A stretch of DNA of 64,000 nucleotides, taken from positions 672,001 through 736,000 of the forward strand of contig CAWFQK010000004.1 in the NCBI GenBank assembly GCA_963817955.1. Reading direction: 5' to 3'. The DNA is from an uncultured Gemmatimonadaceae bacterium. Lineage in GTDB: Bacteria; Gemmatimonadota; Gemmatimonadetes; Gemmatimonadales; Gemmatimonadaceae. Below, in pieces: positions 1 through 64,000 of this stretch. A program made the position numbers and the translations under genes. Every line of letters begins with the position of its first letter. The stretch's first letter is position 1. The notes beneath the pieces were generated by a model, which saw nothing but the letters and a program-made list of their open reading frames with translations, searched no databases and was not told where the DNA came from.

Positions 1-930
1 CACCTGCGCGCGCAACTCGGCGAGGAACGCGTCTTCCACTTCGCGCGCCACGACCACGCGGCTCGTCGCGGTGCATTTCTGTCCCGCGTAGCGCATCGCG
101 CCGCCCGCCGTGAGGATCGCCGCCTGACGCAGATCGGCGTCGGCCAGGACGATGGCGACGTTCTTTCCGCCCATCTCGGTCTGATAGCGAATGTTCCGAG
201 TGGCCGCGGTCGCCGCCACGGTCGCACCGACACGGCCAGAGCCGGTAAAGCTCACGGCACGCACCTCGTCGGCCGACAGCAGCGTCGGCCCGATCACCGC
301 CCCCGAGCCGAGCAGCACGTTGAACACGCCGCTCGGCAATCCCGCGGCCGCGGCACATTCGGCCAGCAGCACGGCACAGTGCGACGCCGATTCGGCGGGT
401 TTCAAAATGACAGTATTACCAAACGCTAACGCCGGCGCTGCTTTCCACAAGGGAATGGCGAGCGGAAAATTCCAGGGCGTGATCAGCGCGACTGGTCCGA
501 GCGGTTGGTGTACGCTGAATTGCAGCGCACCCGCCGTCTGCGCGGGAATGACCTCGCCCGACGCACGCACCGCTTCGCCGGCATAATACCGGAGAATGGT
601 CACGCAGCGGCCGACCTCGCCGCGCGCTTCGCCGATTGGCTTTCCCACTTCGCGCGTCACCATCTGCGCAAGCGTGTCGTGCCGCTCGCCGATCACCGCC
701 GCCCACTTGTACAGAAACTCGGCACGCGCGGGACCGGTCATCGTGCGCCACGCGTGGAACGCCGCCGCCGAGGACTGGGCGGCGGCCCGGACGTCGTCCG
801 TCGTGCCGACGGGCACGTGCCCCACGACGTCGGCGGCGTCCGACGGATTGACGTCGGAGATCCAGTCGTCCGACGCACTCATCCGCTGCTCGCCGCCAAT
901 GAAATGGCGCAGCTTCGCGGGCGCGGTCAC
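1..930 (-). CDS. Aldehyde dehydrogenase family protein (runs off left edge)
   Basis: Manual translation from GTG at 930: LRHFIGG, REVGKP, ITPWNFP, ILKPAE, SFTGS, EMGGKN, GQKCTA motifs. Confidence 0.93.
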   Translation of the reverse strand, partial: MTAPAKLRHFIGGEQRMSASDDWISDVNPSDAADVVGHVPVGTTDDVRAAAQSSAAAFHAWRTMTGPARAEFLYKWAAVIGERHDTLAQMVTREVGKPIGEARGEVGRCVTILRYYAGEAVRASGEVIPAQTAGALQFSVHQPLGPVALITPWNFPLAIPLWKAAPALAFGNTVILKPAESASHCAVLLAECAAAAGLPSGVFNVLLGSGAVIGPTLLSADEVRAVSFTGSGRVGATVAATAATRNIRYQTEMGGKNVAIVLADADLRQAAILTAGGAMRYAGQKCTATSRVVVAREVEDAFLAELRAQV

Positions 931-1115
931 GGCTTGGCCACGGCCAGTCTGGCCGGTGACGCACCACGCTGTTCGCGCAGGAGCTCGCGTAGCGCCTCCA
1001 CAGCCATGCTCGCGATGGTCTGGCGCTGAATTGGAACAATGCCCGGCCGCGACGCAGTCGCACCGGGCACGAATGGATCCGATGGGGGCGCATCGGCCGA
1101 TACACGACGAGTCAT
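927..1115 (-). pseudogene. Possible GntR-regulator N-terminal remnant fused to an unrelated tail
   Basis: IQRQTIASMAVEALRE resembles a GntR start but no HTH follows; stop overlaps the ALDH start (GTGA). Confidence 0.35.
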
Positions 1116-1315
1116 CCTTACTCCACGGGTGGTAGCAGGTTCGGCTGGATACACTATCCTTGCGAACGCTTCGGGGCAAGCCGCGCGTATGTCCTTAGTT
1201 GTTCACAGTGGCCTCATGCCCTACCGTCAAGGCAGCCCACGTAGCATTCTCTACGGTCGTGCGTCCGCTGCGCTCCGCGTTCAGTTCCCCTCCCCAGCCC
1301 TCGACCTCAGCGATC

Positions 1316-2263
1316 ATGCAGCTTCCCGCTCCCACCGGCTCCACAACCGCGCGCGAAGCGCTGTTCGTCGCGCTCGGTATCGTCACGTTTGGCTTCATCG
1401 TGGTCATGATTCGTGCGCTACGCGCACGGGCAGCGAGCGGTGAACGCATAGCCACGCCGGCGCCGATCTGGGCGACGAGTTTCATTGCCAACTTTTTCGA
1501 CACGCTCGGCGTCGGCTCTTTCGCCACGTCGACGTCGATCTTCCGGCAGTGGCGCATGATTCCCGACGAGCGCATTCCCGGCACCCTGAACGTCGGCTAC
1601 GCCCTGCCCACCATCGCGCAGGCGTTCATCTACACGGCCATCGTCCCGGTGGACGGCACGACGCTCATTCTCATGATCGTTGCGGCAATCCTTGGAGCCT
1701 GGCTTGGCGCAGGCGTGGTGTCGGCCTGGCCACGTCGCCGGGTGCAGATCGGTATGGGCCTCGCGCTGCTCGGATTCGCGACGATCTTATTGCTCTCTCA
1801 ACTCAACATCACGCCCGCCGGCGGCAATCTGTCAGAGCTCACCGGCGCGCGACTCGCCGTTGGCGTGGTCGGCAATTTCATGCTCGGGGCGTTCATGACG
1901 ATCGGCATCGGTCTGTATGCACCCTGCATGATCCTCGTCAGCCTGCTCGGCATGACACCGACGGCCGCCTTCCCCATCATGATGGGCTCGTGCGCGTTCC
2001 TCATGCCCATGGCGGGCGTCCGTTTCGTACGCACCGGCGGATACGCGCCGCGGGCAATGATCGGCATGATGATCGCCGGACTGCCGGCCGTCCTCATCGC
2101 GGCCTTCATCGTCAAGACGCTCAATGTCACCGCGGTGAAATGGCTCGTGTTGGTGGTCGTGACATACACGGCCGTCAACCTGCTGCGTGCGGCCCGGCGC
2201 GAACGTGATCTCTCGGCGGCAGCGACCAGCGCGGAATCAATCGGGCTTGATACTGGAGTGTGA
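1316..2263 (+). CDS. TauE/SafE sulfite-exporter family membrane protein
   Basis: NFFDTLGVGSFA, IPGTLNVG, AAFPIMMGSCAFL; multiple TM segments. Confidence 0.85.
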   Translation: MQLPAPTGSTTAREALFVALGIVTFGFIVVMIRALRARAASGERIATPAPIWATSFIANFFDTLGVGSFATSTSIFRQWRMIPDERIPGTLNVGYALPTIAQAFIYTAIVPVDGTTLILMIVAAILGAWLGAGVVSAWPRRRVQIGMGLALLGFATILLLSQLNITPAGGNLSELTGARLAVGVVGNFMLGAFMTIGIGLYAPCMILVSLLGMTPTAAFPIMMGSCAFLMPMAGVRFVRTGGYAPRAMIGMMIAGLPAVLIAAFIVKTLNVTAVKWLVLVVVTYTAVNLLRAARRERDLSAAATSAESIGLDTGV

Positions 2264-2427
2264 GCCGCCGCTCACGAGGTTGATGTCGGCCTCGGCGAGC
2301 GATAGCGATGAGGGCGAGTAGCTTCGTGAGCTCGCAGCTCTTCGTGTTCGACCGCCTGCGCAGAGAACGCTGGCGGTCGAACACTGATCAGGGCATGCGC
2401 ACCAGGGGATTCGACGTCGTCCATCGC

Positions 2428-2979
2428 TCAATGCGACGGCCGTCCGGTCACCATTTCAAGAATCTTTCTCTCGAGTGTCCCGGTTGACGTACACCGCACA
2501 TCGTCTCCGGATTGGGTGATGGGGTGTCCCGAGGCGGCAACCGTGGTCGACAAGGTCGTGGACGCCGCACCCGTCGACCGCGCCTGCGTGACGACAGACA
2601 GACTGATTTCGTAGGTATCGGCGCTCGACATTCCCTGGGCGCTGCCGCAATTGATGTACTTCGAGAGCGCCACCGTGCCGACGCGGCGGCGCAGCCTGTA
2701 GCTCGGGTTGCCGATCGTATGGGCCGTTGGATCAACCATACCAATGGGAATACCCAGCGAATCGAACACGACCGGCAAACGGCGCCATACCTGGTCGAGT
2801 GCCATTGGAACCGCCGCGTCCATACTTCCGCCGCTCGGTGTGGTCGTCATCGTCAGCATGCCGCCGCCGTCGACAAGTCGCACGGTTTCAACCGGCGCAG
2901 GGCCGCTCGCGGCCGGCGGATTCGAACTTGCGCAGGCCGTCGCTGCGAGGATTGAGCACATCATCATGCGTCGCATCAT
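2428..2979 (-). CDS. Hypothetical lipoprotein
   Basis: N-terminal signal with lipobox-like AATAC; paired Cys (INCG, RCTSTG). Confidence 0.6.
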   Translation of the reverse strand: MMRRMMMCSILAATACASSNPPAASGPAPVETVRLVDGGGMLTMTTTPSGGSMDAAVPMALDQVWRRLPVVFDSLGIPIGMVDPTAHTIGNPSYRLRRRVGTVALSKYINCGSAQGMSSADTYEISLSVVTQARSTGAASTTLSTTVAASGHPITQSGDDVRCTSTGTLERKILEMVTGRPSH

Positions 2980-3103
2980 TACACTCGAGTGAACGGGACA
3001 ACCCGATGATATGCTGTCTCGCGGCTGGAGTCCAGTCGGACGTGTGCGCCGCATCCAGTATCCGGCCCTTGTGCCGCGAACCAGAATGGACGAGGATGCT
3101 CGC

Positions 3104-4105
3104 ATGAGTTCCTCCTCACGCTCGCTGGTCGTCGGCACCGCCACGGCCAGGAATAATAGCAAGGTCTCCGGTTTCCTCGATGTTCCGGATAGTTCCGATC
3201 CAGGCACGCGCATTCCCGTGACCGTCGTCACGGGCGCGCGACCGGGCCCGGTGCTCGCCCTCACCGCGGGAATTCACGGGTCCGAGCCGTCTCCCATCCT
3301 GGCGCTGCAACGCGTGCGCAAGGAGTTGGACCCCGCCGATCTCAGCGGAACGGTCATTCTCGTGCACATCGCGAACGTACCGTCGTTCACCCACCGTACC
3401 ATCTACCGTGGACCGTGGGATTGGAAGAACCTGAATCGCGTCTTTCCCGGGCGTGCCGATGGAACCACCTCGGAACGCATCGCGTACGCCATCACCACAG
3501 AAGTCATCGACCAATGCGATTGTCTCATCGACATGCATTCGGGCGACGGAAACGAATCGCTGCGGGCATATTCGTATTGGAATAACCTCGGCGTGGACGA
3601 CGTCGTGGACGCGCGGACCCGCGATCTCGCGGTGGCCTTCGGAATCGACCACATCGTGATCGACCGGGGACGCCCACGCGACCCTGCCGCGACGCTCTTC
3701 TGCTCGAACACGGCGCAAGCGCGCGGCAAGCCTGCGGTCACGACGGAAGCCGGTGGTGTGGGAGTTCCGACTGAAGACATGGTAGCACTCAACGTTGCCG
3801 GCGCCTTCCGGGTCATGCGACACCTGGGCATGCTGCCCGGCCCACGCCCCGAGCCACTGAATCCAGTGTGGCTCGAGCCCACGGAGGTGTTGATAAGCCC
3901 CGAGACCGGCATCTGGCTGCCGGCTGTGCATTGCGGCGATGATGTCGATGCCAATGCGTTGCTCGGACGCGTGACCGACTACTTCGGTGAGACGCTGGCC
4001 GAGATATGCGCACCTTTCGCGGGCGTGGTCCTTTATGTCGTCGTGTCGCCGGCCATATCGAAGGGCGAGCCCGTGGGCATGGTGGCAAGCCCGGTGCCCT
4101 CGTAA
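3104..4105 (+). CDS. Succinylglutamate desuccinylase/aspartoacylase (M14) family
   Basis: AGIHGSE, NLNRVFPG, IDMHSG, TEAG motifs and C-terminal barrel-sandwich segment. Confidence 0.9.
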   Translation: MSSSSRSLVVGTATARNNSKVSGFLDVPDSSDPGTRIPVTVVTGARPGPVLALTAGIHGSEPSPILALQRVRKELDPADLSGTVILVHIANVPSFTHRTIYRGPWDWKNLNRVFPGRADGTTSERIAYAITTEVIDQCDCLIDMHSGDGNESLRAYSYWNNLGVDDVVDARTRDLAVAFGIDHIVIDRGRPRDPAATLFCSNTAQARGKPAVTTEAGGVGVPTEDMVALNVAGAFRVMRHLGMLPGPRPEPLNPVWLEPTEVLISPETGIWLPAVHCGDDVDANALLGRVTDYFGETLAEICAPFAGVVLYVVVSPAISKGEPVGMVASPVPS

Positions 4106-6243
4106 GTCTTTCCACCCGATTGCCTCCCGTGCCGCGGCGCCAGCAGTACGCGAGCGTCGGCGGCCATGCAGCCGGAGGGAAACGCCATGAGCGGATTGAC
4201 GTCGAGCTCCCGAATGTCGGGAAAATCTTCCGCGAGCTGAGACAGACGACGGAGGACGGCCGAGAGCGCGTCGCGATCCACCGGCGGCTCGCCGCGCATG
4301 CCGGTGAGTCTGCGCGCGCCGCGAATTCCATCGAGCATCGCGCTGGCATCCGCGGCCGTAATGGGGCTGACGCGGAACATCACATCGCGCATGGCTTCAA
4401 CGAAGATGCCGCCAAGACCGAACATGACGAGAGATCCGAACTTCGCGTCGTGTGTGGTTCCGGCAATGGTTTCTCGTCCGCCTTCCACCATCTGCTGCAC
4501 CAGCACGCCGGTGATGCGCGCTTCGGGCACGCTGCGGCGCACATTACCGAGTAATTGATCGTAGGCCGTGCGCAGCTCCGCTTCGGATCGAATGCCGACC
4601 TGCACTCCGCCGACGTCACTCTTATGCAACACGTCGGGTGACACGATCTTGAGAACGAGCGGGTACCCGAAATCGCGCGCCACACTCAGCGCCTCGAGGA
4701 CGCTCGTCGCGAGGCGCGCCGGCGCGATCGGGATTCCGTACGCCGAGAGCAACTCGAGCGCCTCGATTTCCGAGAGGCGATCCCGGTCCTCGCCGAGGGC
4801 AGTGGCGACTATTCGGTCAGCCGCATCGCGATCGACGACAAGACGCTCGGCGCGGACGGTCGGCGTGTCGGCCCACTCACGGTGACGATTCAGCGCCGCC
4901 AGCGCACGCGCCGCTGATTCCGGAAAGATGTACGCAGGAATGCCCGATTGGTGCAGCTCGGCGCGACCTTCGGGTAGCCCTTCGCGACCCATCAGCACCG
5001 CAAGGACGGGCTTGTGAGGCGCCGTTTCCGCCGCGCTGCCGATGGCTTCAGCGACATCCGACTGCTTGATGCCGAACGGCGGCACGAAAATCGGGACCAC
5101 CGCATCGATGTTGGGATCGGCGAGCAATGCGGTGAGCGCGGCCTTGTAGCCGGCCGGCGTCGCCGAAGCGATCATGTCGAGCGGATTGCGGATCGATGCT
5201 TCGTCCGGCAGCAGCGGACGAATGGCGCGCACCGTCTCGGGGCTCAGGTCGACCACGTCGAGCCCGCAGGTCTCCAACGCATCGGCAGCGAGAATTCCGG
5301 GTCCGCCGGCATTGGTGAGTACCGCCGTCCGGCGCCCCCGCGGCAGCGCGCGCGCGCCGAAGCCCATTGCCATGTCGAACAGCTCCTCGATCGAGGCGGC
5401 GCGAAGGACACCGGCCTGGGTCAGGAGCGCATCCACCGCCGTGTCACTCGCCGCGAGAGCGCCGGTGTGGGACAACGCCGCGCGGGCACCGGCGCGCGAC
5501 CGTCCCGACTTCACCACGATGATCGGCTTCGTTTTCGTCAGCCGCGAGGCGGTCTCGAGGAACCGGCGCGGATTGCCGAAGTTCTCCACGTACATCAGAA
5601 TGACGCGCACCGCCGGATCGTGCTCCCACTGCACGAGCAGGTCGTTGCCACTCACGTCGGCCTTGTTGCCAATGGAAACGAACTGCGCAATGCCAATGCC
5701 GTACTCACGAGCGTAGTCGAGCACACTCACGCCCAGGGCGCCGGACTGCGATACGAACGCCGCGTGGCCGAACGCGGGCGTAGCGGTGGCGAACGTTGCG
5801 TTCATCGAGACCGCGGGATCGCGATTGATCACGCCCATGCAGTTCGGTCCCACCATACGGGTGCCGCTATGACGAACGAGGTCGACGAGCTGGCGTTCCA
5901 GCTCAGCGCCGGCGGCCCCCACTTCCTTGAATCCAGCGGAGATGACGACCAACGACTTCACGCCTGCCGCTACGCACTGTTCCGTCACGTCGAGCACGTG
6001 CTGCTTTGGCACGACGATGATGCCGAGGTCAATCGGATCAGGGATGTCGCCCACAGTGGGGTATGCTTTCACCGACCCAATGCAGCGCGCCGTTGGATTC
6101 ACCGGGTACACCGCGCCAGTGAATCCGTGGGAGATGAGGTTGGTGAGCATCTGATGTCCGATGGTCGCCGGACGACGGGACGCGCCAATGACCGCGATGG
6201 AGCGCGGAGCGAGCAGCGCAGTGAGTGATGGGTCGGACATCAA
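4033..6243 (-). CDS. ADP-forming acetate/acyl-CoA ligase (fused alpha/beta)
   Basis: IAVIGAS, GPNCMG, SQSGALG, SHTGALA, NPLDM, HKSDVGGV, ELDVNP. Confidence 0.93.
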   Translation of the reverse strand: MMSDPSLTALLAPRSIAVIGASRRPATIGHQMLTNLISHGFTGAVYPVNPTARCIGSVKAYPTVGDIPDPIDLGIIVVPKQHVLDVTEQCVAAGVKSLVVISAGFKEVGAAGAELERQLVDLVRHSGTRMVGPNCMGVINRDPAVSMNATFATATPAFGHAAFVSQSGALGVSVLDYAREYGIGIAQFVSIGNKADVSGNDLLVQWEHDPAVRVILMYVENFGNPRRFLETASRLTKTKPIIVVKSGRSRAGARAALSHTGALAASDTAVDALLTQAGVLRAASIEELFDMAMGFGARALPRGRRTAVLTNAGGPGILAADALETCGLDVVDLSPETVRAIRPLLPDEASIRNPLDMIASATPAGYKAALTALLADPNIDAVVPIFVPPFGIKQSDVAEAIGSAAETAPHKPVLAVLMGREGLPEGRAELHQSGIPAYIFPESAARALAALNRHREWADTPTVRAERLVVDRDAADRIVATALGEDRDRLSEIEALELLSAYGIPIAPARLATSVLEALSVARDFGYPLVLKIVSPDVLHKSDVGGVQVGIRSEAELRTAYDQLLGNVRRSVPEARITGVLVQQMVEGGRETIAGTTHDAKFGSLVMFGLGGIFVEAMRDVMFRVSPITAADASAMLDGIRGARRLTGMRGEPPVDRDALSAVLRRLSQLAEDFPDIRELDVNPLMAFPSGCMAADARVLLAPRHGRQSGGKTYEGTGLATMPTGSPFDMAGDTTT

Positions 6244-6388
6244 ACCTCTGGTTAACCGGGCGGCGACATGCAGCCCGCGCGCAAGCTCGGTCGCAATGGA
6301 CTCGAGTGCTGTCGGCGAAGTAGTGATGACAATGTCAGGCGTTCTACGAACACACGGGCGCGATCTTGACCGTGCTGTCGGTCAACCA

Positions 6389-6889
6389 TCACCCACCGCG
6401 CGCAAGACGAACCGCGGCACCCACGAGGATCACCCCGAAGATCGCGTTTGCTCGTGCCAGCAGCGCCGCTCGTCGACGAAACGCCAGCGCCTGCACGGAC
6501 CCGGGCACGGCGCGTCCGGCACGCGGCCCATCGATGAAATCGTGCACGGCGCTGACGGTCACCATCACGACCACTGCGGCGAGCTTCACACCGAGGGCAT
6601 GGCCGAGCGCGGTGTTCCAGAATGCCGGCGAGTCGAACACGCCTTGCCAATGCAGCAAACCACGGTAGTGAAGGTTGATGATGCCCGTGACCACGAGCAC
6701 GCCGATCGACCACCAACCGGCGCGGCGAAAGGCGACTCCCAGTTGCTGAAAAAGCGCTTGGCGCAGCGGCGGCGGCTCAATGGAGCGGAGCACCGGCGCC
6801 CCGACGGCGCCGAGAAAGAACATGCCGCCGAGCCAGAGCATGGCGGCGAGCACGTGCACGGTGACGTTCAGGAAATACAACGCGGACAT
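6389..6889 (-). CDS. CopD/DUF4149-like four-TM protein
   Basis: HVLAAMLWLGGMFFL, KL...HDF; 4 TM helices. Confidence 0.7.
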   Translation of the reverse strand: MSALYFLNVTVHVLAAMLWLGGMFFLGAVGAPVLRSIEPPPLRQALFQQLGVAFRRAGWWSIGVLVVTGIINLHYRGLLHWQGVFDSPAFWNTALGHALGVKLAAVVVMVTVSAVHDFIDGPRAGRAVPGSVQALAFRRRAALLARANAIFGVILVGAAVRLARGG

Positions 6890-6911
6890 GTGTGGTTGGA
6901 AGTGCGGTGTG

Positions 6912-7244
6912 TCAGCGAGTGCCCGGACGCGGCGCGATGACGGCGGCGATTACGAGGCGTTCATCGGCTGCGCGCATGCCATGTGGCTCATTCATGTCGT
7001 AGGCAATGATATCACCCGGCTTGACCGCGCGTTCGCCGTCTGCCCCCTCCACCAAACCGTGGCCTTCAATGACGAAGAGGAGCACGGTGGAGGGACTGGT
7101 GTGCACGGGCACTCGCTGTCCCGCCTCGATCCGGAAGATGACGACGCGCGCATCCGTGGCATCGTGGGCGAGAACGGTGGCCGGCTTCTGCGGATTGGAT
7201 GAGACTGCCTGGAGTGCGAGGGCCGACGCGTCGTAGACCTTCAC
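6912..7244 (-). CDS. Cupin domain protein
   Basis: PVHTS...IEGHG...PGD...EPHGMRA; GTG start overlaps upstream stop. Confidence 0.85.
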   Translation of the reverse strand: MKVYDASALALQAVSSNPQKPATVLAHDATDARVVIFRIEAGQRVPVHTSPSTVLLFVIEGHGLVEGADGERAVKPGDIIAYDMNEPHGMRAADERLVIAAVIAPRPGTR

Positions 7245-7471
7245 GCCGCGGTGACCGCTTCGCGTACGGCTCGTAGAAGGGCGTCGAGGTCTAGACCGTT
7301 GGCTTGCGCCGCCTGGGCAATGCTCAGACCGCCGCCGCAACAGGTGTCAACTCCAAAGGTATTGAGAACCGCAATCGCATCCGGGAACCGCGCGATCGTG
7401 TCGTTGACGGTCCAATCGGCGCTGATGTCAGTGACTTTCTGCAAGGATACTTCCTTATTGCGAGACGGCAT
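7241..7471 (-). CDS. DUF542/ScdA N-terminal-like small protein
   Basis: FGVDTCCGGGLSIAQA motif. Confidence 0.85.
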   Translation of the reverse strand: MPSRNKEVSLQKVTDISADWTVNDTIARFPDAIAVLNTFGVDTCCGGGLSIAQAAQANGLDLDALLRAVREAVTAA

Positions 7472-7488
7472 TGCGAAAGGGCGCGGCT

Positions 7489-7947
7489 TTATTTGAGCGA
7501 CGGCCGTGAAGCTGCGCAGACCGTGTCGAGCTGACTGTCAGATAACGCAAACCACTCGCGCTGGTAATCACACACGCGCCGGACGATATCCGTTCCATCA
7601 AAGATCAAACAATTGTTGCCCTGGCATTCGTAGGCGGGCATGCGAGTCTCCCGTACGCGCCACTGGCGCCCGTCAGACCCAAGAAAGTAACGCTCACGGA
7701 CATCAGGAACGTATTGCGCGCCTGGAAGGCTCGTTGCGGCAGATGCAGGCTTCTCGGTGAGCAACAGAATGAGGGTGGAAAGCGCTACGAGGATGGATCC
7801 GGGGGAGTACGGGTAAACAAATAGCAATGCCCGTACCACAAATATGGCATCCAAACACTCGCCGCGCACCATGGATGATTTAGGGGGCGTTCGTAGTGGG
7901 AATGCCGGCCCGGTGCCAGAGCACCGGGCCGGCATGGAATGACTCAC
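7489..7947 (-). CDS. Hypothetical protein (true start probably further downstream)
   Basis: ORF with DGRQWRVRE...CLIFD...RRV...W motif; 5' part looks non-coding. Confidence 0.45.
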   Translation of the reverse strand: MSHSMPARCSGTGPAFPLRTPPKSSMVRGECLDAIFVVRALLFVYPYSPGSILVALSTLILLLTEKPASAATSLPGAQYVPDVRERYFLGSDGRQWRVRETRMPAYECQGNNCLIFDGTDIVRRVCDYQREWFALSDSQLDTVCAASRPSLK

Positions 7948-8663
7948 CTGATCTCGATGCGACGCCGATTGTGTTCAGCCTGCTTGGGCGCCGGCACCTT
8001 GATCTCGAGCACGCCGTCCTTGAACGATGTGTCGACATGCTCAGTGTCCGCGGATTCCGGCAATGGAATGGCGCGGTAGAACTCGCCGTACGTCCGCTCC
8101 GTTCTGTAGAAGCCTTCCCGGTCCTGTTCGTTTTCCTCCTGACGCTCTCCACAGATGGTCAGGATGTCGTTTTCAACTTCTACCTGGATGTCATCCTTCT
8201 TGACGCCGGGGAGATCGGCGCGGATCACGAACTTGTCGCCACTCTGAAATGTCTCGACCGTCGGGAATCGAAGGTCCGCTGACGTGACGAGGTCGGCAGG
8301 CAAGGTGCGCCCGAGGCCGCCAGTCAACATCGGATTCAGGCTCAGCCCGGTCCACGGACGGCCGAACCCGAGGTGCCCAAAGAGCTCATCCATGTCCTGG
8401 GCCATCCGCTGCATAACACGAAATGGCTCAGCCGTAAGGCCACCGCCAATGTTCTCCCGCAGATTGCCTTGTTCCGAGCGACGCGCCAGGTCGCCACGCT
8501 TGGGTTGGCGCTGTTCCCGACCCGTAGCGATGGAGCGCTCCTGATCACTCCGGCCGCTCTCCGTTCCGTGCACGTCGGTAGTGGAAGATGTTTGTTGCGT
8601 GCTGCCGGTCTGCTGCTGCGTTCCCGTTTGCCGCCCCTGGCCCTGCTGCGTCTCACGCGCCAT
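7944..8663 (-). CDS. Hsp20/alpha-crystallin small heat-shock protein
   Basis: [36 protein letters not shown] 8663 after GGGGA. Confidence 0.92.
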
Positions 8664-8801
8664 TGCTGTATCCCCCTGTGGTGTAGTCGCGGCGATCGAT
8701 GCGACCGCCGCGCCGTCTCGCAGCAACGGATGTGCCGACAACATCACGAGTCGTGGCGCGTAGCGTGCGGTGCTGCGACCATTCTCCCGCCGGAGTCTCA
8801 C

Positions 8802-11294
8802 GTGCCTGACACCCCCTACGCATTCGACAAGACGCTGTCGAGTGCGGTGCCTGCGACCGAACTCGAACCCACCGCCGCAGCCGCCGCGTCTCGCGGAACG
8901 CTCATGCAGGATCGGCCGGGGAGCATCACGGACGAGCAGCTCGCCCGGATGCACCGATATTGGCAAGCGGCCAACTATCTGACCATCGGGCAGATTTTTC
9001 TGCAGGACAACCCGCTGCTCCGCGAGCCCTTGCGTGCCGAACACATCAAGCCCCGACTCCTGGGCCATTGGGGCACGTCGCCGGGTCTCAACCTGCTGTA
9101 CGTGCACGTCAACCGACTCATCAAGGAGCGCGATGCCAAGTTTCTATATCTCGCCGGTCCCGGCCACGGCGGCCCGGCGCTCGTCGCGAATGTGTACCTC
9201 GAAGGGTCGTACTCGGAGGTGCTGCCGGAGATCACGCGCGATGTCGCGGGCCTGCGGCGGCTCTTCCGACAGTTCTCTACCCCGGGCGGCATTCCCAGTC
9301 ATGTCAGCGTGACGACGCCGGGCTCAATCCATGAAGGGGGCGAACTGGGGTACGTGCTGTCACACGCAGCGGGGGCGGTGTTCGACAACCCGGATCTGAT
9401 CGCGCTCGCCGTCGTCGGCGACGGCGAAGCGGAGACCGGACCGCTCGAGGGTTCATGGAAGCTTACGAGTTTCCTCAACCCGGCCCGCGACGGAGCGGTG
9501 TTGCCGGTCTTGCATCTCAACGGGTACAAGATCAGCGGCCCCACCGTGCTCGCGCGAACCAATGACGCCGACCTGCGCGCGCTGTTGCAGGGTCATGGCT
9601 ACGACGTGCTGTTCGTCGAGGGCGACGAACCGGCTGCGGTGCATCGCCAACTCTCCACCGCCCTCGACCAGTGCTACGAGCGCATCCGGACCATTCAGCG
9701 CGACGCGCGGCAGCGCGGCGCGGCTCACGTCACGGCGCGTCCACGCTGGCCGATGCTCGTCCTGCGAACACCGAAAGGGTGGACGGGTCCGGCCGTCGTC
9801 CACGGCCTGCCGGTGGAAGGTACGTTTCGCGCGCATCAGGTGCCGCTGACCAATCCGAAAACAGACCCGGCCGAGTTGCGCATGCTGGAAGAATGGATGC
9901 GCAGCTACGAGCCGGAGCATCTCTTCGACGACCGTGGTGCGCTGAGGCCAGAGCTCCAGGCGCTTGCCCCCACCGGCGACAGGCGCATGGGCGCCACGCC
10001 GCACGCAAACGGCGGCCGCATCCTCCAGCCGCTCGCGCTTCCTGATTTCCGCGACTATGCGCTCGAGGTCGGCGCGCCCGCCACGATGCGCGCCGAGTCC
10101 ACCAGGCGGCTCGGACAGATGACGCGCGACATCTTCGTTCGGAATCGCGAGGCATCGAATTTCAGAATCTTCTGTCCCGACGAGACGAACTCCAACCGGC
10201 TGGCGAACGTCTTCGACGTCGAGAATCGTTGCTTCGTCGGGCCGCACCTGGGAATAGACGACCACCTGGCCCCGGACGGACGCGTGATGGAGGTGTTGAG
10301 CGAACACCTCTGCGAGGGATGGCTCGAGGGATATCTGCTCACGGGCCGGCATGGGTTGTACGTCACGTACGAGGCGTTCGCGATGGTGTCGGCGTCGATG
10401 ACCGTGCAGCACGCCAAATGGTTGGAGGAGTCGTTGTGTCTGTCCTGGCGCGCGCCCGTCGCATCGCTCAACATCCTGCTGACGTCCACCTGTTGGCGAA
10501 ACGACCATAATGGGTTCAGCCATCAAGGACCGGGCCTCATCGACGTCATGTTGTCGAAGCGCGGCACCGTCGCGCGCATCTACCTGCCACCGGATGCGAA
10601 CTCACTACTCACGGTGGCCGACCACTGCTTCCGCTCGCGCAGCTACGTCAACCTGATCGTCATCGACAAGCAGCCCCAGTTACAGTGGCTGTCGATGGAA
10701 GACGCCATTGCGGGGGCACGACAGGGTGCGGCGACCTGGACGTGGGCCGGCACACCCGGATCAGATGGGGCGGACCCCGACGTCATCCTCGCCTGCGCCG
10801 GAGACACGCCGACCCTGGAGACTGTCGCCGCCGCATGGTGGCTACGCCGCCTGGCGCCCGAGTTGCGGGTGCGCGTGGTGAACGTCATCGATCTCATGAC
10901 TCTCTTTCACCCCGACGTGCATCCGCATGGCATGAGCCGCGAGCGGTTCGTGGAATTGTTCACGCGTGACCGCCCGGTGATCTTCGCCTTTCACGGATAT
11001 CAAAACGCTGTGCACCAGATCATCCACGGCCGCCCCGCCCCGTCGCGATTCCACGTGCGCGGCTTCAAGGAGCAAGGCACGACGACGACGCCGTTCGATA
11101 TGGTAGTCCTGAATGGCATCAGCCGCTTTCATCTGGCATCTATCGCCCTGAAGTACGCATGGCCGGATGATCCCAGGACGCCCGAGCGCATGGCCGAGTG
11201 CGAGCGTAAGATCCGGGAGGCAGTGGAGTACACGAGGGAGTACCTCGAGGACCCGCCGGAGATTCGCGATTGGACGTGGCAAGAGACAGGGTGA
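8802..11294 (+). CDS. xfp: Xylulose-5-P/fructose-6-P phosphoketolase
   Basis: [44 protein letters not shown]. Confidence 0.96.
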
Positions 11295-11339
11295 CACGTG
11301 TCCGGCTACTCCCTTTAACGCAGAGCGGTAGAACAGCTG

Positions 11340-11608
11340 TTAACGCAGAGGTCGCAGAGAACTGCAGGAGAACTGCAGAGGACTGCAAAAGAGAACTGCA
11401 AAAGGGAACTGCAAATAGAGCACTGGAAAAGGGAACTGCAAAGAGAACGGGAAGCGTACGGAAGAGAGAAGCGCGTATTGGTGGAATGAACCGTGATTGC
11501 CGAGTCCACAATCATTCCGCTTATATCATCGATGATCCCGACCTGGGCGAAACCATCCTTCACGGTCCTCTGCAGTTCTCCTGCAGTTCTCTGCGACCTC
11601 TGCGTTAA
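11340..11608. repeat. 44-bp perfect inverted repeat pair enclosing AACTGCA-rich repeats and a GxxExxY-like gene remnant
   Basis: 11340-11383 is the exact reverse complement of 11565-11608. Confidence 0.9.
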
Positions 11609-11628
11609 AAAGCTGTTCTGTCGGCCAC

Positions 11629-11739
11629 AGAGATCCTTCGCTCCGCTCAGGATGACAGGCCGTCGCTCAGGATGACAGGCCTCGGCAAGAGATCCTTCGC
11701 TCCGCTCGGGATGACAGGCCGTCGCTCGGGATGACCGGC
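11629..11739. repeat. REP-like tandem repeat (GAGATCCTTCGCTCCGCTCRGGATGAC), two ~59-bp units
   Basis: CGCTCRGGATGAC occurs four times; ATCC/GGAT internal hairpin; lies between convergent genes. Confidence 0.85.
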
Positions 11740-11759
11740 TTCGCCCCTCCCGTGTCTCC

Positions 11760-12686
11760 CTACCCGACCGCCCGTTCCGGTAACACTGTTCCTTCCGCCC
11801 AGCTCACCGGCTCTGCGACGACCACCGGATGAGCAACGGAGTGCAGTTCCTCGGCCCAGTCCGCAATCCGCCGCATGACGTCCAGTTGATCCGCCATCAC
11901 AGAAAACTGATGGTCGACGTCTGGCAGGAACTCCGCGCGAATGCGGTCGCCGATCCCGAACGGCGCCATCGTGTCGCGGAATTGATCAGCGTAATTGTAT
12001 TCGACCAACGCATCGCCCGAGTAGAGCAAGCGGATGTGAACGCCTCGGTCCAGTAGCCGGCTGAGACCCGCCGCAAACTCCGCCCGGGTGGGAATGAAAT
12101 TGACGACCCCAAGCCGCGGCACCGCTTGCGCCGAGGGAGCGCCGACGGCGGACGAACGAACCCAGGAACGACCTGCTCCAACGCCCCGTTTCAGGAAATT
12201 CACAACCCGGGACGCCAGCTGCGGCTCGCCGAGCGCCCGGGCGTAATAGATCAGATGCGTTTTGAGAGTTGGGAAACGGTACGCATCGAACATCAGCAAG
12301 CCGGCCACACGCTCGTCGCTGAGCGCTGTAGCGTATCCATGGTAGGCGCCGGAACAGATCCCAAAGATCGCGAACCGACTGATCCCTGCCGCGGCCCCGA
12401 GGGCGTCCATTGCGGCGCGGATATCGGCCATGGCCTGCGCCTCGAACGTGTTCTCACCTGTGAGCCTGGCACTGTCCCCGTGACCAGCGAGGTCGATGCG
12501 GATCGACGCGATCCCGCGCGCCGCGAGATAGCGGGCCACTCGCACGTTGATGCGATGGGGACCAACGCGGTGGATGATGCCGGCGTTCAACAGGACGAAC
12601 CCAGTCTCTGCCAGCCCGCTGTCTGGCAACGCGATAGTTCCGACGAGGCCCTCGTTCGGACCAAAGGCCAGGGAATGCTCTTTCAT
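11760..12686 (-). CDS. Alpha/beta hydrolase (exosortase-associated hydrolase-1-like)
   Basis: LNAGIIHRVGPHR, DLAGHGDS, GICSGA elbow, DH near C-terminus. Confidence 0.85.
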   Translation of the reverse strand: MKEHSLAFGPNEGLVGTIALPDSGLAETGFVLLNAGIIHRVGPHRINVRVARYLAARGIASIRIDLAGHGDSARLTGENTFEAQAMADIRAAMDALGAAAGISRFAIFGICSGAYHGYATALSDERVAGLLMFDAYRFPTLKTHLIYYARALGEPQLASRVVNFLKRGVGAGRSWVRSSAVGAPSAQAVPRLGVVNFIPTRAEFAAGLSRLLDRGVHIRLLYSGDALVEYNYADQFRDTMAPFGIGDRIRAEFLPDVDHQFSVMADQLDVMRRIADWAEELHSVAHPVVVAEPVSWAEGTVLPERAVG

Positions 12687-15550
12687 AGCTCCCCCTTGAT
12701 CTCCTCGAGCATGCTGCGAATGTCATCCGTCGGGACCGTGGAATCCGCCAGCATGTCATTGACGAGCCAGTTGATGTCGGATGCCGTCGTTCGCAGCGAT
12801 ACGTCGATCCCAGCTCGCTCCAAGTCCTGTCCCAACTTTGCCGTCTCACCGTCGGCGCGTCCCGTGAAGAGGCTGACCGCTGCTCCGCATTTCTCAAAGG
12901 ACCCCGCCGCCAGCTTGCCAAGTTGTTCTCTGAGCAACGGAGTCAATGGATGTCCGAGCGATTCAGTCCTGGCCTCCTCGATTGCACGTGCGGACAACTG
13001 GCCCTGCATCTCCCAGCGCCTTCCGTATTGCGCCTTCCGGGAGGCGACATGAGCGTTCGCTAATTCGTCGAGATACGCAGCCCCGTCAGTGATCGGCTCC
13101 CAGAGGACCAGCCGGTCCGGCGCACGATTCGCCCGCGCCGACGCCAAGGCGGCTAACGTCCCCCCGAGCTTCAATCCCAGCCACACGCTGCGCCGTGCGC
13201 CGCTGCGGCGCAGCAGCTCCTGGTGCGCCTGCAGGATATCCGACGTCCATCCGTCGATATCACCCAACGCATCGTCACCAGCGGAATCACCAGTTCCGAA
13301 GTAGTCGAATCGCAGCACGTGAAATCCGCTGGCCGCCAGGCGCTCGGCAAGAATCCTGAACACACGATGCGAGCGCACGGCTTCCTGGCCAAACGGATTG
13401 CAGAGGATGCAGCATGCCGACCCGTACTGCCCGCCAGCCGGCACGTGGTACAAGCCGACCATTTCCCGATCCGGCAAACCAAAACGAATCACGTTGACGT
13501 GCGACTCCGTGGTCGAGGACCGTGGAGTAGCCCGCGTAGTGCGGATAGGCACGGTGCGCGCGGCGGCGGTGCCGTTCGCCGTCGCCGACCGGTTGCCCTG
13601 GCGTGCGGGGTTCGCTTTCTCGAGAGCTGCAGCCAGCAGTGCGGTCGTGGAATTCTCGAATACGGTTTGCAACTCGAGCGCGACGCCGAACTGGGCCTCG
13701 ATCTGGGCGACGGCCGCGACCACCATGAGCGACGAAGCGCCCAGGTCGAAGAAGTCGTCATGCACCCCGACGTGATCGAGCTTCAGGAGCGCGCCCCAGA
13801 TCGTTGCCAGTCGCTTCTCCGTTTCGCTGCTCGGCGCAATGAACTCCTGCGTCCTCGATGCGTCATTGTAGTTCGGAACCGGCAACGCCCCGCGGTCCAC
13901 CTTTCCGTTCTGCGTGAGCGGGAATGCAGAGAGGAACATGAAATGGGACGGCACCATGTAGTCGGGCAGTCGTTCCCGTAAGAAGCGACGCATGTCGTCC
14001 GCTGACGGCGCGCTTCCATCGAGCGGAACGACATACGCGACCAGACGCTTGTTGCCGGGCGGCTGCTCGTGAACGAGCACCGTTGCCCCGCGTATGCCTG
14101 GCTGGCCGGCCAGCGTCGTTTCGATCTCACCAAGCTCGATCCGATACCCATGGATCTTGACCTGATTGTCGGCGCGACCCAGGTATTCGAGTATGCCGTT
14201 CGGGCGGTATCGCGCCAGGTCCCCCGTCTTGTAGAGACGTGCACCCACGCGTCCGGAAAACGAATCGGGCAGAAACCGTTCGCGCGTCAGCTCCGGACGG
14301 TTGAGATACCCGCGGGCCACGCCGGCACCGCCGATATAGAGCTCGCCCATCTCACCGATCGGCACGGGCTGGAGCGATTCATCCAACACATACAGCTCAG
14401 TGTTCGCGATCGGCCGTCCAATAGGTATGGAGCCGTTGGGCGGATCCTCGGGCCGTACCTCGTACACGCAGCATCCCACGACCGTCTCGGTCGGTCCGTA
14501 CTCGTTGATCAGACGTGTGGCCGGCGCCACGTCGCGCCAGAAGCGCAGACTCTCGGCGGTCAGATTCTCGCCGCCAATGATGAAAGCGCGCGTCATCCCT
14601 GGTGCGGCACGCGCTCCAATCCGTTGCGTGAGCAGCTCCAGGTGCGCGGGCGTAATCTTGACGAGCCCTCTCTGCCGACCGTCCTGCAGGGCCGCGATCA
14701 GACTCTGTGCGCCGACATCTTCGGGCAGCAGTTCCGCCCGTCCCCCGGCGAGCAGTGCGGGATACAGACTCGTGATGGTCAGGTCGAATGAGATCGAGGA
14801 GTGCACCGGCACGACGTCGCCGGCTCGAACGCCATAGGCACCAATCGCCCACCAGAGATAGTTGACCAGCCCATCGTGCTGAATCAACGCGCCCTTGGGC
14901 CGTCCCGTCGACCCGGACGTATAGATCACGTACGCGAGGTTGGTGGGCGTAGCCGCCGCAGAAAGGTTTGCGCGACTCTCCTGATCGATCGCGCCCCAAT
15001 GTGAATCCAAGCATATCAGCTTGTGCTTCACCTGTGGAAACAACGACTCGGCATTCGCGTCGGTCAGCAGGAGGTGCACGGCGGCATCTTCCACCATGAA
15101 GGCCAAGCGTTCCGCGGGGTACGTTGGATCGATTGGCACATAGGCCCCACCGGCCTTCCAGATGCCCAGCAGCGCAATCACCATCTGCGGCGAGCGGTGC
15201 ATCGACACGCCGACCAGTGTGTCAGGGCCGACGCCGCGGCGGCGCAAGTCGTGTGCGACCTGATTGGCGCGCTCATTGAGCTCGCGATACGTCAGCGATT
15301 GACTTCCGGATGTGACAGCGATCGCCAATGGCGCACGTGCCACCTGCTCCTCGAACAACTCGTGCGCGCACCGATGGGGGAATGGCGCGAGCGTCGCGTT
15401 CCACTCATCGATGACCCGATGGCGGTCCGCCTCGGTCAACGTAGCAGGAGGTGCACGGTACTCAGCACTCAGAGGATTCAGCTCCGTCTCCATCGCCGCT
15501 CTCACGTCAACGTGTCTTGAGCCATTCGAACGCAAATCCCGAACCATCAT
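12683..15550 (-). CDS. Stand-alone NRPS-like protein: adenylation - PCP - alpha/beta hydrolase domain
   Basis: YTSGSTGRPKG, NEYGPTE, YKTGD, NGKVDR; PCP FFDLGASSL; C-terminal PFGQE...RFDYFGTGDS...GLKLGG. Confidence 0.93.
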   Translation of the reverse strand: MMVRDLRSNGSRHVDVRAAMETELNPLSAEYRAPPATLTEADRHRVIDEWNATLAPFPHRCAHELFEEQVARAPLAIAVTSGSQSLTYRELNERANQVAHDLRRRGVGPDTLVGVSMHRSPQMVIALLGIWKAGGAYVPIDPTYPAERLAFMVEDAAVHLLLTDANAESLFPQVKHKLICLDSHWGAIDQESRANLSAAATPTNLAYVIYTSGSTGRPKGALIQHDGLVNYLWWAIGAYGVRAGDVVPVHSSISFDLTITSLYPALLAGGRAELLPEDVGAQSLIAALQDGRQRGLVKITPAHLELLTQRIGARAAPGMTRAFIIGGENLTAESLRFWRDVAPATRLINEYGPTETVVGCCVYEVRPEDPPNGSIPIGRPIANTELYVLDESLQPVPIGEMGELYIGGAGVARGYLNRPELTRERFLPDSFSGRVGARLYKTGDLARYRPNGILEYLGRADNQVKIHGYRIELGEIETTLAGQPGIRGATVLVHEQPPGNKRLVAYVVPLDGSAPSADDMRRFLRERLPDYMVPSHFMFLSAFPLTQNGKVDRGALPVPNYNDASRTQEFIAPSSETEKRLATIWGALLKLDHVGVHDDFFDLGASSLMVVAAVAQIEAQFGVALELQTVFENSTTALLAAALEKANPARQGNRSATANGTAAARTVPIRTTRATPRSSTTESHVNVIRFGLPDREMVGLYHVPAGGQYGSACCILCNPFGQEAVRSHRVFRILAERLAASGFHVLRFDYFGTGDSAGDDALGDIDGWTSDILQAHQELLRRSGARRSVWLGLKLGGTLAALASARANRAPDRLVLWEPITDGAAYLDELANAHVASRKAQYGRRWEMQGQLSARAIEEARTESLGHPLTPLLREQLGKLAAGSFEKCGAAVSLFTGRADGETAKLGQDLERAGIDVSLRTTASDINWLVNDMLADSTVPTDDIRSMLEEIKGEL

Positions 15551-15592
15551 TTGTCTACAATCGCGTCAACGATCTCTGATGTCAGCGGCCCA

Positions 15593-16768
15593 TCACAGCG
15601 ACCAGGCGATGAGCTCTTTCATGACTTCATTGGCGCCGGCATAGATGCGCTGCACGCGGCTGTCGGTCCACATGCGGGCAATTGGATACTCGGCCATGAA
15701 CCCATAGCCGCCGTGCAATTGCACGCACTCGTCGATGACCCGGCACTGCATGTCGGTAAGCCAGTATTTGGCCATCGCCGCGCTCGCGTCATCGAGATCG
15801 CCGTTCATGAACCGAACAATGCAATCGTCGACGAATACGCGGCCCACCCGGGCGCTGGTCGCGCACTCCGCCAACTTGAATCTCGTGTTCTGCAAGTCGA
15901 ACATCGGGTTGCCGAACAACGCCCGTTCCTTGGCATACCGGACGGTCGTTGCGACTGCCTCTTCGGCCATGGCAACCGCTCCCACGGCAATGGATAGCCG
16001 CTCGAAGGGCAGTTGCCGCATCATCTGCGTGAAGCCGCGGCCCTCAACGGTTCCGAGCAGATTGGCCGCGGGGACGCGCACGTTGTCAAAGAAGATCTCG
16101 CAGCTATCCAACCCGTGCATCCCGACTTTCTCCAGCGGCCGTCCAACGGAATACCCCGGCAAGTCCTTTGTCTCGACCATGATGAGCGAGATGGCCCGCA
16201 TTGCCACCGCGGCCGGATTGGTCTTCGCGGCCAGGCACACGAGTCCCGAGTGCCACGCGTTGGTGATGAACGTCTTGGAGCCGTTGATCACGTACGAATC
16301 GCCTTCGCGCCGCGCCGTGGTCTTGATCCCCGAGAGATCAGATCCAGCGCCCGGCTCCGTCATCGCGATTGCACCCACGAGCTCACCGCGCGCCATGGGC
16401 GGCAGCCACTTCTGCTGCTGGGCGTCGCTCCCGTATGCCGCGATGTAGTGGCCGACGATGTTCTGCACGCCGGAGCCGAAGTTGATGCCCGCGCGCGCTA
16501 ACTCCTCTTGTACGACGCACGCGTGAGCGAACGTGCCTCCTCCGCCAATCCCCAGCGGCAAGTCCGGAAGCAACAAGCCAAGGCAGCCCGCATTCAGCCA
16601 GTCTGACGGATCGGGATGGTGCTGCTGGCGCCAGCGATCCTGTTGCGGCTCGAATGTCTGCTCGATGAAGCCGCGCACGGCATCGCGGAACAGGCTGACA
16701 TCTTCCGTCTCCCAGGGGGACTGATAGGCGTTCGCCGGCCTGAGGCTCCGTTCAACGTCAACTGTCAT
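15593..16768 (-). CDS. Acyl-CoA dehydrogenase family protein
   Basis: AMTEPGAGSD, NGSKTFITN, QLHGGYG, IYAGANE. Confidence 0.95.
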   Translation of the reverse strand: MTVDVERSLRPANAYQSPWETEDVSLFRDAVRGFIEQTFEPQQDRWRQQHHPDPSDWLNAGCLGLLLPDLPLGIGGGGTFAHACVVQEELARAGINFGSGVQNIVGHYIAAYGSDAQQQKWLPPMARGELVGAIAMTEPGAGSDLSGIKTTARREGDSYVINGSKTFITNAWHSGLVCLAAKTNPAAVAMRAISLIMVETKDLPGYSVGRPLEKVGMHGLDSCEIFFDNVRVPAANLLGTVEGRGFTQMMRQLPFERLSIAVGAVAMAEEAVATTVRYAKERALFGNPMFDLQNTRFKLAECATSARVGRVFVDDCIVRFMNGDLDDASAAMAKYWLTDMQCRVIDECVQLHGGYGFMAEYPIARMWTDSRVQRIYAGANEVMKELIAWSL

Positions 16769-16878
16769 CCGAGAAGATGCTCCATCGCACTAGAGGATTT
16801 CGCTGGTCCTTCCCATCGTTTGGGGGATGCTGTGCATGGGTCATGCTCTTGGGTACGGCAAGAACTTCGGCCAGGTTG

Positions 16879-17670
16879 ATGTCGACAATTTCCATGTCCA
16901 GTTGGAATGAATGGACACTCGCAGAGACATGTACGACGGCAGCGTGTACGCTGCAGAGCGACAGCGCGCACGTGTGGCGAATGGTGCTATCGGCTGCCGC
17001 AGCAGAGCGTTGGGGGCCGCTGCTCAGTCACGATGAGACGACGCGAGCCTGCGCATTTCGAAGCGCCGAGGCCCAACGACGATTCATCGCGAGTCACGGG
17101 ATGCTGCGCGCTATCCTGGGGAGCTACCTCGGTGTTCCAGGCCACGATGTTGTCGTGACAACGCAACAGTGGGGCAAGCCGATCGTTGCGTCGCCACTAC
17201 ATCCCGAGATCCAGTTCAACATGTCGCATGCGGCAGACGTCGGCCTGGTGGCAATCGGAATCGGCCCTGGCGTGGGGGGGGGGGTGGGGGGGGGGGTGGG
17301 GGTCGACATCGAGAGCATCGAACATTCGCCGGACTGGAACGGGCTACTCGATCTCGCGCTCTCGCCCGACGAACGGATGCATGTGCTCTCGCTGCCGCCG
17401 GCAAACCGACAGGCGGCCTTTCTGACGTACTGGACGCAGAAGGAGGCGTACCTGAAAGGAATCGGAGTCGGGCTGAAGCCGCACCCCGGCGAATTGGCCG
17501 TCGTCTCCGGTCCGGACCGGTCGGCGCGCATTCAGACATCGGGCAGGATTGGCCCCGATGCGGACTGGATTGTCACTCCCCTTCCCGCGCCCATGGAGGG
17601 ATACGTCGCCGCGTTGGCCACCAATACTGTGGTCAGGGAAATAGTGCTGCGGGCCTGCTCAGCGGCGTAG
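16879..17670 (+). CDS. Sfp-type 4'-phosphopantetheinyl transferase
   Basis: WGKP, FNMSH, VGVDIE, WTQKEAYLKGIG. Confidence 0.92.
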   Translation: MSTISMSSWNEWTLAETCTTAACTLQSDSAHVWRMVLSAAAAERWGPLLSHDETTRACAFRSAEAQRRFIASHGMLRAILGSYLGVPGHDVVVTTQQWGKPIVASPLHPEIQFNMSHAADVGLVAIGIGPGVGGGVGGGVGVDIESIEHSPDWNGLLDLALSPDERMHVLSLPPANRQAAFLTYWTQKEAYLKGIGVGLKPHPGELAVVSGPDRSARIQTSGRIGPDADWIVTPLPAPMEGYVAALATNTVVREIVLRACSAA

Positions 17671-17780
17671 TACTGCTTCGTCAGTGATACCCGCGGATAA
17701 CCGCGGACGACTGCCGCGCAGTCGCGCGAATGATCGAGCGGGGGCAGGCGCAAGCGATCGGGACGACGGGTGACTGTGAT

Positions 17781-17962
17781 CAGTCATCAGTGCGTGGGTC
17801 GTCAGTCCTCAGTGACTGAGGACCCCGACAGCCCTCGATCGGGCGAAGAGACCCGCGACCATCCACCACCATAAAGAACGCGCGACCACGAAAGCCGGCC
17901 CGAGCGAGAACCCGTCGCCTCGCCGCGCGACTGATGACTGAGCACCGCTTACTGATGACTGA
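17781..17962. repeat. Short inverted repeats (CAGTCATCAGT / ACTGATGACTG) and palindrome GTCCTCAGTGACTGAGGAC
   Basis: Read directly from intergenic sequence. Confidence 0.65.
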
Positions 17963-18095
17963 AGACAGTCACCCGCCGCCCCGATCGCTTGACCTCGCGT
18001 GGCGTCGCCGGACCCAGCCGCAGAGGTTGGCGTCGTTACCGCCGCCAGCGCTGAACCTCGGACAAAGCAGTAATAGCGTCCGTGGAGCGTGGCTG

Positions 18096-18308
18096 TCAGC
18101 CTTCCTCATCTCCTGGCGACGGCTTGTGATGCTTGTTCCCGCGCAACTCGCGGAGCGCCGGGTTGGTGCCGGCCTTCGGAATCATTGGCTGCTCGTGAGG
18201 GTTCGACTGCAGTTCCTGCTTGTCCTCTTCGTGGATGTGTTCGTCATCGGTCCGCATCTTGTGGTCGGTTACGCTGACGTCGCGTTGAGGATTGACTTTG
18301 CCGCCCAT
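18096..18308 (-). CDS. Small hydrophilic hypothetical protein
   Basis: ATG after GAGG; 70 aa, charged. Confidence 0.5.
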   Translation of the reverse strand: MGGKVNPQRDVSVTDHKMRTDDEHIHEEDKQELQSNPHEQPMIPKAGTNPALRELRGNKHHKPSPGDEEG

Positions 18309-18559
18309 GGCTCGCCTCGGTCTGATGTAGGCTACGAGGACGGGTCACGAAACATGCCCGGGCGATGGAGCGGGAGTTGAGGTCGACGCGCCAGGCATAG
18401 CTCGCTACTGGCAACTCGAAACGCGCGGATCGGAGCAATGATCGGGAGGCGGGCGTTGGACTCCGGGCTCTATTCTGGCCGGATGTCGCTGGCTGCTCCG
18501 TAGCGGTCGGCCCACCGGTCGGCGAGGTTCGAGTTTCCAGTTGTGAGTTATGCGTTGTG

Positions 18560-18630
18560 AGTGTCTCGTGTCCCGTGCCCCGTGTCCCGTGTCCCGTGTC
18601 CCGTGTCCCCCGCCCGTGTCTCGTGTCCCC
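18560..18630. repeat. Heptamer tandem repeat (GTGTCCC)n; related degenerate tract at ~20427-20480
   Basis: About 8 imperfect units. Confidence 0.85.
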
Positions 18631-18702
18631 CGCCAGCGCGTGGATCTTGCGTTACGTCCATCACCGTGAGGGCTTACATCTGTTTGGTCGGGGAGAGCGC
18701 GA

Positions 18703-18894
18703 ATGGAATCAGTGACACCGCCCACGGGCGGCCGGAAGCGAGAGTCGATGGAAGCCGCCGACGTCGAACACGACGTTGTGGACGAGTCGTCGGAATCGAG
18801 CTTTCCGGCGAGCGATCCGCCGGCTTGGGAGCCGCTGCACATCGGAGTCCCGGATAAGCACCCCGATCAGTCAGCGCCGGATCAACTGACGTAG
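18703..18894 (+). CDS. Small acidic protein with SFPASDPP motif
   Basis: VDESSESSFPASDPPAW motif; GGAG upstream. Confidence 0.75.
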   Translation: MESVTPPTGGRKRESMEAADVEHDVVDESSESSFPASDPPAWEPLHIGVPDKHPDQSAPDQLT

Positions 18895-18951
18895 AGCCGC
18901 AACGCCAACGGTGCAATTGCGCGGGCGCGGCGAGCAGAGACGAGCCGGACA

Positions 18952-19521
18952 GTGACTCGCGCGGTCTTCACGATCGGCCATTCGACGCGGACCATCGCCG
19001 ACTTCGTTGCGTTGCTGCGCGGGTCCGACGTGGCGATGCTCATTGACGTACGCTCATTTCCACGCTCGCGTACCGCGCCGCAATTCAACCAGGACGTGCT
19101 GCCCGCCACGCTCGCGGCCGAGGGCATCATGTACCGGCATCTGCGCGCTCTCGGCGGACGGCGTCATCATCGCAAGGGTGCACCGCCATCGGCAAATACG
19201 CTCTGGCGCGTGCCGGCGTTCCGCCACTATGCGGACTACGCAGAGACTGCCGAGTTTCGTGCCGGTTTCGACACATTGCTCGCGCTCGCGCGCGCGCACC
19301 GGTGCGCGATCATGTGCGCCGAAGCGGTCTGGTGGCGCTGTCATCGCCGCATCATCACAGACTATCTGTTGGCTCGCGGTGTTCCTGTAGAGCACATCAT
19401 GGGTCCCGGCACGGTAACGCCGGCAACGCTCACGCCCGGCGTCGTCGTGCAGGCAGACGGCACGCTGCGCTATCCGGCGCCCGACGAGGCAGTGGCAATG
19501 GGAGGCGGCGAACTAACCTGA
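18952..19521 (+). CDS. DUF488 family protein
   Basis: FTIGHS, DVRSFPRS, LGGRR, IMCAEAVWWRCHRR. Confidence 0.92.
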   Translation: MTRAVFTIGHSTRTIADFVALLRGSDVAMLIDVRSFPRSRTAPQFNQDVLPATLAAEGIMYRHLRALGGRRHHRKGAPPSANTLWRVPAFRHYADYAETAEFRAGFDTLLALARAHRCAIMCAEAVWWRCHRRIITDYLLARGVPVEHIMGPGTVTPATLTPGVVVQADGTLRYPAPDEAVAMGGGELT

Positions 19522-19678
19522 GGATGAATCCGGCACGGCCGCCCAACGATCTTACGTAAGGAGAACCCTGACTAACGGAAAATCCCTGCCCGGAACATCT
19601 TCCCGCACGAGTCTTGGCGCGGCGAGTCAGAGCCGACATCGCCCCATCAGGCGCGCGTACCGCGGCGGAGGTATCTAC

Positions 19679-19942
19679 ATGATCTCTCAGCAGCGTAGTC
19701 TGGCCGAGCTTGATGCCGGCGAACAAGCGCAAATTCAAATGGTGCTCTTTGATTCCCTTCGCTCGAAGTTCGGAGCCGCTGGGCTCATCGAAGGCATCGC
19801 ACTGAAATGCGTCAGCCGCGACTCAGGCAAGCTCACTCTCGTCATGCCCTCAGGCGACCAGATCGACATCTCGCGCGAACATGCCCGTTTCGTCGAGGTG
19901 AGTACGCCTGCACGACTCAGCGCCCCAGAACGACGCCCCTGA
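19679..19942 (+). CDS. FeoA-like small protein
   Basis: SLAELDAGE...GLIEG...ISREHARFVEV pattern; GGAGG RBS. Confidence 0.6.
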   Translation: MISQQRSLAELDAGEQAQIQMVLFDSLRSKFGAAGLIEGIALKCVSRDSGKLTLVMPSGDQIDISREHARFVEVSTPARLSAPERRP

Positions 19943-20420
19943 GCGTCACCGCTTGCGCGCTCGCTACTGCTGCGCGCAGATCGTGGTCGGACCTATACCG
20001 GCGGCGTCCGAGCTGACGCGTCTGGATTGCGATCGGAATCTCGTCGCCGCCGAACAGGTCGGGCTCGACGATCACGCGTTCCTCATCGAGCGTGACACGC
20101 CATTCGCCCAATTGATTCAGATCGTCCGACCCGGTGCAGAACGCGAGCGAGATGAGGTCGCCCAGGCGCACGAAGGTGTAATCCAGCTGTAGCTCCTCGA
20201 GCGACGCAGCCGTCATCAGCACAAGCTCATCGCGCAGCTCGGCCATTCGAGTCAGGAAGGGCTGCCAGTCAGGATCATGCTCGGCGACAGCGAGGAGAAT
20301 CGTGTCTCGCCGCGGGTGATTCCGCAGACGAACGCAGTGTGCCATGATCGCGCCGGCAAGCCGTGCGTGGTCCGACTGCGTGATGAGCAGCAGAGCGTCA
20401 GCTGAGCGGCGAACGATCAT
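19917..20420 (-). pseudogene. DUF3891 family protein, apparently internally deleted
   Basis: LITQSDHARLAG...AEHD then an abrupt jump; C-terminal DLISLAFC. Confidence 0.6.
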
Positions 20421-20496
20421 GGGTGCGTGTCCGTTGTCTCGTGCCGCGTGACCCGTGTCACGTGTCCCCAGTCCCGTGAGAGACCCAGACAGCCGA

Positions 20497-21747
20497 TCAC
20501 GCGACGCGCCGGCCGCCAAGCGCCTCGCGCGCGAGGGCCGCGCATTCGGCGACGATCGTCGTCACGCCGAATTGCCGCGCGCCCATCCCCTCTCCCGTCG
20601 TGGGATTGAAGTATTCTCGAAAGCCTGAGCGCCGAACGAGGTGCGCCGTGCGATCGATGAGATGTGTGGCTTCGGCTTCGCAGCCGAGGCGAATGAGCCC
20701 GCGGAGAATGAACCACGTCGCGAACAGCCAGGTCGGACCGCGCCAGTAGCGTTCCATCCAGAGATAGCGTGTGTCGCCGGGGATGAAGCTCGGCTCCGTT
20801 GCGGCGGTGCTCGGAACCGGGTACCGGAGCCAGAAGCGTTCGGGATTCACCAAATGCTCATGAACCATTCTGCCCCCGATCTCGACGGGCAGGTTGGCGA
20901 TCGCCAGTGGCGCCAGGCCCGTCCACGTACTCACGCCGAGCTGTTCGCCATTGGGGCCCTGCGCGAAAAAGAATCCCGCCTTCGCATTGAATAGCCGTTC
21001 GACCAGCGCGTGCGTCAACTCCTCGGCCCGGCGCGCCGCGCCCGGGGCGCCAAGGCGCGCGAGCCCTTCCCAGCCGAGGATCCAGGCGGTGTTCACCAGG
21101 ACGTCCGTGGCGTGAAAGCCGCCGTCGGCAACGACGCGCCGATAGTTGTAGCCGCGCCGCCGGTTGAAGCGTTGGAGTGCGAGGAACCCCAGCTTCGGGT
21201 GGCTTCTCCAGCCGAGTGGCGCGTCGTACGTGGGGGACGCATCGAGCCCCGTTTCATCAGGTTGCAGAATTCCGATGAGGCCGTCAGCATCGGCGCGCTC
21301 GCGATCGAGATACTGGTGGAATCGCAGCAGCGCCGCGCGTCCCTCGTCGGCAAAGCTGGCATCGCCCGCGCGCTCGGCGACCTCGGCCCAGACCCACGCG
21401 AGCAGCGGCGGCTGAATGGTTGCCGTCTGGAACGCGTGACGATCGAGCATGTTGTACGTGAACGCGCGCATCAGCCGACAGGGCCCATGCCAGAAGGTGG
21501 TGTGCCCGATCAGACCCGATTGTTGTTGCGCTGCTGCGAGCGTCCGCAGCTCTCGCATGGCGCGACGAGCGTCGAACCGACTCCACGCGAGCGCATGGAA
21601 GCACGAGTCCCAGAAGAACTGGTCGGGATACTTGCTCGAGTCCGGACACGTGTAGCCGAACTCGACGCCGCGATCAGTGCGGCCCTCGCGCCAATTGCGC
21701 TCGAGCACAGACCTGGCGCCAGCGAATACTTCGGAATAGCGGTCCAC
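20497..21747 (-). CDS. MGH1/GH63-like (alpha/alpha)6 glycoside hydrolase (start uncertain)
   Basis: YPDQFFWDSCFH, IQPP, ETGLDASP, YWRGPTW, GFREYFNP. Confidence 0.88.
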   Translation of the reverse strand: MDRYSEVFAGARSVLERNWREGRTDRGVEFGYTCPDSSKYPDQFFWDSCFHALAWSRFDARRAMRELRTLAAAQQQSGLIGHTTFWHGPCRLMRAFTYNMLDRHAFQTATIQPPLLAWVWAEVAERAGDASFADEGRAALLRFHQYLDRERADADGLIGILQPDETGLDASPTYDAPLGWRSHPKLGFLALQRFNRRRGYNYRRVVADGGFHATDVLVNTAWILGWEGLARLGAPGAARRAEELTHALVERLFNAKAGFFFAQGPNGEQLGVSTWTGLAPLAIANLPVEIGGRMVHEHLVNPERFWLRYPVPSTAATEPSFIPGDTRYLWMERYWRGPTWLFATWFILRGLIRLGCEAEATHLIDRTAHLVRRSGFREYFNPTTGEGMGARQFGVTTIVAECAALAREALGGRRVA

Positions 21748-21974
21748 AGTGACGACGACCCGACTCGGACGCCGATCAGAAAAGCATGGATCGGGCCGCT
21801 CGTGGATGAAGCGACGAAACGCCCGGAGCGTTCTTCGCCGGGTTTGCTCGTCGCGATCTGTGACGCGCGCGATCGATCTGTGCACGCCGCTGTTGTAACC
21901 CTGCTGTAAGGCGCGGGAGCTACTGTGCAATTTGTCCCAACTCGCCCCAGGGTCCACGCCGATCCATCTGCTCG

Positions 21975-24419
21975 ATGCTCTGTTCCGCCGTTCGCCAATT
22001 CACGCGTCTTTTTCTCGTCCTTCTGCTCCCATTCACCGCCGTCGGTGCCCAATCGGCTGACGCGAGAGGGATCCATGGCCGCGTGGTGCACGCCGTTTCG
22101 GGGGCGGCGATTGCCTCCGCCATGGTCGACGTCGCTAACGTCGCCACCGGTACTCCGGTCGGCCGCGTCACCAGCACCGCCGACGGCACCTTCCGTCTCC
22201 CTGGACTCTCGTCCGGCCAGTATCGCGTGACCATCCGCGCGCTTGGGTTCGCGCCGAAGACGCTGCCGGTCGTCGTGCTTACGGCGGTGCGTCCCTATGC
22301 CGACCTCGGCAACGTGGCCCTCGCAGAGATCCCGCTCCAGCTCCAGACGCAGGCGGTTACCGCACAGCGCGATGAAGTGCAGATCCAACCAGACCGCACG
22401 ACCTATGTCGTGCGTGACATGCCCACGACCAAGGGAGGTACGGCGCTCGACGTTCTGCGCAATCTCCCCGCCATCGACGTCGACATCGACAACAATGTCA
22501 GCCTCCGCGGCAACACTGGCGTCGTGATCCAGATCAATGGTCGACCGAGCGCGCTCAAGGCCGCGCAGCTCGGCAACTTCCTCGAACAATTGCCGGCGGA
22601 CGCGGTGGATCACGTCGAGATCATTCCGAATCCGTCGGCGCGCGACGATGCCGATGGCGTGGCGGGTATCATCAACATTGTCCTCAAGCAGAAGCCGGAT
22701 GCTGGCACGAGTGGCGCGGTCACTCTCGGGGCGGGCACGACCGGCCACCTCGACGCGGGGACGAACGGCGGGTGGCAACACGGCCCGCTCTCCGCGTACG
22801 GCAGCTACTCACTGGTGCGAGACAACAATCCGCGCTACGAGGATGTCTTCCGTCGGGAGTTGTACAACACACCGACCACCTACCTTCAAGAGAACGGTCT
22901 TCGGACGCAGATTCCGCTCGTCCACACCGTCACCGGCAACGCCACCTACCAGCCGAGTGACCGCGACGAGCTCTCGGCGGATGCGCTGTACAGTCAGCGC
23001 CGCGAGTGGGAGAAGTACGGCATCCTGTACAACACGCTCGACCCTGCATTCGCGCTTGCGGACGTCACCGACCGGCACTCCCAGGACGTCAATCACGAGG
23101 GAAGCGCCGAGGCTGCGATGAGTTACAAACACGGCTTCGCGGCGAAGGGTCACACGCTGTCCAGCGACCTTCGGTTCGAGGAGCACTTCGAGGGCGGCCC
23201 CACGGACATTTTCGACCGCGCACTCTGGCCACTGGGCGCGCTGCCTACGACCACCCTCCAGCAGACGCGCACGGTGTGGACGCACTCGAGCACCACGTCG
23301 CTCAAGCTCGACTATGTGCACCCGCTCGGCAGCGACCTGCGCTTCGAAACGGGGTACAAAGGCGATCTCGAGCGCATTCGCACGACGCAGGACGTGCAGG
23401 TCTTCGACGCCGTGCAATCGGGGATGATCACCGATCCCACACAGGCGAGCGACTTCGCTTACGACGAGTGGGTGCACGACGCCTACGGCATGTTCGTCGC
23501 GCACCGCGGCCCGGTGCAGCTCCAGGGTGGTCTGCGCGCCGAGCACGCAGCCGCGACGTTCGATCTGCGCACTCGCGGCACACGCTACGACAACCCGTAC
23601 AACAGCCTCTTTCCGAGCGGGCTCGTCTCGCTCGCGGTCGACGACGCGGATCAGATCAAGCTGTCATACTCGACGCGCATTCGCCGCCCTGACGATCCCG
23701 ATTTGCTCGACCCGACTCCGCACGCGCTCGACGCGCTGAACATCTCAGTCGGCAATCCCTATCTGCGGCCCGAGTACATCCGCGCTTTCGAGCTGGGATT
23801 TCAGCGCACCGGCGATCGCGTGACGATGCAGCTGACGCCGTTCTATAGACATTCGCTGAACGCCGTCCGCGGGATTCGCACGATCGACACCGCTGGCGTC
23901 ACGACGCGCAGCTACGCCAACATTGCCACGACCGACGCCGCCGGCACGGACGCCACGCTGTCACTCGGCGGCGGAGGGCGGGTCAGCGGATTCATTGGCG
24001 GCACCGCCTTTCAGCAGCACAGTAATGCCGGCAATCTCGACCCGACGGTGTCGGCGAGTACGTTCGGCTGGAGCATTCGAACCAACACCGCGTTTCGCGT
24101 TTCGTCGACCGTCGATGCGCAGGCGCTCGTTTCCTACGTCGGGCGAACGACGGTCGAACAGGGATGGAACGCGGCGCGTACGCGCGTCAGCTTCGGCGTG
24201 CGTGACAAGCTCCTGGCCGATCGCCTGAGCCTCACGCTGCGCGTGATCGACCCGTTCAGCACCGCGCGCGAGTGCTCGGCGACAATCGATCCGGCATTCA
24301 CGCAGATCAACAACCGCACGCGCGTCATCCGCGGCCTGCAGCTCAGCGCCACGTGGACGTTCGGCCGGCCGCGGAAGAAAGGCGAGGACCAGATCGACCT
24401 CGAGACGAGCGGACCGTAG
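21975..24419 (+). CDS. TonB-dependent receptor / outer-membrane beta-barrel
   Basis: Signal peptide, carboxypeptidase-regulatory-like domain, plug (NPSARDDADG...INIVLK), GNPYLRPE. Confidence 0.9.
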   Translation: MLCSAVRQFTRLFLVLLLPFTAVGAQSADARGIHGRVVHAVSGAAIASAMVDVANVATGTPVGRVTSTADGTFRLPGLSSGQYRVTIRALGFAPKTLPVVVLTAVRPYADLGNVALAEIPLQLQTQAVTAQRDEVQIQPDRTTYVVRDMPTTKGGTALDVLRNLPAIDVDIDNNVSLRGNTGVVIQINGRPSALKAAQLGNFLEQLPADAVDHVEIIPNPSARDDADGVAGIINIVLKQKPDAGTSGAVTLGAGTTGHLDAGTNGGWQHGPLSAYGSYSLVRDNNPRYEDVFRRELYNTPTTYLQENGLRTQIPLVHTVTGNATYQPSDRDELSADALYSQRREWEKYGILYNTLDPAFALADVTDRHSQDVNHEGSAEAAMSYKHGFAAKGHTLSSDLRFEEHFEGGPTDIFDRALWPLGALPTTTLQQTRTVWTHSSTTSLKLDYVHPLGSDLRFETGYKGDLERIRTTQDVQVFDAVQSGMITDPTQASDFAYDEWVHDAYGMFVAHRGPVQLQGGLRAEHAAATFDLRTRGTRYDNPYNSLFPSGLVSLAVDDADQIKLSYSTRIRRPDDPDLLDPTPHALDALNISVGNPYLRPEYIRAFELGFQRTGDRVTMQLTPFYRHSLNAVRGIRTIDTAGVTTRSYANIATTDAAGTDATLSLGGGGRVSGFIGGTAFQQHSNAGNLDPTVSASTFGWSIRTNTAFRVSSTVDAQALVSYVGRTTVEQGWNAARTRVSFGVRDKLLADRLSLTLRVIDPFSTARECSATIDPAFTQINNRTRVIRGLQLSATWTFGRPRKKGEDQIDLETSGP

Positions 24420-24485
24420 AGGCGGGCGCGCGAGCGTCGAAGGCTCACACTGCCTGATCCCCGTCGCCTGATCCCTCGCCTATCT

Positions 24486-24575
24486 CGGCGCCTTCAAGGT
24501 GAATCCGAGCACCTGTTGAAATGGGGGCGTTCTTCTGCGCATGAACGTGTCGATGTAATGGTGCATCAGCCTCTG
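24486..24575 (+). repeat. Patchwork copy of the 3' end of the second TonB receptor (29077-29295)
   Basis: Three colinear blocks match 29077-29103, ~29197-29218 and 29254-29295. Confidence 0.88.
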
Positions 24576-25369
24576 CGGCGACGATAGGTCGCCGCGAGCA
24601 CCCCTGCACCAATCAGGATCATGAGTGACGACAGCAATTGTCCCATGCTGAATGGCCCGACGACGAACCCGAGTTGCACGTCCGGCTGCCGCGTGAACTC
24701 GACGAGGAAGCGGATGATCCCGTAGCCGATCAGGAACGCACCGCCGAGCAGGCCGGGGCGGTACCAGCCGCGCCGCGCGCTCCAGCGTTCGAGCATGGCG
24801 AGGACGATGAACAACAGCACTCCTTCCAGCAATGCTTCATAGAGCTGTGAAGGGTGCCGCGGGATGTGGAGTGGATCCGTCGGAAAGACCATCGCCCATG
24901 GCACGTTGGTCGCGCGGCCATACAGCTCACCGTTGATGAAATTGCCCAGGCGGCCGAAGAACAGGCCGGGTGGGGCGGCGAGCGCGATCGTGTCGGCGAC
25001 CGTCCAGAACGGAAGGTGGTGTCGCCGCGCAAACAGCGCGGAGGCGATCGTCATGCCGAGCGCCGCGCCGTGGAAGGACAGTCCGCCGTGCCAGACAGCG
25101 AACGCGTCGAACGGATGCGCCGCGTAGTGCGCCGGATCGTAGATGAACACGTAGACGAGTCGCGCGCCGAGAAGCATGCCGACCACCAGGTAGGCGACCA
25201 GTGAATCGACAGCGGCCTCGCTGAACGGCACCATGCCCCGGCGTACGCGCCGCCGCGCGATCACGATGCCCACGACATAGCCGATGATGTACATCACGCC
25301 GTACCAGCGAACGGCGAACGGCCCGGCCCGGACGATGTCGGGCGGGATGCGCGGGTATGGTATGGTCAT
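24566..25369 (-). CDS. lgt: Prolipoprotein diacylglyceryl transferase
   Basis: VRWYG, GGLSFHG, GRLGNFINGELYGR, RHPSQLYE, RFLVEFTR, SMGQLLS. Confidence 0.97.
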   Translation of the reverse strand: MTIPYPRIPPDIVRAGPFAVRWYGVMYIIGYVVGIVIARRRVRRGMVPFSEAAVDSLVAYLVVGMLLGARLVYVFIYDPAHYAAHPFDAFAVWHGGLSFHGAALGMTIASALFARRHHLPFWTVADTIALAAPPGLFFGRLGNFINGELYGRATNVPWAMVFPTDPLHIPRHPSQLYEALLEGVLLFIVLAMLERWSARRGWYRPGLLGGAFLIGYGIIRFLVEFTRQPDVQLGFVVGPFSMGQLLSSLMILIGAGVLAATYRRRRG

Positions 25370-25479
25370 TGGTAGTCAGTCATCTCCGCGGTCCGCGGTG
25401 CGCCGCGCTGTACACGCATCGCGACGCGCGGCGTTTCGAGGCGATGCCGGGAGAAGGCATTAGCGATTGGAGCGCCTTC

Positions 25480-25947
25480 CTAATCCGTTCGGTTGTTTCG
25501 TTCCGGCCACTTGACGCTCGGATCGAAGATACCCGCAGTGACCGGATTCGCCATTGCTTCGCGAGTAAAGCGCCGATTCAGATAGAACGCGGCAACGGCG
25601 AGCACGACCCCAAGTGGTATGATGAAGAGCGATGCGACCTGGCCGAATGTCATCATCGTCGCATGCCCGCCCGGCAGCGTTACCAGAATGTCGGGCACGA
25701 CTCGGCCGTAGCGGTAACGGCGCCCCATTCCGGTGAGGCTGACGAGGCCGAGGAGGCTCAGGGAGAGGCCAATGTTGATGGCGGCTCGTGAAGAGCTGAT
25801 TCGCGATTTCGCGGTTGCTTGAAGAACAGCCTCGGCGGCAGTGCGTGGCCGGGCGCGGTTTTGGTCGGACGACGGACGGGTTGGATCGAATGACATGACA
25901 GATGATGGGAGCCTTCGACAGCGCTGGCAAGAGCGGACCATACCCAC
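25480..25947 (-). CDS. Hypothetical two-TM protein (start uncertain)
   Basis: Two hydrophobic segments in C-terminal half. Confidence 0.4.
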   Translation of the reverse strand: MGMVRSCQRCRRLPSSVMSFDPTRPSSDQNRARPRTAAEAVLQATAKSRISSSRAAINIGLSLSLLGLVSLTGMGRRYRYGRVVPDILVTLPGGHATMMTFGQVASLFIIPLGVVLAVAAFYLNRRFTREAMANPVTAGIFDPSVKWPERNNRTD

Positions 25948-26053
25948 ACAGCTATTGACCCATCGCGATCAGTGCAGCCGCCCAATGCGAAAACACTCTC
26001 GCCTGCCCCTTGGCCTGGTGGCTAAATGATCACGCGTTCGTCGTTCGTCAACG

Positions 26054-26140
26054 CATCAAGCGTGACGGCCGAATTGCGGTCACGGCTTCCGATCTGCGCC
26101 GGCGAGAAATCGCTCGCGCTGTGACAGAACACCGCGAGAG
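26054..26140. repeat. 87-bp dispersed two-hairpin element, copy 1 (copy 2 at 52128-52214)
   Basis: Direct sequence similarity between the two loci. Confidence 0.85.
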
Positions 26141-26200
26141 ACGCTGAAGATCGCCGTGTTGGCTCCGACGCCGAGCGCGATGAGCGTGATCACGCCCGCG
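26140..26200 (-). pseudogene. ABC permease (ADOP/MacB-like) fragment
   Basis: TLIALGVGANTAIFSV signature only. Confidence 0.65.
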
Positions 26201-26422
26201 GCGCAAGACGCGTGGAGAGCGCGATCAACCACGGGGCGGTGCACCCGGCGTGCGTGGCAGCGATCGACGTCGCGCTGGATCGCCTGCATCAGGTGCCGCG
26301 ATCCTCCCTGTCCCAGGGCGAGCGCTCCGTCGATGCTCGCGCGCGGGCTGTGGTGACGCTGCAGGATCGCGCCGCGAGGGCGTCGCAGGCGGGTGCTTGA
26401 CCGGCCGGGTAAGTTCACGGAT

Positions 26423-26779
26423 ATGTTCAGGCCGCTCCGTCGCCGTTGGCTCGTGCTCGGTATCGCTCTCCTGCAGCTCGCGCTGCCTGGAGCGCTGTCG
26501 ATCGCCGACGGAGTACTTGCGCGCGACGAAGGCGCCGGCAGCCCGGTACACGTCGAGGACCATTCGTCCTCACATTGCCATCGTGCCCACACCGAGGATT
26601 GCGCGCTGTGTCGCACGATCGGCAGCGGGGCAACGGTGCCACGGCGCCTACCGCTTCCGCTCTACCTGCGGCGCCTGGTGTACGCATGGTCTACTGTCGC
26701 GATCGCGAGCGGCCGGCCAGGCGAACGCCACCAGCCGCCCTGTCGAGCGCCGCCCGCTCTGGTCCTCGGACTCGCCTAA
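26423..26779 (+). CDS. DUF2946/CruR-like leader protein with CxxC and RAPP motifs
   Basis: Signal/TM segment, HCHRAHTEDCALC, C-terminal RAPPA; directly upstream of a TonB receptor. Confidence 0.8.
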   Translation: MFRPLRRRWLVLGIALLQLALPGALSIADGVLARDEGAGSPVHVEDHSSSHCHRAHTEDCALCRTIGSGATVPRRLPLPLYLRRLVYAWSTVAIASGRPGERHQPPCRAPPALVLGLA

Positions 26780-26893
26780 CCTCGCGCCGAAAGGCGCGGC
26801 GAGTTCGCACGCACATCCCCCATGCATCGCACGCCTCACGCTTCCGTGAGTCGCGACGGCGCATCCGCTTTGGACCAAGCACCCATACTTCCT

Positions 26894-29278
26894 ATGACCA
26901 CGCAATTCCGCCGCGTGGCGCGCTTCGCGCGCGCCACCGCGGTTGTCCTGGCGACCGCACTCGCCTGGGCGCTGGGCAATTCCACCTCCGCGCGCGCGGC
27001 CACGCTGGACCGCGCCAGACTCGCGACTGGCGACGTCAGCGGCACCGTCTCCGACAGCGCCTCGGGCCAGCCGCTCGCCGGCGTCGAGGTCACCGTTACG
27101 CAGACCGGGCGCACGATCGCCAACGCGCTATCCGACGACTTCGGCCGCTACACCGTGCACAACCTGCAGCCGGGCAACTACGATATCTCCGTGCACTTCA
27201 TCGGCTACCGGCCGTTGACGCGCGGGATCACGGTGCCGGTTGGCGGCGACGTGCCACGCACGGACTTCAAATTGGTGACCGTGGCGGTGAGCCTCACGGC
27301 CATGGAGGTTCACGCAGCCGTGCCGGTCGCGCTCGACACGCGCACGGGTGACCAGGTATTCAAGGAGAACGAATACCATGGCGCGCCCACGAACACGACA
27401 TCACAGATCCTCCAGCAATCCATGGCCGGTGCCGTGCGTGCGCCGACGGGCGAGGTGCACATCCGCGGCCAGCACGCCGAGTACACGTACTACATCGATG
27501 GCGTCCCGGTGCCTGCCGGCATCTCAGGCAGCCTCAATGAGCTGTTCGACCCGCAGGTGGTGAACCAGATCTCGTTCCAGACCGGCGGCTGGGACGCCGA
27601 GTACGGAAACAAGAACGCGGCCGTGGTGAACGTGCAGACGCGGATTCCGACCGGCGGCTTTCACGCGGACGGCTCGGGGTACGGTGGATCCTCCGGGGCC
27701 AAGGGCGGATCGCTCAACCTGAGCACGAACGAAGGCCGGCTCGGCGTATTCGTCTCCGGATCGTGGAGCGGCACCGACATGCGCCGCGAACCGATCATGT
27801 TCGACACGACGAACTTCACCCCGATCAACGTTCATAATCACGGCGAGGACGCGTTCGCGTTCGGAAAACTGCAATACTCCATCGGCACACGCGACGTCAT
27901 GAACCTGGACATCAACGTCACGCAGACCCGCTTCCAGATCCCGTTCGATACGACCGGCGGCGTCTTACAGGACGACCAGGAGCGCGACCGAAATGGCTTC
28001 GCGAATCTCGCATGGCGCCACCAGTTTGGCGATTCGACCGACGTGACCCGCGAGCGCGGTGAGTTGTTCGCGGGGGCGTTCGTGCGCTATGGGAGTCTCG
28101 ACTACTATCCGGGGCCAAGCGATCAACCGCAGTTCATCTTCTTCCCCGACACGACCCCGTATAACCTCCGCGAAGCGCGGAATTTCACGACCAGCGGGCT
28201 CAAGATCGACTACCTGTTCCGGCCGACGCACGCGCTCGAGACCAAGATCGGCGTGCTCGCGCAGGCTACGACGGGCCACGAACACTTCCAGACCACTAAT
28301 GCGCAGGGGCTAGCCGGCCCGGGATCGAACTCCGGCCTCACGGGCAGCGACGTGGGCGAGTACGCACAGATCGCCTGGACGCCAGTGGAAAAGTTCGAAC
28401 TGCGGACTGGCATGCGATACGACGCGCACACCGCACCGTTCGCCGGCACACGCACGCAGCTATCGCCCCGCGTCCGCTTCAATTTCTATCCGACACCGCA
28501 GACCTCATTCTATCTGTACTACGGCCGTCTCTTCATCCCCACCAACGTAGAAGACCTGCGCGCCATCACGAGCGTGGCGCAGGGAGGTACGACCGCCGAA
28601 CCAACCATCCCGGAGCGCGACAATTTCTACGAAGGCGGATTGATTCACCGGTTCGGGGAGGGTGGCTTGGTGGGCAAGCTCTCGGCGTACCACAAGGAGA
28701 GCACGCCCGGCATCGACGACAATACCATTCCGGGCTCGGCCATCGTCACGTCGGTCAACGTCGCGCAAATACACATCACCGGTCTCGAAGGCGTGCTCGA
28801 AGTGCGACCCAACGGGCCCTTCTCCGGCTATCTGAACGTGGCGCTCAACCACGCCTACGGACACGGGCCGATTACAGGCGGCTTCTTCCCGGCGGAAACG
28901 CCGCAGGGCAACTTCGACCTGGACCACGACCAGCGGCTCTCGATCGTCGGCAATGGCACGTGGTCGGCGAACCGCTGGTTCGTGAGCGGCACGACGATCT
29001 ACGGCTCGGGTCTGCCCAACGGACGCGACCCGTCGGAGGATCCGAGCGCGTACGGCACCGGGTTGTTCGACTGGAACGGCGCCTTCAAGGTGAATCCGAG
29101 CACGATCGTCAACGCCAGCGCTGGCTACTCGTTCATCTCGGCGCGCGGTGTGGTGCGGCCGCAACTCTACATCGAGAACCTGTTCGACAGACACTACCTG
29201 TTGAAAGGGGCGTTTTTCAACGGCGCGTCCGTGGGACGGCCGAGGAGCATTCAGCTGCGCATGAACGTGTCGATGTAA
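26894..29278 (+). CDS. TonB-dependent receptor (possibly metal uptake)
   Basis: HIRGQH, YYIDGVP, TGGWDAEYG, LDHDQR, ENLFD. Confidence 0.92.
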   Translation: MTTQFRRVARFARATAVVLATALAWALGNSTSARAATLDRARLATGDVSGTVSDSASGQPLAGVEVTVTQTGRTIANALSDDFGRYTVHNLQPGNYDISVHFIGYRPLTRGITVPVGGDVPRTDFKLVTVAVSLTAMEVHAAVPVALDTRTGDQVFKENEYHGAPTNTTSQILQQSMAGAVRAPTGEVHIRGQHAEYTYYIDGVPVPAGISGSLNELFDPQVVNQISFQTGGWDAEYGNKNAAVVNVQTRIPTGGFHADGSGYGGSSGAKGGSLNLSTNEGRLGVFVSGSWSGTDMRREPIMFDTTNFTPINVHNHGEDAFAFGKLQYSIGTRDVMNLDINVTQTRFQIPFDTTGGVLQDDQERDRNGFANLAWRHQFGDSTDVTRERGELFAGAFVRYGSLDYYPGPSDQPQFIFFPDTTPYNLREARNFTTSGLKIDYLFRPTHALETKIGVLAQATTGHEHFQTTNAQGLAGPGSNSGLTGSDVGEYAQIAWTPVEKFELRTGMRYDAHTAPFAGTRTQLSPRVRFNFYPTPQTSFYLYYGRLFIPTNVEDLRAITSVAQGGTTAEPTIPERDNFYEGGLIHRFGEGGLVGKLSAYHKESTPGIDDNTIPGSAIVTSVNVAQIHITGLEGVLEVRPNGPFSGYLNVALNHAYGHGPITGGFFPAETPQGNFDLDHDQRLSIVGNGTWSANRWFVSGTTIYGSGLPNGRDPSEDPSAYGTGLFDWNGAFKVNPSTIVNASAGYSFISARGVVRPQLYIENLFDRHYLLKGAFFNGASVGRPRSIQLRMNVSM

Positions 29279-29420
29279 TGACGCATCAGCCTCTGAGTGC
29301 GCGGTGCTCATGAGGCTGATGCTCGAGCGGCGGTTGGGGCGCGCAGGTCGGCATACGACGCCCCATACCGTCACTCACGCGGCGGTGAGACCGCGAGCCG
29401 CGCCCGAACGAGGCGGGGGA

Positions 29421-30644
29421 CTATGCCGCGTGCCGCGCCAGCAACTCCCGAAAGGCCGCGAAGATCTTCCGCATGTTCGGCGCCTTGTACGGGAACATCT
29501 CCTGCGAGTCCATGTCGTGAACGACCATGGCCGTTCCCGCTTCGAAGATGAGCAGCTCGCCGTCCCGGGTCTCCGCGCAGTCGAGGGTGATGTACTCCAG
29601 CGACCCGGTGCGCTCGTACAGCGCGGCCAGCGCTGCCGCGTGTCGCACGGCGAACACTTCGTCGAACGACGCGAAGGCTCGTGCCTCCTCGTCGCGCTTG
29701 GCGGCGTCCTGATCCATGTCCGCGTTGACGTAGTGCAGCATCCAATGCGCTGCAATCGCGACGTGACAGAGGAACGGCTTCCCCTCCACCAGTGCCACGC
29801 GATACTTGCGATAGAGCCCGTCGTGGAGCCGGTAGTCGACGAACGGCGCAAAAAAGAATGTCGTCGCTGGATGCCGGTCGAGGTACCCAGCGATCTCCGA
29901 TGGGGCGTCGAGACGTTCCAGCCCATGACCACCGTGAGAGTCCAGTGGACGCAGCAAGAACGGGAACTCGGCTGGACGCGGCAGCCCCGGCACCGCGAGG
30001 CTCCCCTGCGCCAACGCGGCGACCTCGCCGCGCTCCATGAGGACCGTGGGCGGAATGCAGACACCCGGCGCGCCCTCCAGCAACCGCCAGAGGCGGTCCC
30101 GCTCCATGGATCGGATGCCCGCCGGCGCGAGCAGTACGGGACGAGGCCAGCTCGGAATCAGCCGATCCATCTGATCGAGAAACTCGGCGTTCGCATCCGA
30201 CTCGCACATCCCCACCATCGCGAGATCGTGCTCCGGCAGGTGGTCCGGCAGCGGCTGCCCGGGCAGCAAGTAGACCACGTCCAGCGTCACGTCGGAATGC
30301 ATCAGGAGGAAGGACACGGGAACGTTCGTCGCGATGTCGCCTGGCGCGACGAACAGCAACAGCCGGAGGCCGGGGCCGCTCCCCGTCGCCGGTGTCCGGA
30401 AGACCCGCTGCCGCCCAAGCGCTTGCGCCTGACGGGCCAGGCCTTTCTCCTTCTCTAATTTCATTTCGTAGATGAGGCCGAGGTCCAGCAACGCGCCCGC
30501 GTCCGACGGGTCGGCCGCGATGCGCTCCTCCAGCTCGGCGCCGAGTGCAGTGAGATCCTCGCCGTGAAAGACGCGATGGGCGAGCTGCGCCAGGCCGAGG
30601 ACGTGCGGCGGCCACGCCGACCCGGCCGAGGCCGTCGCGGTCAT
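29421..30644 (-). CDS. ATP-grasp-like protein with N-terminal TPR-like helix
   Basis: RPLDSHGGHGL, FVDY...YRKYRV, LDCAET...LIFEA; ATG overlaps decarboxylase stop. Confidence 0.7.
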   Translation of the reverse strand: MTATASAGSAWPPHVLGLAQLAHRVFHGEDLTALGAELEERIAADPSDAGALLDLGLIYEMKLEKEKGLARQAQALGRQRVFRTPATGSGPGLRLLLFVAPGDIATNVPVSFLLMHSDVTLDVVYLLPGQPLPDHLPEHDLAMVGMCESDANAEFLDQMDRLIPSWPRPVLLAPAGIRSMERDRLWRLLEGAPGVCIPPTVLMERGEVAALAQGSLAVPGLPRPAEFPFLLRPLDSHGGHGLERLDAPSEIAGYLDRHPATTFFFAPFVDYRLHDGLYRKYRVALVEGKPFLCHVAIAAHWMLHYVNADMDQDAAKRDEEARAFASFDEVFAVRHAAALAALYERTGSLEYITLDCAETRDGELLIFEAGTAMVVHDMDSQEMFPYKAPNMRKIFAAFRELLARHAA

Positions 30645-32071
30645 GCGCGCCCGCCGAGCGCGAGCACCGCGTCGACCAGCGCGTCGACATCGCGCGCTTC
30701 GGTGCGATGATTGACGATGGCGACGCGGATGACCAGATGGCCGTCGATCTCCGTGGTGGAGGGCGCAGCAACACCCGACTCTTGCAGCTCCACGACGATG
30801 CGCGCGTTCAACCCGTCGGGGTCGTCGCCTCGGTGGCGGAAGCACACGATGTTCAACGCAACGGGCGCCATGAGCTCGAGGGTCGGCTCGGATGAAATCC
30901 GTGCCTCGAGCCGCCTCGCCAATGCGCACGTGCCGGCGATCGTCTCGCCGAGCTGATCGAGTCCATAGGTTCTGAGCGTGAACCACGTCTTGAGCGCTCG
31001 GAAGCCGCGGCTCAGGTCTACGCCAAAGTCACATGGCCAGGGGGAATTCGCGGCGAGCCCTCGCGTCTCCCGACGCATGTACGTCTCGGGCGCGGCAAAG
31101 GTGTCCTGGTGCTCCCGCGCATCCCGAACGAGCAGGAAACCCGCGTCATACGGGACCTGCGCCCACTTATGGAAGTCGAAGGCGAGCGAGTCCGCTCGCT
31201 CCATTCCCGCGACCAGCGGCGCCAGCGCGGGAGACAGCTTGGCCAGGGCGCCGAACGCGCCGTCCACATGGTACCAGAGGCCCTGGCGCTGAGCGACATT
31301 CGCCAGCCCATTCAGGTCATCGATGGCGCCGATGTCGACGCTGCCAGCCGTACCGACCACCATGAACGGGTGGAGGCCGGCGGCGCGGTCCTCGGCGAGG
31401 GCCGATTCCAGCGCGTTCAAGGGTAGTCGACCCGACGCGTCCGCAGGGATCAGCCGCAACGCCGAGCGCCCGAGTCCGGCGAGATCCATGGCCTGTGGCA
31501 CGCACCCGTGCACGGCGCTCGAGGCATACGCGACGAGCTCACCTGGCGCGGCCGTGCGCTCCATTCGCGCCAAGGTTGCATGTCGCGCAACCAGGACGGC
31601 CATGAAGTTTGCCATGGAGGAGCCGGTCACGAACAGCCCGCTGGCCGTGTCGGGAAATTCAAAGATCTCGCGCACCCAGCGGAGCATCTGCCGCTCGACC
31701 TCGATGGGCGCGTGGTCGCGTCCCCCCAGGTTCGCGTTGAGGCCGCCGGCAAGCATCTCCCCGAGCATTCCCGCGACGGTGCCACCGCCGTGCACCCACC
31801 CCATGAACGATGGATGAAGGTTGCCCGTGCTGTATGGAAGGATGTTCCGAAGAAATTCGTCGTGGACAGCCTCGAGCGCTGTTGGCTTCAGCGGGAGGGG
31901 CGCGTCGAACGCGGCTCGTACCTCGCGCGGAATCGGCCGCCAGACGGGACCTGCACGAAGACCCTCGACGTGATCCAGCATGTCGTCCAACATGCGGTGC
32001 GCCTGCTCGCGCGCCCTGGGCCAGTTCTCCGGATCAAGGCTGGTGGGGGCTGGCAACTCGGTTGGAGTCAT
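30641..32071 (-). CDS. Group II PLP-dependent decarboxylase
   Basis: HPSFMGW, GTAGSVDIGAID, HVDGAFG, DFHKW, LSRGFRALK. Confidence 0.93.
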   Translation of the reverse strand: MTPTELPAPTSLDPENWPRAREQAHRMLDDMLDHVEGLRAGPVWRPIPREVRAAFDAPLPLKPTALEAVHDEFLRNILPYSTGNLHPSFMGWVHGGGTVAGMLGEMLAGGLNANLGGRDHAPIEVERQMLRWVREIFEFPDTASGLFVTGSSMANFMAVLVARHATLARMERTAAPGELVAYASSAVHGCVPQAMDLAGLGRSALRLIPADASGRLPLNALESALAEDRAAGLHPFMVVGTAGSVDIGAIDDLNGLANVAQRQGLWYHVDGAFGALAKLSPALAPLVAGMERADSLAFDFHKWAQVPYDAGFLLVRDAREHQDTFAAPETYMRRETRGLAANSPWPCDFGVDLSRGFRALKTWFTLRTYGLDQLGETIAGTCALARRLEARISSEPTLELMAPVALNIVCFRHRGDDPDGLNARIVVELQESGVAAPSTTEIDGHLVIRVAIVNHRTEARDVDALVDAVLALGGRA

Positions 32072-32232
32072 CCCGTAGAATCAAGGGGTGCAGTCGACGT
32101 GCTCGAGTACGCGAGTGGTGGAGTGGTAGAGTGGGAGGGGCCCCGCAAATCATCGGGTGGGATAGCGGCGCAAATGAATTGTAGCAGCCCGCCGCAGGCC
32201 GCCGCAAGCGTGACGTCCAGGGTCCGATCTCG

Positions 32233-35200
32233 CTACGCGGTGGGGAGCTGATGCGCCGCATCGAGGAGCGCCTGCACTCTCACGAGCGAGTCCGCGGTCT
32301 CCTGCTCGCCTGACATGTACACCGCCTCGCCACTCGTGCTCGGGAAGAAGAAGGAAAAGCGTGACAGCGCCGAGCCGGTGAGTGCCGTGAGGGCGGCGGA
32401 GTAGACATCGCGCTGAACGCGATACGAATCGCCGATCTCTTGCTCTCGGCCCTCCGCCATGCCATGCGATTTGTAATCGAGGATCTCGAGTCCGCCGTCG
32501 CACTGGGCCACGAGGTCCAATGCTCCCCGGATCAGCGTCACGCCACCATTGGAGCGAGCAAACCAGGTGAAGGCCAGCTCACGCTCGGAACGATCGGCGA
32601 TGCACATTCGCTTGACTGACGCGTGAGCCCGCGTGGCGTCGATCATCCGGCGGAGCCGAGGCACCGCTTCGCAGATCCGTGGGGACAGCGCATTGTCGCC
32701 GAGCTGCGCGCAAAGTTCGCGCTCCAGATATTCGTCGAGATCCGCGTCATCTCGATTGTGCTCCAGCGCTCCATGCAGCACGGTGCCCAAGACAATCCCC
32801 GGGATCCACTGCCCAGCCGACGAGAGCTCAGCCGTACCTGTGAGAACCGCGTGCGCAGAGTCATCGAGGCCGCTCCGGTACCGCTCGCGATACGCCTTCG
32901 GATCAGCATGCAGCAGCATGAGCTGCGTCGCCGAGCGTGCAGGGAGTGGCGCAATCGCGGACAGCGAAGCGATCCTCACCGAGAGAGCCTTCGCGACGTC
33001 TGGCGGCAGACTGGCGGCGCGTGTCTGCTCCAGCGTCGGCAGGGTGCGCGCAAGGTCGAGAGCCTCACTCTGGGGCTCCAGCATCGTCTCGCCGAGCGTC
33101 CACCGCTCGCCGCCATACGCATACGTGAAGTGGTCCTCCTCGGGCTCGAGCGCACGGAGCAACCAGTGCGGCACCATCTTCGCGGCCGACTCGGACGCGA
33201 GATGCGCTCTGGCCTCATCGACAGCGTTAGCGCCAGCGCACAGGATCAGGCGGTCCTGAGCGCGTGTCGTCGCGACGTACCACAGCCGCTTTTCCTCAGC
33301 CTCCGACAGCGCGACATCTCGCTGACGCAGACACTCGAAGGCACCGGCGGCAACAGCCGTCTCGTCACTTCCCGCTACCGAGTGCGTCAGTGCGATCCCC
33401 GCGATTGGATCGGCATAGAATGTGGGCATCTTCAGGATATTCACGATCTTACAATCGAGTGAAGCGAGAAATACGATCCGCCACTCGAGTCCCTTCGCGC
33501 CGTGCACCGTGCTCAGCGTGACGACATCCTCACCCGCCGTATAGAGCGCCGCGTCGCCGTCTCGCGCGGCTCCGTCCTCTCGCTCCTCCATGAACGACAG
33601 GAATTCCTCGACGCTTGCATTCGGCTGTCCCTCGGCGGTCCTCACGAGTTTTCGCAGATTGGAAAGTGCCTGCTCGCCGCCCGATTCGGCCAGCAACTGC
33701 ATCGAGTACCCACTCGCGATGAGCACATGATCGATCAGCGCGGCAACGGGCATCCGATCGCGCATCAGGCGCGCGGCGCCCAGCCAACGCGAGGCTTGCC
33801 TGGCCTGGGGCTCCTGACCATCCGCCGCAAGTCCGAGCATCGCCGAGAATGGCTCCCCTCTGTGATCCGTGCGGAAGCGATAGAGCGACTGATCCGACAC
33901 GCCAACAAAGGGAGAGCGCAACAATCCGATCCACGCGACGTCGTCGTGAGGGTTGATCAGCGCCGTCAGGAGGAGACGTACATCGCGGATCTCTCGGCGG
34001 CTATACAAGCCGGAGCTACCAGCGACATAATGAGGGATGCCGAGCTTACGGAACACGGTTTCGTAGGCAGGCAGCGCGGTGCGCGTCCGGAACAGAATCG
34101 CGATGTCACGATAATGGATGCGCCGCTTCTCGCCGGTGCGGTCCACCGCAAGATGATCGGTGCCCTTCTCTACCATCTCGCGAATGCGCGTCCCCACGAT
34201 CGCCGCCTCGATGTTTCGCTTTTCGTCTGCCGTGCCGACTGTTGGGACGGCCAGCAGCTCGAGATGCTCCTCCAGAATCGCGGGCGGACGGTGCGCCACG
34301 AGCGGCGTGTACGCCACCTCGTGCCCCACCGCCATGACCGCTGGGCGCCCAATTCCGATCAGCCCATCGAAAGTTGCATTCACGTAGCCCAGGATCGGCG
34401 CGCGGCTGCGGAAGTTTGTGTCTAATGTGATCGGCTGAATGCCGCGCGATGCAAACTCGGTGCTGACCTCCTTCCAGAGCGACACATCCGCGCGCCGAAA
34501 GCGATAGATGCTCTGTTTGGGGTCGCCGACAATGCACAGCCAGGGCGCAACTACCGGCGCATCCACCGGCGCATCCACCGGCGCAGCACCCGTGTCGCCC
34601 GGCTCGATGCCGCAGATGCGGTAGGCGATGTCGAGCTGATCGCGGTCGGTGTCCTGGAACTCGTCGATGAAGAGCCACTTGAGCCGGCGCTGGACGACCT
34701 TCAACACATCAGGCCGTCCATCCAGCACAGAGCGAGTTCTTGCGATCAGAGCATCGAAGTCGAGCTTGCCCTCTTGCGCGAGTCGTGCATCGAGCGCCGC
34801 ACGCGCCTCGCTGGCGATCGTGAGCAGGGTGCACGCCACTCGCGCTGCCGCCGAATCCACGTCCGGACGCCAGTTGCCTACGTCCACGCCACAGCCCCAC
34901 CCTTCCCGCTGCTCGTCGATGCAGCGCTGCAGCTGCTCGAGACGAGGGGCTCCCGCAACCGACCATGCGGCCATTGCTTCGCTGGCGATGGTCCCTCGCG
35001 AGACGATCCGCGCGATCTCCCGCTCCGCCGCCGCGAGGCCGACGACCTCGGCCAGCTCGAATGCGGATTCGCGTTCCTCATTGAGGGCAGCGTGAAGCGC
35101 CGTCCTCGCCGCTTCCGCGGCGAACTGCCTTCCCTCCCCCTCATCAGCGATCTGGAATGCCGGGTCGAGTCCGACGCGGAGCGCGAACTCGCGCAGCAGC

Positions 35201-35595
35201 TGTCCGCAGAAGCTGTGTATCGTCCCCACACGCGCGCGGTCCACTTCATACACCCGGTTCCGCCACGTCAGCTCCGACTCGGCATCGCCTGCCCGCATGT
35301 GGAAATCGGCGATCAGTCGCATCCGGTCACGGAGCTTTCGCTTGAAGTCAGCCGCCGCCGCGTTCGTGAATGTGATCGCAGCAATCTCTGACAACTCGCA
35401 ACGGCGAATCGGCGTGTGCCCGGGCGCCCGGTCGGCACCAAGCGAGTAGACGATCTTGTCTACCAGTGTTGTCGTCTTGCCGGAACCGGCGCCCGCCTCG
35501 AGCAGCAGGTGCCCCTCGCGGACGATCGCCGCCAATTGGTCTGGTGTGGGCGACGGCTCGCCATCGAACGGTGTGTCACGCACGTGGTTCACCAT
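32233..35595 (-). CDS. addA: AddA/UvrD-like helicase-nuclease
   Basis: AGAGSGKT, IDEFQDT, VGDPKQSIYRFR, NFRS, HGAKGLE, YVATTRA; C-terminal LDLV...LDYKS nuclease. Confidence 0.9.
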   Translation of the reverse strand: MVNHVRDTPFDGEPSPTPDQLAAIVREGHLLLEAGAGSGKTTTLVDKIVYSLGADRAPGHTPIRRCELSEIAAITFTNAAAADFKRKLRDRMRLIADFHMRAGDAESELTWRNRVYEVDRARVGTIHSFCGQLLREFALRVGLDPAFQIADEGEGRQFAAEAARTALHAALNEERESAFELAEVVGLAAAEREIARIVSRGTIASEAMAAWSVAGAPRLEQLQRCIDEQREGWGCGVDVGNWRPDVDSAAARVACTLLTIASEARAALDARLAQEGKLDFDALIARTRSVLDGRPDVLKVVQRRLKWLFIDEFQDTDRDQLDIAYRICGIEPGDTGAAPVDAPVDAPVVAPWLCIVGDPKQSIYRFRRADVSLWKEVSTEFASRGIQPITLDTNFRSRAPILGYVNATFDGLIGIGRPAVMAVGHEVAYTPLVAHRPPAILEEHLELLAVPTVGTADEKRNIEAAIVGTRIREMVEKGTDHLAVDRTGEKRRIHYRDIAILFRTRTALPAYETVFRKLGIPHYVAGSSGLYSRREIRDVRLLLTALINPHDDVAWIGLLRSPFVGVSDQSLYRFRTDHRGEPFSAMLGLAADGQEPQARQASRWLGAARLMRDRMPVAALIDHVLIASGYSMQLLAESGGEQALSNLRKLVRTAEGQPNASVEEFLSFMEEREDGAARDGDAALYTAGEDVVTLSTVHGAKGLEWRIVFLASLDCKIVNILKMPTFYADPIAGIALTHSVAGSDETAVAAGAFECLRQRDVALSEAEEKRLWYVATTRAQDRLILCAGANAVDEARAHLASESAAKMVPHWLLRALEPEEDHFTYAYGGERWTLGETMLEPQSEALDLARTLPTLEQTRAASLPPDVAKALSVRIASLSAIAPLPARSATQLMLLHADPKAYRERYRSGLDDSAHAVLTGTAELSSAGQWIPGIVLGTVLHGALEHNRDDADLDEYLERELCAQLGDNALSPRICEAVPRLRRMIDATRAHASVKRMCIADRSERELAFTWFARSNGGVTLIRGALDLVAQCDGGLEILDYKSHGMAEGREQEIGDSYRVQRDVYSAALTALTGSALSRFSFFFPSTSGEAVYMSGEQETADSLVRVQALLDAAHQLPTA

Positions 35596-38500
35596 GACTT
35601 CACTCGCTCCTCGCGACACACGTCGCGGAAGTCGCAGTAACGCAGGCAGTCCACCTTCTCGGGCGCGCGAGCCGGAAAGCGGCCCGCCGTGATGCCATCG
35701 CTGATGGAGAGCGCCAGGCCGGCCGCGCCGTCGATCGTTGCTTGCGCCTTCAGTTGCGTCGCATTGCCGAGCTCCTTGACGCCCGCTTTGACCACGGAGC
35801 AGCGATCGAGTGGGGCCTTTCGCTCCAGCCCGTGGACAAGTTGATAGGCGCCGCCCCAGATGCGAGCCTTCGGTTCGATCTCTCGCAAGGCGGCGATGTA
35901 CAGCGCAAGTTGCAGCACCGCGCCGGCGGGCTGCAGGTTCGTGAGACCACTGAACGCGCTCCCCCCCGACTTGTGGTCCACTACATAGAGGTACTCCTCG
36001 GCACCCGCGACCAGCATGCGGTCGACACGATCGATCCGGCCACGCAGCTTGATCGTTCGCCCTCCACTCTCCAGGACGACGACCGGTGACTCGGCGCCGT
36101 CTACACCGAAGCCCTGTTCCATGCGCAACGGCACGCGCGGTGCCTTCTTGTTCGCCGTCATCTCCCAGACGACGTAGTCTGCGAGCGTAGCAGCCATCTC
36201 TCGAGCGCGCCCACGCAAGATTCCGCGTTGGGCACTTTCACCGGGCACCAACTCCACCTCGCACTCGTCTCGCGACGATCGTGCGAGCGCGGTCAGCATT
36301 GACCGGAATGCAGCGCCTCGTCACCGAACTCGCTCACGAGGCGCCCGTACACTCGCCCTAGCACCGCGTGCATCACCGCGCCCTGGTATCGTGCGCCCTC
36401 CTCGTCCTCGATCACCTCGGTCTGCCGGACGCCGAGCGCGTACTTGGCAAAGAAGGAGAAGGGACAACGACCGTACGCCTCGAACTGCGTCGCACTCCAC
36501 ACCCGATGGCCATAGTCGCGGCGGAGCACATCGAGAAGTGCCGGTTCCTCGACGAGCCCGTTCCAGGAGTGTGCCAGCTCGCTACGGTCGAACTCCGGCG
36601 CACGCGCGGCGACACGCATCGCGGCACGCGTGTCGGCAACGCCGGCCAACGTCAGCAACCGCTCGACCTCTTCCACTCGCTTCGCCTCACGAGCGGAGAA
36701 CCCGAGCAGCGCATTGCGCTGGCACGCATCGAGCTGGCACACATCGACCCCAAGCGAGCGCGCCGTCAGCAATTCGAGTTCGTGGAAGCTCCAGACTTCG
36801 TCAACCGAGCTGGGGATGACGTACGAACCCGGGATGCGAATGACCCAGTCGGAAGCCTTCGCCCCTGGCTCCGCGCCGCCGAGCCTCGCGTCATAGCGAG
36901 AGACGACCTCGTCCAGGTAGGCCGCACCGAGTTGGGGCGCGCCGTTCGCATCCGCGTAGGAATAACTCAACGCGAGCGAACGCCGCGCCGATCGTGCCAG
37001 GGAATACCAGAGCGCCGCCTCGCGGCTGAACCAGATGCGGGCTGGCTCAGTGGGCAGACCCTTCGCGAAGAGCTCCACTTTCTCATCGTCAGCGATCAGC
37101 CCGTCCGGCGGAGGCTCAGCCGGAAAAGCGCCGACACTCATGCCCACCACGAACACGTGCTCGAACGACCGGCCCTCCGCGGCGAGCGCCTCGAGCAGAT
37201 GCACACCGCCGGCGATTCCCGTTGGGACGGTAACCTCATTCTTGGAGAGGGTGGCCTGGAGCGCCTGCACCCAGTCGCCGAGCGTCAATGCCCGCTCGCC
37301 ATCTGGATCGTGTACGAGGGCACGCTTCCAACTCAGGAGCACCGCCTTGGCCTCCTTCAGAGCGGAAGCGTCGATCCGCGCGGCGGAAACAAGGGGCAAC
37401 GGCGATTCATCGGTCAGCGTCGGAGTTGCGTTGATCGCGAGGCCGAGCAGACCATTGTCCATTCCCGCCCGTGCCGCGCCCGCGGAGTCAGCGCCGATCG
37501 CACGGAGCGTCAACGTGATCCAGTCGGTTGCTCGCCGCGCCTCCGTGAACGATGACATATGAGCGTCCACCTGGCGTATCCCGTCGATGGCAGATCGCAG
37601 TCTGTCAGGGTCCGGGCCCTCGAACTCATCGGCATTCGCTTGCGCTTCGGCCTCGAGACGCTCCAGTGCGGCTATCCATTCGGTCAAGCCACTCGGGCGG
37701 AGTTGCGACGCCGCGTAATCGAGTACCCGTACGTCGAGGTGCGTGGTGAAGTAGGGCGATCCCCCAAGTTCGCGAATACCCAACCAGGTCCACCCGTCCG
37801 CGGCGGCGTGCAGGCAGCGCAGCAGTGCCGCGATCACCGGGACATCGGTCAGATTGTGCCTCAGGCGCGCGGAGAACGGGATGCCATACCGCGCGAATAC
37901 GTCGGCTGCCGATGTCAGATAGGGCCGAGCATCGCGGGCAACGACGGCGATGTCGGACGGTCGCGTCGTCTCTGCTTGCCCTGAGCTGAGCAGGCTCTTG
38001 ACCGTGCGCGCGACATGCTCGAGTTCGCGAATGATGTCTGGCGCCGCCGTGACCGAGACCTCCGATGAGGGGGATGCGGTGGCGCCGCCCAGTGTGAACA
38101 GCGTCGCTCCCAGGTGCCGGAGCGCTGGGGAGAGGGTGGCTTTGCTATCGATGACGCGTGTCTCGTCGGCGTGCTCGCGAAGCCATGCCTCTACGTCGCG
38201 CTCCTCGGTACCAGGAGTACCGGTAGCACCAGTCGCGTGGTTCGAGTCAGCGATGTAGACGCGGATCTCCTCGATGAAGGGAGCTGCGTGCAACGCCTGA
38301 AGAAGCACGCGCCACCCACGCCGCAGATCGGCCAGTCCGTAGATGTCGATCGAGCGCTTCTCTCCGACCGCACGAAGCGGGCGCCGTAATCCTTCTCTGG
38401 CGATCGTTGGACGCTCGGCGATCGCATGCGCCGCCTGGAGCAAGCCGTCTCGCCCGTCCGTGCGTGCGACGCCGGCGCGTAACGGCAAGGCGGCGAGGAT

Positions 38501-38983
38501 CGCGAGATATCGGCCATATACGGCTGCGATGTCAGCGTTGCGCTTTCCTTCCCACTCGCCATGCTGCGCGGCGGCGAGGCGCTCCGCCGCGCCGGCATCC
38601 GTGACTCCAGCAGCGACCAGATCGCCGAACAGACGATCGAGCGACTCCGCGACCGTTGCGCGAATGGAGGTGGCGCCGAGTCCCGAGAGCGAGACGTCGC
38701 GCATGGCACGCCGGATCAACGCCTCGCGCTCCAGGGCATCGAGCGGGGCAAGGTCGCCGGCAAACAGCGCCGGGAGGTCCGCGAAGACGACGATCGGCTG
38801 GCCGAGCCAGCCGATCGCTGAACCACTTGCGGCGAGCTGGTGGACTGCGTCACGGAGTCCGCCCTGACGGACCGCAAGGAGAGGCAACGGCTCGACGCAG
38901 GGGCCCGGCGAGCAGAACGGCGCGGCGGCAGCGCTGAGAAGCGCGTGGGCATCCGCGCCCGAGATACTGATGAGTCGCGCCAT
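35589..38983 (-). CDS. addB: AddB-like PD-(D/E)xK nuclease, split by a frameshift near 36295
   Basis: N-part ends WSATQFEAYGRCPF; C-part has GRIDRVD, VDHKSG, QLALY, C..CDFRDVC (Fe-S staple cysteines across the break). Confidence 0.82.
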
Positions 38984-38985
38984 GT

Positions 38986-40284
38986 TCAGCTCGAGAGTGG
39001 CGGCCGGAGCTCCGGAGCGACGAGCGCAACGGGCATCACCTCCAGCGCATTCAACGGAAGCAGTTCCTTGGTCCTGCCTGCACCGAGCGACTGGAAACGC
39101 CGCGCCTGAGGCAGCACGCGTTTCTCGAGCGAGCCAACTGCCTTGTTGTAGGCGTGCACCGACTTGCCGAGGTGGTCGCCGACGTCGTCGAAGTGCTCGG
39201 CCAGTGTGCGGATGCGCTCGTACAGTTCGCGCCCCAGTTCACTGATCGTTTGTGCATTCTCGGCGATGGCTTCCTGACGCCAGCCGAAGGCGACCGCCTT
39301 GAGCAGTGCAATGAGCGTGGTCGGCGTAGCGATGATCACATTGTGCTCGAACGAGTGCTCGAATAACGCCGGGTCGAACTCGAGCGCGACGCTGAAGAAC
39401 GCCTCACTCGGGAGAAAGAGCACGACGAACTCTGGAGCATGGTCGAACTGCTCCCAGTAGGCCTTCCGGCTCAATGCCTCGATGTGTTTCTTGACACCGA
39501 GCACATGCTCCACACAGAGCTGCTTCCTCCGCTCGTCGTCCTGACAATTGACTGCTTCCAGAACCGCGGTTGCCGGGGTCTTGGCGTCAACGACGATCGT
39601 TTTCCCGCCCGGGAGACGGACCACCATGTCCGGACGCAGCTTGCCGTCGTCGCTCTCCACGGTATGCTGCGTCGTGAAATCGCAGTGTTCCAGCATCCCC
39701 GACAACTCGACGACGCGCTTGAGCTGGAGCTCGCCCCAGGCGCCGCGGACGTTCGAGCTGCGAAGCGCCTTCGAGAGATTCGCGGTTTCGCCCCGGAGCA
39801 CGTCGCTAGCCACTGACATCAACTGGATCCGTTCGGTGAGTGACGCGAATGACTCCGCCCGTGCGATCTCGATGTCGTGCAGCTTCTTGTCGTACTTTTC
39901 GAGTCCATCGCGGATTGGCTTGACGAGGCTCTGGATCGCCGTTTCCTTATCGGCCAGCTCGGCCTGCGCGGAAAGGCGAATCCGTTCGAGCTCCGTACGA
40001 GCAAGCAGAAGGAACTGTTCGTTGTTGCTTTTCAGTGCCTCGCCGCAGAGAGACTGGAAGGATTCCTTGAGTTGGGTCTGCGACTTCGTCAGATCTTCCA
40101 TCCGGCGCTCGGCCACGACGAGCTGCGCGCGAAGCTCGGCTTCGCGCACGGCAGCTTGGCTCGTCATTTCGCTCACCGTCTGCGCGCCCTGGGCGGCAGA
40201 CAGCTTTCTGTAGACCAGGAAGAAGAGCGTTGCGCCTAACCCTGTACCGGCCAGGAAGAGCAAGACCACGATAACTGGCGGCAT
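38986..40284 (-). CDS. rmuC: DNA recombination protein RmuC
   Basis: [40 protein letters not shown]. Confidence 0.95.
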
Positions 40285-40605
40285 TGGAAGCCTATTCGAA
40301 AGCGGGAATTACTGCTCCTGAACCTCGAGGATCACGATCTTCCTGCCAGGTGAGGCCGCACGAACTCCGTGAGTGTTTCCTGGTCTACAATTGACTCGGA
40401 CATCAGACGATTGGCTATGGCATCCAGGAGTGGGCGGCGCTACTGCAGCGGCTCGGGGTTGTCGCAGTGAGTATTATGGCCGAGCGATGCACCGTCGCGC
40501 TTGATGCGTTCCTCCGCTGTATGATGTACGGAGGGTCTGACAGGGACCAATCAGCACCGGCAGCCGGACGGTGGCTCACAGACTGTTGAACTACGAGTGA
40601 ATCGC
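40280..40605. repeat. Deleted copy of the segment also at 46811-47320 and 57349-57670
   Basis: Shared GGCATTGGAAGCCTATTCGAA, GTGAGGCCGCAC...TTGGCTATGG blocks. Confidence 0.9.
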
Positions 40606-40607
40606 CG

Positions 40608-41840
40608 CTACTCAATGCCGCCCGTAACCACGGCCTGCGGAACCAGCACGCGCGGTCGCATTCGCACGCGATCCTGGAGTGCCAGGCACGGCTGCTCGAC
40701 CAGGCGATAGCTCAGCGCTGACACCACGAGCGTGAGCGACACGATCATCACGATCCAGGACGCATGGGCGGCCCATAGTTGCCATCCGCCGCTTCCCCCG
40801 AAGGACACGAGGCGCGTGCGGACTCCCGCGCATAGCCCGATGATGGGAAGATGGTAGAGATAACCGCCGTAGCTGATGCGCCCGACCGCTCTCAGCGGCC
40901 CCCATGCCATGATGCGACGCGGTCTCGGGTCGACAATCACCCACAGGATCGCGCTCCCGAAGCCCACGGCGCTTAGCGAATAGCCGACCAGCACGACACG
41001 GAGATTCTGTAGATCGTCGCCAACCGCGGCGAACAGCGGCAGTCCCACGATCAAAGCCGCAATGCCGACGCCCCTGTACCAGCGCAACAGCGTGGCAGAA
41101 CCGTCGCTGGACCTCGCCAACACGGCGACGAAGGCGCCGGCCGCGAGCGAATCCATTCGCATGGGCGTGAGCACGTAGGCGCCGAGTAGCGCCGTGTGCG
41201 TGACTGCCCAGCCGACGCGCAGCGCGATGGCGGTGACGAACGCGAGCACGCACACCTTGGCGAGATGCTTGCGCGCAGTGACCAGCACGATCGCCGGCCA
41301 CACGAGATAGAACTGCTCCTCCACCGAAAGCGACCAGAAATGCCCGGTCCAGAACCACTCCGTTGTGGGAGACCGGACTTGCAACACGTTCACCAGGTAC
41401 GTCCAGTACCATCCCTCATGCGCACGCAAGTGCATGTACTGCCAGCCCATCCCATGCGCGAAATACCACGAGCCGAACGGAATCCAGACGAACAGCACGA
41501 CGAGGAGCAGGTAGTAAATCGGAAAGATGCGCAGTGCTCGCCGCGCGTAGAACGATCGAAAGAAGTCAGGGTCGTCGCGCGTATCGATCAGAATCCCCGT
41601 GATGAGAAATCCGCTCAGCACGAAGAAGAGATCGACGCCGAGCCAGCCGTGGATCATGACGCGGTCGAGCAGGTCGAGGTTCGCGACGAGGCCGGGGAAG
41701 ATCAGATGGCAACACACGACCGCAAGCATCGCCACGCCACGTACGCCGTCGAGCGCCGGGATGCGATCGCGGCGGTCTCGCACGAGCGGCGCGATCTCAG
41801 GGGTTGATGCAACCATATCCTGAAAAACGACTAGCAGCAT
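40608..41840 (-). CDS. Acyltransferase-3 (OafA-like) membrane O-acyltransferase
   Basis: LDGVRG, GVDLFFVLSGFLI, RRALRIFP, HFWSLSVEEQFY, GRISYGGYLYH. Confidence 0.93.
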   Translation of the reverse strand: MLLVVFQDMVASTPEIAPLVRDRRDRIPALDGVRGVAMLAVVCCHLIFPGLVANLDLLDRVMIHGWLGVDLFFVLSGFLITGILIDTRDDPDFFRSFYARRALRIFPIYYLLLVVLFVWIPFGSWYFAHGMGWQYMHLRAHEGWYWTYLVNVLQVRSPTTEWFWTGHFWSLSVEEQFYLVWPAIVLVTARKHLAKVCVLAFVTAIALRVGWAVTHTALLGAYVLTPMRMDSLAAGAFVAVLARSSDGSATLLRWYRGVGIAALIVGLPLFAAVGDDLQNLRVVLVGYSLSAVGFGSAILWVIVDPRPRRIMAWGPLRAVGRISYGGYLYHLPIIGLCAGVRTRLVSFGGSGGWQLWAAHASWIVMIVSLTLVVSALSYRLVEQPCLALQDRVRMRPRVLVPQAVVTGGIE

Positions 41841-41925
41841 GGTCGGGTCACATCGGTGCCGCCCCGGCGCGCCACGCAGTCTTCGCTGCTTCGGCGCTCG
41901 TCAGGCCGTCCGAAACCGTGTCCGC

Positions 41926-43194
41926 TCACGGCATCGGCATTCCGAGGCGCTTGGCCAGCGCGCTCGCCGTCTCCCGCACCGACGTGCTGAGCTTGTCCAG
42001 CATCTGGGGCGCACCCCCGACACGTGACACATCCTGTAGGACCTCAGGAAGGCCAGAGCGGATACGGTGCACGACGTCATCGGCCAGATCCGTCACCAGT
42101 GCCGCCGGCAAGCTGAACTCACGCGCAGCGGTCCTGAGGCTCGCGCGCGTCAGTGCTTGTGGAAGCGTCGTGCCGCAGAAGTGAAGCGCGAACTCGCGGT
42201 CAAGGTTCTCATACACCGCGGTGACCACGACATCGTATGCCGGCGCGAGCCGAACCCGGTCCGCACTCACGTATACGACGCTGATGTTCTTTGCGTGGGC
42301 GTCATAGTTCCCCATCGCGGCGTTCGCCATCGCCCATCGGAAGAGGAGTTCGCGATCCTGAAGCGGGTTCGCGCTCGCACGATTCAGCACCGCGCACAGA
42401 TCGAGGTAGGTGGGGGCGTTCAACTTCGCATACTTGTTTCGGGACAAGCGTCCCGTCAGCTGACACCCATCCTCAGCATGTCGCCGCTGGACGTGCCCCT
42501 CCGGCGTGACCGCACGGTCGAAGCGGGCCGACTCATGACAGTCGGTGGCGACGACACATGGGGCGCTCGAGGCCGTCTCGACTCCCGCCGATTGCATCAG
42601 GCGCATCCCGACCATTTCGGCTTCGAGGAGACCGGGGAAGTCCTGGCCTGGCCGTTTGACGACGACCGTCGTGGGAGCCCCATTCCTCGGAAGTCGGTAC
42701 TCCGGGTGCTCACCGCCGACGGGCGGCATGCGCCAGAGCGCAAGCTTCGGCTGTGCACCGGAGAGTGATGCGCGTCCGGCGATTTGGCGCAGTTGCCCCC
42801 GCGCGTTCGTGAAGGCGACGCTCAGCGCTGGGGCAGACACGTCGTCGTACTCGGGCTTCACGGGCGGTGATTCACCCTCAGGCCAGAGGTGCAGCGCCCC
42901 GGCGCACTCACCACCGACGACGCCGAGGAGACCGACGGTGTCACCGGGGTCGTGTTTCGTCGCCTGCCCAAGCGTGCTACGGAGTGTGCCCTCGGGTAGG
43001 AGGTTCTCGAAGACCGCTGCTGCCTCCAGCCCGATATACGGCTTCGCGCGAACCGGACACGTGAAACCCACAGCGGATTCCGGACGCGCCTCAGCGACGA
43101 CCTCGGCGTCGTAGGTGAACCGCACCGCTCCGTCGGGCGTTGTGTCGAGCACGCCGACGCGTCGCGCGTCGCGCCACACCGTGAGACCGGTCAT
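41926..43194 (-). CDS. hipA: HipA-family kinase toxin
   Basis: FENLLPEG couple domain, SLSGAQPKL, RFDR, GNYDAHAKN, LAPAYD. Confidence 0.92.
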   Translation of the reverse strand: MTGLTVWRDARRVGVLDTTPDGAVRFTYDAEVVAEARPESAVGFTCPVRAKPYIGLEAAAVFENLLPEGTLRSTLGQATKHDPGDTVGLLGVVGGECAGALHLWPEGESPPVKPEYDDVSAPALSVAFTNARGQLRQIAGRASLSGAQPKLALWRMPPVGGEHPEYRLPRNGAPTTVVVKRPGQDFPGLLEAEMVGMRLMQSAGVETASSAPCVVATDCHESARFDRAVTPEGHVQRRHAEDGCQLTGRLSRNKYAKLNAPTYLDLCAVLNRASANPLQDRELLFRWAMANAAMGNYDAHAKNISVVYVSADRVRLAPAYDVVVTAVYENLDREFALHFCGTTLPQALTRASLRTAAREFSLPAALVTDLADDVVHRIRSGLPEVLQDVSRVGGAPQMLDKLSTSVRETASALAKRLGMPMP

Positions 43195-43502
43195 GCATCA
43201 TCTCCACGCGCCGACTGCGAGGGGTCGCGCGGCACGAGGATCACGTCGAACCCGAGGTCGGTGAGAACACGCAGGGTGAGATCGAGTTGCGACCCCCCTT
43301 CACCGCGCTCCAAGCCGCCGAGCATGCTGAGACTCACGCCGAGCCGTCGCGTTGCATCGACCTGCCGTCCGAGGGCGCGCTCGCGGGCCACGCGCACGAC
43401 ATCGCCAACGTCCTTCGGCGTGAAGACACGAACTCCTCGAGCGGCAGCGTCATGCGGCGCTGCTGGCAATTGGGTGAGGTCCGGTCTTCTTGTTCGGGGC
43501 AT
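43191..43502 (-). CDS. hipB: HipB-like HTH antitoxin
   Basis: XRE HTH (LGVS...LERG); ATGA overlap with hipA. Confidence 0.8.
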   Translation of the reverse strand: MPRTRRPDLTQLPAAPHDAAARGVRVFTPKDVGDVVRVARERALGRQVDATRRLGVSLSMLGGLERGEGGSQLDLTLRVLTDLGFDVILVPRDPSQSARGDDA

Positions 43503-43514
43503 TCGTTCACCGCC

Positions 43515-43640
43515 TTGTATATCCTAATAGAAGGTATATTTTGCCTTCCGCTTCCATATACCCTATCGGATATTTTCCCGTCGTCAACGCACTATATACC
43601 CCGTAGGAGCTATAGCCTCCACATGGAAGTCTATATCTCC
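43515..43640. promoter_or_regulatory. AT-rich hipBA promoter region with candidate operators
   Basis: TATCC-N8-GGTAT at 43520-43537 and further TATACC/GGATA half-sites. Confidence 0.5.
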
Positions 43641-43676
43641 CAACGAGGATTGAAGCGCATCTCAGGAGAAGAATCC

Positions 43677-44102
43677 ATGAGCTCAACCAAGCGAAGCGCC
43701 CTCACACTTGCTGTGCTCGCTGTCGTGGCTGCCGGCCTCGACGCCATTGCTGGTCGCGCCCTCCAAGCCTCGCCGACGCCGAGCATCGTGCTCGGCCTTG
43801 GACTTGTGGCGTGGACCACCCTGCGCCTCACCGTCCTACGACAGCCGAGGGCCGCAATCCTCGGCGGCGTTGCAGCCTGGGTCATCTTCCTCGCCACATA
43901 TTGGCTGGCGGCTTCGAGTCTCGTCGGATGGAATGGCTCGCTGCCATGGCGGCCGCGCGGCGAGTGGCTGCTCGGGTGGACGGCCGCAGCGGTTGCTGTC
44001 GCGGCCGTGGCGCGCGCCACGATGGGCCGCAGCCTCGGCCGCGCTCCCGCTAATACGCGGTCGGCGCGGGAGATCTCGCCCGAAGGTTCACGCCAGGGCT
44101 GA
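43677..44102 (+). CDS. Small four-TM hypothetical protein
   Basis: AGGAG RBS; duplicated at 49336-49744. Confidence 0.7.
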   Translation: MSSTKRSALTLAVLAVVAAGLDAIAGRALQASPTPSIVLGLGLVAWTTLRLTVLRQPRAAILGGVAAWVIFLATYWLAASSLVGWNGSLPWRPRGEWLLGWTAAAVAVAAVARATMGRSLGRAPANTRSAREISPEGSRQG

Positions 44103-44139
44103 GACTCGCAGTTCCCGATCAGGGTTAGTTGTTTGAGGA

Positions 44140-44480
44140 GCGCGGCTACCAGATAACTTCTGCGGCGTTGTTCGTCTCTGCCTCGCTCAGGTTCTCGAGA
44201 TTGTTGAGATGCAACAACACGCCGCGAGCGTCTGATCCGCGAACAAGGCCCATCAGGTCGCGCATGACTCGGGGGGCGTCAATGAGGATGTCCTTGGGAG
44301 TCACGACCGTCGTGGCTGTTGTTGCGCCGAGCCCGACGCCGACCGACGAACAAGCTGAGTGGCCTGGCCGAAGCGTCGCCGGTTTCGAGAGTGCCCTGGA
44401 AGAACGGTGAGCTTCTGAAGAACGGTGAGCTTCTGAGGTTGTTGAGGTTCCACTCCGTTGGAAGCGGTGGCAGCGATATT
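44140..44480 (-). pseudogene. Remnant of a probable P-loop ATPase (other pieces at 49788-50035 and 55155-55245)
   Basis: SPFFQGTLE...LFVGR N-terminus and GVLLHLNNLENL Walker-B-like strand; Walker A missing. Confidence 0.45.
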
Positions 44481-44567
44481 GACGACAGGGTTTATAAGGT
44501 GAGTTCGGCGAAAACGTTATAATGGCGGTCTATAAGGTGAAATGCTTGACCAGCAGGCATATAAGCC

Positions 44568-44587
44568 ATTTCCATTATAATGGAAAT
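44568..44587. promoter_or_regulatory. Perfect 20-bp palindrome ATTTCCATTATAATGGAAAT in an AT-rich patch
   Basis: Read directly; nearby TATAAGGTGA twice and TTGAC. Confidence 0.6.
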
Positions 44588-44686
44588 ACGACGTCCAACG
44601 ACGCCATGCCAGGCATCTCCCGACACGCCTCGAACGCCACCCACGGAACCTCGCGCGCGACGTCTGCGGTGTGGATGCCGGATCTG

Positions 44687-45155
44687 TTACGCGCCGGATA
44701 CCGGCCCCTCGTCTATGGGCACGTAGAAGAACCCCCGGCCCATGCGGGACGCGCGGCCGGGTCGCAGGATCCCGTCAGTTTCCATTGTCGTCAACAACGA
44801 ACCAACGTATGGCACGATCGCCGGTTCGGCATGACCCCGGGCAAGCATGTAGGGTGGGTGGGTGGGTGATGATGTTTGACGGGGCAATGCCGCCGATGAA
44901 GCCGCGGGGGGACGTTACGACGAGGGTGTCGCCAACGTGCTCGACGGTGGTCGGCTGCCGCGACAACCAGTCGCGGTGAACGATGCCGTTGATGATTGCC
45001 TCCCGAAGCGCCCGCGGTGGTATGGCGCGTGCCTGTGCCTGGGCAAAGCCCTCCGAGGCGTGCACGAGCCGGTTCCCCGCCTCGCTCGCTTGCTCGACCT
45101 CCGCGATCTGTTGGAGCAGCGGGCCCGCCTTCGGCGGCCAGCCCGGCAAGTACAT
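44687..45155 (-). pseudogene. HATPase_c_4 (RecG C-terminal-like) regulator remnant
   Basis: ALREAIINGIVHRDW...VTSP.GFIGG; disrupted near 44860. Confidence 0.8.
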
Positions 45156-45270
45156 CGGCTACATGTTGGGCCACCGGATCGAAGAATCCAAAGGTCATCG
45201 GAAGAATTCCGGCCAGGGGTTATACTTTTGCCCGGAAAGTGTAACTTTTGGCCGTCACTTAGACCTGGGC

Positions 45271-46227
45271 CTACTGGAACGCCTCTTCCAGCAGCCTCAA
45301 CTGCTCCGCGAGTTGCTGTCTGACTGACTCCGGTGCCAGCACCTCTGCCTCCGGCCCATACTGCAACACGTGCCGCATCGCCCAGTGCTCGTCGGCGAGC
45401 GGATGCTCCAGCGTCAGGCTGCCGTCCGGGGCAACGTGCTTCCCTTCCCGCTCCGCGATCCATCCGGCAATACGCGGCGAATAGCGCACAACGAGTGTCT
45501 CGACGCGCTCCGTCTCGAAGAGACGGGTGCCAGTGATGATCTCATCGACTGAATAGTCGGCAGCAAGCTCGAAGGTCTCGTCGGTCTGCGCCACCGACTC
45601 CATCCGGTCGAGGCGGAAGACTCGCAGCGCCTCGCTGGTCTGGCAGAACGCCACCATGTACCACATGCCGCGGGCGAACACGAGGCTGTACGGGCAGACG
45701 ATACGCGATCTCGACGTCGTCGATGCGCCGGCACGATAGCGTATCGCGAGCTTGCGCCGCAGGCGATGGGCGGTCTGAATGGACGCGAGGTGATCGGCAC
45801 CAGCGGCCGAGATCTCCGCGTGCTGTACGCCTTCCAGGCGGTCATTGACCGGCAGTCGCGTGATCGCCTCCCGCAGGCGCTCGAGCGCGCGGTCTACTGC
45901 CGGCCATTCCTCCGGCGTCCGCTCGCGTCGCAGGAGGGCAAGCCCAAGCTCCAATGCGCACAGCTCGCGCATCGTCAGTCGCATTGGTCGCAGGAAGTGC
46001 GTCGTGAATGCACTCAATTCCCTGTCGTCCCACTCGAGGCTCAGGCCGGCGACGAATCCGCTCGGTTCGTCGAAGCGTTCGCCGAGGGAGATCACGTCAT
46101 CCAGCAATGTCTTGCGGGACACGCCCAGTCGTTCCGCAATGTCATCGATGGCGTGGGCCTCGCCGTCCGCGACTTGCGGAATGAGGAGGAGAATGCGATT
46201 GAGCGCGTGCGCGGCGGTGTCGCTCAT
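45271..46227 (-). CDS. WYL-domain regulator, PafC-like (intact copy)
   Basis: HTH, CPYSL...WYMVAFC...FRLDRM, WCX VLQYGPEAEVLAP. Confidence 0.92.
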   Translation of the reverse strand: MSDTAAHALNRILLLIPQVADGEAHAIDDIAERLGVSRKTLLDDVISLGERFDEPSGFVAGLSLEWDDRELSAFTTHFLRPMRLTMRELCALELGLALLRRERTPEEWPAVDRALERLREAITRLPVNDRLEGVQHAEISAAGADHLASIQTAHRLRRKLAIRYRAGASTTSRSRIVCPYSLVFARGMWYMVAFCQTSEALRVFRLDRMESVAQTDETFELAADYSVDEIITGTRLFETERVETLVVRYSPRIAGWIAEREGKHVAPDGSLTLEHPLADEHWAMRHVLQYGPEAEVLAPESVRQQLAEQLRLLEEAFQ

Positions 46228-46787
46228 GCGTCCACCGGTGAGTCCGCATGTGCGCCCGTCACCGGCGAGCCGAGTGCGGCCGCCGCGATCACCGCGCCGC
46301 TCGAGCCGCGAAACTCCACCGTCACCGAGACGACCTCATTGTCGCCGAGTTCCCACGCGAGTCGGGAGCGAGCGTGCTCGCGGAGCACGAACGATCCCGG
46401 AATCTCGTACTGGGGCACCTCGCGGTCGGGAGCAAGCTGCTTCACCCCCGCTATGCGATTGACGCGGAAGTTGCGCAGTGCCCCGCGATCGACGTCTCGC
46501 GCGACGAGATACCAGTGTGCGTTGAGAAAGAAAAGCCCATAGGGGAAGTCCGCGGTGCGCAGACGATACCGAAAATCCGTGTCGCCGTCCTCTCCTTCGC
46601 TTTCGATGGGCACGCCAAAGGCTTTCAGATCCCGCTTGTCGCGCTCGAACTGGCGCTTGGCGGTCGCCCTCTCCTTTCCATTGTAGGCCGGGACTTCGCG
46701 GGCGATCTCCTCGAAGGTGATGGCGCGCTGACGACCGAGCAGGGCGGCGAGGAGGTCGATCCAGCGTTGCAACTTGGACGATGACAT
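46224..46787 (-). pseudogene. WYL-domain regulator, PafB-like, with two in-frame deletions
   Basis: 187 aa versus 368 aa for the paralog at 56219-57325; junction RTADF|PYGLF. Confidence 0.9.
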
Positions 46788-46841
46788 GCGCTACGCGGTG
46801 GGGAGCTGGTGCGGCATTGGAAGCCTATTCGAAGGAGAAAC

Positions 46842-47024
46842 TTACCGCTCCTGAGCCTCGAGAATCACGATGTTCCTGAACGTCGGGTGCTGCCGTTGGA
46901 GCTCCGCTTGGATCGCGAGTTCCGACTGACCGTAGACCGTCAAGACGGCCCGATTGACGCGTCGCTGGTCCGAGCCATCGGTCGAGTGCTCATAGATGAC
47001 GCTGAATGTCTGATAGTGCGCCAC
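46842..47024 (-). CDS. 60-aa hypothetical protein, copy A
   Basis: GAGGAGG RBS; differs from copy B mostly at synonymous sites. Confidence 0.7.
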   Translation of the reverse strand: MAHYQTFSVIYEHSTDGSDQRRVNRAVLTVYGQSELAIQAELQRQHPTFRNIVILEAQER

Positions 47025-47663
47025 TCAAGTCACCTCCTCTGTCCGGGGGAGGTGAGGCCGCACCAACTCCGTGAGTGTTTCCTGGTCTACAATAGATTCC
47101 GACATCAGCCGCTTGGCTATGGCATCCAGGAGTGGGCGGCGCCGCTGTTGCGGCTCGGGGTTGTCTCCGTGAGTATGATTGGCTGAGCAATGCACCGTTT
47201 CGCTTGATGCGTTCCTCCGCTGTATGATGTACGAAGGCCCTGACAGCCGGGCGGCTCGCGGGACGAATCAGCACCAGGAGCCGGACGGTGGCCCTCAGAC
47301 TGTTGAACTACGAGTGGATCGACAGCGCGGTGGCGAGAATAGTCGGCGCGGGTCGGCAAGCGCCGCTGAGCGCGGTCGCGCCGGCGACCGCCCTGTGCAG
47401 GAATAATCGGACTATGCTGCCGATCGGCGCGATGGAAATCCGCGTTCTCCTACCCGCTGGCCTCGGGTACGCGGTCGAAGTGCAGCTTCCCGAGGGAGGA
47501 TTCCACGTGGACCACTTGGCGACGCTACGCATCAAGAGCCCTGGCTTCTGCGCGCCATCCACCAACGAACGCTCATGAGGCCGTCTGAGCCTTCCAACCA
47601 TTTCCGGTTGTCAAGCTGTCCAATCCGTCTGGACATCGGTTGTGCCCTCGGAGTGTGCCGCTT

Positions 47664-48464
47664 ATGCGCGTTTGTCGTACCTTCTCTGGACTGCTGCTCG
47701 GCCTTGCCATGAGCGCGGGCGCTCAAGCGCTCTCCACTCCGGAACTGCCGTTGCCGGCAACCGGCGTTGACTTTTCTGGCGTCGATCAGTTCTGGCGAAT
47801 CCTCGATGTGCTCCAGGCGGACTCGGAACCAGCGGAATCGCAATGGCGCGCACTCCAGCTGACTCCTGGTTATCGGCTCGCGCAGACCGCGATCGGAGAC
47901 GTCGTGCGCGACGAGTTCGAGATCGCCTTTCGCCCCTCGCGGCGGGCAGTGTTCGACAGTCTCGTCAAGCTCGATAACGACCGCGCGCTCGACTTGATGC
48001 ACCTTGCTCGGGCTGCGTCGCTCCGTTCTGAGTTAGTGGCGTTCCGCAATGAGGGAATCGCAGACCTCATCGACAAGCCGTTTCCCTTCTCGTCGCCGAA
48101 TCCGTCGCGCGCTGCCTATGCTGAGCGGTACAACGCAGAATACGCACATGCTCCCGCCACACTTCATGCGCTGGATTCGCTGCTCGCCGTAGTGTCGAAA
48201 GACTCGACCCAGATGGCGTCCGCCGGCCTGCGTGCACGAACGCTCCTCTGGTCCAGCGGACACCCTAATGGCGCCTACATTGCTCGTGAGATCTACGAGA
48301 CCTTCGGTGTGGATTCGCTCTTTCCCGCGATATTCAATCCGGCGGCTTTTCTTCGAACGTACGCCTCGGCGGAGAAGACACGCAGCAAGCCAAGCCCGTT
48401 TTCGCGCAAGGCGACCAGGGTCATCGAGTTGCTGGAACGACGATACTGGGTCCGGAATAAATAG
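47664..48464 (+). pseudogene. Secreted DUF5700-like putative peptidase, probably internally deleted
   Basis: Signal peptide, EGIADL, GHPNG; no HExxH; abrupt junction VAFR|NEG. Confidence 0.45.
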
Positions 48465-48584
48465 AGAGACCTTTCGATGTCGCGCTGCGCTATCTAACTG
48501 GTCGTTGCACTTGGCAAACGGCTGAGGAGGTCGCGTGCTCCGCACGCGCTCTTGTTTTATCGCTTGCAAGTGAACTCTGGCGTT

Positions 48585-48685
48585 CTGCCGCAGCCGCACG
48601 ACGTCGCGAGGTCAGCACACGCACCAAGTCGCGCCTCGTTGCGCCCGTCGCGAAGAAGGCTCGGAGCAGCAGATCCACGATGAGA
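48585..48685 (-). repeat. Copy of the 3' end of the XRE antitoxin at 51362-51462
   Basis: DLLLRAFFATGATRRDL.RVLTSRRRAAAA in both. Confidence 0.88.
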
Positions 48686-48747
48686 CCGGAGGCCAGCCCA
48701 GTCATAACTTCTAGGCGGATGCCTGGGCATCGTCGGACATTCAGTGA

Positions 48748-49035
48748 ATGGCACTCACCTTCGAGTGGGATCCGCGCAAGGATGCTGAGAATCGCAAGAA
48801 ACACGACGTCGCGTTCGATGAAGCGCGGACCGTCTTCGCGGATCCGCTTGGCCGGATTGTCGATGACCCGCGCCACTCGAAGGGCGAGGTCCGGATGACT
48901 CTGCTCGGCCTCTCTGGTCGTCGGCGACTTCTTGCAGTAATGTTCACTGAGCGCGGCGAGGACCGCGTTCGAATCATCAGCGCCCGACGCGCGACGCATC
49001 ATGAACGCCATGACTACGAAGAAGCCCGCCCGTAA
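48748..49035 (+). CDS. brnT: BrnT family toxin
   Basis: FEWD..K...N..KH...F, RIISARRAT..ER..YE. Confidence 0.92.
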   Translation: MALTFEWDPRKDAENRKKHDVAFDEARTVFADPLGRIVDDPRHSKGEVRMTLLGLSGRRRLLAVMFTERGEDRVRIISARRATHHERHDYEEARP

Positions 49036-49285
49036 GAGCTCTGCCGCCGCTGCGCGTGTCGCCGAAGACGACATGTTGCCGGAGTACGATTTTTCGCGCG
49101 CGCGCCTGAACCCGTACGCGAAGCGACTTGCGCAGGATGCCGTGATGGTTGTCCTTGATCCCGATGTTGCGCGGCTCTTTCCGGACGCGACATCGGTGAA
49201 TGATGCGTTGCGAGCCTTAGGACGCATCGCGGAACGGACGCCCCGCCGGTCACGCTCGAAGCGCCGCACCGCCAACGAACGCTGA
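49010..49285 (+). CDS. BrnA-like antitoxin
   Basis: MLPEYDFS...NPYA...LDPDVA...VNDALR; overlaps brnT. Confidence 0.8.
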   Translation: MTTKKPARKSSAAAARVAEDDMLPEYDFSRARLNPYAKRLAQDAVMVVLDPDVARLFPDATSVNDALRALGRIAERTPRRSRSKRRTANER

Positions 49286-49335
49286 AGCTGACGGGCGGTT
49301 TAGCGAGGCTCGAACCTCTATTCGCGACGTCTACC

Positions 49336-49744
49336 ATGAGCTCAACCAAGCGAAGCGCCCTCACACTTGCCGTCCTCGCTGTCGTGGCTGCCGGCCTCGA
49401 CGCCATTGCTGGTCGCGCGCTCCAGGCCTCGCCGACGCCGAGCATCGTGCTCGGCCTTGGACTTGTGGCGTGGGCCACCACGACAGCCCAGGGCCGCAAT
49501 CCTCGGCGGCGTTGCAGCCTGGGTCATCTTCCTCGCCACGTATTGGCTAACGGCTTCGAGTCTCGTCGGATGGAATGGCTCGCTGCCATGGCGGCCGCGC
49601 GGCGAATGGCTGCTCGGGTGGACGGCCGCAGCGGTTGCTGTCGCGGCCGTGGCGCGCGCCGCGATGGGCCGCAGCCTCGGCGGCGCACCCGCTAATGCGC
49701 GGTCGGCGCAGGAGGTCTCGCCCGAAGGTTCACGCCGGGGCTGA
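49336..49744 (+). pseudogene. Frameshifted duplicate of the 43677-44102 membrane protein
   Basis: Near-identical DNA with a short deletion near 49480. Confidence 0.85.
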
Positions 49745-50049
49745 GACTCGCAGTTCCCGATCAGGGTTAGTTGTTTGAGGATCGCGGCTACCATGATCGG
49801 GCGCGCATCATGTTTCGTCGACGGCTCCGAGGCAGCGGGGCACGCTCCGCCCGACTTCGAGACCGCAGCCTGTGAGATGTCCCATAGTTCCCGTAATGAT
49901 TTCTGCGTGTGCGTGGCGCCCGGCGATTGAGTCCCCCATGCCATGAGTTGTTCAACGCGCCCGCGTTCCGAGAGGGTCGCGAGGTGGAGCGCATACCGCT
50001 GTTGAAGCGCCGGCCGAATATCGGCGACAGCGGATTCACGGGCGCCGAG

Positions 50050-51197
50050 TATGCGGTGCACGCCGGGACGAAACCCTTCCGATTTGAAGCTGTGGTTCCA
50101 GCGTTCGAACTTCCCGTTCGACTGCGGATAGTACGGCGAGGTCCGGACGTGCGTCATCTTCGAGAGGCAGATGAATTCTTTGAAGTCCCTCGCGATGAAC
50201 TGCGGGCCATTGTCCGAAATGATCCGCGGTCGCGCGCTCCGGGAACTTCTCTTTCGCCCGTTGCAACGTGAGCTCGACGTCCTGTTCCGTCATCTGGACG
50301 CGGAGCTCCCAGTGGAGGATGTAGCGACTGGCCCCGTCGAGGACCGCACAGAGGTAGTAGAAGGTCCCCCCGATGCGGAGGTGCGTGATGTCCATGTGCC
50401 AATGCTCGTGCGGCGCGAGCGGTTGCTGAAAGCCGTGGCCCTTCTTCGACGGCGTGCGATTCCACGCGCGCAGCACGCCCGCGTCGCGCAACACGCGGTA
50501 CGTGGTCGACGGACTCACCGCCACGATGTCGGCATCGAGCATCATGTAGGTGAGTCGGCGGTAGCCCTCCTCGACATGATCGCCATGGTAGGCCAGCATC
50601 GCCTCCCGCTCCGCTGGCGTCAGCCAGTGATCGCGCGGCACCCAAGCATTGTGTTCGTTCACTTTGCCGTAGCGACTGCGCCAGTCGTAGAACTTGCTGG
50701 TCCCGATGCCGACCCAGCGGATGAAGCGCTCGACGGGAATCTCGGTCCGGCGGCTCCAGTGCCGGACGAAATCCATCACCTGGTCGCGCGTCTCGTGGGA
50801 GACCCATTGCCCGCTCAGCGCTCCCCACGACTGTTTTTTTTTAGCGCGACATGCTCCTCCATCAGCTCCGCCAGCACGGTGTCCTTCGTGCGGAGCCGAT
50901 CCTCGAGGTGGGCGATCCGGCGCTGCGCCTTGAGATCAGGGCGCTCGGGGGCACCATTGCTCCGCTCCAGCGCGGCGGCCCCATTCTCAAAGAGCTGCTT
51001 GAGCCACCGGTAGAAGACGGTGGGCTGGAGCTTGGCCTCGTCGCAGACCGTCGAGACTGGGACCTTGTCGATGAGGTGGCGTCGGAGCAAGGTCATCTTC
51101 TCCGCGGCCGTGAAGTTCTTTCGAGTGCGTTTCATGGGCGTGTCCTCCATGCACAATTCTACGAGGGGGACACTCCAGTTCCAGCTGAGGCATTACA
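50050..51197 (-). mobile_element. IS3-family element, 3'-truncated (orfA 50815-51156; orfB frameshifted)
   Basis: TGTAATG end at 51197; A9 slippery run at 50834-50842; WHMDIT, SDNGPQF, PQSNGKFER. Confidence 0.9.
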
Positions 51198-51361
51198 GTC
51201 GCAGTCGTCCTTCATCGGCCTTTCTTGCCGCATTGTGAGGGCAAATGCTGGTAGGCAATTTCCCTAGAGACGGAAGAAATTCTCAGAAGTCATCGGAATT
51301 AGATTGCGAAGCCGCGGGCATCTCCCACACCGAGCCACCCGTCGCCAGCTAACTGAAGGCG

Positions 51362-51694
51362 TTATGCCGCAGCCGCACGACGTCGCGAGGTCAGCACACG
51401 CGCCAAATCGCGCCTCGTTGCACCCGTCGCGAAGAAGGCTCGGAGCAGCAGATCCAATGAGATACTCGGATCGCCGGCCTCCATCTTCGCCACGCGCGAC
51501 TGGCTCGACCGCAGTTTCTTGGCGAGCGCCGTTTGCGTGACACCCTTCGCTTGCCGCCTTGCCCGTAACGCGCGGCTCACCGCCAGGCGCGTTTCCACGA
51601 GGGCCGATTCCTCAGCCGTCAGCTCGAGAAAGTCTGCCGCGGTTCCCGTCTGCCATCCCGCGGCCTCGAGCCGCTTCCGCTTTTTCGCATCCAT
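51362..51694 (-). CDS. XRE-family HTH antitoxin
   Basis: TQTALAKKLRSSQSRVAKMEAGD. Confidence 0.9.
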   Translation of the reverse strand: MDAKKRKRLEAAGWQTGTAADFLELTAEESALVETRLAVSRALRARRQAKGVTQTALAKKLRSSQSRVAKMEAGDPSISLDLLLRAFFATGATRRDLARVLTSRRRAAAA

Positions 51695-51696
51695 AC

Positions 51697-52053
51697 TCAG
51701 TCCTCTCCTCCCACCGCATCATACTGCGCCAGGCGTCGCTGACAATCCCGAACGATTCGTACGGGCGTTTGCTTCGTCGTCTTCTGAAACACGTCGGCAA
51801 TGACCACGGCATCGCGATCCAGACGGTACACGATGCGCCAGGTCTTCCCCGCATCCACCACGCGGAGCTCATGGCACCGCGCGCCGATGCCCGGCATCGG
51901 CCGCGAGTGCGGCAGGCCAAGCCGTTCGCCCCCCTGCAGGCGGCGCAGCAGCATGCCGGCCTCGACCCGGGCCGCTGCGGAGAACGGCGGAGTCTTCACC
52001 TCACCGCGCAGCCAGAGCAATGGCTTATCGTCGCGCGTCATCACTACGAACAT
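51697..52053 (-). CDS. RelE/Gp49-like toxin
   Basis: VKTPPFS, PHSRPM, HELRV, WRIVYR, FQKTT..TP. Confidence 0.9.
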   Translation of the reverse strand: MFVVMTRDDKPLLWLRGEVKTPPFSAAARVEAGMLLRRLQGGERLGLPHSRPMPGIGARCHELRVVDAGKTWRIVYRLDRDAVVIADVFQKTTKQTPVRIVRDCQRRLAQYDAVGGED

Positions 52054-52127
52054 AATGTCCGATACGACATAGCGCCAGAGCGACCGCGACTGCGCCCTCT
52101 AACCCTGCGGGTCGCCGATGGCCAACT

Positions 52128-52214
52128 CATCAAGCGTGACGACCGGATTGCGGTCACGGCGCCCCATCTGCGCCGGCGAGAAATCGCTCGCAGTGTGACA
52201 GAACACTGCGAGAG
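52128..52214. repeat. 87-bp dispersed two-hairpin element, copy 2
   Basis: Matches 26054-26140. Confidence 0.85.
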
Positions 52215-52300
52215 CTCTGATTGCCCCTTGGCCTGTTTGCACACCAGGGGAGGAGCAGAGCTGAACGGAACGGATCGCCCAGGAACGGCATCTAAACACA

Positions 52301-52395
52301 GTGTTGGAATCACAAGATACGGAACGTGCTCGACCTGGTGCCGACGAAACGCCAAGCCGAAGTCACCGTGCAGCTCCAGCAGATCGCCGCGGCGG
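52301..52395 (+). mobile_element. Internal fragment of the IS256 transposase
   Basis: Matches ~58629-58722 (CWNHKIRNVLDLVP...LQQIAAA). Confidence 0.9.
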
Positions 52396-52745
52396 TGCGT
52401 ATTTCGGCGAAGCTGATCACCCAGTTCGCTCGAAGCTGATCAGTCATTTCGGGCGATGGTGATCACCGTGGTCGATCCTGGAAACGGAAGGTCACGGGAG
52501 TCCGGGTGATGGGGTTAGTCGGCCTGCGTTGTTGAGTTGGTCGGGATACGCCGGAGGGAGGCCCCGGTCAGCTTGATGCGATGCGCGTGATGCACGAGCC
52601 GATCGAGAATCGCATCGCCAAACGTGGGGTCGCCGACCAGATCGTGCCAGTGATCGACGGGAATTTGACTGGTGACCAGCGTGGCGCGTCGGTCGGCTCG
52701 ATCTTCGACGATTTCCAGCATGTCGCGGCGTTCGCGATGCCCAGG
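52396..52745 (-). mobile_element. istB: IS21-family right end: istB C-terminus and terminal repeats
   Basis: LEIVEDR, TSQIP, DAILDRLVH; repeated CGAAGCTGATCA boxes at the end. Confidence 0.88.
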
Positions 52746-52757
52746 GCTGAAAGTCCC

Positions 52758-52799
52758 CCGTCATCCAATTATGTGGAGTTCCACATAATTGGATGACGG
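52758..52799. repeat. Perfect 20-bp inverted repeat with 2-nt loop
   Basis: CCGTCATCCAATTATGTGGA-GT-TCCACATAATTGGATGACGG. Confidence 0.92.
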
Positions 52800-52815
52800 A
52801 GGCAAGGCGCCCTAG

Positions 52816-53031
52816 TCGACGTACGGCGATTCGCAGACAACCCGCAACACGTCCATCCGGAAGCGATTCGGCATCGAGGAGCAGAACGCAGCATTGGCTT
52901 CACGACTTCTCAACGAGGCCGTCGAGGACAAGGCGATTGTCGTCCGGGATCAGAAGGTAAGAAACAAGAGCAGGAGCTACCTGCCGTACTGGGCGGCTCC
53001 CCCGGCGGCCGAGCCTGGCGCGGTTGCTTGA
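52816..53031 (+). pseudogene. C-terminal fragment of a RecG-C/HATPase-type regulator
   Basis: Manual translation NTSIRKRFGIEEQNAALASRLL...YLPYWA. Confidence 0.65.
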
Positions 53032-53149
53032 TGTGCGACGTTCCATGTGCCGCTATTCAGGTTGCGTGGCATCTGTAACACCATGGTAATCCGCGAGTTA
53101 GAAGCTGGCTTGGTTGTTTGATGGTTGTTTGATTGGACCGGGATGACCC

Positions 53150-53225
53150 GTTCCCACAGTTGCTCGGCGAGCTCGATTCGCTCCGCCAGGCTCAGATGGC
53201 TGAAGTCGAAGATAGGCCTGGCCCA
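53150..53225 (-). repeat. Partial copy of the addiction-module gene at 54629-54844
   Basis: ARPIFDFSHL..AERIE.AEQLW in both. Confidence 0.88.
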
Positions 53226-53269
53226 TTTGGAGTCCCTCGCAAACGGCCATGGCAAGAGGCCCTGTTGAC

Positions 53270-53362
53270 GGAGAACGCCCCAGCTCAGCTGCAAAGGGGC
53301 GATATACGAGCGAAACCGCAGGCTTCACAATTCAATAAACCCGCTGTCAGCTGCGGCGTACG
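53270..53362. other. attC-like imperfect palindrome
   Basis: GAACGCCCAGCTCAGCTGC...GTCAGCTGCGGCGT; distal GTT core not evident. Confidence 0.4.
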
Positions 53363-53394
53363 CTCGATGGCCGCCACGCGATCGCCGAATGGCG

Positions 53395-53712
53395 TCAGCC
53401 GGCCCGAGAGAGGGGCGCCAACTTCGCGATTTCCTTCGCGTCTTTCGACCGAAGGGCGTGCCAGAGATCCCAATCCGACTGCAGCCCCAGCCAGAAGTCG
53501 GCACTCATGCCGGTGACTCGTGCGAGCCTGAGGGCCGTATCTGGCGTGACGGTACGCTTACCGCGAACAACTTCATTCAACCGGGGGAAGGAGACGCCCA
53601 AGCGAATGGCGAACGCCGACTGCGAGATGCCCAGCGGCTTCAGGAACTCCTCGAGCAACATCTCACCGGGATGAGTGGGCGGGCGCTCGGTGGGAAGTCG
53701 ACGGCGCACCAA
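53395..53712 (-). CDS. higA: HigA family antitoxin (start approximate)
   Basis: PTHPGEMLLEEFL, TPDTALRL, FWLGLQ. Confidence 0.93.
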   Translation of the reverse strand: MVRRRLPTERPPTHPGEMLLEEFLKPLGISQSAFAIRLGVSFPRLNEVVRGKRTVTPDTALRLARVTGMSADFWLGLQSDWDLWHALRSKDAKEIAKLAPLSRAG

Positions 53713-53737
53713 TGGCCGTGACGCAACGGTCCCGCGG

Positions 53738-54031
53738 CTAGTGGTAGTCTGTGACTTCGACTTCGTCGGCATAACCATCCTCCCAACGGAAACAAAGACG
53801 ATACTGCTGATTGACGCGAATACTGTGCTGGCCGCGCCGCGACCCGTGCAACGCTTCGAGCCGGTTCCCCGGCGGCACGGCGAGCTCACGCAGGTCACGA
53901 ACGCGGTTGAGTTGCGTGAGCTTGCGGCGAACGACGGGCCAGAGTTCCCTCGGACACGCCGCCCGGGCTCGCCGACTATCGACGCCGTTGAAAAGATCCT
54001 CCGTAGCCGCGTCGACGAAAGTGCGTATCAC
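53738..54031 (-). CDS. higB: HigB (plasmid-killer type) toxin
   Basis: PPGNRLEAL.G.R.GQHSIRVNQQYRLCF.W...VEVTDYH. Confidence 0.93.
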   Translation of the reverse strand: MIRTFVDAATEDLFNGVDSRRARAACPRELWPVVRRKLTQLNRVRDLRELAVPPGNRLEALHGSRRGQHSIRVNQQYRLCFRWEDGYADEVEVTDYH

Positions 54032-54186
54032 ACCATGTATTATAACGGCGGCCGTAGGGCATGGGCTAGCCGAGAAACGGATGGCTCACCGCGTCGTTCC
54101 CTACCGACGCCGGGATCGAGATCCGCCCAGAAAATGTCCCACCGATGCACTGGGTCGATGTAGGACATAGTGGGGCTATCCCGTCC

Positions 54187-54441
54187 TTAGCCTACGGTAG
54201 AGCCCTGTTCGCGCCCATCGGCCAGCGTCACATCAAACGCGTGCAACATGTCCGACATATCCGACATGAAGTGCGGATCCGAGGCCGCTTCGGCGTACTC
54301 CGCGTAGAGGCGCTCGCGGCGACGCTCTCTCAGGGCGGCGACAACAGCCTGCTCGACGAATGCGTCGGCACTCGAGGCATCCTTCGCTGCCACGACCGCC
54401 TTGATCGCCTCGACTACGCGCTCATGCAGGCGGAATGTCAC
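54187..54441 (-). CDS. Antitoxin-like small protein (RHH-like)
   Basis: TFRL...FVEQAV...LYAEYAEAASDP...DG; no partner toxin seen. Confidence 0.5.
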   Translation of the reverse strand: MTFRLHERVVEAIKAVVAAKDASSADAFVEQAVVAALRERRRERLYAEYAEAASDPHFMSDMSDMLHAFDVTLADGREQGSTVG

Positions 54442-54446
54442 CTTCT

Positions 54447-54632
54447 TCAGCGGATCTGCGGCGGTGCTGCGGCGGCGTGTGACCGCGGAGCGTGGTGTCT
54501 GCTGGATCGTAACGTGACGCGCACGGCGCGCAGGAAGTCAGGCCCGAGGCCATCGCTCCTCTCCTCATACCAGCGAACGGCATCCGCGATGTCCGCTCGC
54601 GACGCTCTCCGAACGAACAAGCGCGGCGTCAT
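54447..54632 (-). pseudogene. Truncated RelE/ParE toxin
   Basis: ADIADAVRWYEERSDGLG.DF then breaks off. Confidence 0.8.
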
Positions 54633-54844
54633 CCGCCGCGCTCTGCAATCTCGTCGATGACCTGTTCCCACGGCTCGCCCAGGTCGCCATCTGCAGCGAG
54701 TTCGACGCGGCGGCGGCGGACCAGCTCAACTTCCTCCGGCGAAGGTGCGATGACGTCGGGTTCGAGGCTGTCCCACAGTTGCTCGGCGAACTCGATTCGC
54801 TCCGCCGGGCGCAGATGGCTGAAGTCGAAGATAGGCCTGGCCAT
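54629..54844 (-). CDS. Addiction module component (antitoxin)
   Basis: ERIEFAEQLWDSL...RRR...PWEQV. Confidence 0.85.
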   Translation of the reverse strand: MARPIFDFSHLRPAERIEFAEQLWDSLEPDVIAPSPEEVELVRRRRVELAADGDLGEPWEQVIDEIAERGG

Positions 54845-54873
54845 ATCGCGACGAGCGAGGCCGGACTCCGAGG

Positions 54874-55098
54874 TCACGCCGCCGTGGCCCGCGCGAGCAG
54901 CAGCTCCTTCGCGAGCTCGAGAACCGCGACGGCTTGCTCGCGCGAGACGCTCGGAAAATTGTCGAGAAACTCGTCGAGGGGATCGCCCGCTTCGAGGTAA
55001 TCGAGGAGCGTCTGGACGGGGACGCGGGAACCGACGAACACGGGCGTGCCGCCCATGATCTCGGGATCGCTATGAATGGGAAGCTGATCGGTCTGCAT
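54874..55098 (-). CDS. DUF433 protein
   Basis: DPEIMGGTPVFVGSRVPV...FLDNFP. Confidence 0.93.
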   Translation of the reverse strand: MQTDQLPIHSDPEIMGGTPVFVGSRVPVQTLLDYLEAGDPLDEFLDNFPSVSREQAVAVLELAKELLLARATAA

Positions 55099-55263
55099 GC
55101 GGCGCTCCGATGAAGGCCCCCTTCAACTTACACCGAACTTTGGTGGCGTGGCTAACACGACCGACGAAGAAGCTGAGTGGCCTGGCCGAAGCGTCGCCGG
55201 TCTCGAAAGTTCCTTGGAAGAAGGGTGAGCTTCTGAGGTTGTGGCCGTCACTTAGACCTGGGC

Positions 55264-56222
55264 CTACTGGAACGCCTCTTCCAGTTGTCTCAACCGCGCC
55301 GCGAGCTGCTGTCTGACTGACTTCGGTGCCAGCACCTCGGCCTCCGGCCCGTACTGCAACACATGCCGCATTGCCCAGTGCTCGTCCGCGAGCGGATGCT
55401 CCAGCGTCAGGCTGCCGTCCGGGGCAACGCACTTCCCTTCCCGCTCCGCGATCCATCCAGCGATGCGCGCCGAGTAGCGCACAACGAGTGTCTCGGCGCG
55501 CTCCGCCTCGAAGAGACGGGTGCCCGTGATGATCTCATCGACTGAATAGTCGGGAGCAAGCTCGAAGTGTCTCGTCGGTCTGCGCCACCGACTCCATCCG
55601 GTCGAGCCGGAAGACTCGCAGCGCCTCGCTGGTCCTGGCAGAACGCCACCATGTACCACATGCCGCGAGCGAACACGAGGCTGTACGGGCAGACAATACG
55701 CGATCTCGAGGTCGTCGATGCGCCGGCACGATAGCGGATCTCGAGCTTGCGCCGCAGGCGATGGGCGGCCTGAATGGACGCGAGGTGATCGGCACCAGCG
55801 GCCGAGATCTCCGCGTGCTGTACGCCTTCGAAACGGTCATTGACCGGCAGTCGAGTGATCGCCTGTCGCAGGCGCTCGAGCGCGCGGTCTACTGCCGGCC
55901 ATTCCTCCGGCGTCCGCTCGCGTCGCAGGAGCGCAAGCCCAAGCTCCAATGCGCACAGCTCGCGCATCGTGAGTCGCATCGGTCGCAGGAAGTGCGTCGT
56001 GAATGCACTCACTTCCCTGTCGTCCCACTCGAGGCTCAGGCCGGCGACGAATCCGCTCGGTTCGTCGAAGCGTTCGCCGAGGGAGATCACGTCATCCAGC
56101 AATGTCTTGCGGGAGACGCCCAGCCGTTCCGCAATGTCATCGATGGCGTGGGTCTCGCCGTCCGCGACCTGCGGAATGAGGAGGAGGATTCGATTGAGCG
56201 CGTGCGCGGCGGTGTCGCTCAT
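55264..56222 (-). pseudogene. PafC-like WYL regulator, second copy, with frameshifts near 55635 and 55570
   Basis: Highly similar to 45271-46227; single-base insertions (may be sequencing errors). Confidence 0.85.
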
Positions 56223-57325
56223 GCGTCCACCCGTGAGTCCGCCTGTGAGTCCGCCAGACTGCGATCGTAGAGCTTGCGCGTCGTCTGGAGCACCTCGCGG
56301 AACTGCGCGATGATCTCGGGCGGACCAAGCGGTATGGCTTCACCGGCGAAGGAGAGCAGCCACCACACGAATCGATCGGGCCGCCGCACGGCAAATATCC
56401 GGTGGGTCGGTGCGTCCGTCACCGGCGAGCCGAGTGCGGCAGCCGCGATCACCGCGCCGCTCGAGCCGCGGAACTCCACCGTCACCGAGACGACCTCATT
56501 GTCGCCGAGTTCCCACGCGAGTCGGGAGCGAGCGTGCTCGCGGAGCACGAACGATCCCGGAATCTCGTACTGGGGCACCTCGCGGTCGGGAGCAAGCTGC
56601 TTCACTCCCGCTATGCGATTGACGCGGAAGTTGCGCAGTGCACCGCGATCGACGTCTCGCGCGACGAGATACCAGTGTGCGTTGAGAAAGAAGAGCCCAT
56701 AGGGCTCGACCGTCCGAGCGGTGGCGCTGTCATTCGCGACCGCGCGATACTCGAAGCGGACCAGCTTCCGACCGTGCAGGGCGTCGCCCAACGCCTCGAG
56801 CACCCGCCTGTCCGCTGGCGCGCGGGCGGGCACAATCACGGTGTCGTCCGTCGCCGACACGGCTCCGATGGGAAGATCGTACGCCAGCTTCCGCATGGCG
56901 CTCGCCACGTCCGCCGCCAGGGGTGCGTTCCCGAGCTGCTCCGCTCGCGCCGCGCCCTCGGCCACCGCTTGCAGTTCATCCGCGTCGAAGCTCAGGCTCT
57001 TGAGCGAATGATACCCGAACCGATCCACCCGTGAGGGTGTCGACTTCCCGCGTGGCGTGGTGACGGACAGATAGGGCAGGTAGAAGTCCGCGGTGCGCAG
57101 ACGATACCGAAAATCCGTCTCGCCGTCCTCTCCTTCGCTTTCGATGGGAACGCCAAAGGCTTTCAGATCCTTCTTGTCGCGTTCGAACTGGCGCTTGGCG
57201 GTCGCCCTCTCCTTTCCATTGTAGGCCGGTACTTCGCGGGCGATCTCATCGAAGGTGATGGCGCGCTGACGACCGAGCAGCGCGGCCAGGAGGTCGATCC
57301 AGCGTTGCAGCTTGGACGATGACAT
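56219..57325 (-). CDS. WYL-domain regulator, PafB-like (intact copy)
   Basis: RQFERDK..L...GVPI, VEPYGL...WYLVARD...FRVNRI, WCX domain. Confidence 0.92.
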   Translation of the reverse strand: MSSSKLQRWIDLLAALLGRQRAITFDEIAREVPAYNGKERATAKRQFERDKKDLKAFGVPIESEGEDGETDFRYRLRTADFYLPYLSVTTPRGKSTPSRVDRFGYHSLKSLSFDADELQAVAEGAARAEQLGNAPLAADVASAMRKLAYDLPIGAVSATDDTVIVPARAPADRRVLEALGDALHGRKLVRFEYRAVANDSATARTVEPYGLFFLNAHWYLVARDVDRGALRNFRVNRIAGVKQLAPDREVPQYEIPGSFVLREHARSRLAWELGDNEVVSVTVEFRGSSGAVIAAAALGSPVTDAPTHRIFAVRRPDRFVWWLLSFAGEAIPLGPPEIIAQFREVLQTTRKLYDRSLADSQADSRVDA

Positions 57326-57379
57326 TCGCTACGCGGTGGGGAGCTGGTGCGGCATTGGAAGCCTATTCGAAGGAGAAAC

Positions 57380-57562
57380 TTACCGCTCCTGAACCTCGAG
57401 AATCACGATGTTCCTGAACGTCGGGTGCTGCCGTTGGAGCTCCGCCTGGATGGCGAGTTCCGACTGACCGTAGACCGTCAATACGGCCCGATTGACGCGT
57501 CGCTGGTCCGAGCCATCGGTCGAGTGCTCATAGATGACGCTGAATGTCTGGTAGTGCGCCAC
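57380..57562 (-). CDS. 60-aa hypothetical protein, copy B
   Basis: GAGGAGG RBS; paralog of 46842-47024. Confidence 0.7.
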   Translation of the reverse strand: MAHYQTFSVIYEHSTDGSDQRRVNRAVLTVYGQSELAIQAELQRQHPTFRNIVILEVQER

Positions 57563-59460
57563 TCAAGTCGCCTCCTCTGTTCTGGGTAGGTGAGGCCGCA
57601 CCAACTCCGTGAGCGTTTCCTGGTCTACAATAGACTCCGACATCAGCCGATTGGCTATGGCATCCAGGAGCGGGCGATGCTGGGCAAGCATCTCCTTCAC
57701 CACTCCGTATTCTGTAGAGAGGAACGCGCGCACGAGTTCCTCGATGTGTGCCGCTTCCGAGCTAATGTCGAAAGGTGTGGAAATAGACGGAAGGCGGTGA
57801 CACCTTCTCGGGTGAGTCCAATCACCCCCGGGAGAATCCCGGCAACGAAAAGGAGCCACCGCCCATGAAGAAGATGAAGGATGAGCCAGCCACGTCAAGC
57901 GCGACGTGGGACACGTTGGAGTCCTTTGCGCGGATGCATATCCAAGGATTCATTCAGCAGCTGTTGGAAGAGGAGGTGACCGAGCTGCTCGGGCGACAGA
58001 AGTCCGCGCGCCGCAGCGCGGTGGATGCGCCGACCGGGGCGCGCAACGGGCACGGGAAGCCGCGAAACCTCTCGCTCATGAATGGGACCATCGTGGTGCG
58101 CCGGCCACGGGTGCGCGACCTGGATGAGCTGTTCGTGAGCCGCCTGCTGCCGCTCTTTCAGCGGCGCACCAAGGAACTGAGCACGCTGTTGCCCGAGCTG
58201 TATTTGCATGGCCTCGCGCTCGGGGATTTCGAACTCGCGCTCCGCGGCCTGTTGGGCGACGGGGCGCCGCTGAGTGCGAGCTCGCTCGTGCGCCTCAAGG
58301 CGACGTGGCAGGCGGAGTATGCGGTGTGGCAGCGGCGCGACCTGAGCGACCTCAAGCTGGTGTATCTCTGGGCGGACGGCGTGTATGTGAAAGCCGGGCT
58401 TGAGCACAGCAAGGCAGCGCTCCTGGTGTTGATCGGCGCCGACGCGGAGGGGCGGAAACACGTTCTCGCGGTGACCAGTGGCGAACGCGAATCGGTGGTG
58501 AGCTGGACCGCCGTGCTCCGCGACCTGAAGGCGCGCGGGCTCTGCGCCCCCAAGCTCACGATCGCCGATGGGCATCTCGGGCTCTGGGGCGCACTCGCGG
58601 CGATCTATCCGACGAGTGCCGAGCAGCGGTGTTGGAATCACAAGATACGGAATGTGCTCGACCTGGTGCCGAAGAAACGCCAAGCCGAAGTCACCGTGCA
58701 GCTCCAGCAGATCGCCGCGGCGGAGACACTGCGGGCGGCGGTGCGGCTGCGCGATGCGTTTGCCCGCACGTACCGTCGCGTGGTGCCCAAAGCCGTCGAG
58801 TGCCTCGAGCGTGATTGGGACCGCCTGGTCGCGTACTACGCCTTTCCGCAGGAGCACTGGAAGCATCTGCGCACGACGAACGTGATCGAATCACCGTTTG
58901 CCGCGGTGCGGCTCCGCACGATCCGCGGCGAAGCGCTTCAAGAAAGTCGACAATGCCACGACGTTGATCTGGAAAACCTTACTCGTCGTCGAACAACATT
59001 TCCGCAAACTGAACGCCCCGCACCTCTGTACCGACGTGTACGATGGCGCCGTGTTTCACGACGGTATCTGCACCGTGACCCCGACCCGGGAACGGATCGC
59101 CGCCTGACGCCTATTTACACACCAATTGACAAGAGCTCCCGCTTCCGAGGCGCAGATTGATACGCACGTCGTGACGCATATCGGCGTACGTGTCTCGATC
59201 ACCAGACTCGTACAGGAACTTGTACGATTCCACAACGGCACCCTTCAGGTTCGCAGACGGCAGGATGGATGAGTATTCCGGAACATTCTGGCCGTCGGAG
59301 TCGATGACGGCGACCAGGGCGTGTCCAGCCTCGTGGTACGCCGTCTGCCGGCGGATCGCTTCTATCTCCGTGGACGGCAACTCTGCCTCCTCGAAGCCGC
59401 GCAGGGTCAGGTTGACCAGATCGACGAACTCCAATTTGCGTTTCTCGCGTGGGGCCGATT
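57563..59460 (-). pseudogene. FtsH/peptidase M41-like C-terminal domain interrupted by IS256
   Basis: TAYHEAGHALVA at ~59315-59350; HRPLLDAIANRLM..IVDQETL tail at 57563-57758. Confidence 0.8.
57759..59138 (+). mobile_element. IS256-family element with 28-bp imperfect IRs and 8-bp target duplication CCGCTTCC; transposase 57865-~59107 (frameshift near 58920)
   Basis: RNGHGK, YLWADG, IADG, QRCWNHK, LRTTNVIES; TSD at 57751-57758 and 59139-59146. Confidence 0.95.
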
Positions 59461-59484
59461 AGTATTCCTATTGCAGGGCTGCTC

Positions 59485-60050
59485 CATGCTGATTGAGAAC
59501 CCGATAGCAATCGCCTCTTCCTACTGGGCGAAACTGCCACGATTAATATGGCAGAATCACATCCCAGTAGCCTCGACGCCCATGGGCGAATCGAAAATAA
59601 TGGTTCGACTCGACTTGGGCGGACGTGACGACGCATACACGTTACACGTTCTCAGATGGAAATCAGGGGCCGGAGTATTCATTCCGGCCTTGTGGGTGTC
59701 CGAAACCCTCAACCAGCATCAGAGGAGGTGAAGATACATGCGAATCGGGAAACCGAAGAAGGCACTCCGCAAACTGCGCGGCACGAAGCGTGGCAACGAG
59801 GTGCCGAATCGGCGGACACGAGTTTCGAACGGGAAGCCCTCATGGTTCCCGACGGATATCGCGAGCGTTGCCAAGGCCGTTGGTAAGCTCGTCACTTCGG
59901 AGGTCACGAAGTGCCTAGTGACCGAGGCTTACAACGTCATCCGCGAATACGTATCGAGACTCACCATCCGCACTACACTCCGCTTCGGCGGCTGCACCAT
60001 ACGACTAGACCGAGCGCTCTCGAAAGTCATGAGCGGCTCGGTCTTGTCAA
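59485..60050 (+). ncRNA. Candidate large structured RNA upstream of the RT
   Basis: More than ten stems found by eye, C(UUCG)G tetraloop at 59980-59991, long hairpin at 60003-60048. Confidence 0.55.
59486..59731 (+). CDS. Possible small ORF (81 aa) overlapping structured region
   Basis: Open frame only; no clear RBS or motif. Confidence 0.2.
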   Translation: MLIENPIAIASSYWAKLPRLIWQNHIPVASTPMGESKIMVRLDLGGRDDAYTLHVLRWKSGAGVFIPALWVSETLNQHQRR

Positions 60051-60064
60051 TTCCTCCGGTATGA
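59738..60064 (+). CDS. Basic 108-aa ORF coupled to the RT
   Basis: AGGAGGT RBS at 59723-59729; stop overlaps RT start (ATGA); no recognisable family. Confidence 0.45.
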   Translation: MRIGKPKKALRKLRGTKRGNEVPNRRTRVSNGKPSWFPTDIASVAKAVGKLVTSEVTKCLVTEAYNVIREYVSRLTIRTTLRFGGCTIRLDRALSKVMSGSVLSIPPV

Positions 60065-61164
60065 CGAACGCAGGTCGCAAGCTCGGACTTGGGAGTATCG
60101 CGGGTACGCTGTGCACAAAGATCGCGTGCCTCAGGAAGCACGCCGCTGAAGTGAACACTTCCTATTCGCGTTACCCGAAGAAGAAGTCGTCTGGCGGCCA
60201 TCGGTGGATAAGTACTCCATCTGATGAGCTGAAAGAGCTACAGGGTCGCCTTCGCGAGCGCATCCTCGAACCACTCTCCTCCACGCCCGAACTCCTCGCC
60301 GTGTTGATGCGAGACCCGCTCCGAAATGCTCGCCTGCATGAAGACGCCGCTCACATCTTGATGCTCGACTTGAAGGAGGCGTTCCCGTCAACCTCAGCGC
60401 GGCGTGTGAGAAACACTCTCGTTCGAGCTGGCATGGACTCTCCAGCGGCGCGACTCATCACAGAGCTGACTACATACCGCGACGAGCTTCCGCAGGGAGC
60501 CCCCACGAGCAACGCACTCCTCGACCTGGTTTTGCGCCCAATGGATAGAGCCATCGTTCGGTTCTGCAGACGGCGTGGTGTCCAATACACTCGCTACGCC
60601 GACAACCTTGCCTTCTCATCAGAGGAACCACTCAACTGCGTGGAGCGTTTCGTCCGTCGGAAGCTTGGGGAGTACGAATTCGAGATCAATCCGCCGGTGT
60701 ACGGAGGTCGTTCGGCTCCAGTGGACATAACCGGCGTACTCACTGGCAAGTCTCTCCGGGTTCGGCCGAAGACGATCGAGAAGACCAAGGCTCGTATCAT
60801 CGCCGCCGAGGCCACTGGCTCCGAGCCTGAAAAGGCGTCCGCGAGGGGGGCAATGGGCTGGGTCGTTCGTGTGAACCCTCGACAGGCGGCAGAACTCGTC
60901 TCCCAGACGCTTCCACCCGAAAGTGAACTCGCGAAAGCCCTGGCACCAAGACGTCGGCCTTCAGCTGTTGATAACAGCGTGAGTTGCGGCGAGCGACTGC
61001 GGATTAGCTCAACCTCGCCAAAGTGCCTCGACGGGGTCTACTCCGATTCCCTGATCTGTTCCGGACGGCACCCCATCCCGCCACATCGCGTACAGGATTC
61101 CTACGAGCCGCCGCTCCAGGGCGACCACCGCGATGCGTCAAGTGCGCGACATCACGCCGAGTGA
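60061..61164 (+). CDS. Retron-like reverse transcriptase with YADN motif
   Basis: KKSSGGHRWI..P...LK.LQ, NARLH (NAxxH), LDLKEAFPS, LPQGAPTS, YTRYADNL, ITG (VTG-like). Confidence 0.88.
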   Translation: MTNAGRKLGLGSIAGTLCTKIACLRKHAAEVNTSYSRYPKKKSSGGHRWISTPSDELKELQGRLRERILEPLSSTPELLAVLMRDPLRNARLHEDAAHILMLDLKEAFPSTSARRVRNTLVRAGMDSPAARLITELTTYRDELPQGAPTSNALLDLVLRPMDRAIVRFCRRRGVQYTRYADNLAFSSEEPLNCVERFVRRKLGEYEFEINPPVYGGRSAPVDITGVLTGKSLRVRPKTIEKTKARIIAAEATGSEPEKASARGAMGWVVRVNPRQAAELVSQTLPPESELAKALAPRRRPSAVDNSVSCGERLRISSTSPKCLDGVYSDSLICSGRHPIPPHRVQDSYEPPLQGDHRDASSARHHAE

Positions 61165-61281
61165 CCTCGACAAACACAAAGGTGCGGACAGGCGGTAAGT
61201 TGGCGATTGTCAGTGGTGCGGTGCAAGTTCAATCTCTCGCCGCCCGGCATCACCTGGCGCCCCCTCCTGAACAACTTATAG

Positions 61282-64000
<2,719 letters not shown>

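Follow-up and report, generated by a model that had tools for sequence, protein, structure and literature searches.

A retron reverse transcriptase with asparagine at the second catalytic aspartate, in a candidate three-part module with a structured leader and a small basic ORF

Both aspartates of the Y-x-D-D motif are regarded as invariant in reverse transcriptases (RTs), and they are the standard site for "dead" RT controls. Engineered change of either one inactivates the RTs of HIV-1 and MoMLV, according to work cited in a passage of PMC554778. A natural precedent for another state is found in spreading retroelements, since the passages of PMC9094657 and PMC554778 on nematode Belpaoviridae (Cer7-Cer13, Atlas virus) give YVDN, the same lineage-wide Asp-to-Asn exchange as in the enzyme described here. 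However, these are eukaryotic LTR elements in a context unrelated to ours, and their RT activity was unmeasured according to the 2005 passage (PMC554778).

Among retrons, the best solved relative of our RT by sequence and fold is that of Retron-Eco1 (Ec86; type II-A; PDB 7v9u, 7v9x). The two enzymes have in common NAxxH, LPQGAPxS, Y-x-D, VTG/ITG and a C-terminal helical region, but Ec86 has YADD where ours has YADN. In gene layout, the likeness is to type VI retrons (Retron-Vpa2, Retron-Sen3), whose components are a small toxin (SP), a Cro/C1 HTH protein, the RT and a hybrid RNA. The hybrid RNA (hyRNA) of Vpa2 is described in passages of Zhang et al. 2025 (10.1101/2025.10.22.683967) as containing both the RT template and a small toxin whose translation is repressed, its RBS and AUG lying in stems; this toxin stays silent without RT catalysis. 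For 78% of 158 type VI entries, the part of 10.64898/2026.04.27.721009 that deals with this layout reports an HTH gene that overlaps the RT start. The RTs of Vpa2 and Sen3 are DD enzymes, their RT-dead mutants being described in passages of these two sources as YADD or DD193-194 changes.

Here, we analyzed a 64,000-nt stretch of DNA (the window) from an uncultured Gemmatimonadaceae bacterium, in which an ORF at 60061-61164 of the forward strand, starting with ATG at 60061, encodes a protein that is a retron RT by both sequence and fold. Its 304-aa core (60061-60972) has the length of the nearest homologue and is recognized by RVT_1 (4.6e-12) and by the PADLOC retron RT models (1e-38 to 1e-43). 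The best of these is RT_II-A (1.4e-43), closely followed by III-A (1.7e-41), and this II-A score is not set apart from those for III-A, VI, X or XIII; RT_VI spans the protein from end to end (1.1e-40) but is not the top-scoring model. The top model also differs among the 12 clade representatives scanned, and PADLOC assigns the RT to no retron type. Ec86 RT matches it over 276 profile positions (162 bits, E 1.3e-46). With an AF2 model of high confidence (pLDDT 94), Foldseek returned retron RTs at all of ranks 1-17 (17/17), the best being 7v9x_A (E 3.5e-20, TM 0.73, 26% identity). The right-hand RT fold and the RVT_1 domain are common to DRT/UG, Abi, group II intron and DGR RTs, and identity as a DRT, DGR or group II RT was rejected, retron RTs outranking them in Foldseek and in sequence scores. 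DRT2 came at Foldseek rank 19 and scored about 33 bits by sequence, group II RT reached 35 bits, and DGR, DRT9 and Abi-P2 RTs were ranked below all retron RTs; no DRT model was present among the best 25 of 49 PADLOC families. The initial sequence-only reading of "divergent retron/DRT-like" thus holds for its retron half, while its DRT half is dropped. The motifs on which that reading was built were all located in the RT frame: the retron RT hallmarks NARLH (60325-60339) and ITG (60727-60735), the first Asp (D103, 60367-60369), LPQGAPTS (from 60487) and YADN.

This last motif, Y179-A-D-N182, encoded by TAC GCC GAC AAC at 60595-60606, replaces the canonical Y-x-D-D of retron RTs at motif C. Y-x-D-N was found in 7 of the 120 homologues listed, all seven among the nine nearest, and Asn in 10 of 148 parsed representatives, nine of them within the top 13; it was absent at this site from 250 other retron-like loci (0/250). 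In a maximum-likelihood tree, the window RT falls inside a 20-row clade (support 99/99) in which 15 rows have Y-x-D-N and five DD, whereas the rows outside are DD without exception (28/28). Mapping the D/N label on this tree takes four changes, most simply one gain of Asn followed by three returns to Asp, and the motif C column holds D or N and no other residue, although the end branches in the clade measure 0.5-1 changes per site. D103, F108, PQG, S150, Y176, R178 and D181 do not vary over 29 rows, also along the branch of 0.6 changes per site that leads to the window RT and P0001, a protein of 93% identity from a separate, independent assembly of a metagenome that also reads YADN. Among the clade-specific changes is one from Asn to Asp at motif B position 155. 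The YxDN clade is a rare lineage of soil and peat with Asn as the rule at the second Asp, and on these alignments the Asn of the 60604 codon is real and lineage-typical. Since the column accepts only D or N over long branches and the other catalytic motifs are kept, the comparison favours an active site that is altered yet still working over one that is dead. The window/P0001 sub-lineage may nevertheless be catalytically weaker than the rest of the clade, because its motif D region (INPPVYGG, 60685-60708, with a two-residue gap in the alignment) lacks the Lys or Arg that is present in 27 of 29 aligned relatives, an absence common to these two proteins only.

Directly before the RT lies a 108-aa basic ORF of no known family (ORF108, 59738-60064, forward strand), whose stop codon (TGA, 60062-60064) overlaps the RT start (ATG, 60061-60063) in an ATGA. 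As the sequence-only reading had it, this ORF is rich in Lys/Arg, with 23 such residues out of 108, 13 of them within the first 40. A canonical SD (GAGGAGG) ends 9 nt before its ATG, its GC3 is 0.71 and highest in its own frame, and two further contigs (X2 record 12, X4 record 28) cover it without gaps. The SD, the in-frame GC3, the ATGA coupling and the gap-free contigs make ORF108 likely to be coding. A search against Pfam and PADLOC gave no match at E<=0.01, 5.8 billion clusters contained no homologue beyond its own 90% cluster (two members), and modelling from the single sequence gave a poor structure (pLDDT 46). Outer relatives of the RT from the same phylum carry, overlapping the RT start, a 104-111-aa gene of XRE/Cro-type HTH, which in one of them is fused to the RT. 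Such an identity was rejected for ORF108, with an hhalign probability of 0.35% against seven of these HTH genes and no HTH Pfam match. The resemblance to type VI concerns layout: in both cases, the RT start is overlapped by a small gene that immediately precedes it, and a small ORF lies within a long structured transcript with RBS and AUG paired, as predicted here from the fold. In contrast to type VI, which has two small ORFs, our locus has one, and at the place of the type VI HTH (cluster 2_1, 91-110 aa) stands a protein that is not an HTH. Being 108 aa long and strongly basic, it is also unlike the 75-79-aa auxiliary proteins in the part of Mestre et al. 2020 (PMC7736814) that describes them. 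No known retron effector was recognized by Pfam or PADLOC within the module, in agreement with the initial impression that none adjoins the RT, and the coupled ORF108 is the only candidate. The nucleoside-deoxyribosyltransferase-like effector of type II-A (Ec86/St85), which bears a DNA-binding domain, had no match in the five ORFs scanned in the window (RT, ORF108, two M41-like fragments and the N-terminal piece of HmaA).

Upstream of ORF108, a structured 5' leader RNA (59452-59737, forward strand) is a candidate retron ncRNA or 5' part of a hybrid RNA. Its left edge, which is also that of the module, is set at 59452 because similarity to a ~93%-identical metagenome contig (X1, record 4) begins there; this contig then runs to 61800. 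The leader has a fold z-score of -4.36, compared with -2.15 to +1.82 in 12 control windows of equal size. The 59470-59740 fold gave -4.09, and the 651 nt of 59440-60090 gave -5.6 from only 20 shuffles. With a z-score of only -1.5 for the ORF108 part alone, the initial estimate of about 600 nt of structured leader was overstated, and about 285 nt is the appropriate figure. According to the MFE and partition function of 59452-60090, computed on the single sequence, a long-range helix joins an anti-SD/anti-start strand (59500-59520) to the stretch 59722-59749 that holds the SD (59722-59728), the ATG (59738-59740) and the first codons of ORF108. Pair probabilities are 0.86-1.0 for 59511-59520 with 59722-59731 and 0.88-0.98 for 59500-59505 with 59744-59749, and the SD/AUG helix recurs in two other folds, those of 59470-59740 and 59440-60090. 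The four X1 leader variants among the 40 differences listed, of 775 in the full table, all fit this fold: two are at unpaired positions and two preserve pairs (59587 C>U opposite G59607; 59630 G>A opposite U59643). The comparative data for the leader fold and for ORF108 come from relatives that are 93-97% identical. In this modelling, the leader is unusually stable, and in the fold that dominates the prediction the SD and start codon region of ORF108 are hidden. Unlike in the Ec86 retron, no msr/msd with a1/a2 could be named: the sole candidate for a1/a2 repeats with a branching G (59486-97 / 59708-19) has an ensemble probability of 0. Rfam gave no match, and none of the RNA runs searched for the stretch contained it.

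We read the locus as a compact three-part retron-type module that extends from 59452 to about 60975 and consists of the leader, the basic ORF and a retron RT of an unclassified lineage; with the mechanism outlined below, this reading commands a confidence that falls just short of even. The function that we infer for the module rests on its likeness to type VI Retron-Vpa2. The RT would bind the leader RNA, and the long-range helix would keep the small ORF untranslated. RT output would be low, because the RT is coupled to this untranslated ORF. Upon phage infection, a build-up of leader-copied cDNA, or another remodelling of the leader, would open the helix, and the basic protein then produced would act as an effector of abortive infection. 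With Asn in place of Asp, the polymerase would still work but be slowed or metal-shifted, which would suit a system that must avoid constitutive cDNA. In its most novel form, that of a new retron type without HTH or known effector domain, in which the YxDN site, along with clade-specific changes such as that at motif B position 155, throttles or re-tunes cDNA synthesis and the cDNA opens the leader and frees a basic toxin, the proposal is tentative and rather unlikely.

Alternatively, the RT might have abandoned polymerization and, making no cDNA, bind the leader RNA as a scaffold or sensor and in this way govern the small protein. Loss of the second Asp inactivates the engineered HIV-1 and MoMLV enzymes (PMC554778, cited passage), the window and P0001 RTs also lack the motif D Lys/Arg, and RT catalysis is dispensable for toxin neutralization and HTH binding in type VI retrons, as stated in passages of 10.1101/2025.10.22.683967 and 10.64898/2026.04.27.721009. 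However, a dead site is expected to drift, while this column shows only N or D across the long branches of the clade; no variation was seen in 29 rows at LPQGAPTS, at the motif A Asp and steric-gate Phe, or at the motif C Tyr and first Asp, and natural retroelements with YVDN exist in nematodes (PMC9094657, in part). We consider such a non-catalytic RT improbable. The same Asn would be trivial if it came from a sequencing or assembly error at 60604, or if the locus were a canonical YADD retron that has merely lost a known effector. Many frame breaks in the nearby assembly invite the suspicion of an error, but P0001 has the same Asn in another assembly and 14 further database proteins of the clade have Y-x-D-N. 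The sequence-only reading had left room for close homologues that are all YADD; those gathered are mostly YxDN and are therefore not canonical YADD retrons, which makes this explanation extremely improbable.

Decay could also account for the odd features, YADN, the lost motif D Lys, the lost stop and the missing effector being in that case steps of pseudogenization in a retron remnant within a degrading defence island. P0001 terminates at the Asp encoded by 60970-60972, and the window RT reads through for 63 codons beyond this end in the alignment (60973-61164), by way of either a point change or an indel at the stop. The neighbours are split by an IS or spread over several frames (WYL1, M41 peptidase, transposase, HmaA, HmaB, HmaC), no known effector was found by Pfam or PADLOC, and the RT is missing from the 30 congeners searched. 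Yet the RT and small ORF are intact over 1.2 kb, and an independent assembly has the same module, with both YADN and INPPVYGG at 93% protein identity and with differences that are scattered and mostly conservative. Four runs, from four studies, have contigs that repeat parts of the module at a DNA identity of about 93-97%, and most of a whole clade has YxDN, which is no private lesion, so that we hold a relic to be unlikely. Finally, the small ORF may be no gene at all, 59452-60060 being one long non-coding msr-msd RNA, with the effector, if there is one, located at another place or provided by the neighbouring Hma system. ORF108 has no homologue outside its own cluster among the 5.8 billion searched, no separate match represented what the gene caller predicted in the 93% relative, the whole 651 nt has a fold z-score of -5.6, and the module and HmaA stand together in the X1 contig. 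Against this, the SD is canonical and 9 nt from the ATG, GC3 is highest in the ORF108 frame, the ATGA overlap resembles the HTH-gene overlaps of outer relatives, the ORF part shows no unusual structure by itself and the ORF108 cluster counts two member sequences. A non-coding origin of ORF108 is accordingly distinctly improbable.

The sequences present a natural bacterial RT lineage that keeps Asn at the second Asp of YxDD over long distances, switching only between Asn and Asp. The role of this residue, possibly in metal choice, rate or the discrimination between priming and elongation, is now testable in a small, soluble and well-modelled enzyme (pLDDT 94). If the proposal of a new retron type is true, no earlier prokaryotic RT lineage would have been shown to function with Asn in place of the "invariant" second aspartate, and the inverted logic of type VI, in which cDNA turns the toxin on, would extend beyond type VI. 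On its predicted fold, the locus adds a further and independent example of a retron leader with a small ORF hidden inside it, which bears on the spread of this logic. Engineers of retron editors may likewise find a slow or metal-gated retron RT of interest.

Concerning its surroundings, the module has a GC content of 0.54-0.60 (59400-60800) compared with 0.64-0.71 in the flanks, as had been noticed from the sequence. A search of about 1,670 other genomes did not find the window RT. Upstream, a multicopy Mutator/IS256-type insertion sequence (57759-59139, forward strand, Pfam) splits an M41-like peptidase gene into two fragments on the reverse strand (59434-59140 and 57758-57563, Pfam). Another copy of this IS in the genome is 97% identical and spans query positions 10-1390. 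An IS-disrupted gene and an SNF2 helicase had been proposed as flanks and both are present, but the peptidase lies outside the module because the X1 contig matches only from 59452. The surrounding island is rich in broken genes, from WYL1 and M41 to the transposase, HmaA, HmaB and HmaC. These breaks may be partly assembly indel errors; the IS transposase is frameshifted near 58920, where one base (58920/58921) is missing in four of four runs. Downstream, the SNF2 helicase HmaA of an Hma system (61282-64000, forward strand) is in pieces in several frames, three of which are recognized by PADLOC (1.2e-165, 4.3e-71 and 9e-42), and in the X1 contig, too, it follows the RT module without a break.

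The reverse transcriptase (RT) of the module starts at the ATG at 60061 and runs on the forward strand to the TGA at 61162-61164, which gives a protein of 367 aa whose frame contains NARLH (60325-60339), the motif A aspartate (60367-60369), LPQGAPTS (from 60487), Y-A-D-N at motif C (60595-60606) and ITG (60727-60735). Immediately 5' of it and on the same strand lies a small ORF of 108 aa (59738-60064), whose TGA and the RT start codon have two bases in common (ATGA) and whose own ATG is preceded at 9 nt by a GAGGAGG box. The encoded protein contains 23 Lys/Arg, 13 of them among the 40 N-terminal residues, and GC3 is higher in the ORF's own frame (0.71) than in the other two. As read from the sequence, these coordinates bear out the RT motifs, the position of YADN, the basic 108-aa ORF and the stop/start overlap, i.e. 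all that the sequence-only reading had stated at this level.

The asparagine in motif C is, judging from homologous sequences, real and typical of the lineage. A word-indexed protein search with the RT returned 1157 proteins at E≤0.001; among the 120 best listed, Y-x-D-N was read in seven, all within the nine nearest, and DD in 110 (three unparsed), so that the close homologues are mostly not canonical YADD enzymes. The closest one, P0001 (304 aa, 93% identical, on a 53.9-kb contig from another source), carries the same Asn. In an exhaustive profile search of 1.84 billion representatives (18,364 matches at E≤0.001), scores went from 455 to 268 bits across the first 13 matches and the next one reached 222 bits; motif parsing of 148 of the 150 listed representatives (P0015 and P0043 left out) gave Asn in 10, nine of them within the top 13, Asp in 132 and no parsed motif in six. 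In a maximum-likelihood tree of 49 rows, the window RT falls inside a clade of 20 rows (15 DN and 5 DD; ultrafast bootstrap/aLRT of 99/99), DD being found outside it in 28 of the 28 rows with a readable motif. The earlier claim of a YADN site is thus upheld by P0001 and by Asn being the majority state of this well-supported clade. Every bootstrap tree requires four changes of the D/N label, and the simplest history is one gain of Asn followed by three returns to Asp. When the clade alignment was used together with generic retron peptides for a locus search in genome, metagenome and viral contigs, each of the at least 238 loci obtained encoded an ordinary DD retron RT, and Asn occupied the site in 0 of 250 other retron-like loci from these sources.

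We read the Y-x-D-N site as an altered active site that is probably still in use, since the last position of motif C is held to Asn or Asp in the aligned rows, two isosteric residues, while a dead site would drift. D103, F108, P109, PQG, S150, Y176, R178 and D181 are unchanged in all 29 aligned rows, and these catalytic-motif residues are also kept along the branch of 0.6 changes/site leading to the window RT and P0001. The alignment further reveals residues shared across the clade (A107, N151, D155, G215 and A276), of which D155 lies in the motif B helix at a position occupied by Asn outside the clade. In the window RT and P0001 alone, a two-residue gap deletes the motif D Lys/Arg that is present in 27 of the 29 rows; the motif D lysine is the general acid of polymerases. 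An Asn at the motif C position occurs naturally in the GDN motif of mononegavirus polymerases. It is also described in nematode Belpaoviridae, in the form of YVDN (PMC9094657, PMC554778). Against an active enzyme speaks the report that an engineered change of either Asp kills HIV-1 and MoMLV RT (PMC554778).

Taken together, sequence scores and structural ranks indicate that the enzyme is a retron RT whose lineage is unclassified. The Pfam match is RVT_1. Of the 49 PADLOC families matched, retron RT models come first: II-A scores best (1.4e-43), and III-A, VI, Ec107-like, XIII, XI and X differ from it by a few bits; the PADLOC scan separates no retron type, neither for the window RT nor for the 12 clade representatives scanned. 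Compared with solved structures, the clade profile scores 162 bits against the Ec86 RT (E 1.3e-46, 276 positions), ∼100 bits against other retron RTs and ∼35 bits against group II and DRT2 RTs. An AlphaFold model based on the 29-row alignment (pLDDT 94, pTM 0.88) retrieved retron RTs exclusively at Foldseek ranks 1-17 (top 7v9x_A, E 3.5e-20, TM 0.73), with DRT2, DGR, group II, G2L4, DRT9 and Abi-P2 ranked below. The earlier designation as "retron/DRT-like" therefore keeps its first half and loses its second.

The RNA upstream of the small ORF is predicted to be exceptionally structured. Folding gave z-scores of -4.09 for 59470-59740 (200 shuffles) and -5.6 for 59440-60090 (20 shuffles). With 25 dinucleotide shuffles each, 59452-59737 reached -4.36, whereas twelve control windows of equal length taken from the RT, HmaA, transposase and WYL genes and from further upstream ranged from -2.15 to +1.82. 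Since the small-ORF part on its own gave -1.5, the exceptional structure corresponds to a leader of ∼285 nt (59452-59737); a self-complementary leader had been rightly noticed from the sequence, and its length had been overestimated at about 600 nt. In the predicted ensemble of 59452-60090, one helix covers the whole Shine-Dalgarno (SD) box (59511-59520 with 59722-59731, forward strand, probability 0.86-1.0), another covers codons 3-4 of the small ORF (59500-59505 with 59744-59749, forward strand, 0.88-0.98), and the two enclose a domain of six hairpins. A 12-nt inverted repeat (59486-97/59708-19) considered as an a1/a2 pair was rejected as the dominant fold, its ensemble probability being 0. 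Rfam gave no match in 57000-62000 at E≤5 beyond two chance snoRNA-like ones, and a promoter/terminator scan yielded nothing exceeding shuffles.

Relatives' DNA delimits the module. The stretch is partly present in seven runs from six studies, peat or soil metagenomes where labelled; no RNA run is listed among them, an absence that has no bearing on expression. Contigs of four of these runs (X1-X4) were aligned to the window at 80% likeness. A 33.4-kb contig of X1 (record 4) matches 59452-61800 at ∼93% identity (159 other letters and 5 gaps), and the 30 kb upstream in it have no match to the window. As the similarity begins at 59452, the left edge of the module coincides with the leader start and the M41-like peptidase gene lies outside; as it runs to 61800, the module and HmaA, the component of the adjacent Hma system starting at 61282 (forward strand), are found together in a second genome. 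The M41-like peptidase was accordingly rejected as an effector, being on the opposite strand, split by an insertion sequence (IS) and outside the stretch common to X1. The small ORF is spanned gap-free by short contigs of X2 (10 differences in 292 nt) and X4 (24 in 394 nt), and an X3 contig spans the YADN codons. Four leader differences were seen in X1 among the 40 of 775 differences listed; two fall at unpaired positions and two are transitions that retain the predicted pair (C-G to U-G at 59587, G-U to A-U at 59630), which makes them weakly compatible with the predicted fold.

The small ORF is without Pfam or PADLOC match, and it has no homologues outside its own 90% cluster of two member sequences. 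Its single-sequence AF2 model (pLDDT 46) is unusable, and a complex prediction with the RT, with a score short of the cut-off and no control folds, counts neither way. Of the DD relatives recovered from the same phylum, the nearest ones (best score 199 bits) carry, where the window has the small ORF, an XRE/Cro-type HTH gene (104-111 aa) that overlaps or abuts the RT start and is fused to the RT in one case; P0163 is a further HTH-RT fusion. Their layout is that of type VI retrons, in which a Cro/C1 HTH lies upstream of or overlaps the RT in ∼78% of the 158 entries reported, some entries also having a small toxin, SP (10.64898/2026.04.27.721009); sizes given elsewhere are 91-110 aa for the HTH and 75-79 aa for auxiliary proteins (PMC7736814). 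An HTH identity of the small ORF was rejected, hhalign giving a probability of 0.35% against the HTH genes of these outer relatives. By eye, its first ∼12 residues (M-x-I-G, basic residues, L-R; 59738-59785) resemble the HTH starts of two relatives' loci (L243 1159-1210, L245 1172-1220), a homology unsupported by the profile comparison. In the same-phylum HTH-RT relatives, an extra small acidic, helical ORF begins just upstream of the HTH gene and overlaps it (L248 2446-2967, L249 2422-2976 and L251 2640-3014, reverse strand; L250 884-1540, forward strand); this ORF possibly corresponds to the small toxin of type VI.

Within type VI, Retron-Vpa2 is described as producing a hybrid RNA of ∼470 nt that contains both the template of the RT and the coding sequence of SP and holds the RBS and AUG within stems, SP being translated only after cDNA accumulates on phage triggers and toxin silencing being independent of RT catalysis (10.1101/2025.10.22.683967). 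By analogy, the leader in the window, in which SD and AUG are predicted to be buried, resembles this design reduced to one ORF. Around the retron identity of the RT, its D/N-only site, the stable leader starting at a defined edge (59452), the predicted SD/AUG occlusion and the start/stop coupling, a mechanism can be proposed in which the RT would bind the leader and copy part of it, cDNA or a phage cue would open the leader helix, and the basic 108-aa protein would act as the effector; the Asn may slow the RT or shift its metal use. An exact 8-nt repeat (59586-59593/59740-59747) shared by a hairpin stem of the leader and the first small-ORF codons recalls the conserved direct repeats proposed for the Vpa2 riboregulator; we give no weight to such repeats, since about three are expected by chance in the 619 nt of 59452-60070 and three were found.

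The surrounding island is heavily damaged, or else its assembly is poor. Upstream of it, on the reverse strand, is a pair of neighbouring WYL-domain regulators, one PafC-type HTH+WYL and one WYL+WCX (55407-57325), a type of gene that often adjoins defence systems, and the first one finishes in seemingly out-of-frame sequence. A multicopy Mutator/IS256-type IS of 1381 bp (57759-59139) interrupts the M41-like peptidase gene; elsewhere in the genome this IS has a 97% copy at C2:901242-902620 and several fragments, and its transposase is frameshifted by one base extra near 58920 compared with the contigs of all four runs. Downstream, a complete-looking Hma system (HmaA, HmaB and HmaC; PADLOC E 1e-42 to 1e-198), accompanied by a PtuA-like ATPase fragment, occupies 61282-64000 and positions 1-7200 of L253, the DNA at C4:736001-743200 directly beyond the window end. 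Each of its large genes is read in two to five pieces across frames; the cause is either decay of the island or indel errors made in long-read assembly. Even if the clade is functional overall, the copy of the module in this genome could thus be a relic, as suggested by the broken or piecewise reading of WYL1, the peptidase, the transposase and the three Hma genes, by an RT frame that extends 63 codons past the P0001 stop in the alignment, and by the failure to find the RT in 30 congeners or about 1,600 further genomes sampled. These counts hold for the sets searched: except for the window itself, no clade-level RT match was obtained in 60 relatives' genomes (congeners included), in 400 genomes of the own family, in 400 of the own phylum (best other 199 bits) or, for the phyla of an Acidobacteriota and a Planctomycetota locus, in 400 genomes each, and plasmid tblastn gave matches of ≤33% identity only.

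A full-text literature search returned no report of a bacterial RT with YADN, YVDN or YXDN. Neither YXDD nor YADD occurs in the main text of Mestre et al. 2020 or in that of the 2026 SPIRE retron survey, although their supplements may list motif variants; the word "catalytic" is absent from the SPIRE main text, and the passages of Mestre et al. retrieved with it do not concern the RT active site. The locus is best described as belonging to a lineage of retron RTs whose active site reads Y-x-D-N and whose small partner is not an HTH protein; the view of the system as a whole is drawn from one locus together with near-identical relatives. Among the outer RT relatives, P0130, P0132 and P0134 are tandem double-RT fusions with DD in both halves, and one of them, 1381 aa long, also carries a Ser/Thr protein kinase domain at its N-terminus (Pfam 2.4e-40).

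Follow-up and report, generated by a model that had tools for sequence, protein, structure and literature searches.

Does a strongly folded RNA segment that lies inside an open reading frame, directly before a reverse transcriptase (RT) gene, belong to a retron RNA, to a messenger RNA, or to both? The question is raised by the multi-stem stretch at positions 59779–60050 on the + strand of the 64,000-nt piece of Gemmatimonadaceae DNA analysed here (the window). The stretch resides within ORF108 (59738–60064), and its 3′ end is located 12 nt before the RT start at 60061. The sequence-only reading had listed its stems, proposed a dual coding and template function, and found no convincing a1/a2 arms. 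Our analysis suggests, with a probability of about one in two, that the locus is a hybrid of coding sequence and structured retron RNA, similar to the hyRNA of type VI retrons, in an unclassified clade of YxDN RTs without an HTH gene.

The left edge of the conserved cassette falls at 59452–59470 (+ strand). A 33-kb metagenomic contig, X1, is alignable with the window from 59452 to beyond 61300 at ~94.6% identity and is unrelated before 59452. Upstream, an M41-peptidase-like gene on the − strand is interrupted by an IS256/Mutator (IS256-family) transposase, and an HmaA-like helicase gene, split over at least three frames, is located downstream of the RT. The frameshifts in the HmaA-like and RT genes may be assembly errors. 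Rfam gave zero matches at E ≤ 1 across 57000–62000, nor was there any at the gathering score across the 64,000-nt window. The promoter and terminator scan found no terminator on the + strand and a single weak promoter-like site, which lies within the upstream arm described below.

The minimum free energy of 59779–60050 is −116.9 kcal/mol, as compared with −94.4 ± 4.7 kcal/mol for 200 dinucleotide shuffles (z = −4.81), and none of the 200 shuffles folded as well. As a background, we scored 63 non-overlapping 270-nt segments covering positions 1–17010 of the window; 62 of them have z above −2.6 (mean −0.08, sd 1.48). The sole background segment below −2.6 corresponds to a long inverted repeat without relation to the locus. 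For the RT gene body, three segments of 300 nt gave z of +0.19, +1.27, and +1.49, and the left flank (59180–59450) gave −0.56. The reverse complement of the stretch reaches −2.37, which favours the + strand. The structure is significant, on the strand of the RT, and directly upstream of a retron-type RT, which supports this part of the sequence-only reading.

We computed base-pair probabilities from the partition function of 59470–60085. All stems listed by the sequence-only reading are present in the sequence, and thermodynamic folding recovered them at P 0.81–0.98, save the first hairpin (59779–84/59801–06), which forms if 59779–60050 is folded by itself and is replaced in the longer context by 59761–69/59797–805 and 59774–79/59788–93. 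The fold includes a three-way arm (59812–59971, + strand) composed of the closing stems 59812–16/59967–71 (P 0.95) and 59820–28/59954–62 (P 0.98), a short hairpin at 59830–51 (59830–38/59844–51, P 0.81), and a bulged hairpin of ~100 nt at 59852–59952. The latter comprises the helices 59852–54/59950–52, 59859–63/59942–46, 59865–70/59932–37, 59874–84/59921–30, and 59887–99/59907–19, with P 0.95–0.97. A small hairpin (59980–83/59988–91, P 0.89) and a terminal hairpin of 16 bp (60003–19/60031–48, + strand, P 0.96) follow; between the latter and the RT start is a gap of 12 nt, as the sequence-only reading had stated. Its earlier description as msd-like found no support. Nor did a proposed pseudoknot between 59791–98 and 59866–73: the perfect 8-nt complement is present, but by our estimate chance alone would yield ~0.6 such 8-mers within 272 nt, and the pairing would compete with high-probability stems. 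Two further complementarities involve the region of the RT start. Positions 60053–67 are 80% complementary to 59889–903, and a weak long-range closure on the + strand pairs 59471–59497 with 60054–60080 (P 0.76–0.97 in the window sequence).

The three-way arm by itself resembles a canonical msr-msd, which raises a first alternative: the flagged region would be a non-coding retron RNA with 59812–28/59954–71 as a1/a2, 59830–51 as msr, and 59852–59952 as msd, ORF108 would be a chance frame, and the structured arm further upstream a separate leader. The position upstream of the RT and the succession of closing repeat, short hairpin, and long hairpin match what the available text of PMC7736814 describes. 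Yet the junction that follows the putative a1 lacks an unpaired G, and an equally structured upstream arm with a better a1/a2-like repeat would be left unexplained. Together with the coding signals of ORF108 considered below, these observations make the canonical explanation fairly unlikely in our judgement.

The upstream arm (59486–59719, + strand) contains about six hairpins and is bounded by an a1/a2-like inverted repeat, 59486–97/59708–19, which is 11/12 complementary and ends 3 nt before the SD of ORF108. Because relatives carry indels at 59544/45, 59552, and 59688, we regard 59471–59737 as non-coding. The segment 59480–59725 has z = −4.71 (0/200 shuffles as good) and, when folded alone, is closed by the a1/a2-like repeat. 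Its − strand folds as well as the + strand (z = −5.12), so that folding alone leaves the strand of this arm unassigned.

If the fold is extended by the following 40 nt, a different basal helix wins over the a1/a2 closure. The 5′ strand of this basal stem (59500–59520, + strand) holds the anti-SD UCGCCUCUUC at 59511–20 and pairs at P 0.96–0.97 with the 3′ strand (59722–59749, + strand), which spans the SD GAGGAGGUGA (59722–31), the start codon (59738–40), and the first ORF108 codons. The pairing of 59511–20 with the SD comprises 10 bp, 8 Watson-Crick and 2 G-U, and reaches P 0.97 in each of three sequence contexts; 59507–09 pairs with the start codon and 59500–05 with codons 3–4. By prediction, the SD and the start codon of ORF108 are thus buried in the basal stem, and this stem would join the upstream and downstream halves into a single domain of ~600 nt. 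The whole of 59480–60075 (596 nt) has z = −4.89. The SD-stem conformation is predicted at −106.9 kcal/mol and the a1/a2 conformation at −103.0 kcal/mol, a difference of 3.9 kcal/mol. The sequence-only reading missed the a1/a2 candidates because the best of them, the inverted repeat 59486–97/59708–19 and the SD-sequestering stem 59500–20/59722–49, are located outside the flagged coordinates.

Is ORF108 then a gene? The frame (59738–60064, + strand) encodes 108 residues, and its stop codon overlaps the RT start as ATGA. As the sequence-only reading had noted, it is preceded by a strong SD, with 9 nt from GGAGG to ATG, an ideal spacing. The RT start is without an SD of its own, and the pyrimidine-rich UUCCUCCGGU precedes its ATG. 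The GC content by codon position is 0.54/0.51/0.71, a third-position excess with a permutation P of 0.0007 in the fixed phase and 0.0019 in any phase. In codon-usage log-likelihood, no other sense frame scores as well as that of ORF108, whose score is level with, i.e., no worse than, that of the RT. Spurious frames in high-GC DNA typically follow an R/A/G/P-rich pattern, whereas ORF108 is rich in K, V, and T. These signals of start, frame, and composition all argue against a chance frame and hence against the canonical msr-msd, and they suggest that ORF108 is probably translated.

The protein is an orphan. Searches of 5.8 billion clustered proteins and, with HMMER, of 1.84 billion representatives found no homologue, and no family matched in Pfam, PHROGs, NCBIfam, or PADLOC. 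RT relatives at 38–45% identity do occur in protein sets lacking ORF108 homologues. The language-model recognition score is low (1601), and a search of the ESM Atlas returned nothing above 0.80. The N-terminal 40 residues are basic and the C-terminal part is predicted to be helical; AlphaFold on the single sequence places helices at 41–50, 55–74, and 90–98, with a pLDDT of 46 that is too poor for a structure search. The lack of a homologue or family, the low language-model score, and the low pLDDT are what the canonical msr-msd would lead one to expect, and we estimate the chance of an open frame of 108 codons at 58% GC as a few percent per frame.

The cassette occurs at ~95% identity in at least four public metagenomic runs, which allowed a comparison of close relatives. 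Between 59452 and beyond 61300, X1 differs from the window by 100 differences and 5 gaps. The substitution counts that follow refer to the 40 differences listed, among which X1 appears complete up to 60200; the X4-specific differences are mostly among the 95 others. ORF108 is free of gaps in the contigs of 4/4 runs, as opposed to the non-coding upstream arm with its indels, which again speaks against the canonical msr-msd. ORF108 stays open in X1 despite 17 substitutions among the differences listed, 9 synonymous and 8 not. The 9/17 compares with 5.7 expected when the same mutation types are placed at random (P 0.07, by itself short of significance), and 5 and 3 are synonymous in the two remaining frames, so that a synonymous bias appears in the ORF108 frame only.

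The same substitutions can be read against the fold. X1 carries 28 substitutions within 59470–60085; with respect to pairs of P ≥ 0.8, 14 are unpaired, 8 keep the pairing, and 6 break a pair, as compared with 8.4 broken pairs expected (P 0.16). The substitution tests on structure overall gave P 0.16–0.25. Among the 8 pairing-preserving changes, 5 convert G-C or A-U into G-U and 3 convert G-U into Watson-Crick pairs. No compensatory double change occurs among the 28 substitutions, in relatives that are only ~5% divergent. When the X1 variant is folded, the outer stems of the three-way arm persist, the SD stem has P 0.84–0.93 over 59500–20/59722–49 (0.93 for the 10-bp part), and the terminal hairpin 60003–48 is kept (P 0.92), its 3 substitutions falling in a bulge or loop. 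The long-range 5′–3′ closure shifts register, and 3 substitutions break the register of the window. The inner long hairpin collects 7/17 of the ORF108 substitutions and refolds in X1. Such a clustering is in line with the canonical msr-msd, as the variable part of the retron template stem behaves likewise in the portion of 10.64898/2026.04.27.721009 available to us. The two longest blocks without an X1 substitution among the differences listed, 59452–59545 and 59678–59774, hold both strands of the basal stem. The close relatives neither confirm nor refute the fold and seem to tilt slightly toward coding constraint.

The RT gene (60061–61164, + strand) has a core of 304 aa up to 60972, followed by a read-through tail of 63 aa, and matches Pfam RVT_1 at 4.6e-12. 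The retron RT models of PADLOC score 130–147 bits without a clear winner (RT_II-A 147, III-A 140, VI 138), and NCBIfam retron_St85_RT gives 136.9 bits, under its cut-off of 235. The available text of PMC7736814 defines retron RTs by the NAxxH motif and the [VI]TG triplet. The RT carries both marks; in alignment A1, A90, H93, and G225 are invariant, and N89 and T224 occur in at least 90% of the rows. The catalytic motif is YADN in place of YxDD. An Asn at the second catalytic Asp was found in 8/226 aligned RTs, all 8 of them inside the 10-member clade of the window RT (36–93% identity) and with the other RT motifs intact. A literature search for YADN in RTs returned only unrelated papers on yadN. 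The substitution may alter or reduce the polymerase activity of the enzyme, a point of relevance to msDNA production at this locus.

These features of the RT also call for considering that the cassette is a decaying remnant, in which structure and ORF would be relics without a present function. The Asn at the second catalytic Asp and the lost stop codon with its 63-aa tail would fit decay, as would the fragmented HmaA-like gene and the M41 peptidase gene split by a transposase. On the other hand, the closest database relative of the RT (P0001, 93% identity) ends at 304 aa, and the window gene is 63 codons longer because of a 1-nt indel near 60971 relative to the X1 contig; this and the other frameshifts are possibly assembly errors. 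Since YxDN is common to 8/10 clade members at 36–93% identity with intact motifs elsewhere, it appears to be conserved and not decayed. The cassette has moreover been kept at ~95% identity in at least four runs; the ORF is indel-free in each of the four, and in X1 it is open. We therefore regard a remnant as very unlikely.

To place the RT, we calculated a FastTree phylogeny of 226 sequences over 286 columns. The window RT and P0001–P0009 form a clade of 10 sequences with a support of 0.996, which joins its nearest group (L009, L010, L163, L035, and P0010–12) in a clade of 17 with a support of 0.84. The grouping of the window clade with the HTH-RT loci has supports of 0.38 and 0.84. An XRE/Cro-type HTH gene resides within 500 nt upstream of the RT in 8/230 fetched retron RT loci, and 4 of these 8, namely L009, L010, L163, and L035, belong to the clade of 17. 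Their upstream genes encode 105–132 aa, overlap the RT start by 4–11 nt in three loci and end ~10 nt before it in L035, and match Pfam HTH_3 at 6e-15 to 6e-13. On the RT_VI model, the canonical L071, L219, and L077 score 237–252 bits, L035 scores 203 with RT_VI as its best model, and the window RT scores 137.7.

ORF108 itself gave no HTH signal at E ≤ 10; hhalign against an HTH profile returned a probability of 0.9%, and the six-frame HMM scan E ≥ 0.2. We also considered ORF108 as a frameshifted HTH gene. The collinear matches were weak (E 0.65–6 in a six-sequence search), and we attribute them to chance. As RNA, the HTH coding sequences of the sister loci have z of +0.6 to −1.6, so that the nearest relatives sampled do not have an RNA structure of the ORF108 type. 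The next relatives without an HTH gene (L022, L061, and L040) show no strong upstream structure, with z of +1.3 to −2.3.

The search for more distant loci covered contigs, genomes, and plasmids. In genome contigs, a search with the RT alone found nothing. The search of metagenome, genome, and viral contigs with alignment A1 recovered only generic retron RTs of at most 41% identity, and P0002–P0009 (38–45% identity) were not encoded by any of the fetched loci. Neither 61 related genomes nor 401 genomes from the same phylum contained a close relative. In plasmids, identities were below 29% among the 15 listed of 152 matches, and all 152 were under 60%. The blastn searches of both halves of the structured region against the genome and the 242 fetched loci returned only the halves themselves.

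The sister loci bring up a third alternative, in which ORF108 is a plain gene for an accessory protein or an effector, the upstream arm alone is the retron ncRNA, and the stems in the ORF are local mRNA features involved in stability, pausing, or coupled control of the RT start. The compact layout of ncRNA, small gene, and RT, with the a1/a2-like repeat closing 3 nt before the SD, would be well explained, and the sister loci do carry a gene of 105–132 aa at the RT start. The 80% complementarity of 60053–67 to 59889–903 would also fit local translational control. What weighs against it is the extent of the structure: the 272 nt, with z = −4.8, depart far from the coding sequences scored for comparison (+0.2 to +1.5 for the RT and +0.6 to −1.6 for the HTH genes of relatives), and the 596 nt fold as one domain whose halves are tied by the SD stem. 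An ordinary gene next to a separate ncRNA is therefore quite improbable to us.

We consider dual use as structured retron RNA and mRNA the best reading because ORF108 shows coding signals independent of the fold and because type VI hyRNAs provide a published precedent. The dual function proposed by the sequence-only reading holds in this form, i.e., as structured retron RNA plus mRNA; the role as a reverse-transcription template (msd) that it had included is without support. In the hybrid reading, the flagged stems would be the downstream, protein-coding half of a structured leader RNA of ~600 nt (59471–60080) of a retron operon. The upstream half could close in two ways, by the a1/a2-like repeat or by the stem in which the ORF108 SD and start codon are hidden, and the downstream half would be the ORF108 mRNA folded as the three-way arm and the terminal hairpin just before the RT start. 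The operon would be transcribed as the ~600-nt leader plus the RT, and the RT would bind the leader RNA. The leader fold would silence the translation of ORF108 and of the RT with it, because the RT, lacking an SD, is proposed to depend on coupling through the ATGA overlap. A trigger may then open the SD stem, either when the RNA refolds into the a1/a2 conformation, which is close in energy, or through reverse transcription of a template hairpin. The small, basic, and helical ORF108 protein thus released would act as an effector or as a partner of the RT. We infer the translation and role of ORF108, and any reverse transcription with its template hairpin, by analogy with the hybrid RNAs of type VI retrons.

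Where would a template reside? Two candidate units of a1/a2 and template are present, one bounded by 59486–97/59708–19 and the other by 59812–28/59954–71 with the ~100-nt hairpin. Because 59812–59971 comes closest to a canonical msr-msd and includes the part that varies most, the template could be embedded in the coding sequence of ORF108. One stretch of RNA would then be both mRNA and template, and the resulting msDNA would be antisense to this mRNA, with the YxDN RT either making it or merely binding. We know of no retron described with a DNA product complementary to its own effector coding sequence, or with an RT turned RNA-binding regulator, and we give this variant of the hybrid reading only a slim chance.

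To date, RNAs that combine a retron RNA with a toxin mRNA are known from descriptions of type VI anti-phage retrons only (two preprints, 2025–26). The present locus suggests the same hybrid-RNA design beyond the retrons recognised as type VI, namely in an RT clade associated with soil and peat, without an HTH partner and with an altered catalytic motif. If true, a wider range of retrons would be under translation-level control. The locus would also offer a compact two-gene system of RNA, small ORF, and RT for linking RNA folding, reverse transcription, and effector release. For annotation, a caution follows: ncRNA and hypothetical small ORF are not alternatives at such loci.

How does the locus compare with known retrons? 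Like the canonical msr-msd of Ec86 (Retron-Eco1), the structured RNA is encoded on the same strand as and upstream of the RT, with inverted repeats around short and long hairpins. Unlike it, the RNA consists of two structured halves, the downstream one within an ORF, and has no Rfam match, whereas the canonical RNA is non-coding and 150–250 nt long according to the available text of PMC7736814. We found no clear candidate for a branching G in the structured leader. The HTH-RT sister loci share with the present locus a similar-sized gene in the same place, abutting or overlapping the RT start. Their upstream gene, however, is a clear XRE/Cro-type HTH gene with unstructured RNA, and ORF108 is without an HTH signal.

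The differences from type VI concern the protein partners and the size of the RNA. The combination of HTH and RT is given as the mark of type VI retrons in the available text of PMC7736814. The present locus has no Cro/C1 HTH gene, and a single ORF of 108 aa adjoins the RT in place of the canonical order of a small protein (SP, 55–79 aa), HTH, and RT. The RT carries YxDN and, with 138 bits on PADLOC RT_VI as against 237–252, is not assigned to the type. In Retron-Vpa2, a single structured hyRNA of ~470 nt unites the msr-msd with a small toxin gene, whose RBS and start codon are buried; terminal repeats connect the 3′ end to the first arm, and the template lies in the non-coding arm (the portion of 10.1101/2025.10.22.683967 available to us). 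The RNA here would be longer, at ~600 nt. In the relatives of Retron-Sen3, the ncRNA is within ~280 nt of a small gene, the RBS is in the basal stem, and the small-protein coding sequence holds 18 significantly covarying pairs (the corresponding portion of 10.64898/2026.04.27.721009).

The locus resembles Vpa2 and the Sen3 relatives in several respects. The non-coding arm is within ~280 nt of the start of the small gene, and the small proteins are fast-evolving and without a sequence family. By prediction, a long structured RNA precedes a retron RT and combines a repeat-closed non-coding arm with the coding sequence of a small protein. Also by prediction, the SD and the start codon reside in the basal stem, and the coding sequence is itself structured, as in both type VI systems.

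The catalytic motif of the retron-type reverse transcriptase (RT; window 60595-60609, + strand, RT residues 179-183) reads Y-x-D-N in place of Y-x-D-D. In our alignment of 226 retron RTs, this asparagine variant is carried by eight sequences, all of which fall inside the 10-member clade of the window RT itself, and the remaining 218 RTs have DD at the catalytic motif.

The translation-start region of the RT (60053-60067, CCUCCGGUAUGACGA) is 80% complementary to 59889-59903, a stretch of the + strand comprising the 5' strand and the Shine-Dalgarno-like loop of the apical hairpin within ORF108, the probable small orphan protein gene whose stop overlaps the RT start. This inverted repeat may serve as a switch coupling RT initiation to ORF108 translation. 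At its other end, the RT reads through 63 codons (60961-61164, + strand) beyond the stop position of its 93%-identical relative because of a 1-nt indel near 60971, identified by comparison with X1, a 33-kb metagenomic contig aligning to this part of the window. The read-through could reflect an assembly error or the onset of decay.

Homology with the X1 contig begins at 59452, leaving outside the shared cassette an FtsH-like M41 peptidase-domain gene on the - strand (57563-59434), which has the HEAGH motif without the AAA+ part and is interrupted by an IS256/Mutator-family transposase gene (57865-59160). Two neighbouring ORFs occupy 55407-57325 on the same strand, the larger of which encodes a WYL-domain regulator (56219-57325; WYL, 1.8e-21, and WCX) and the smaller of which lies beside it at 55407-56222. 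Regulators of the WYL-domain type are often found next to defence islands.

Elsewhere in the window, the intergenic stretch 11295-11760 has an extreme folding z-score of -8.55. It contains a near-perfect inverted repeat of approximately 46 bp, made of short GAGAACUGCA-like tandem units and followed by tandem repeats of approximately 20 nt. A search of Rfam returned no match for this stretch, possibly a MITE-like element or one capable of inversion.

Downstream of the retron lies an HmaA-like SNF2 helicase gene (61282-63999), the first 310 residues of which match the PADLOC HmaA model (1.2e-165), and its coding runs on through at least three different frames. The retron and the HmaA-like gene are likewise neighbours on the X1 contig, and the retron adjoining this helicase may be nested defence cargo of an Hma locus.
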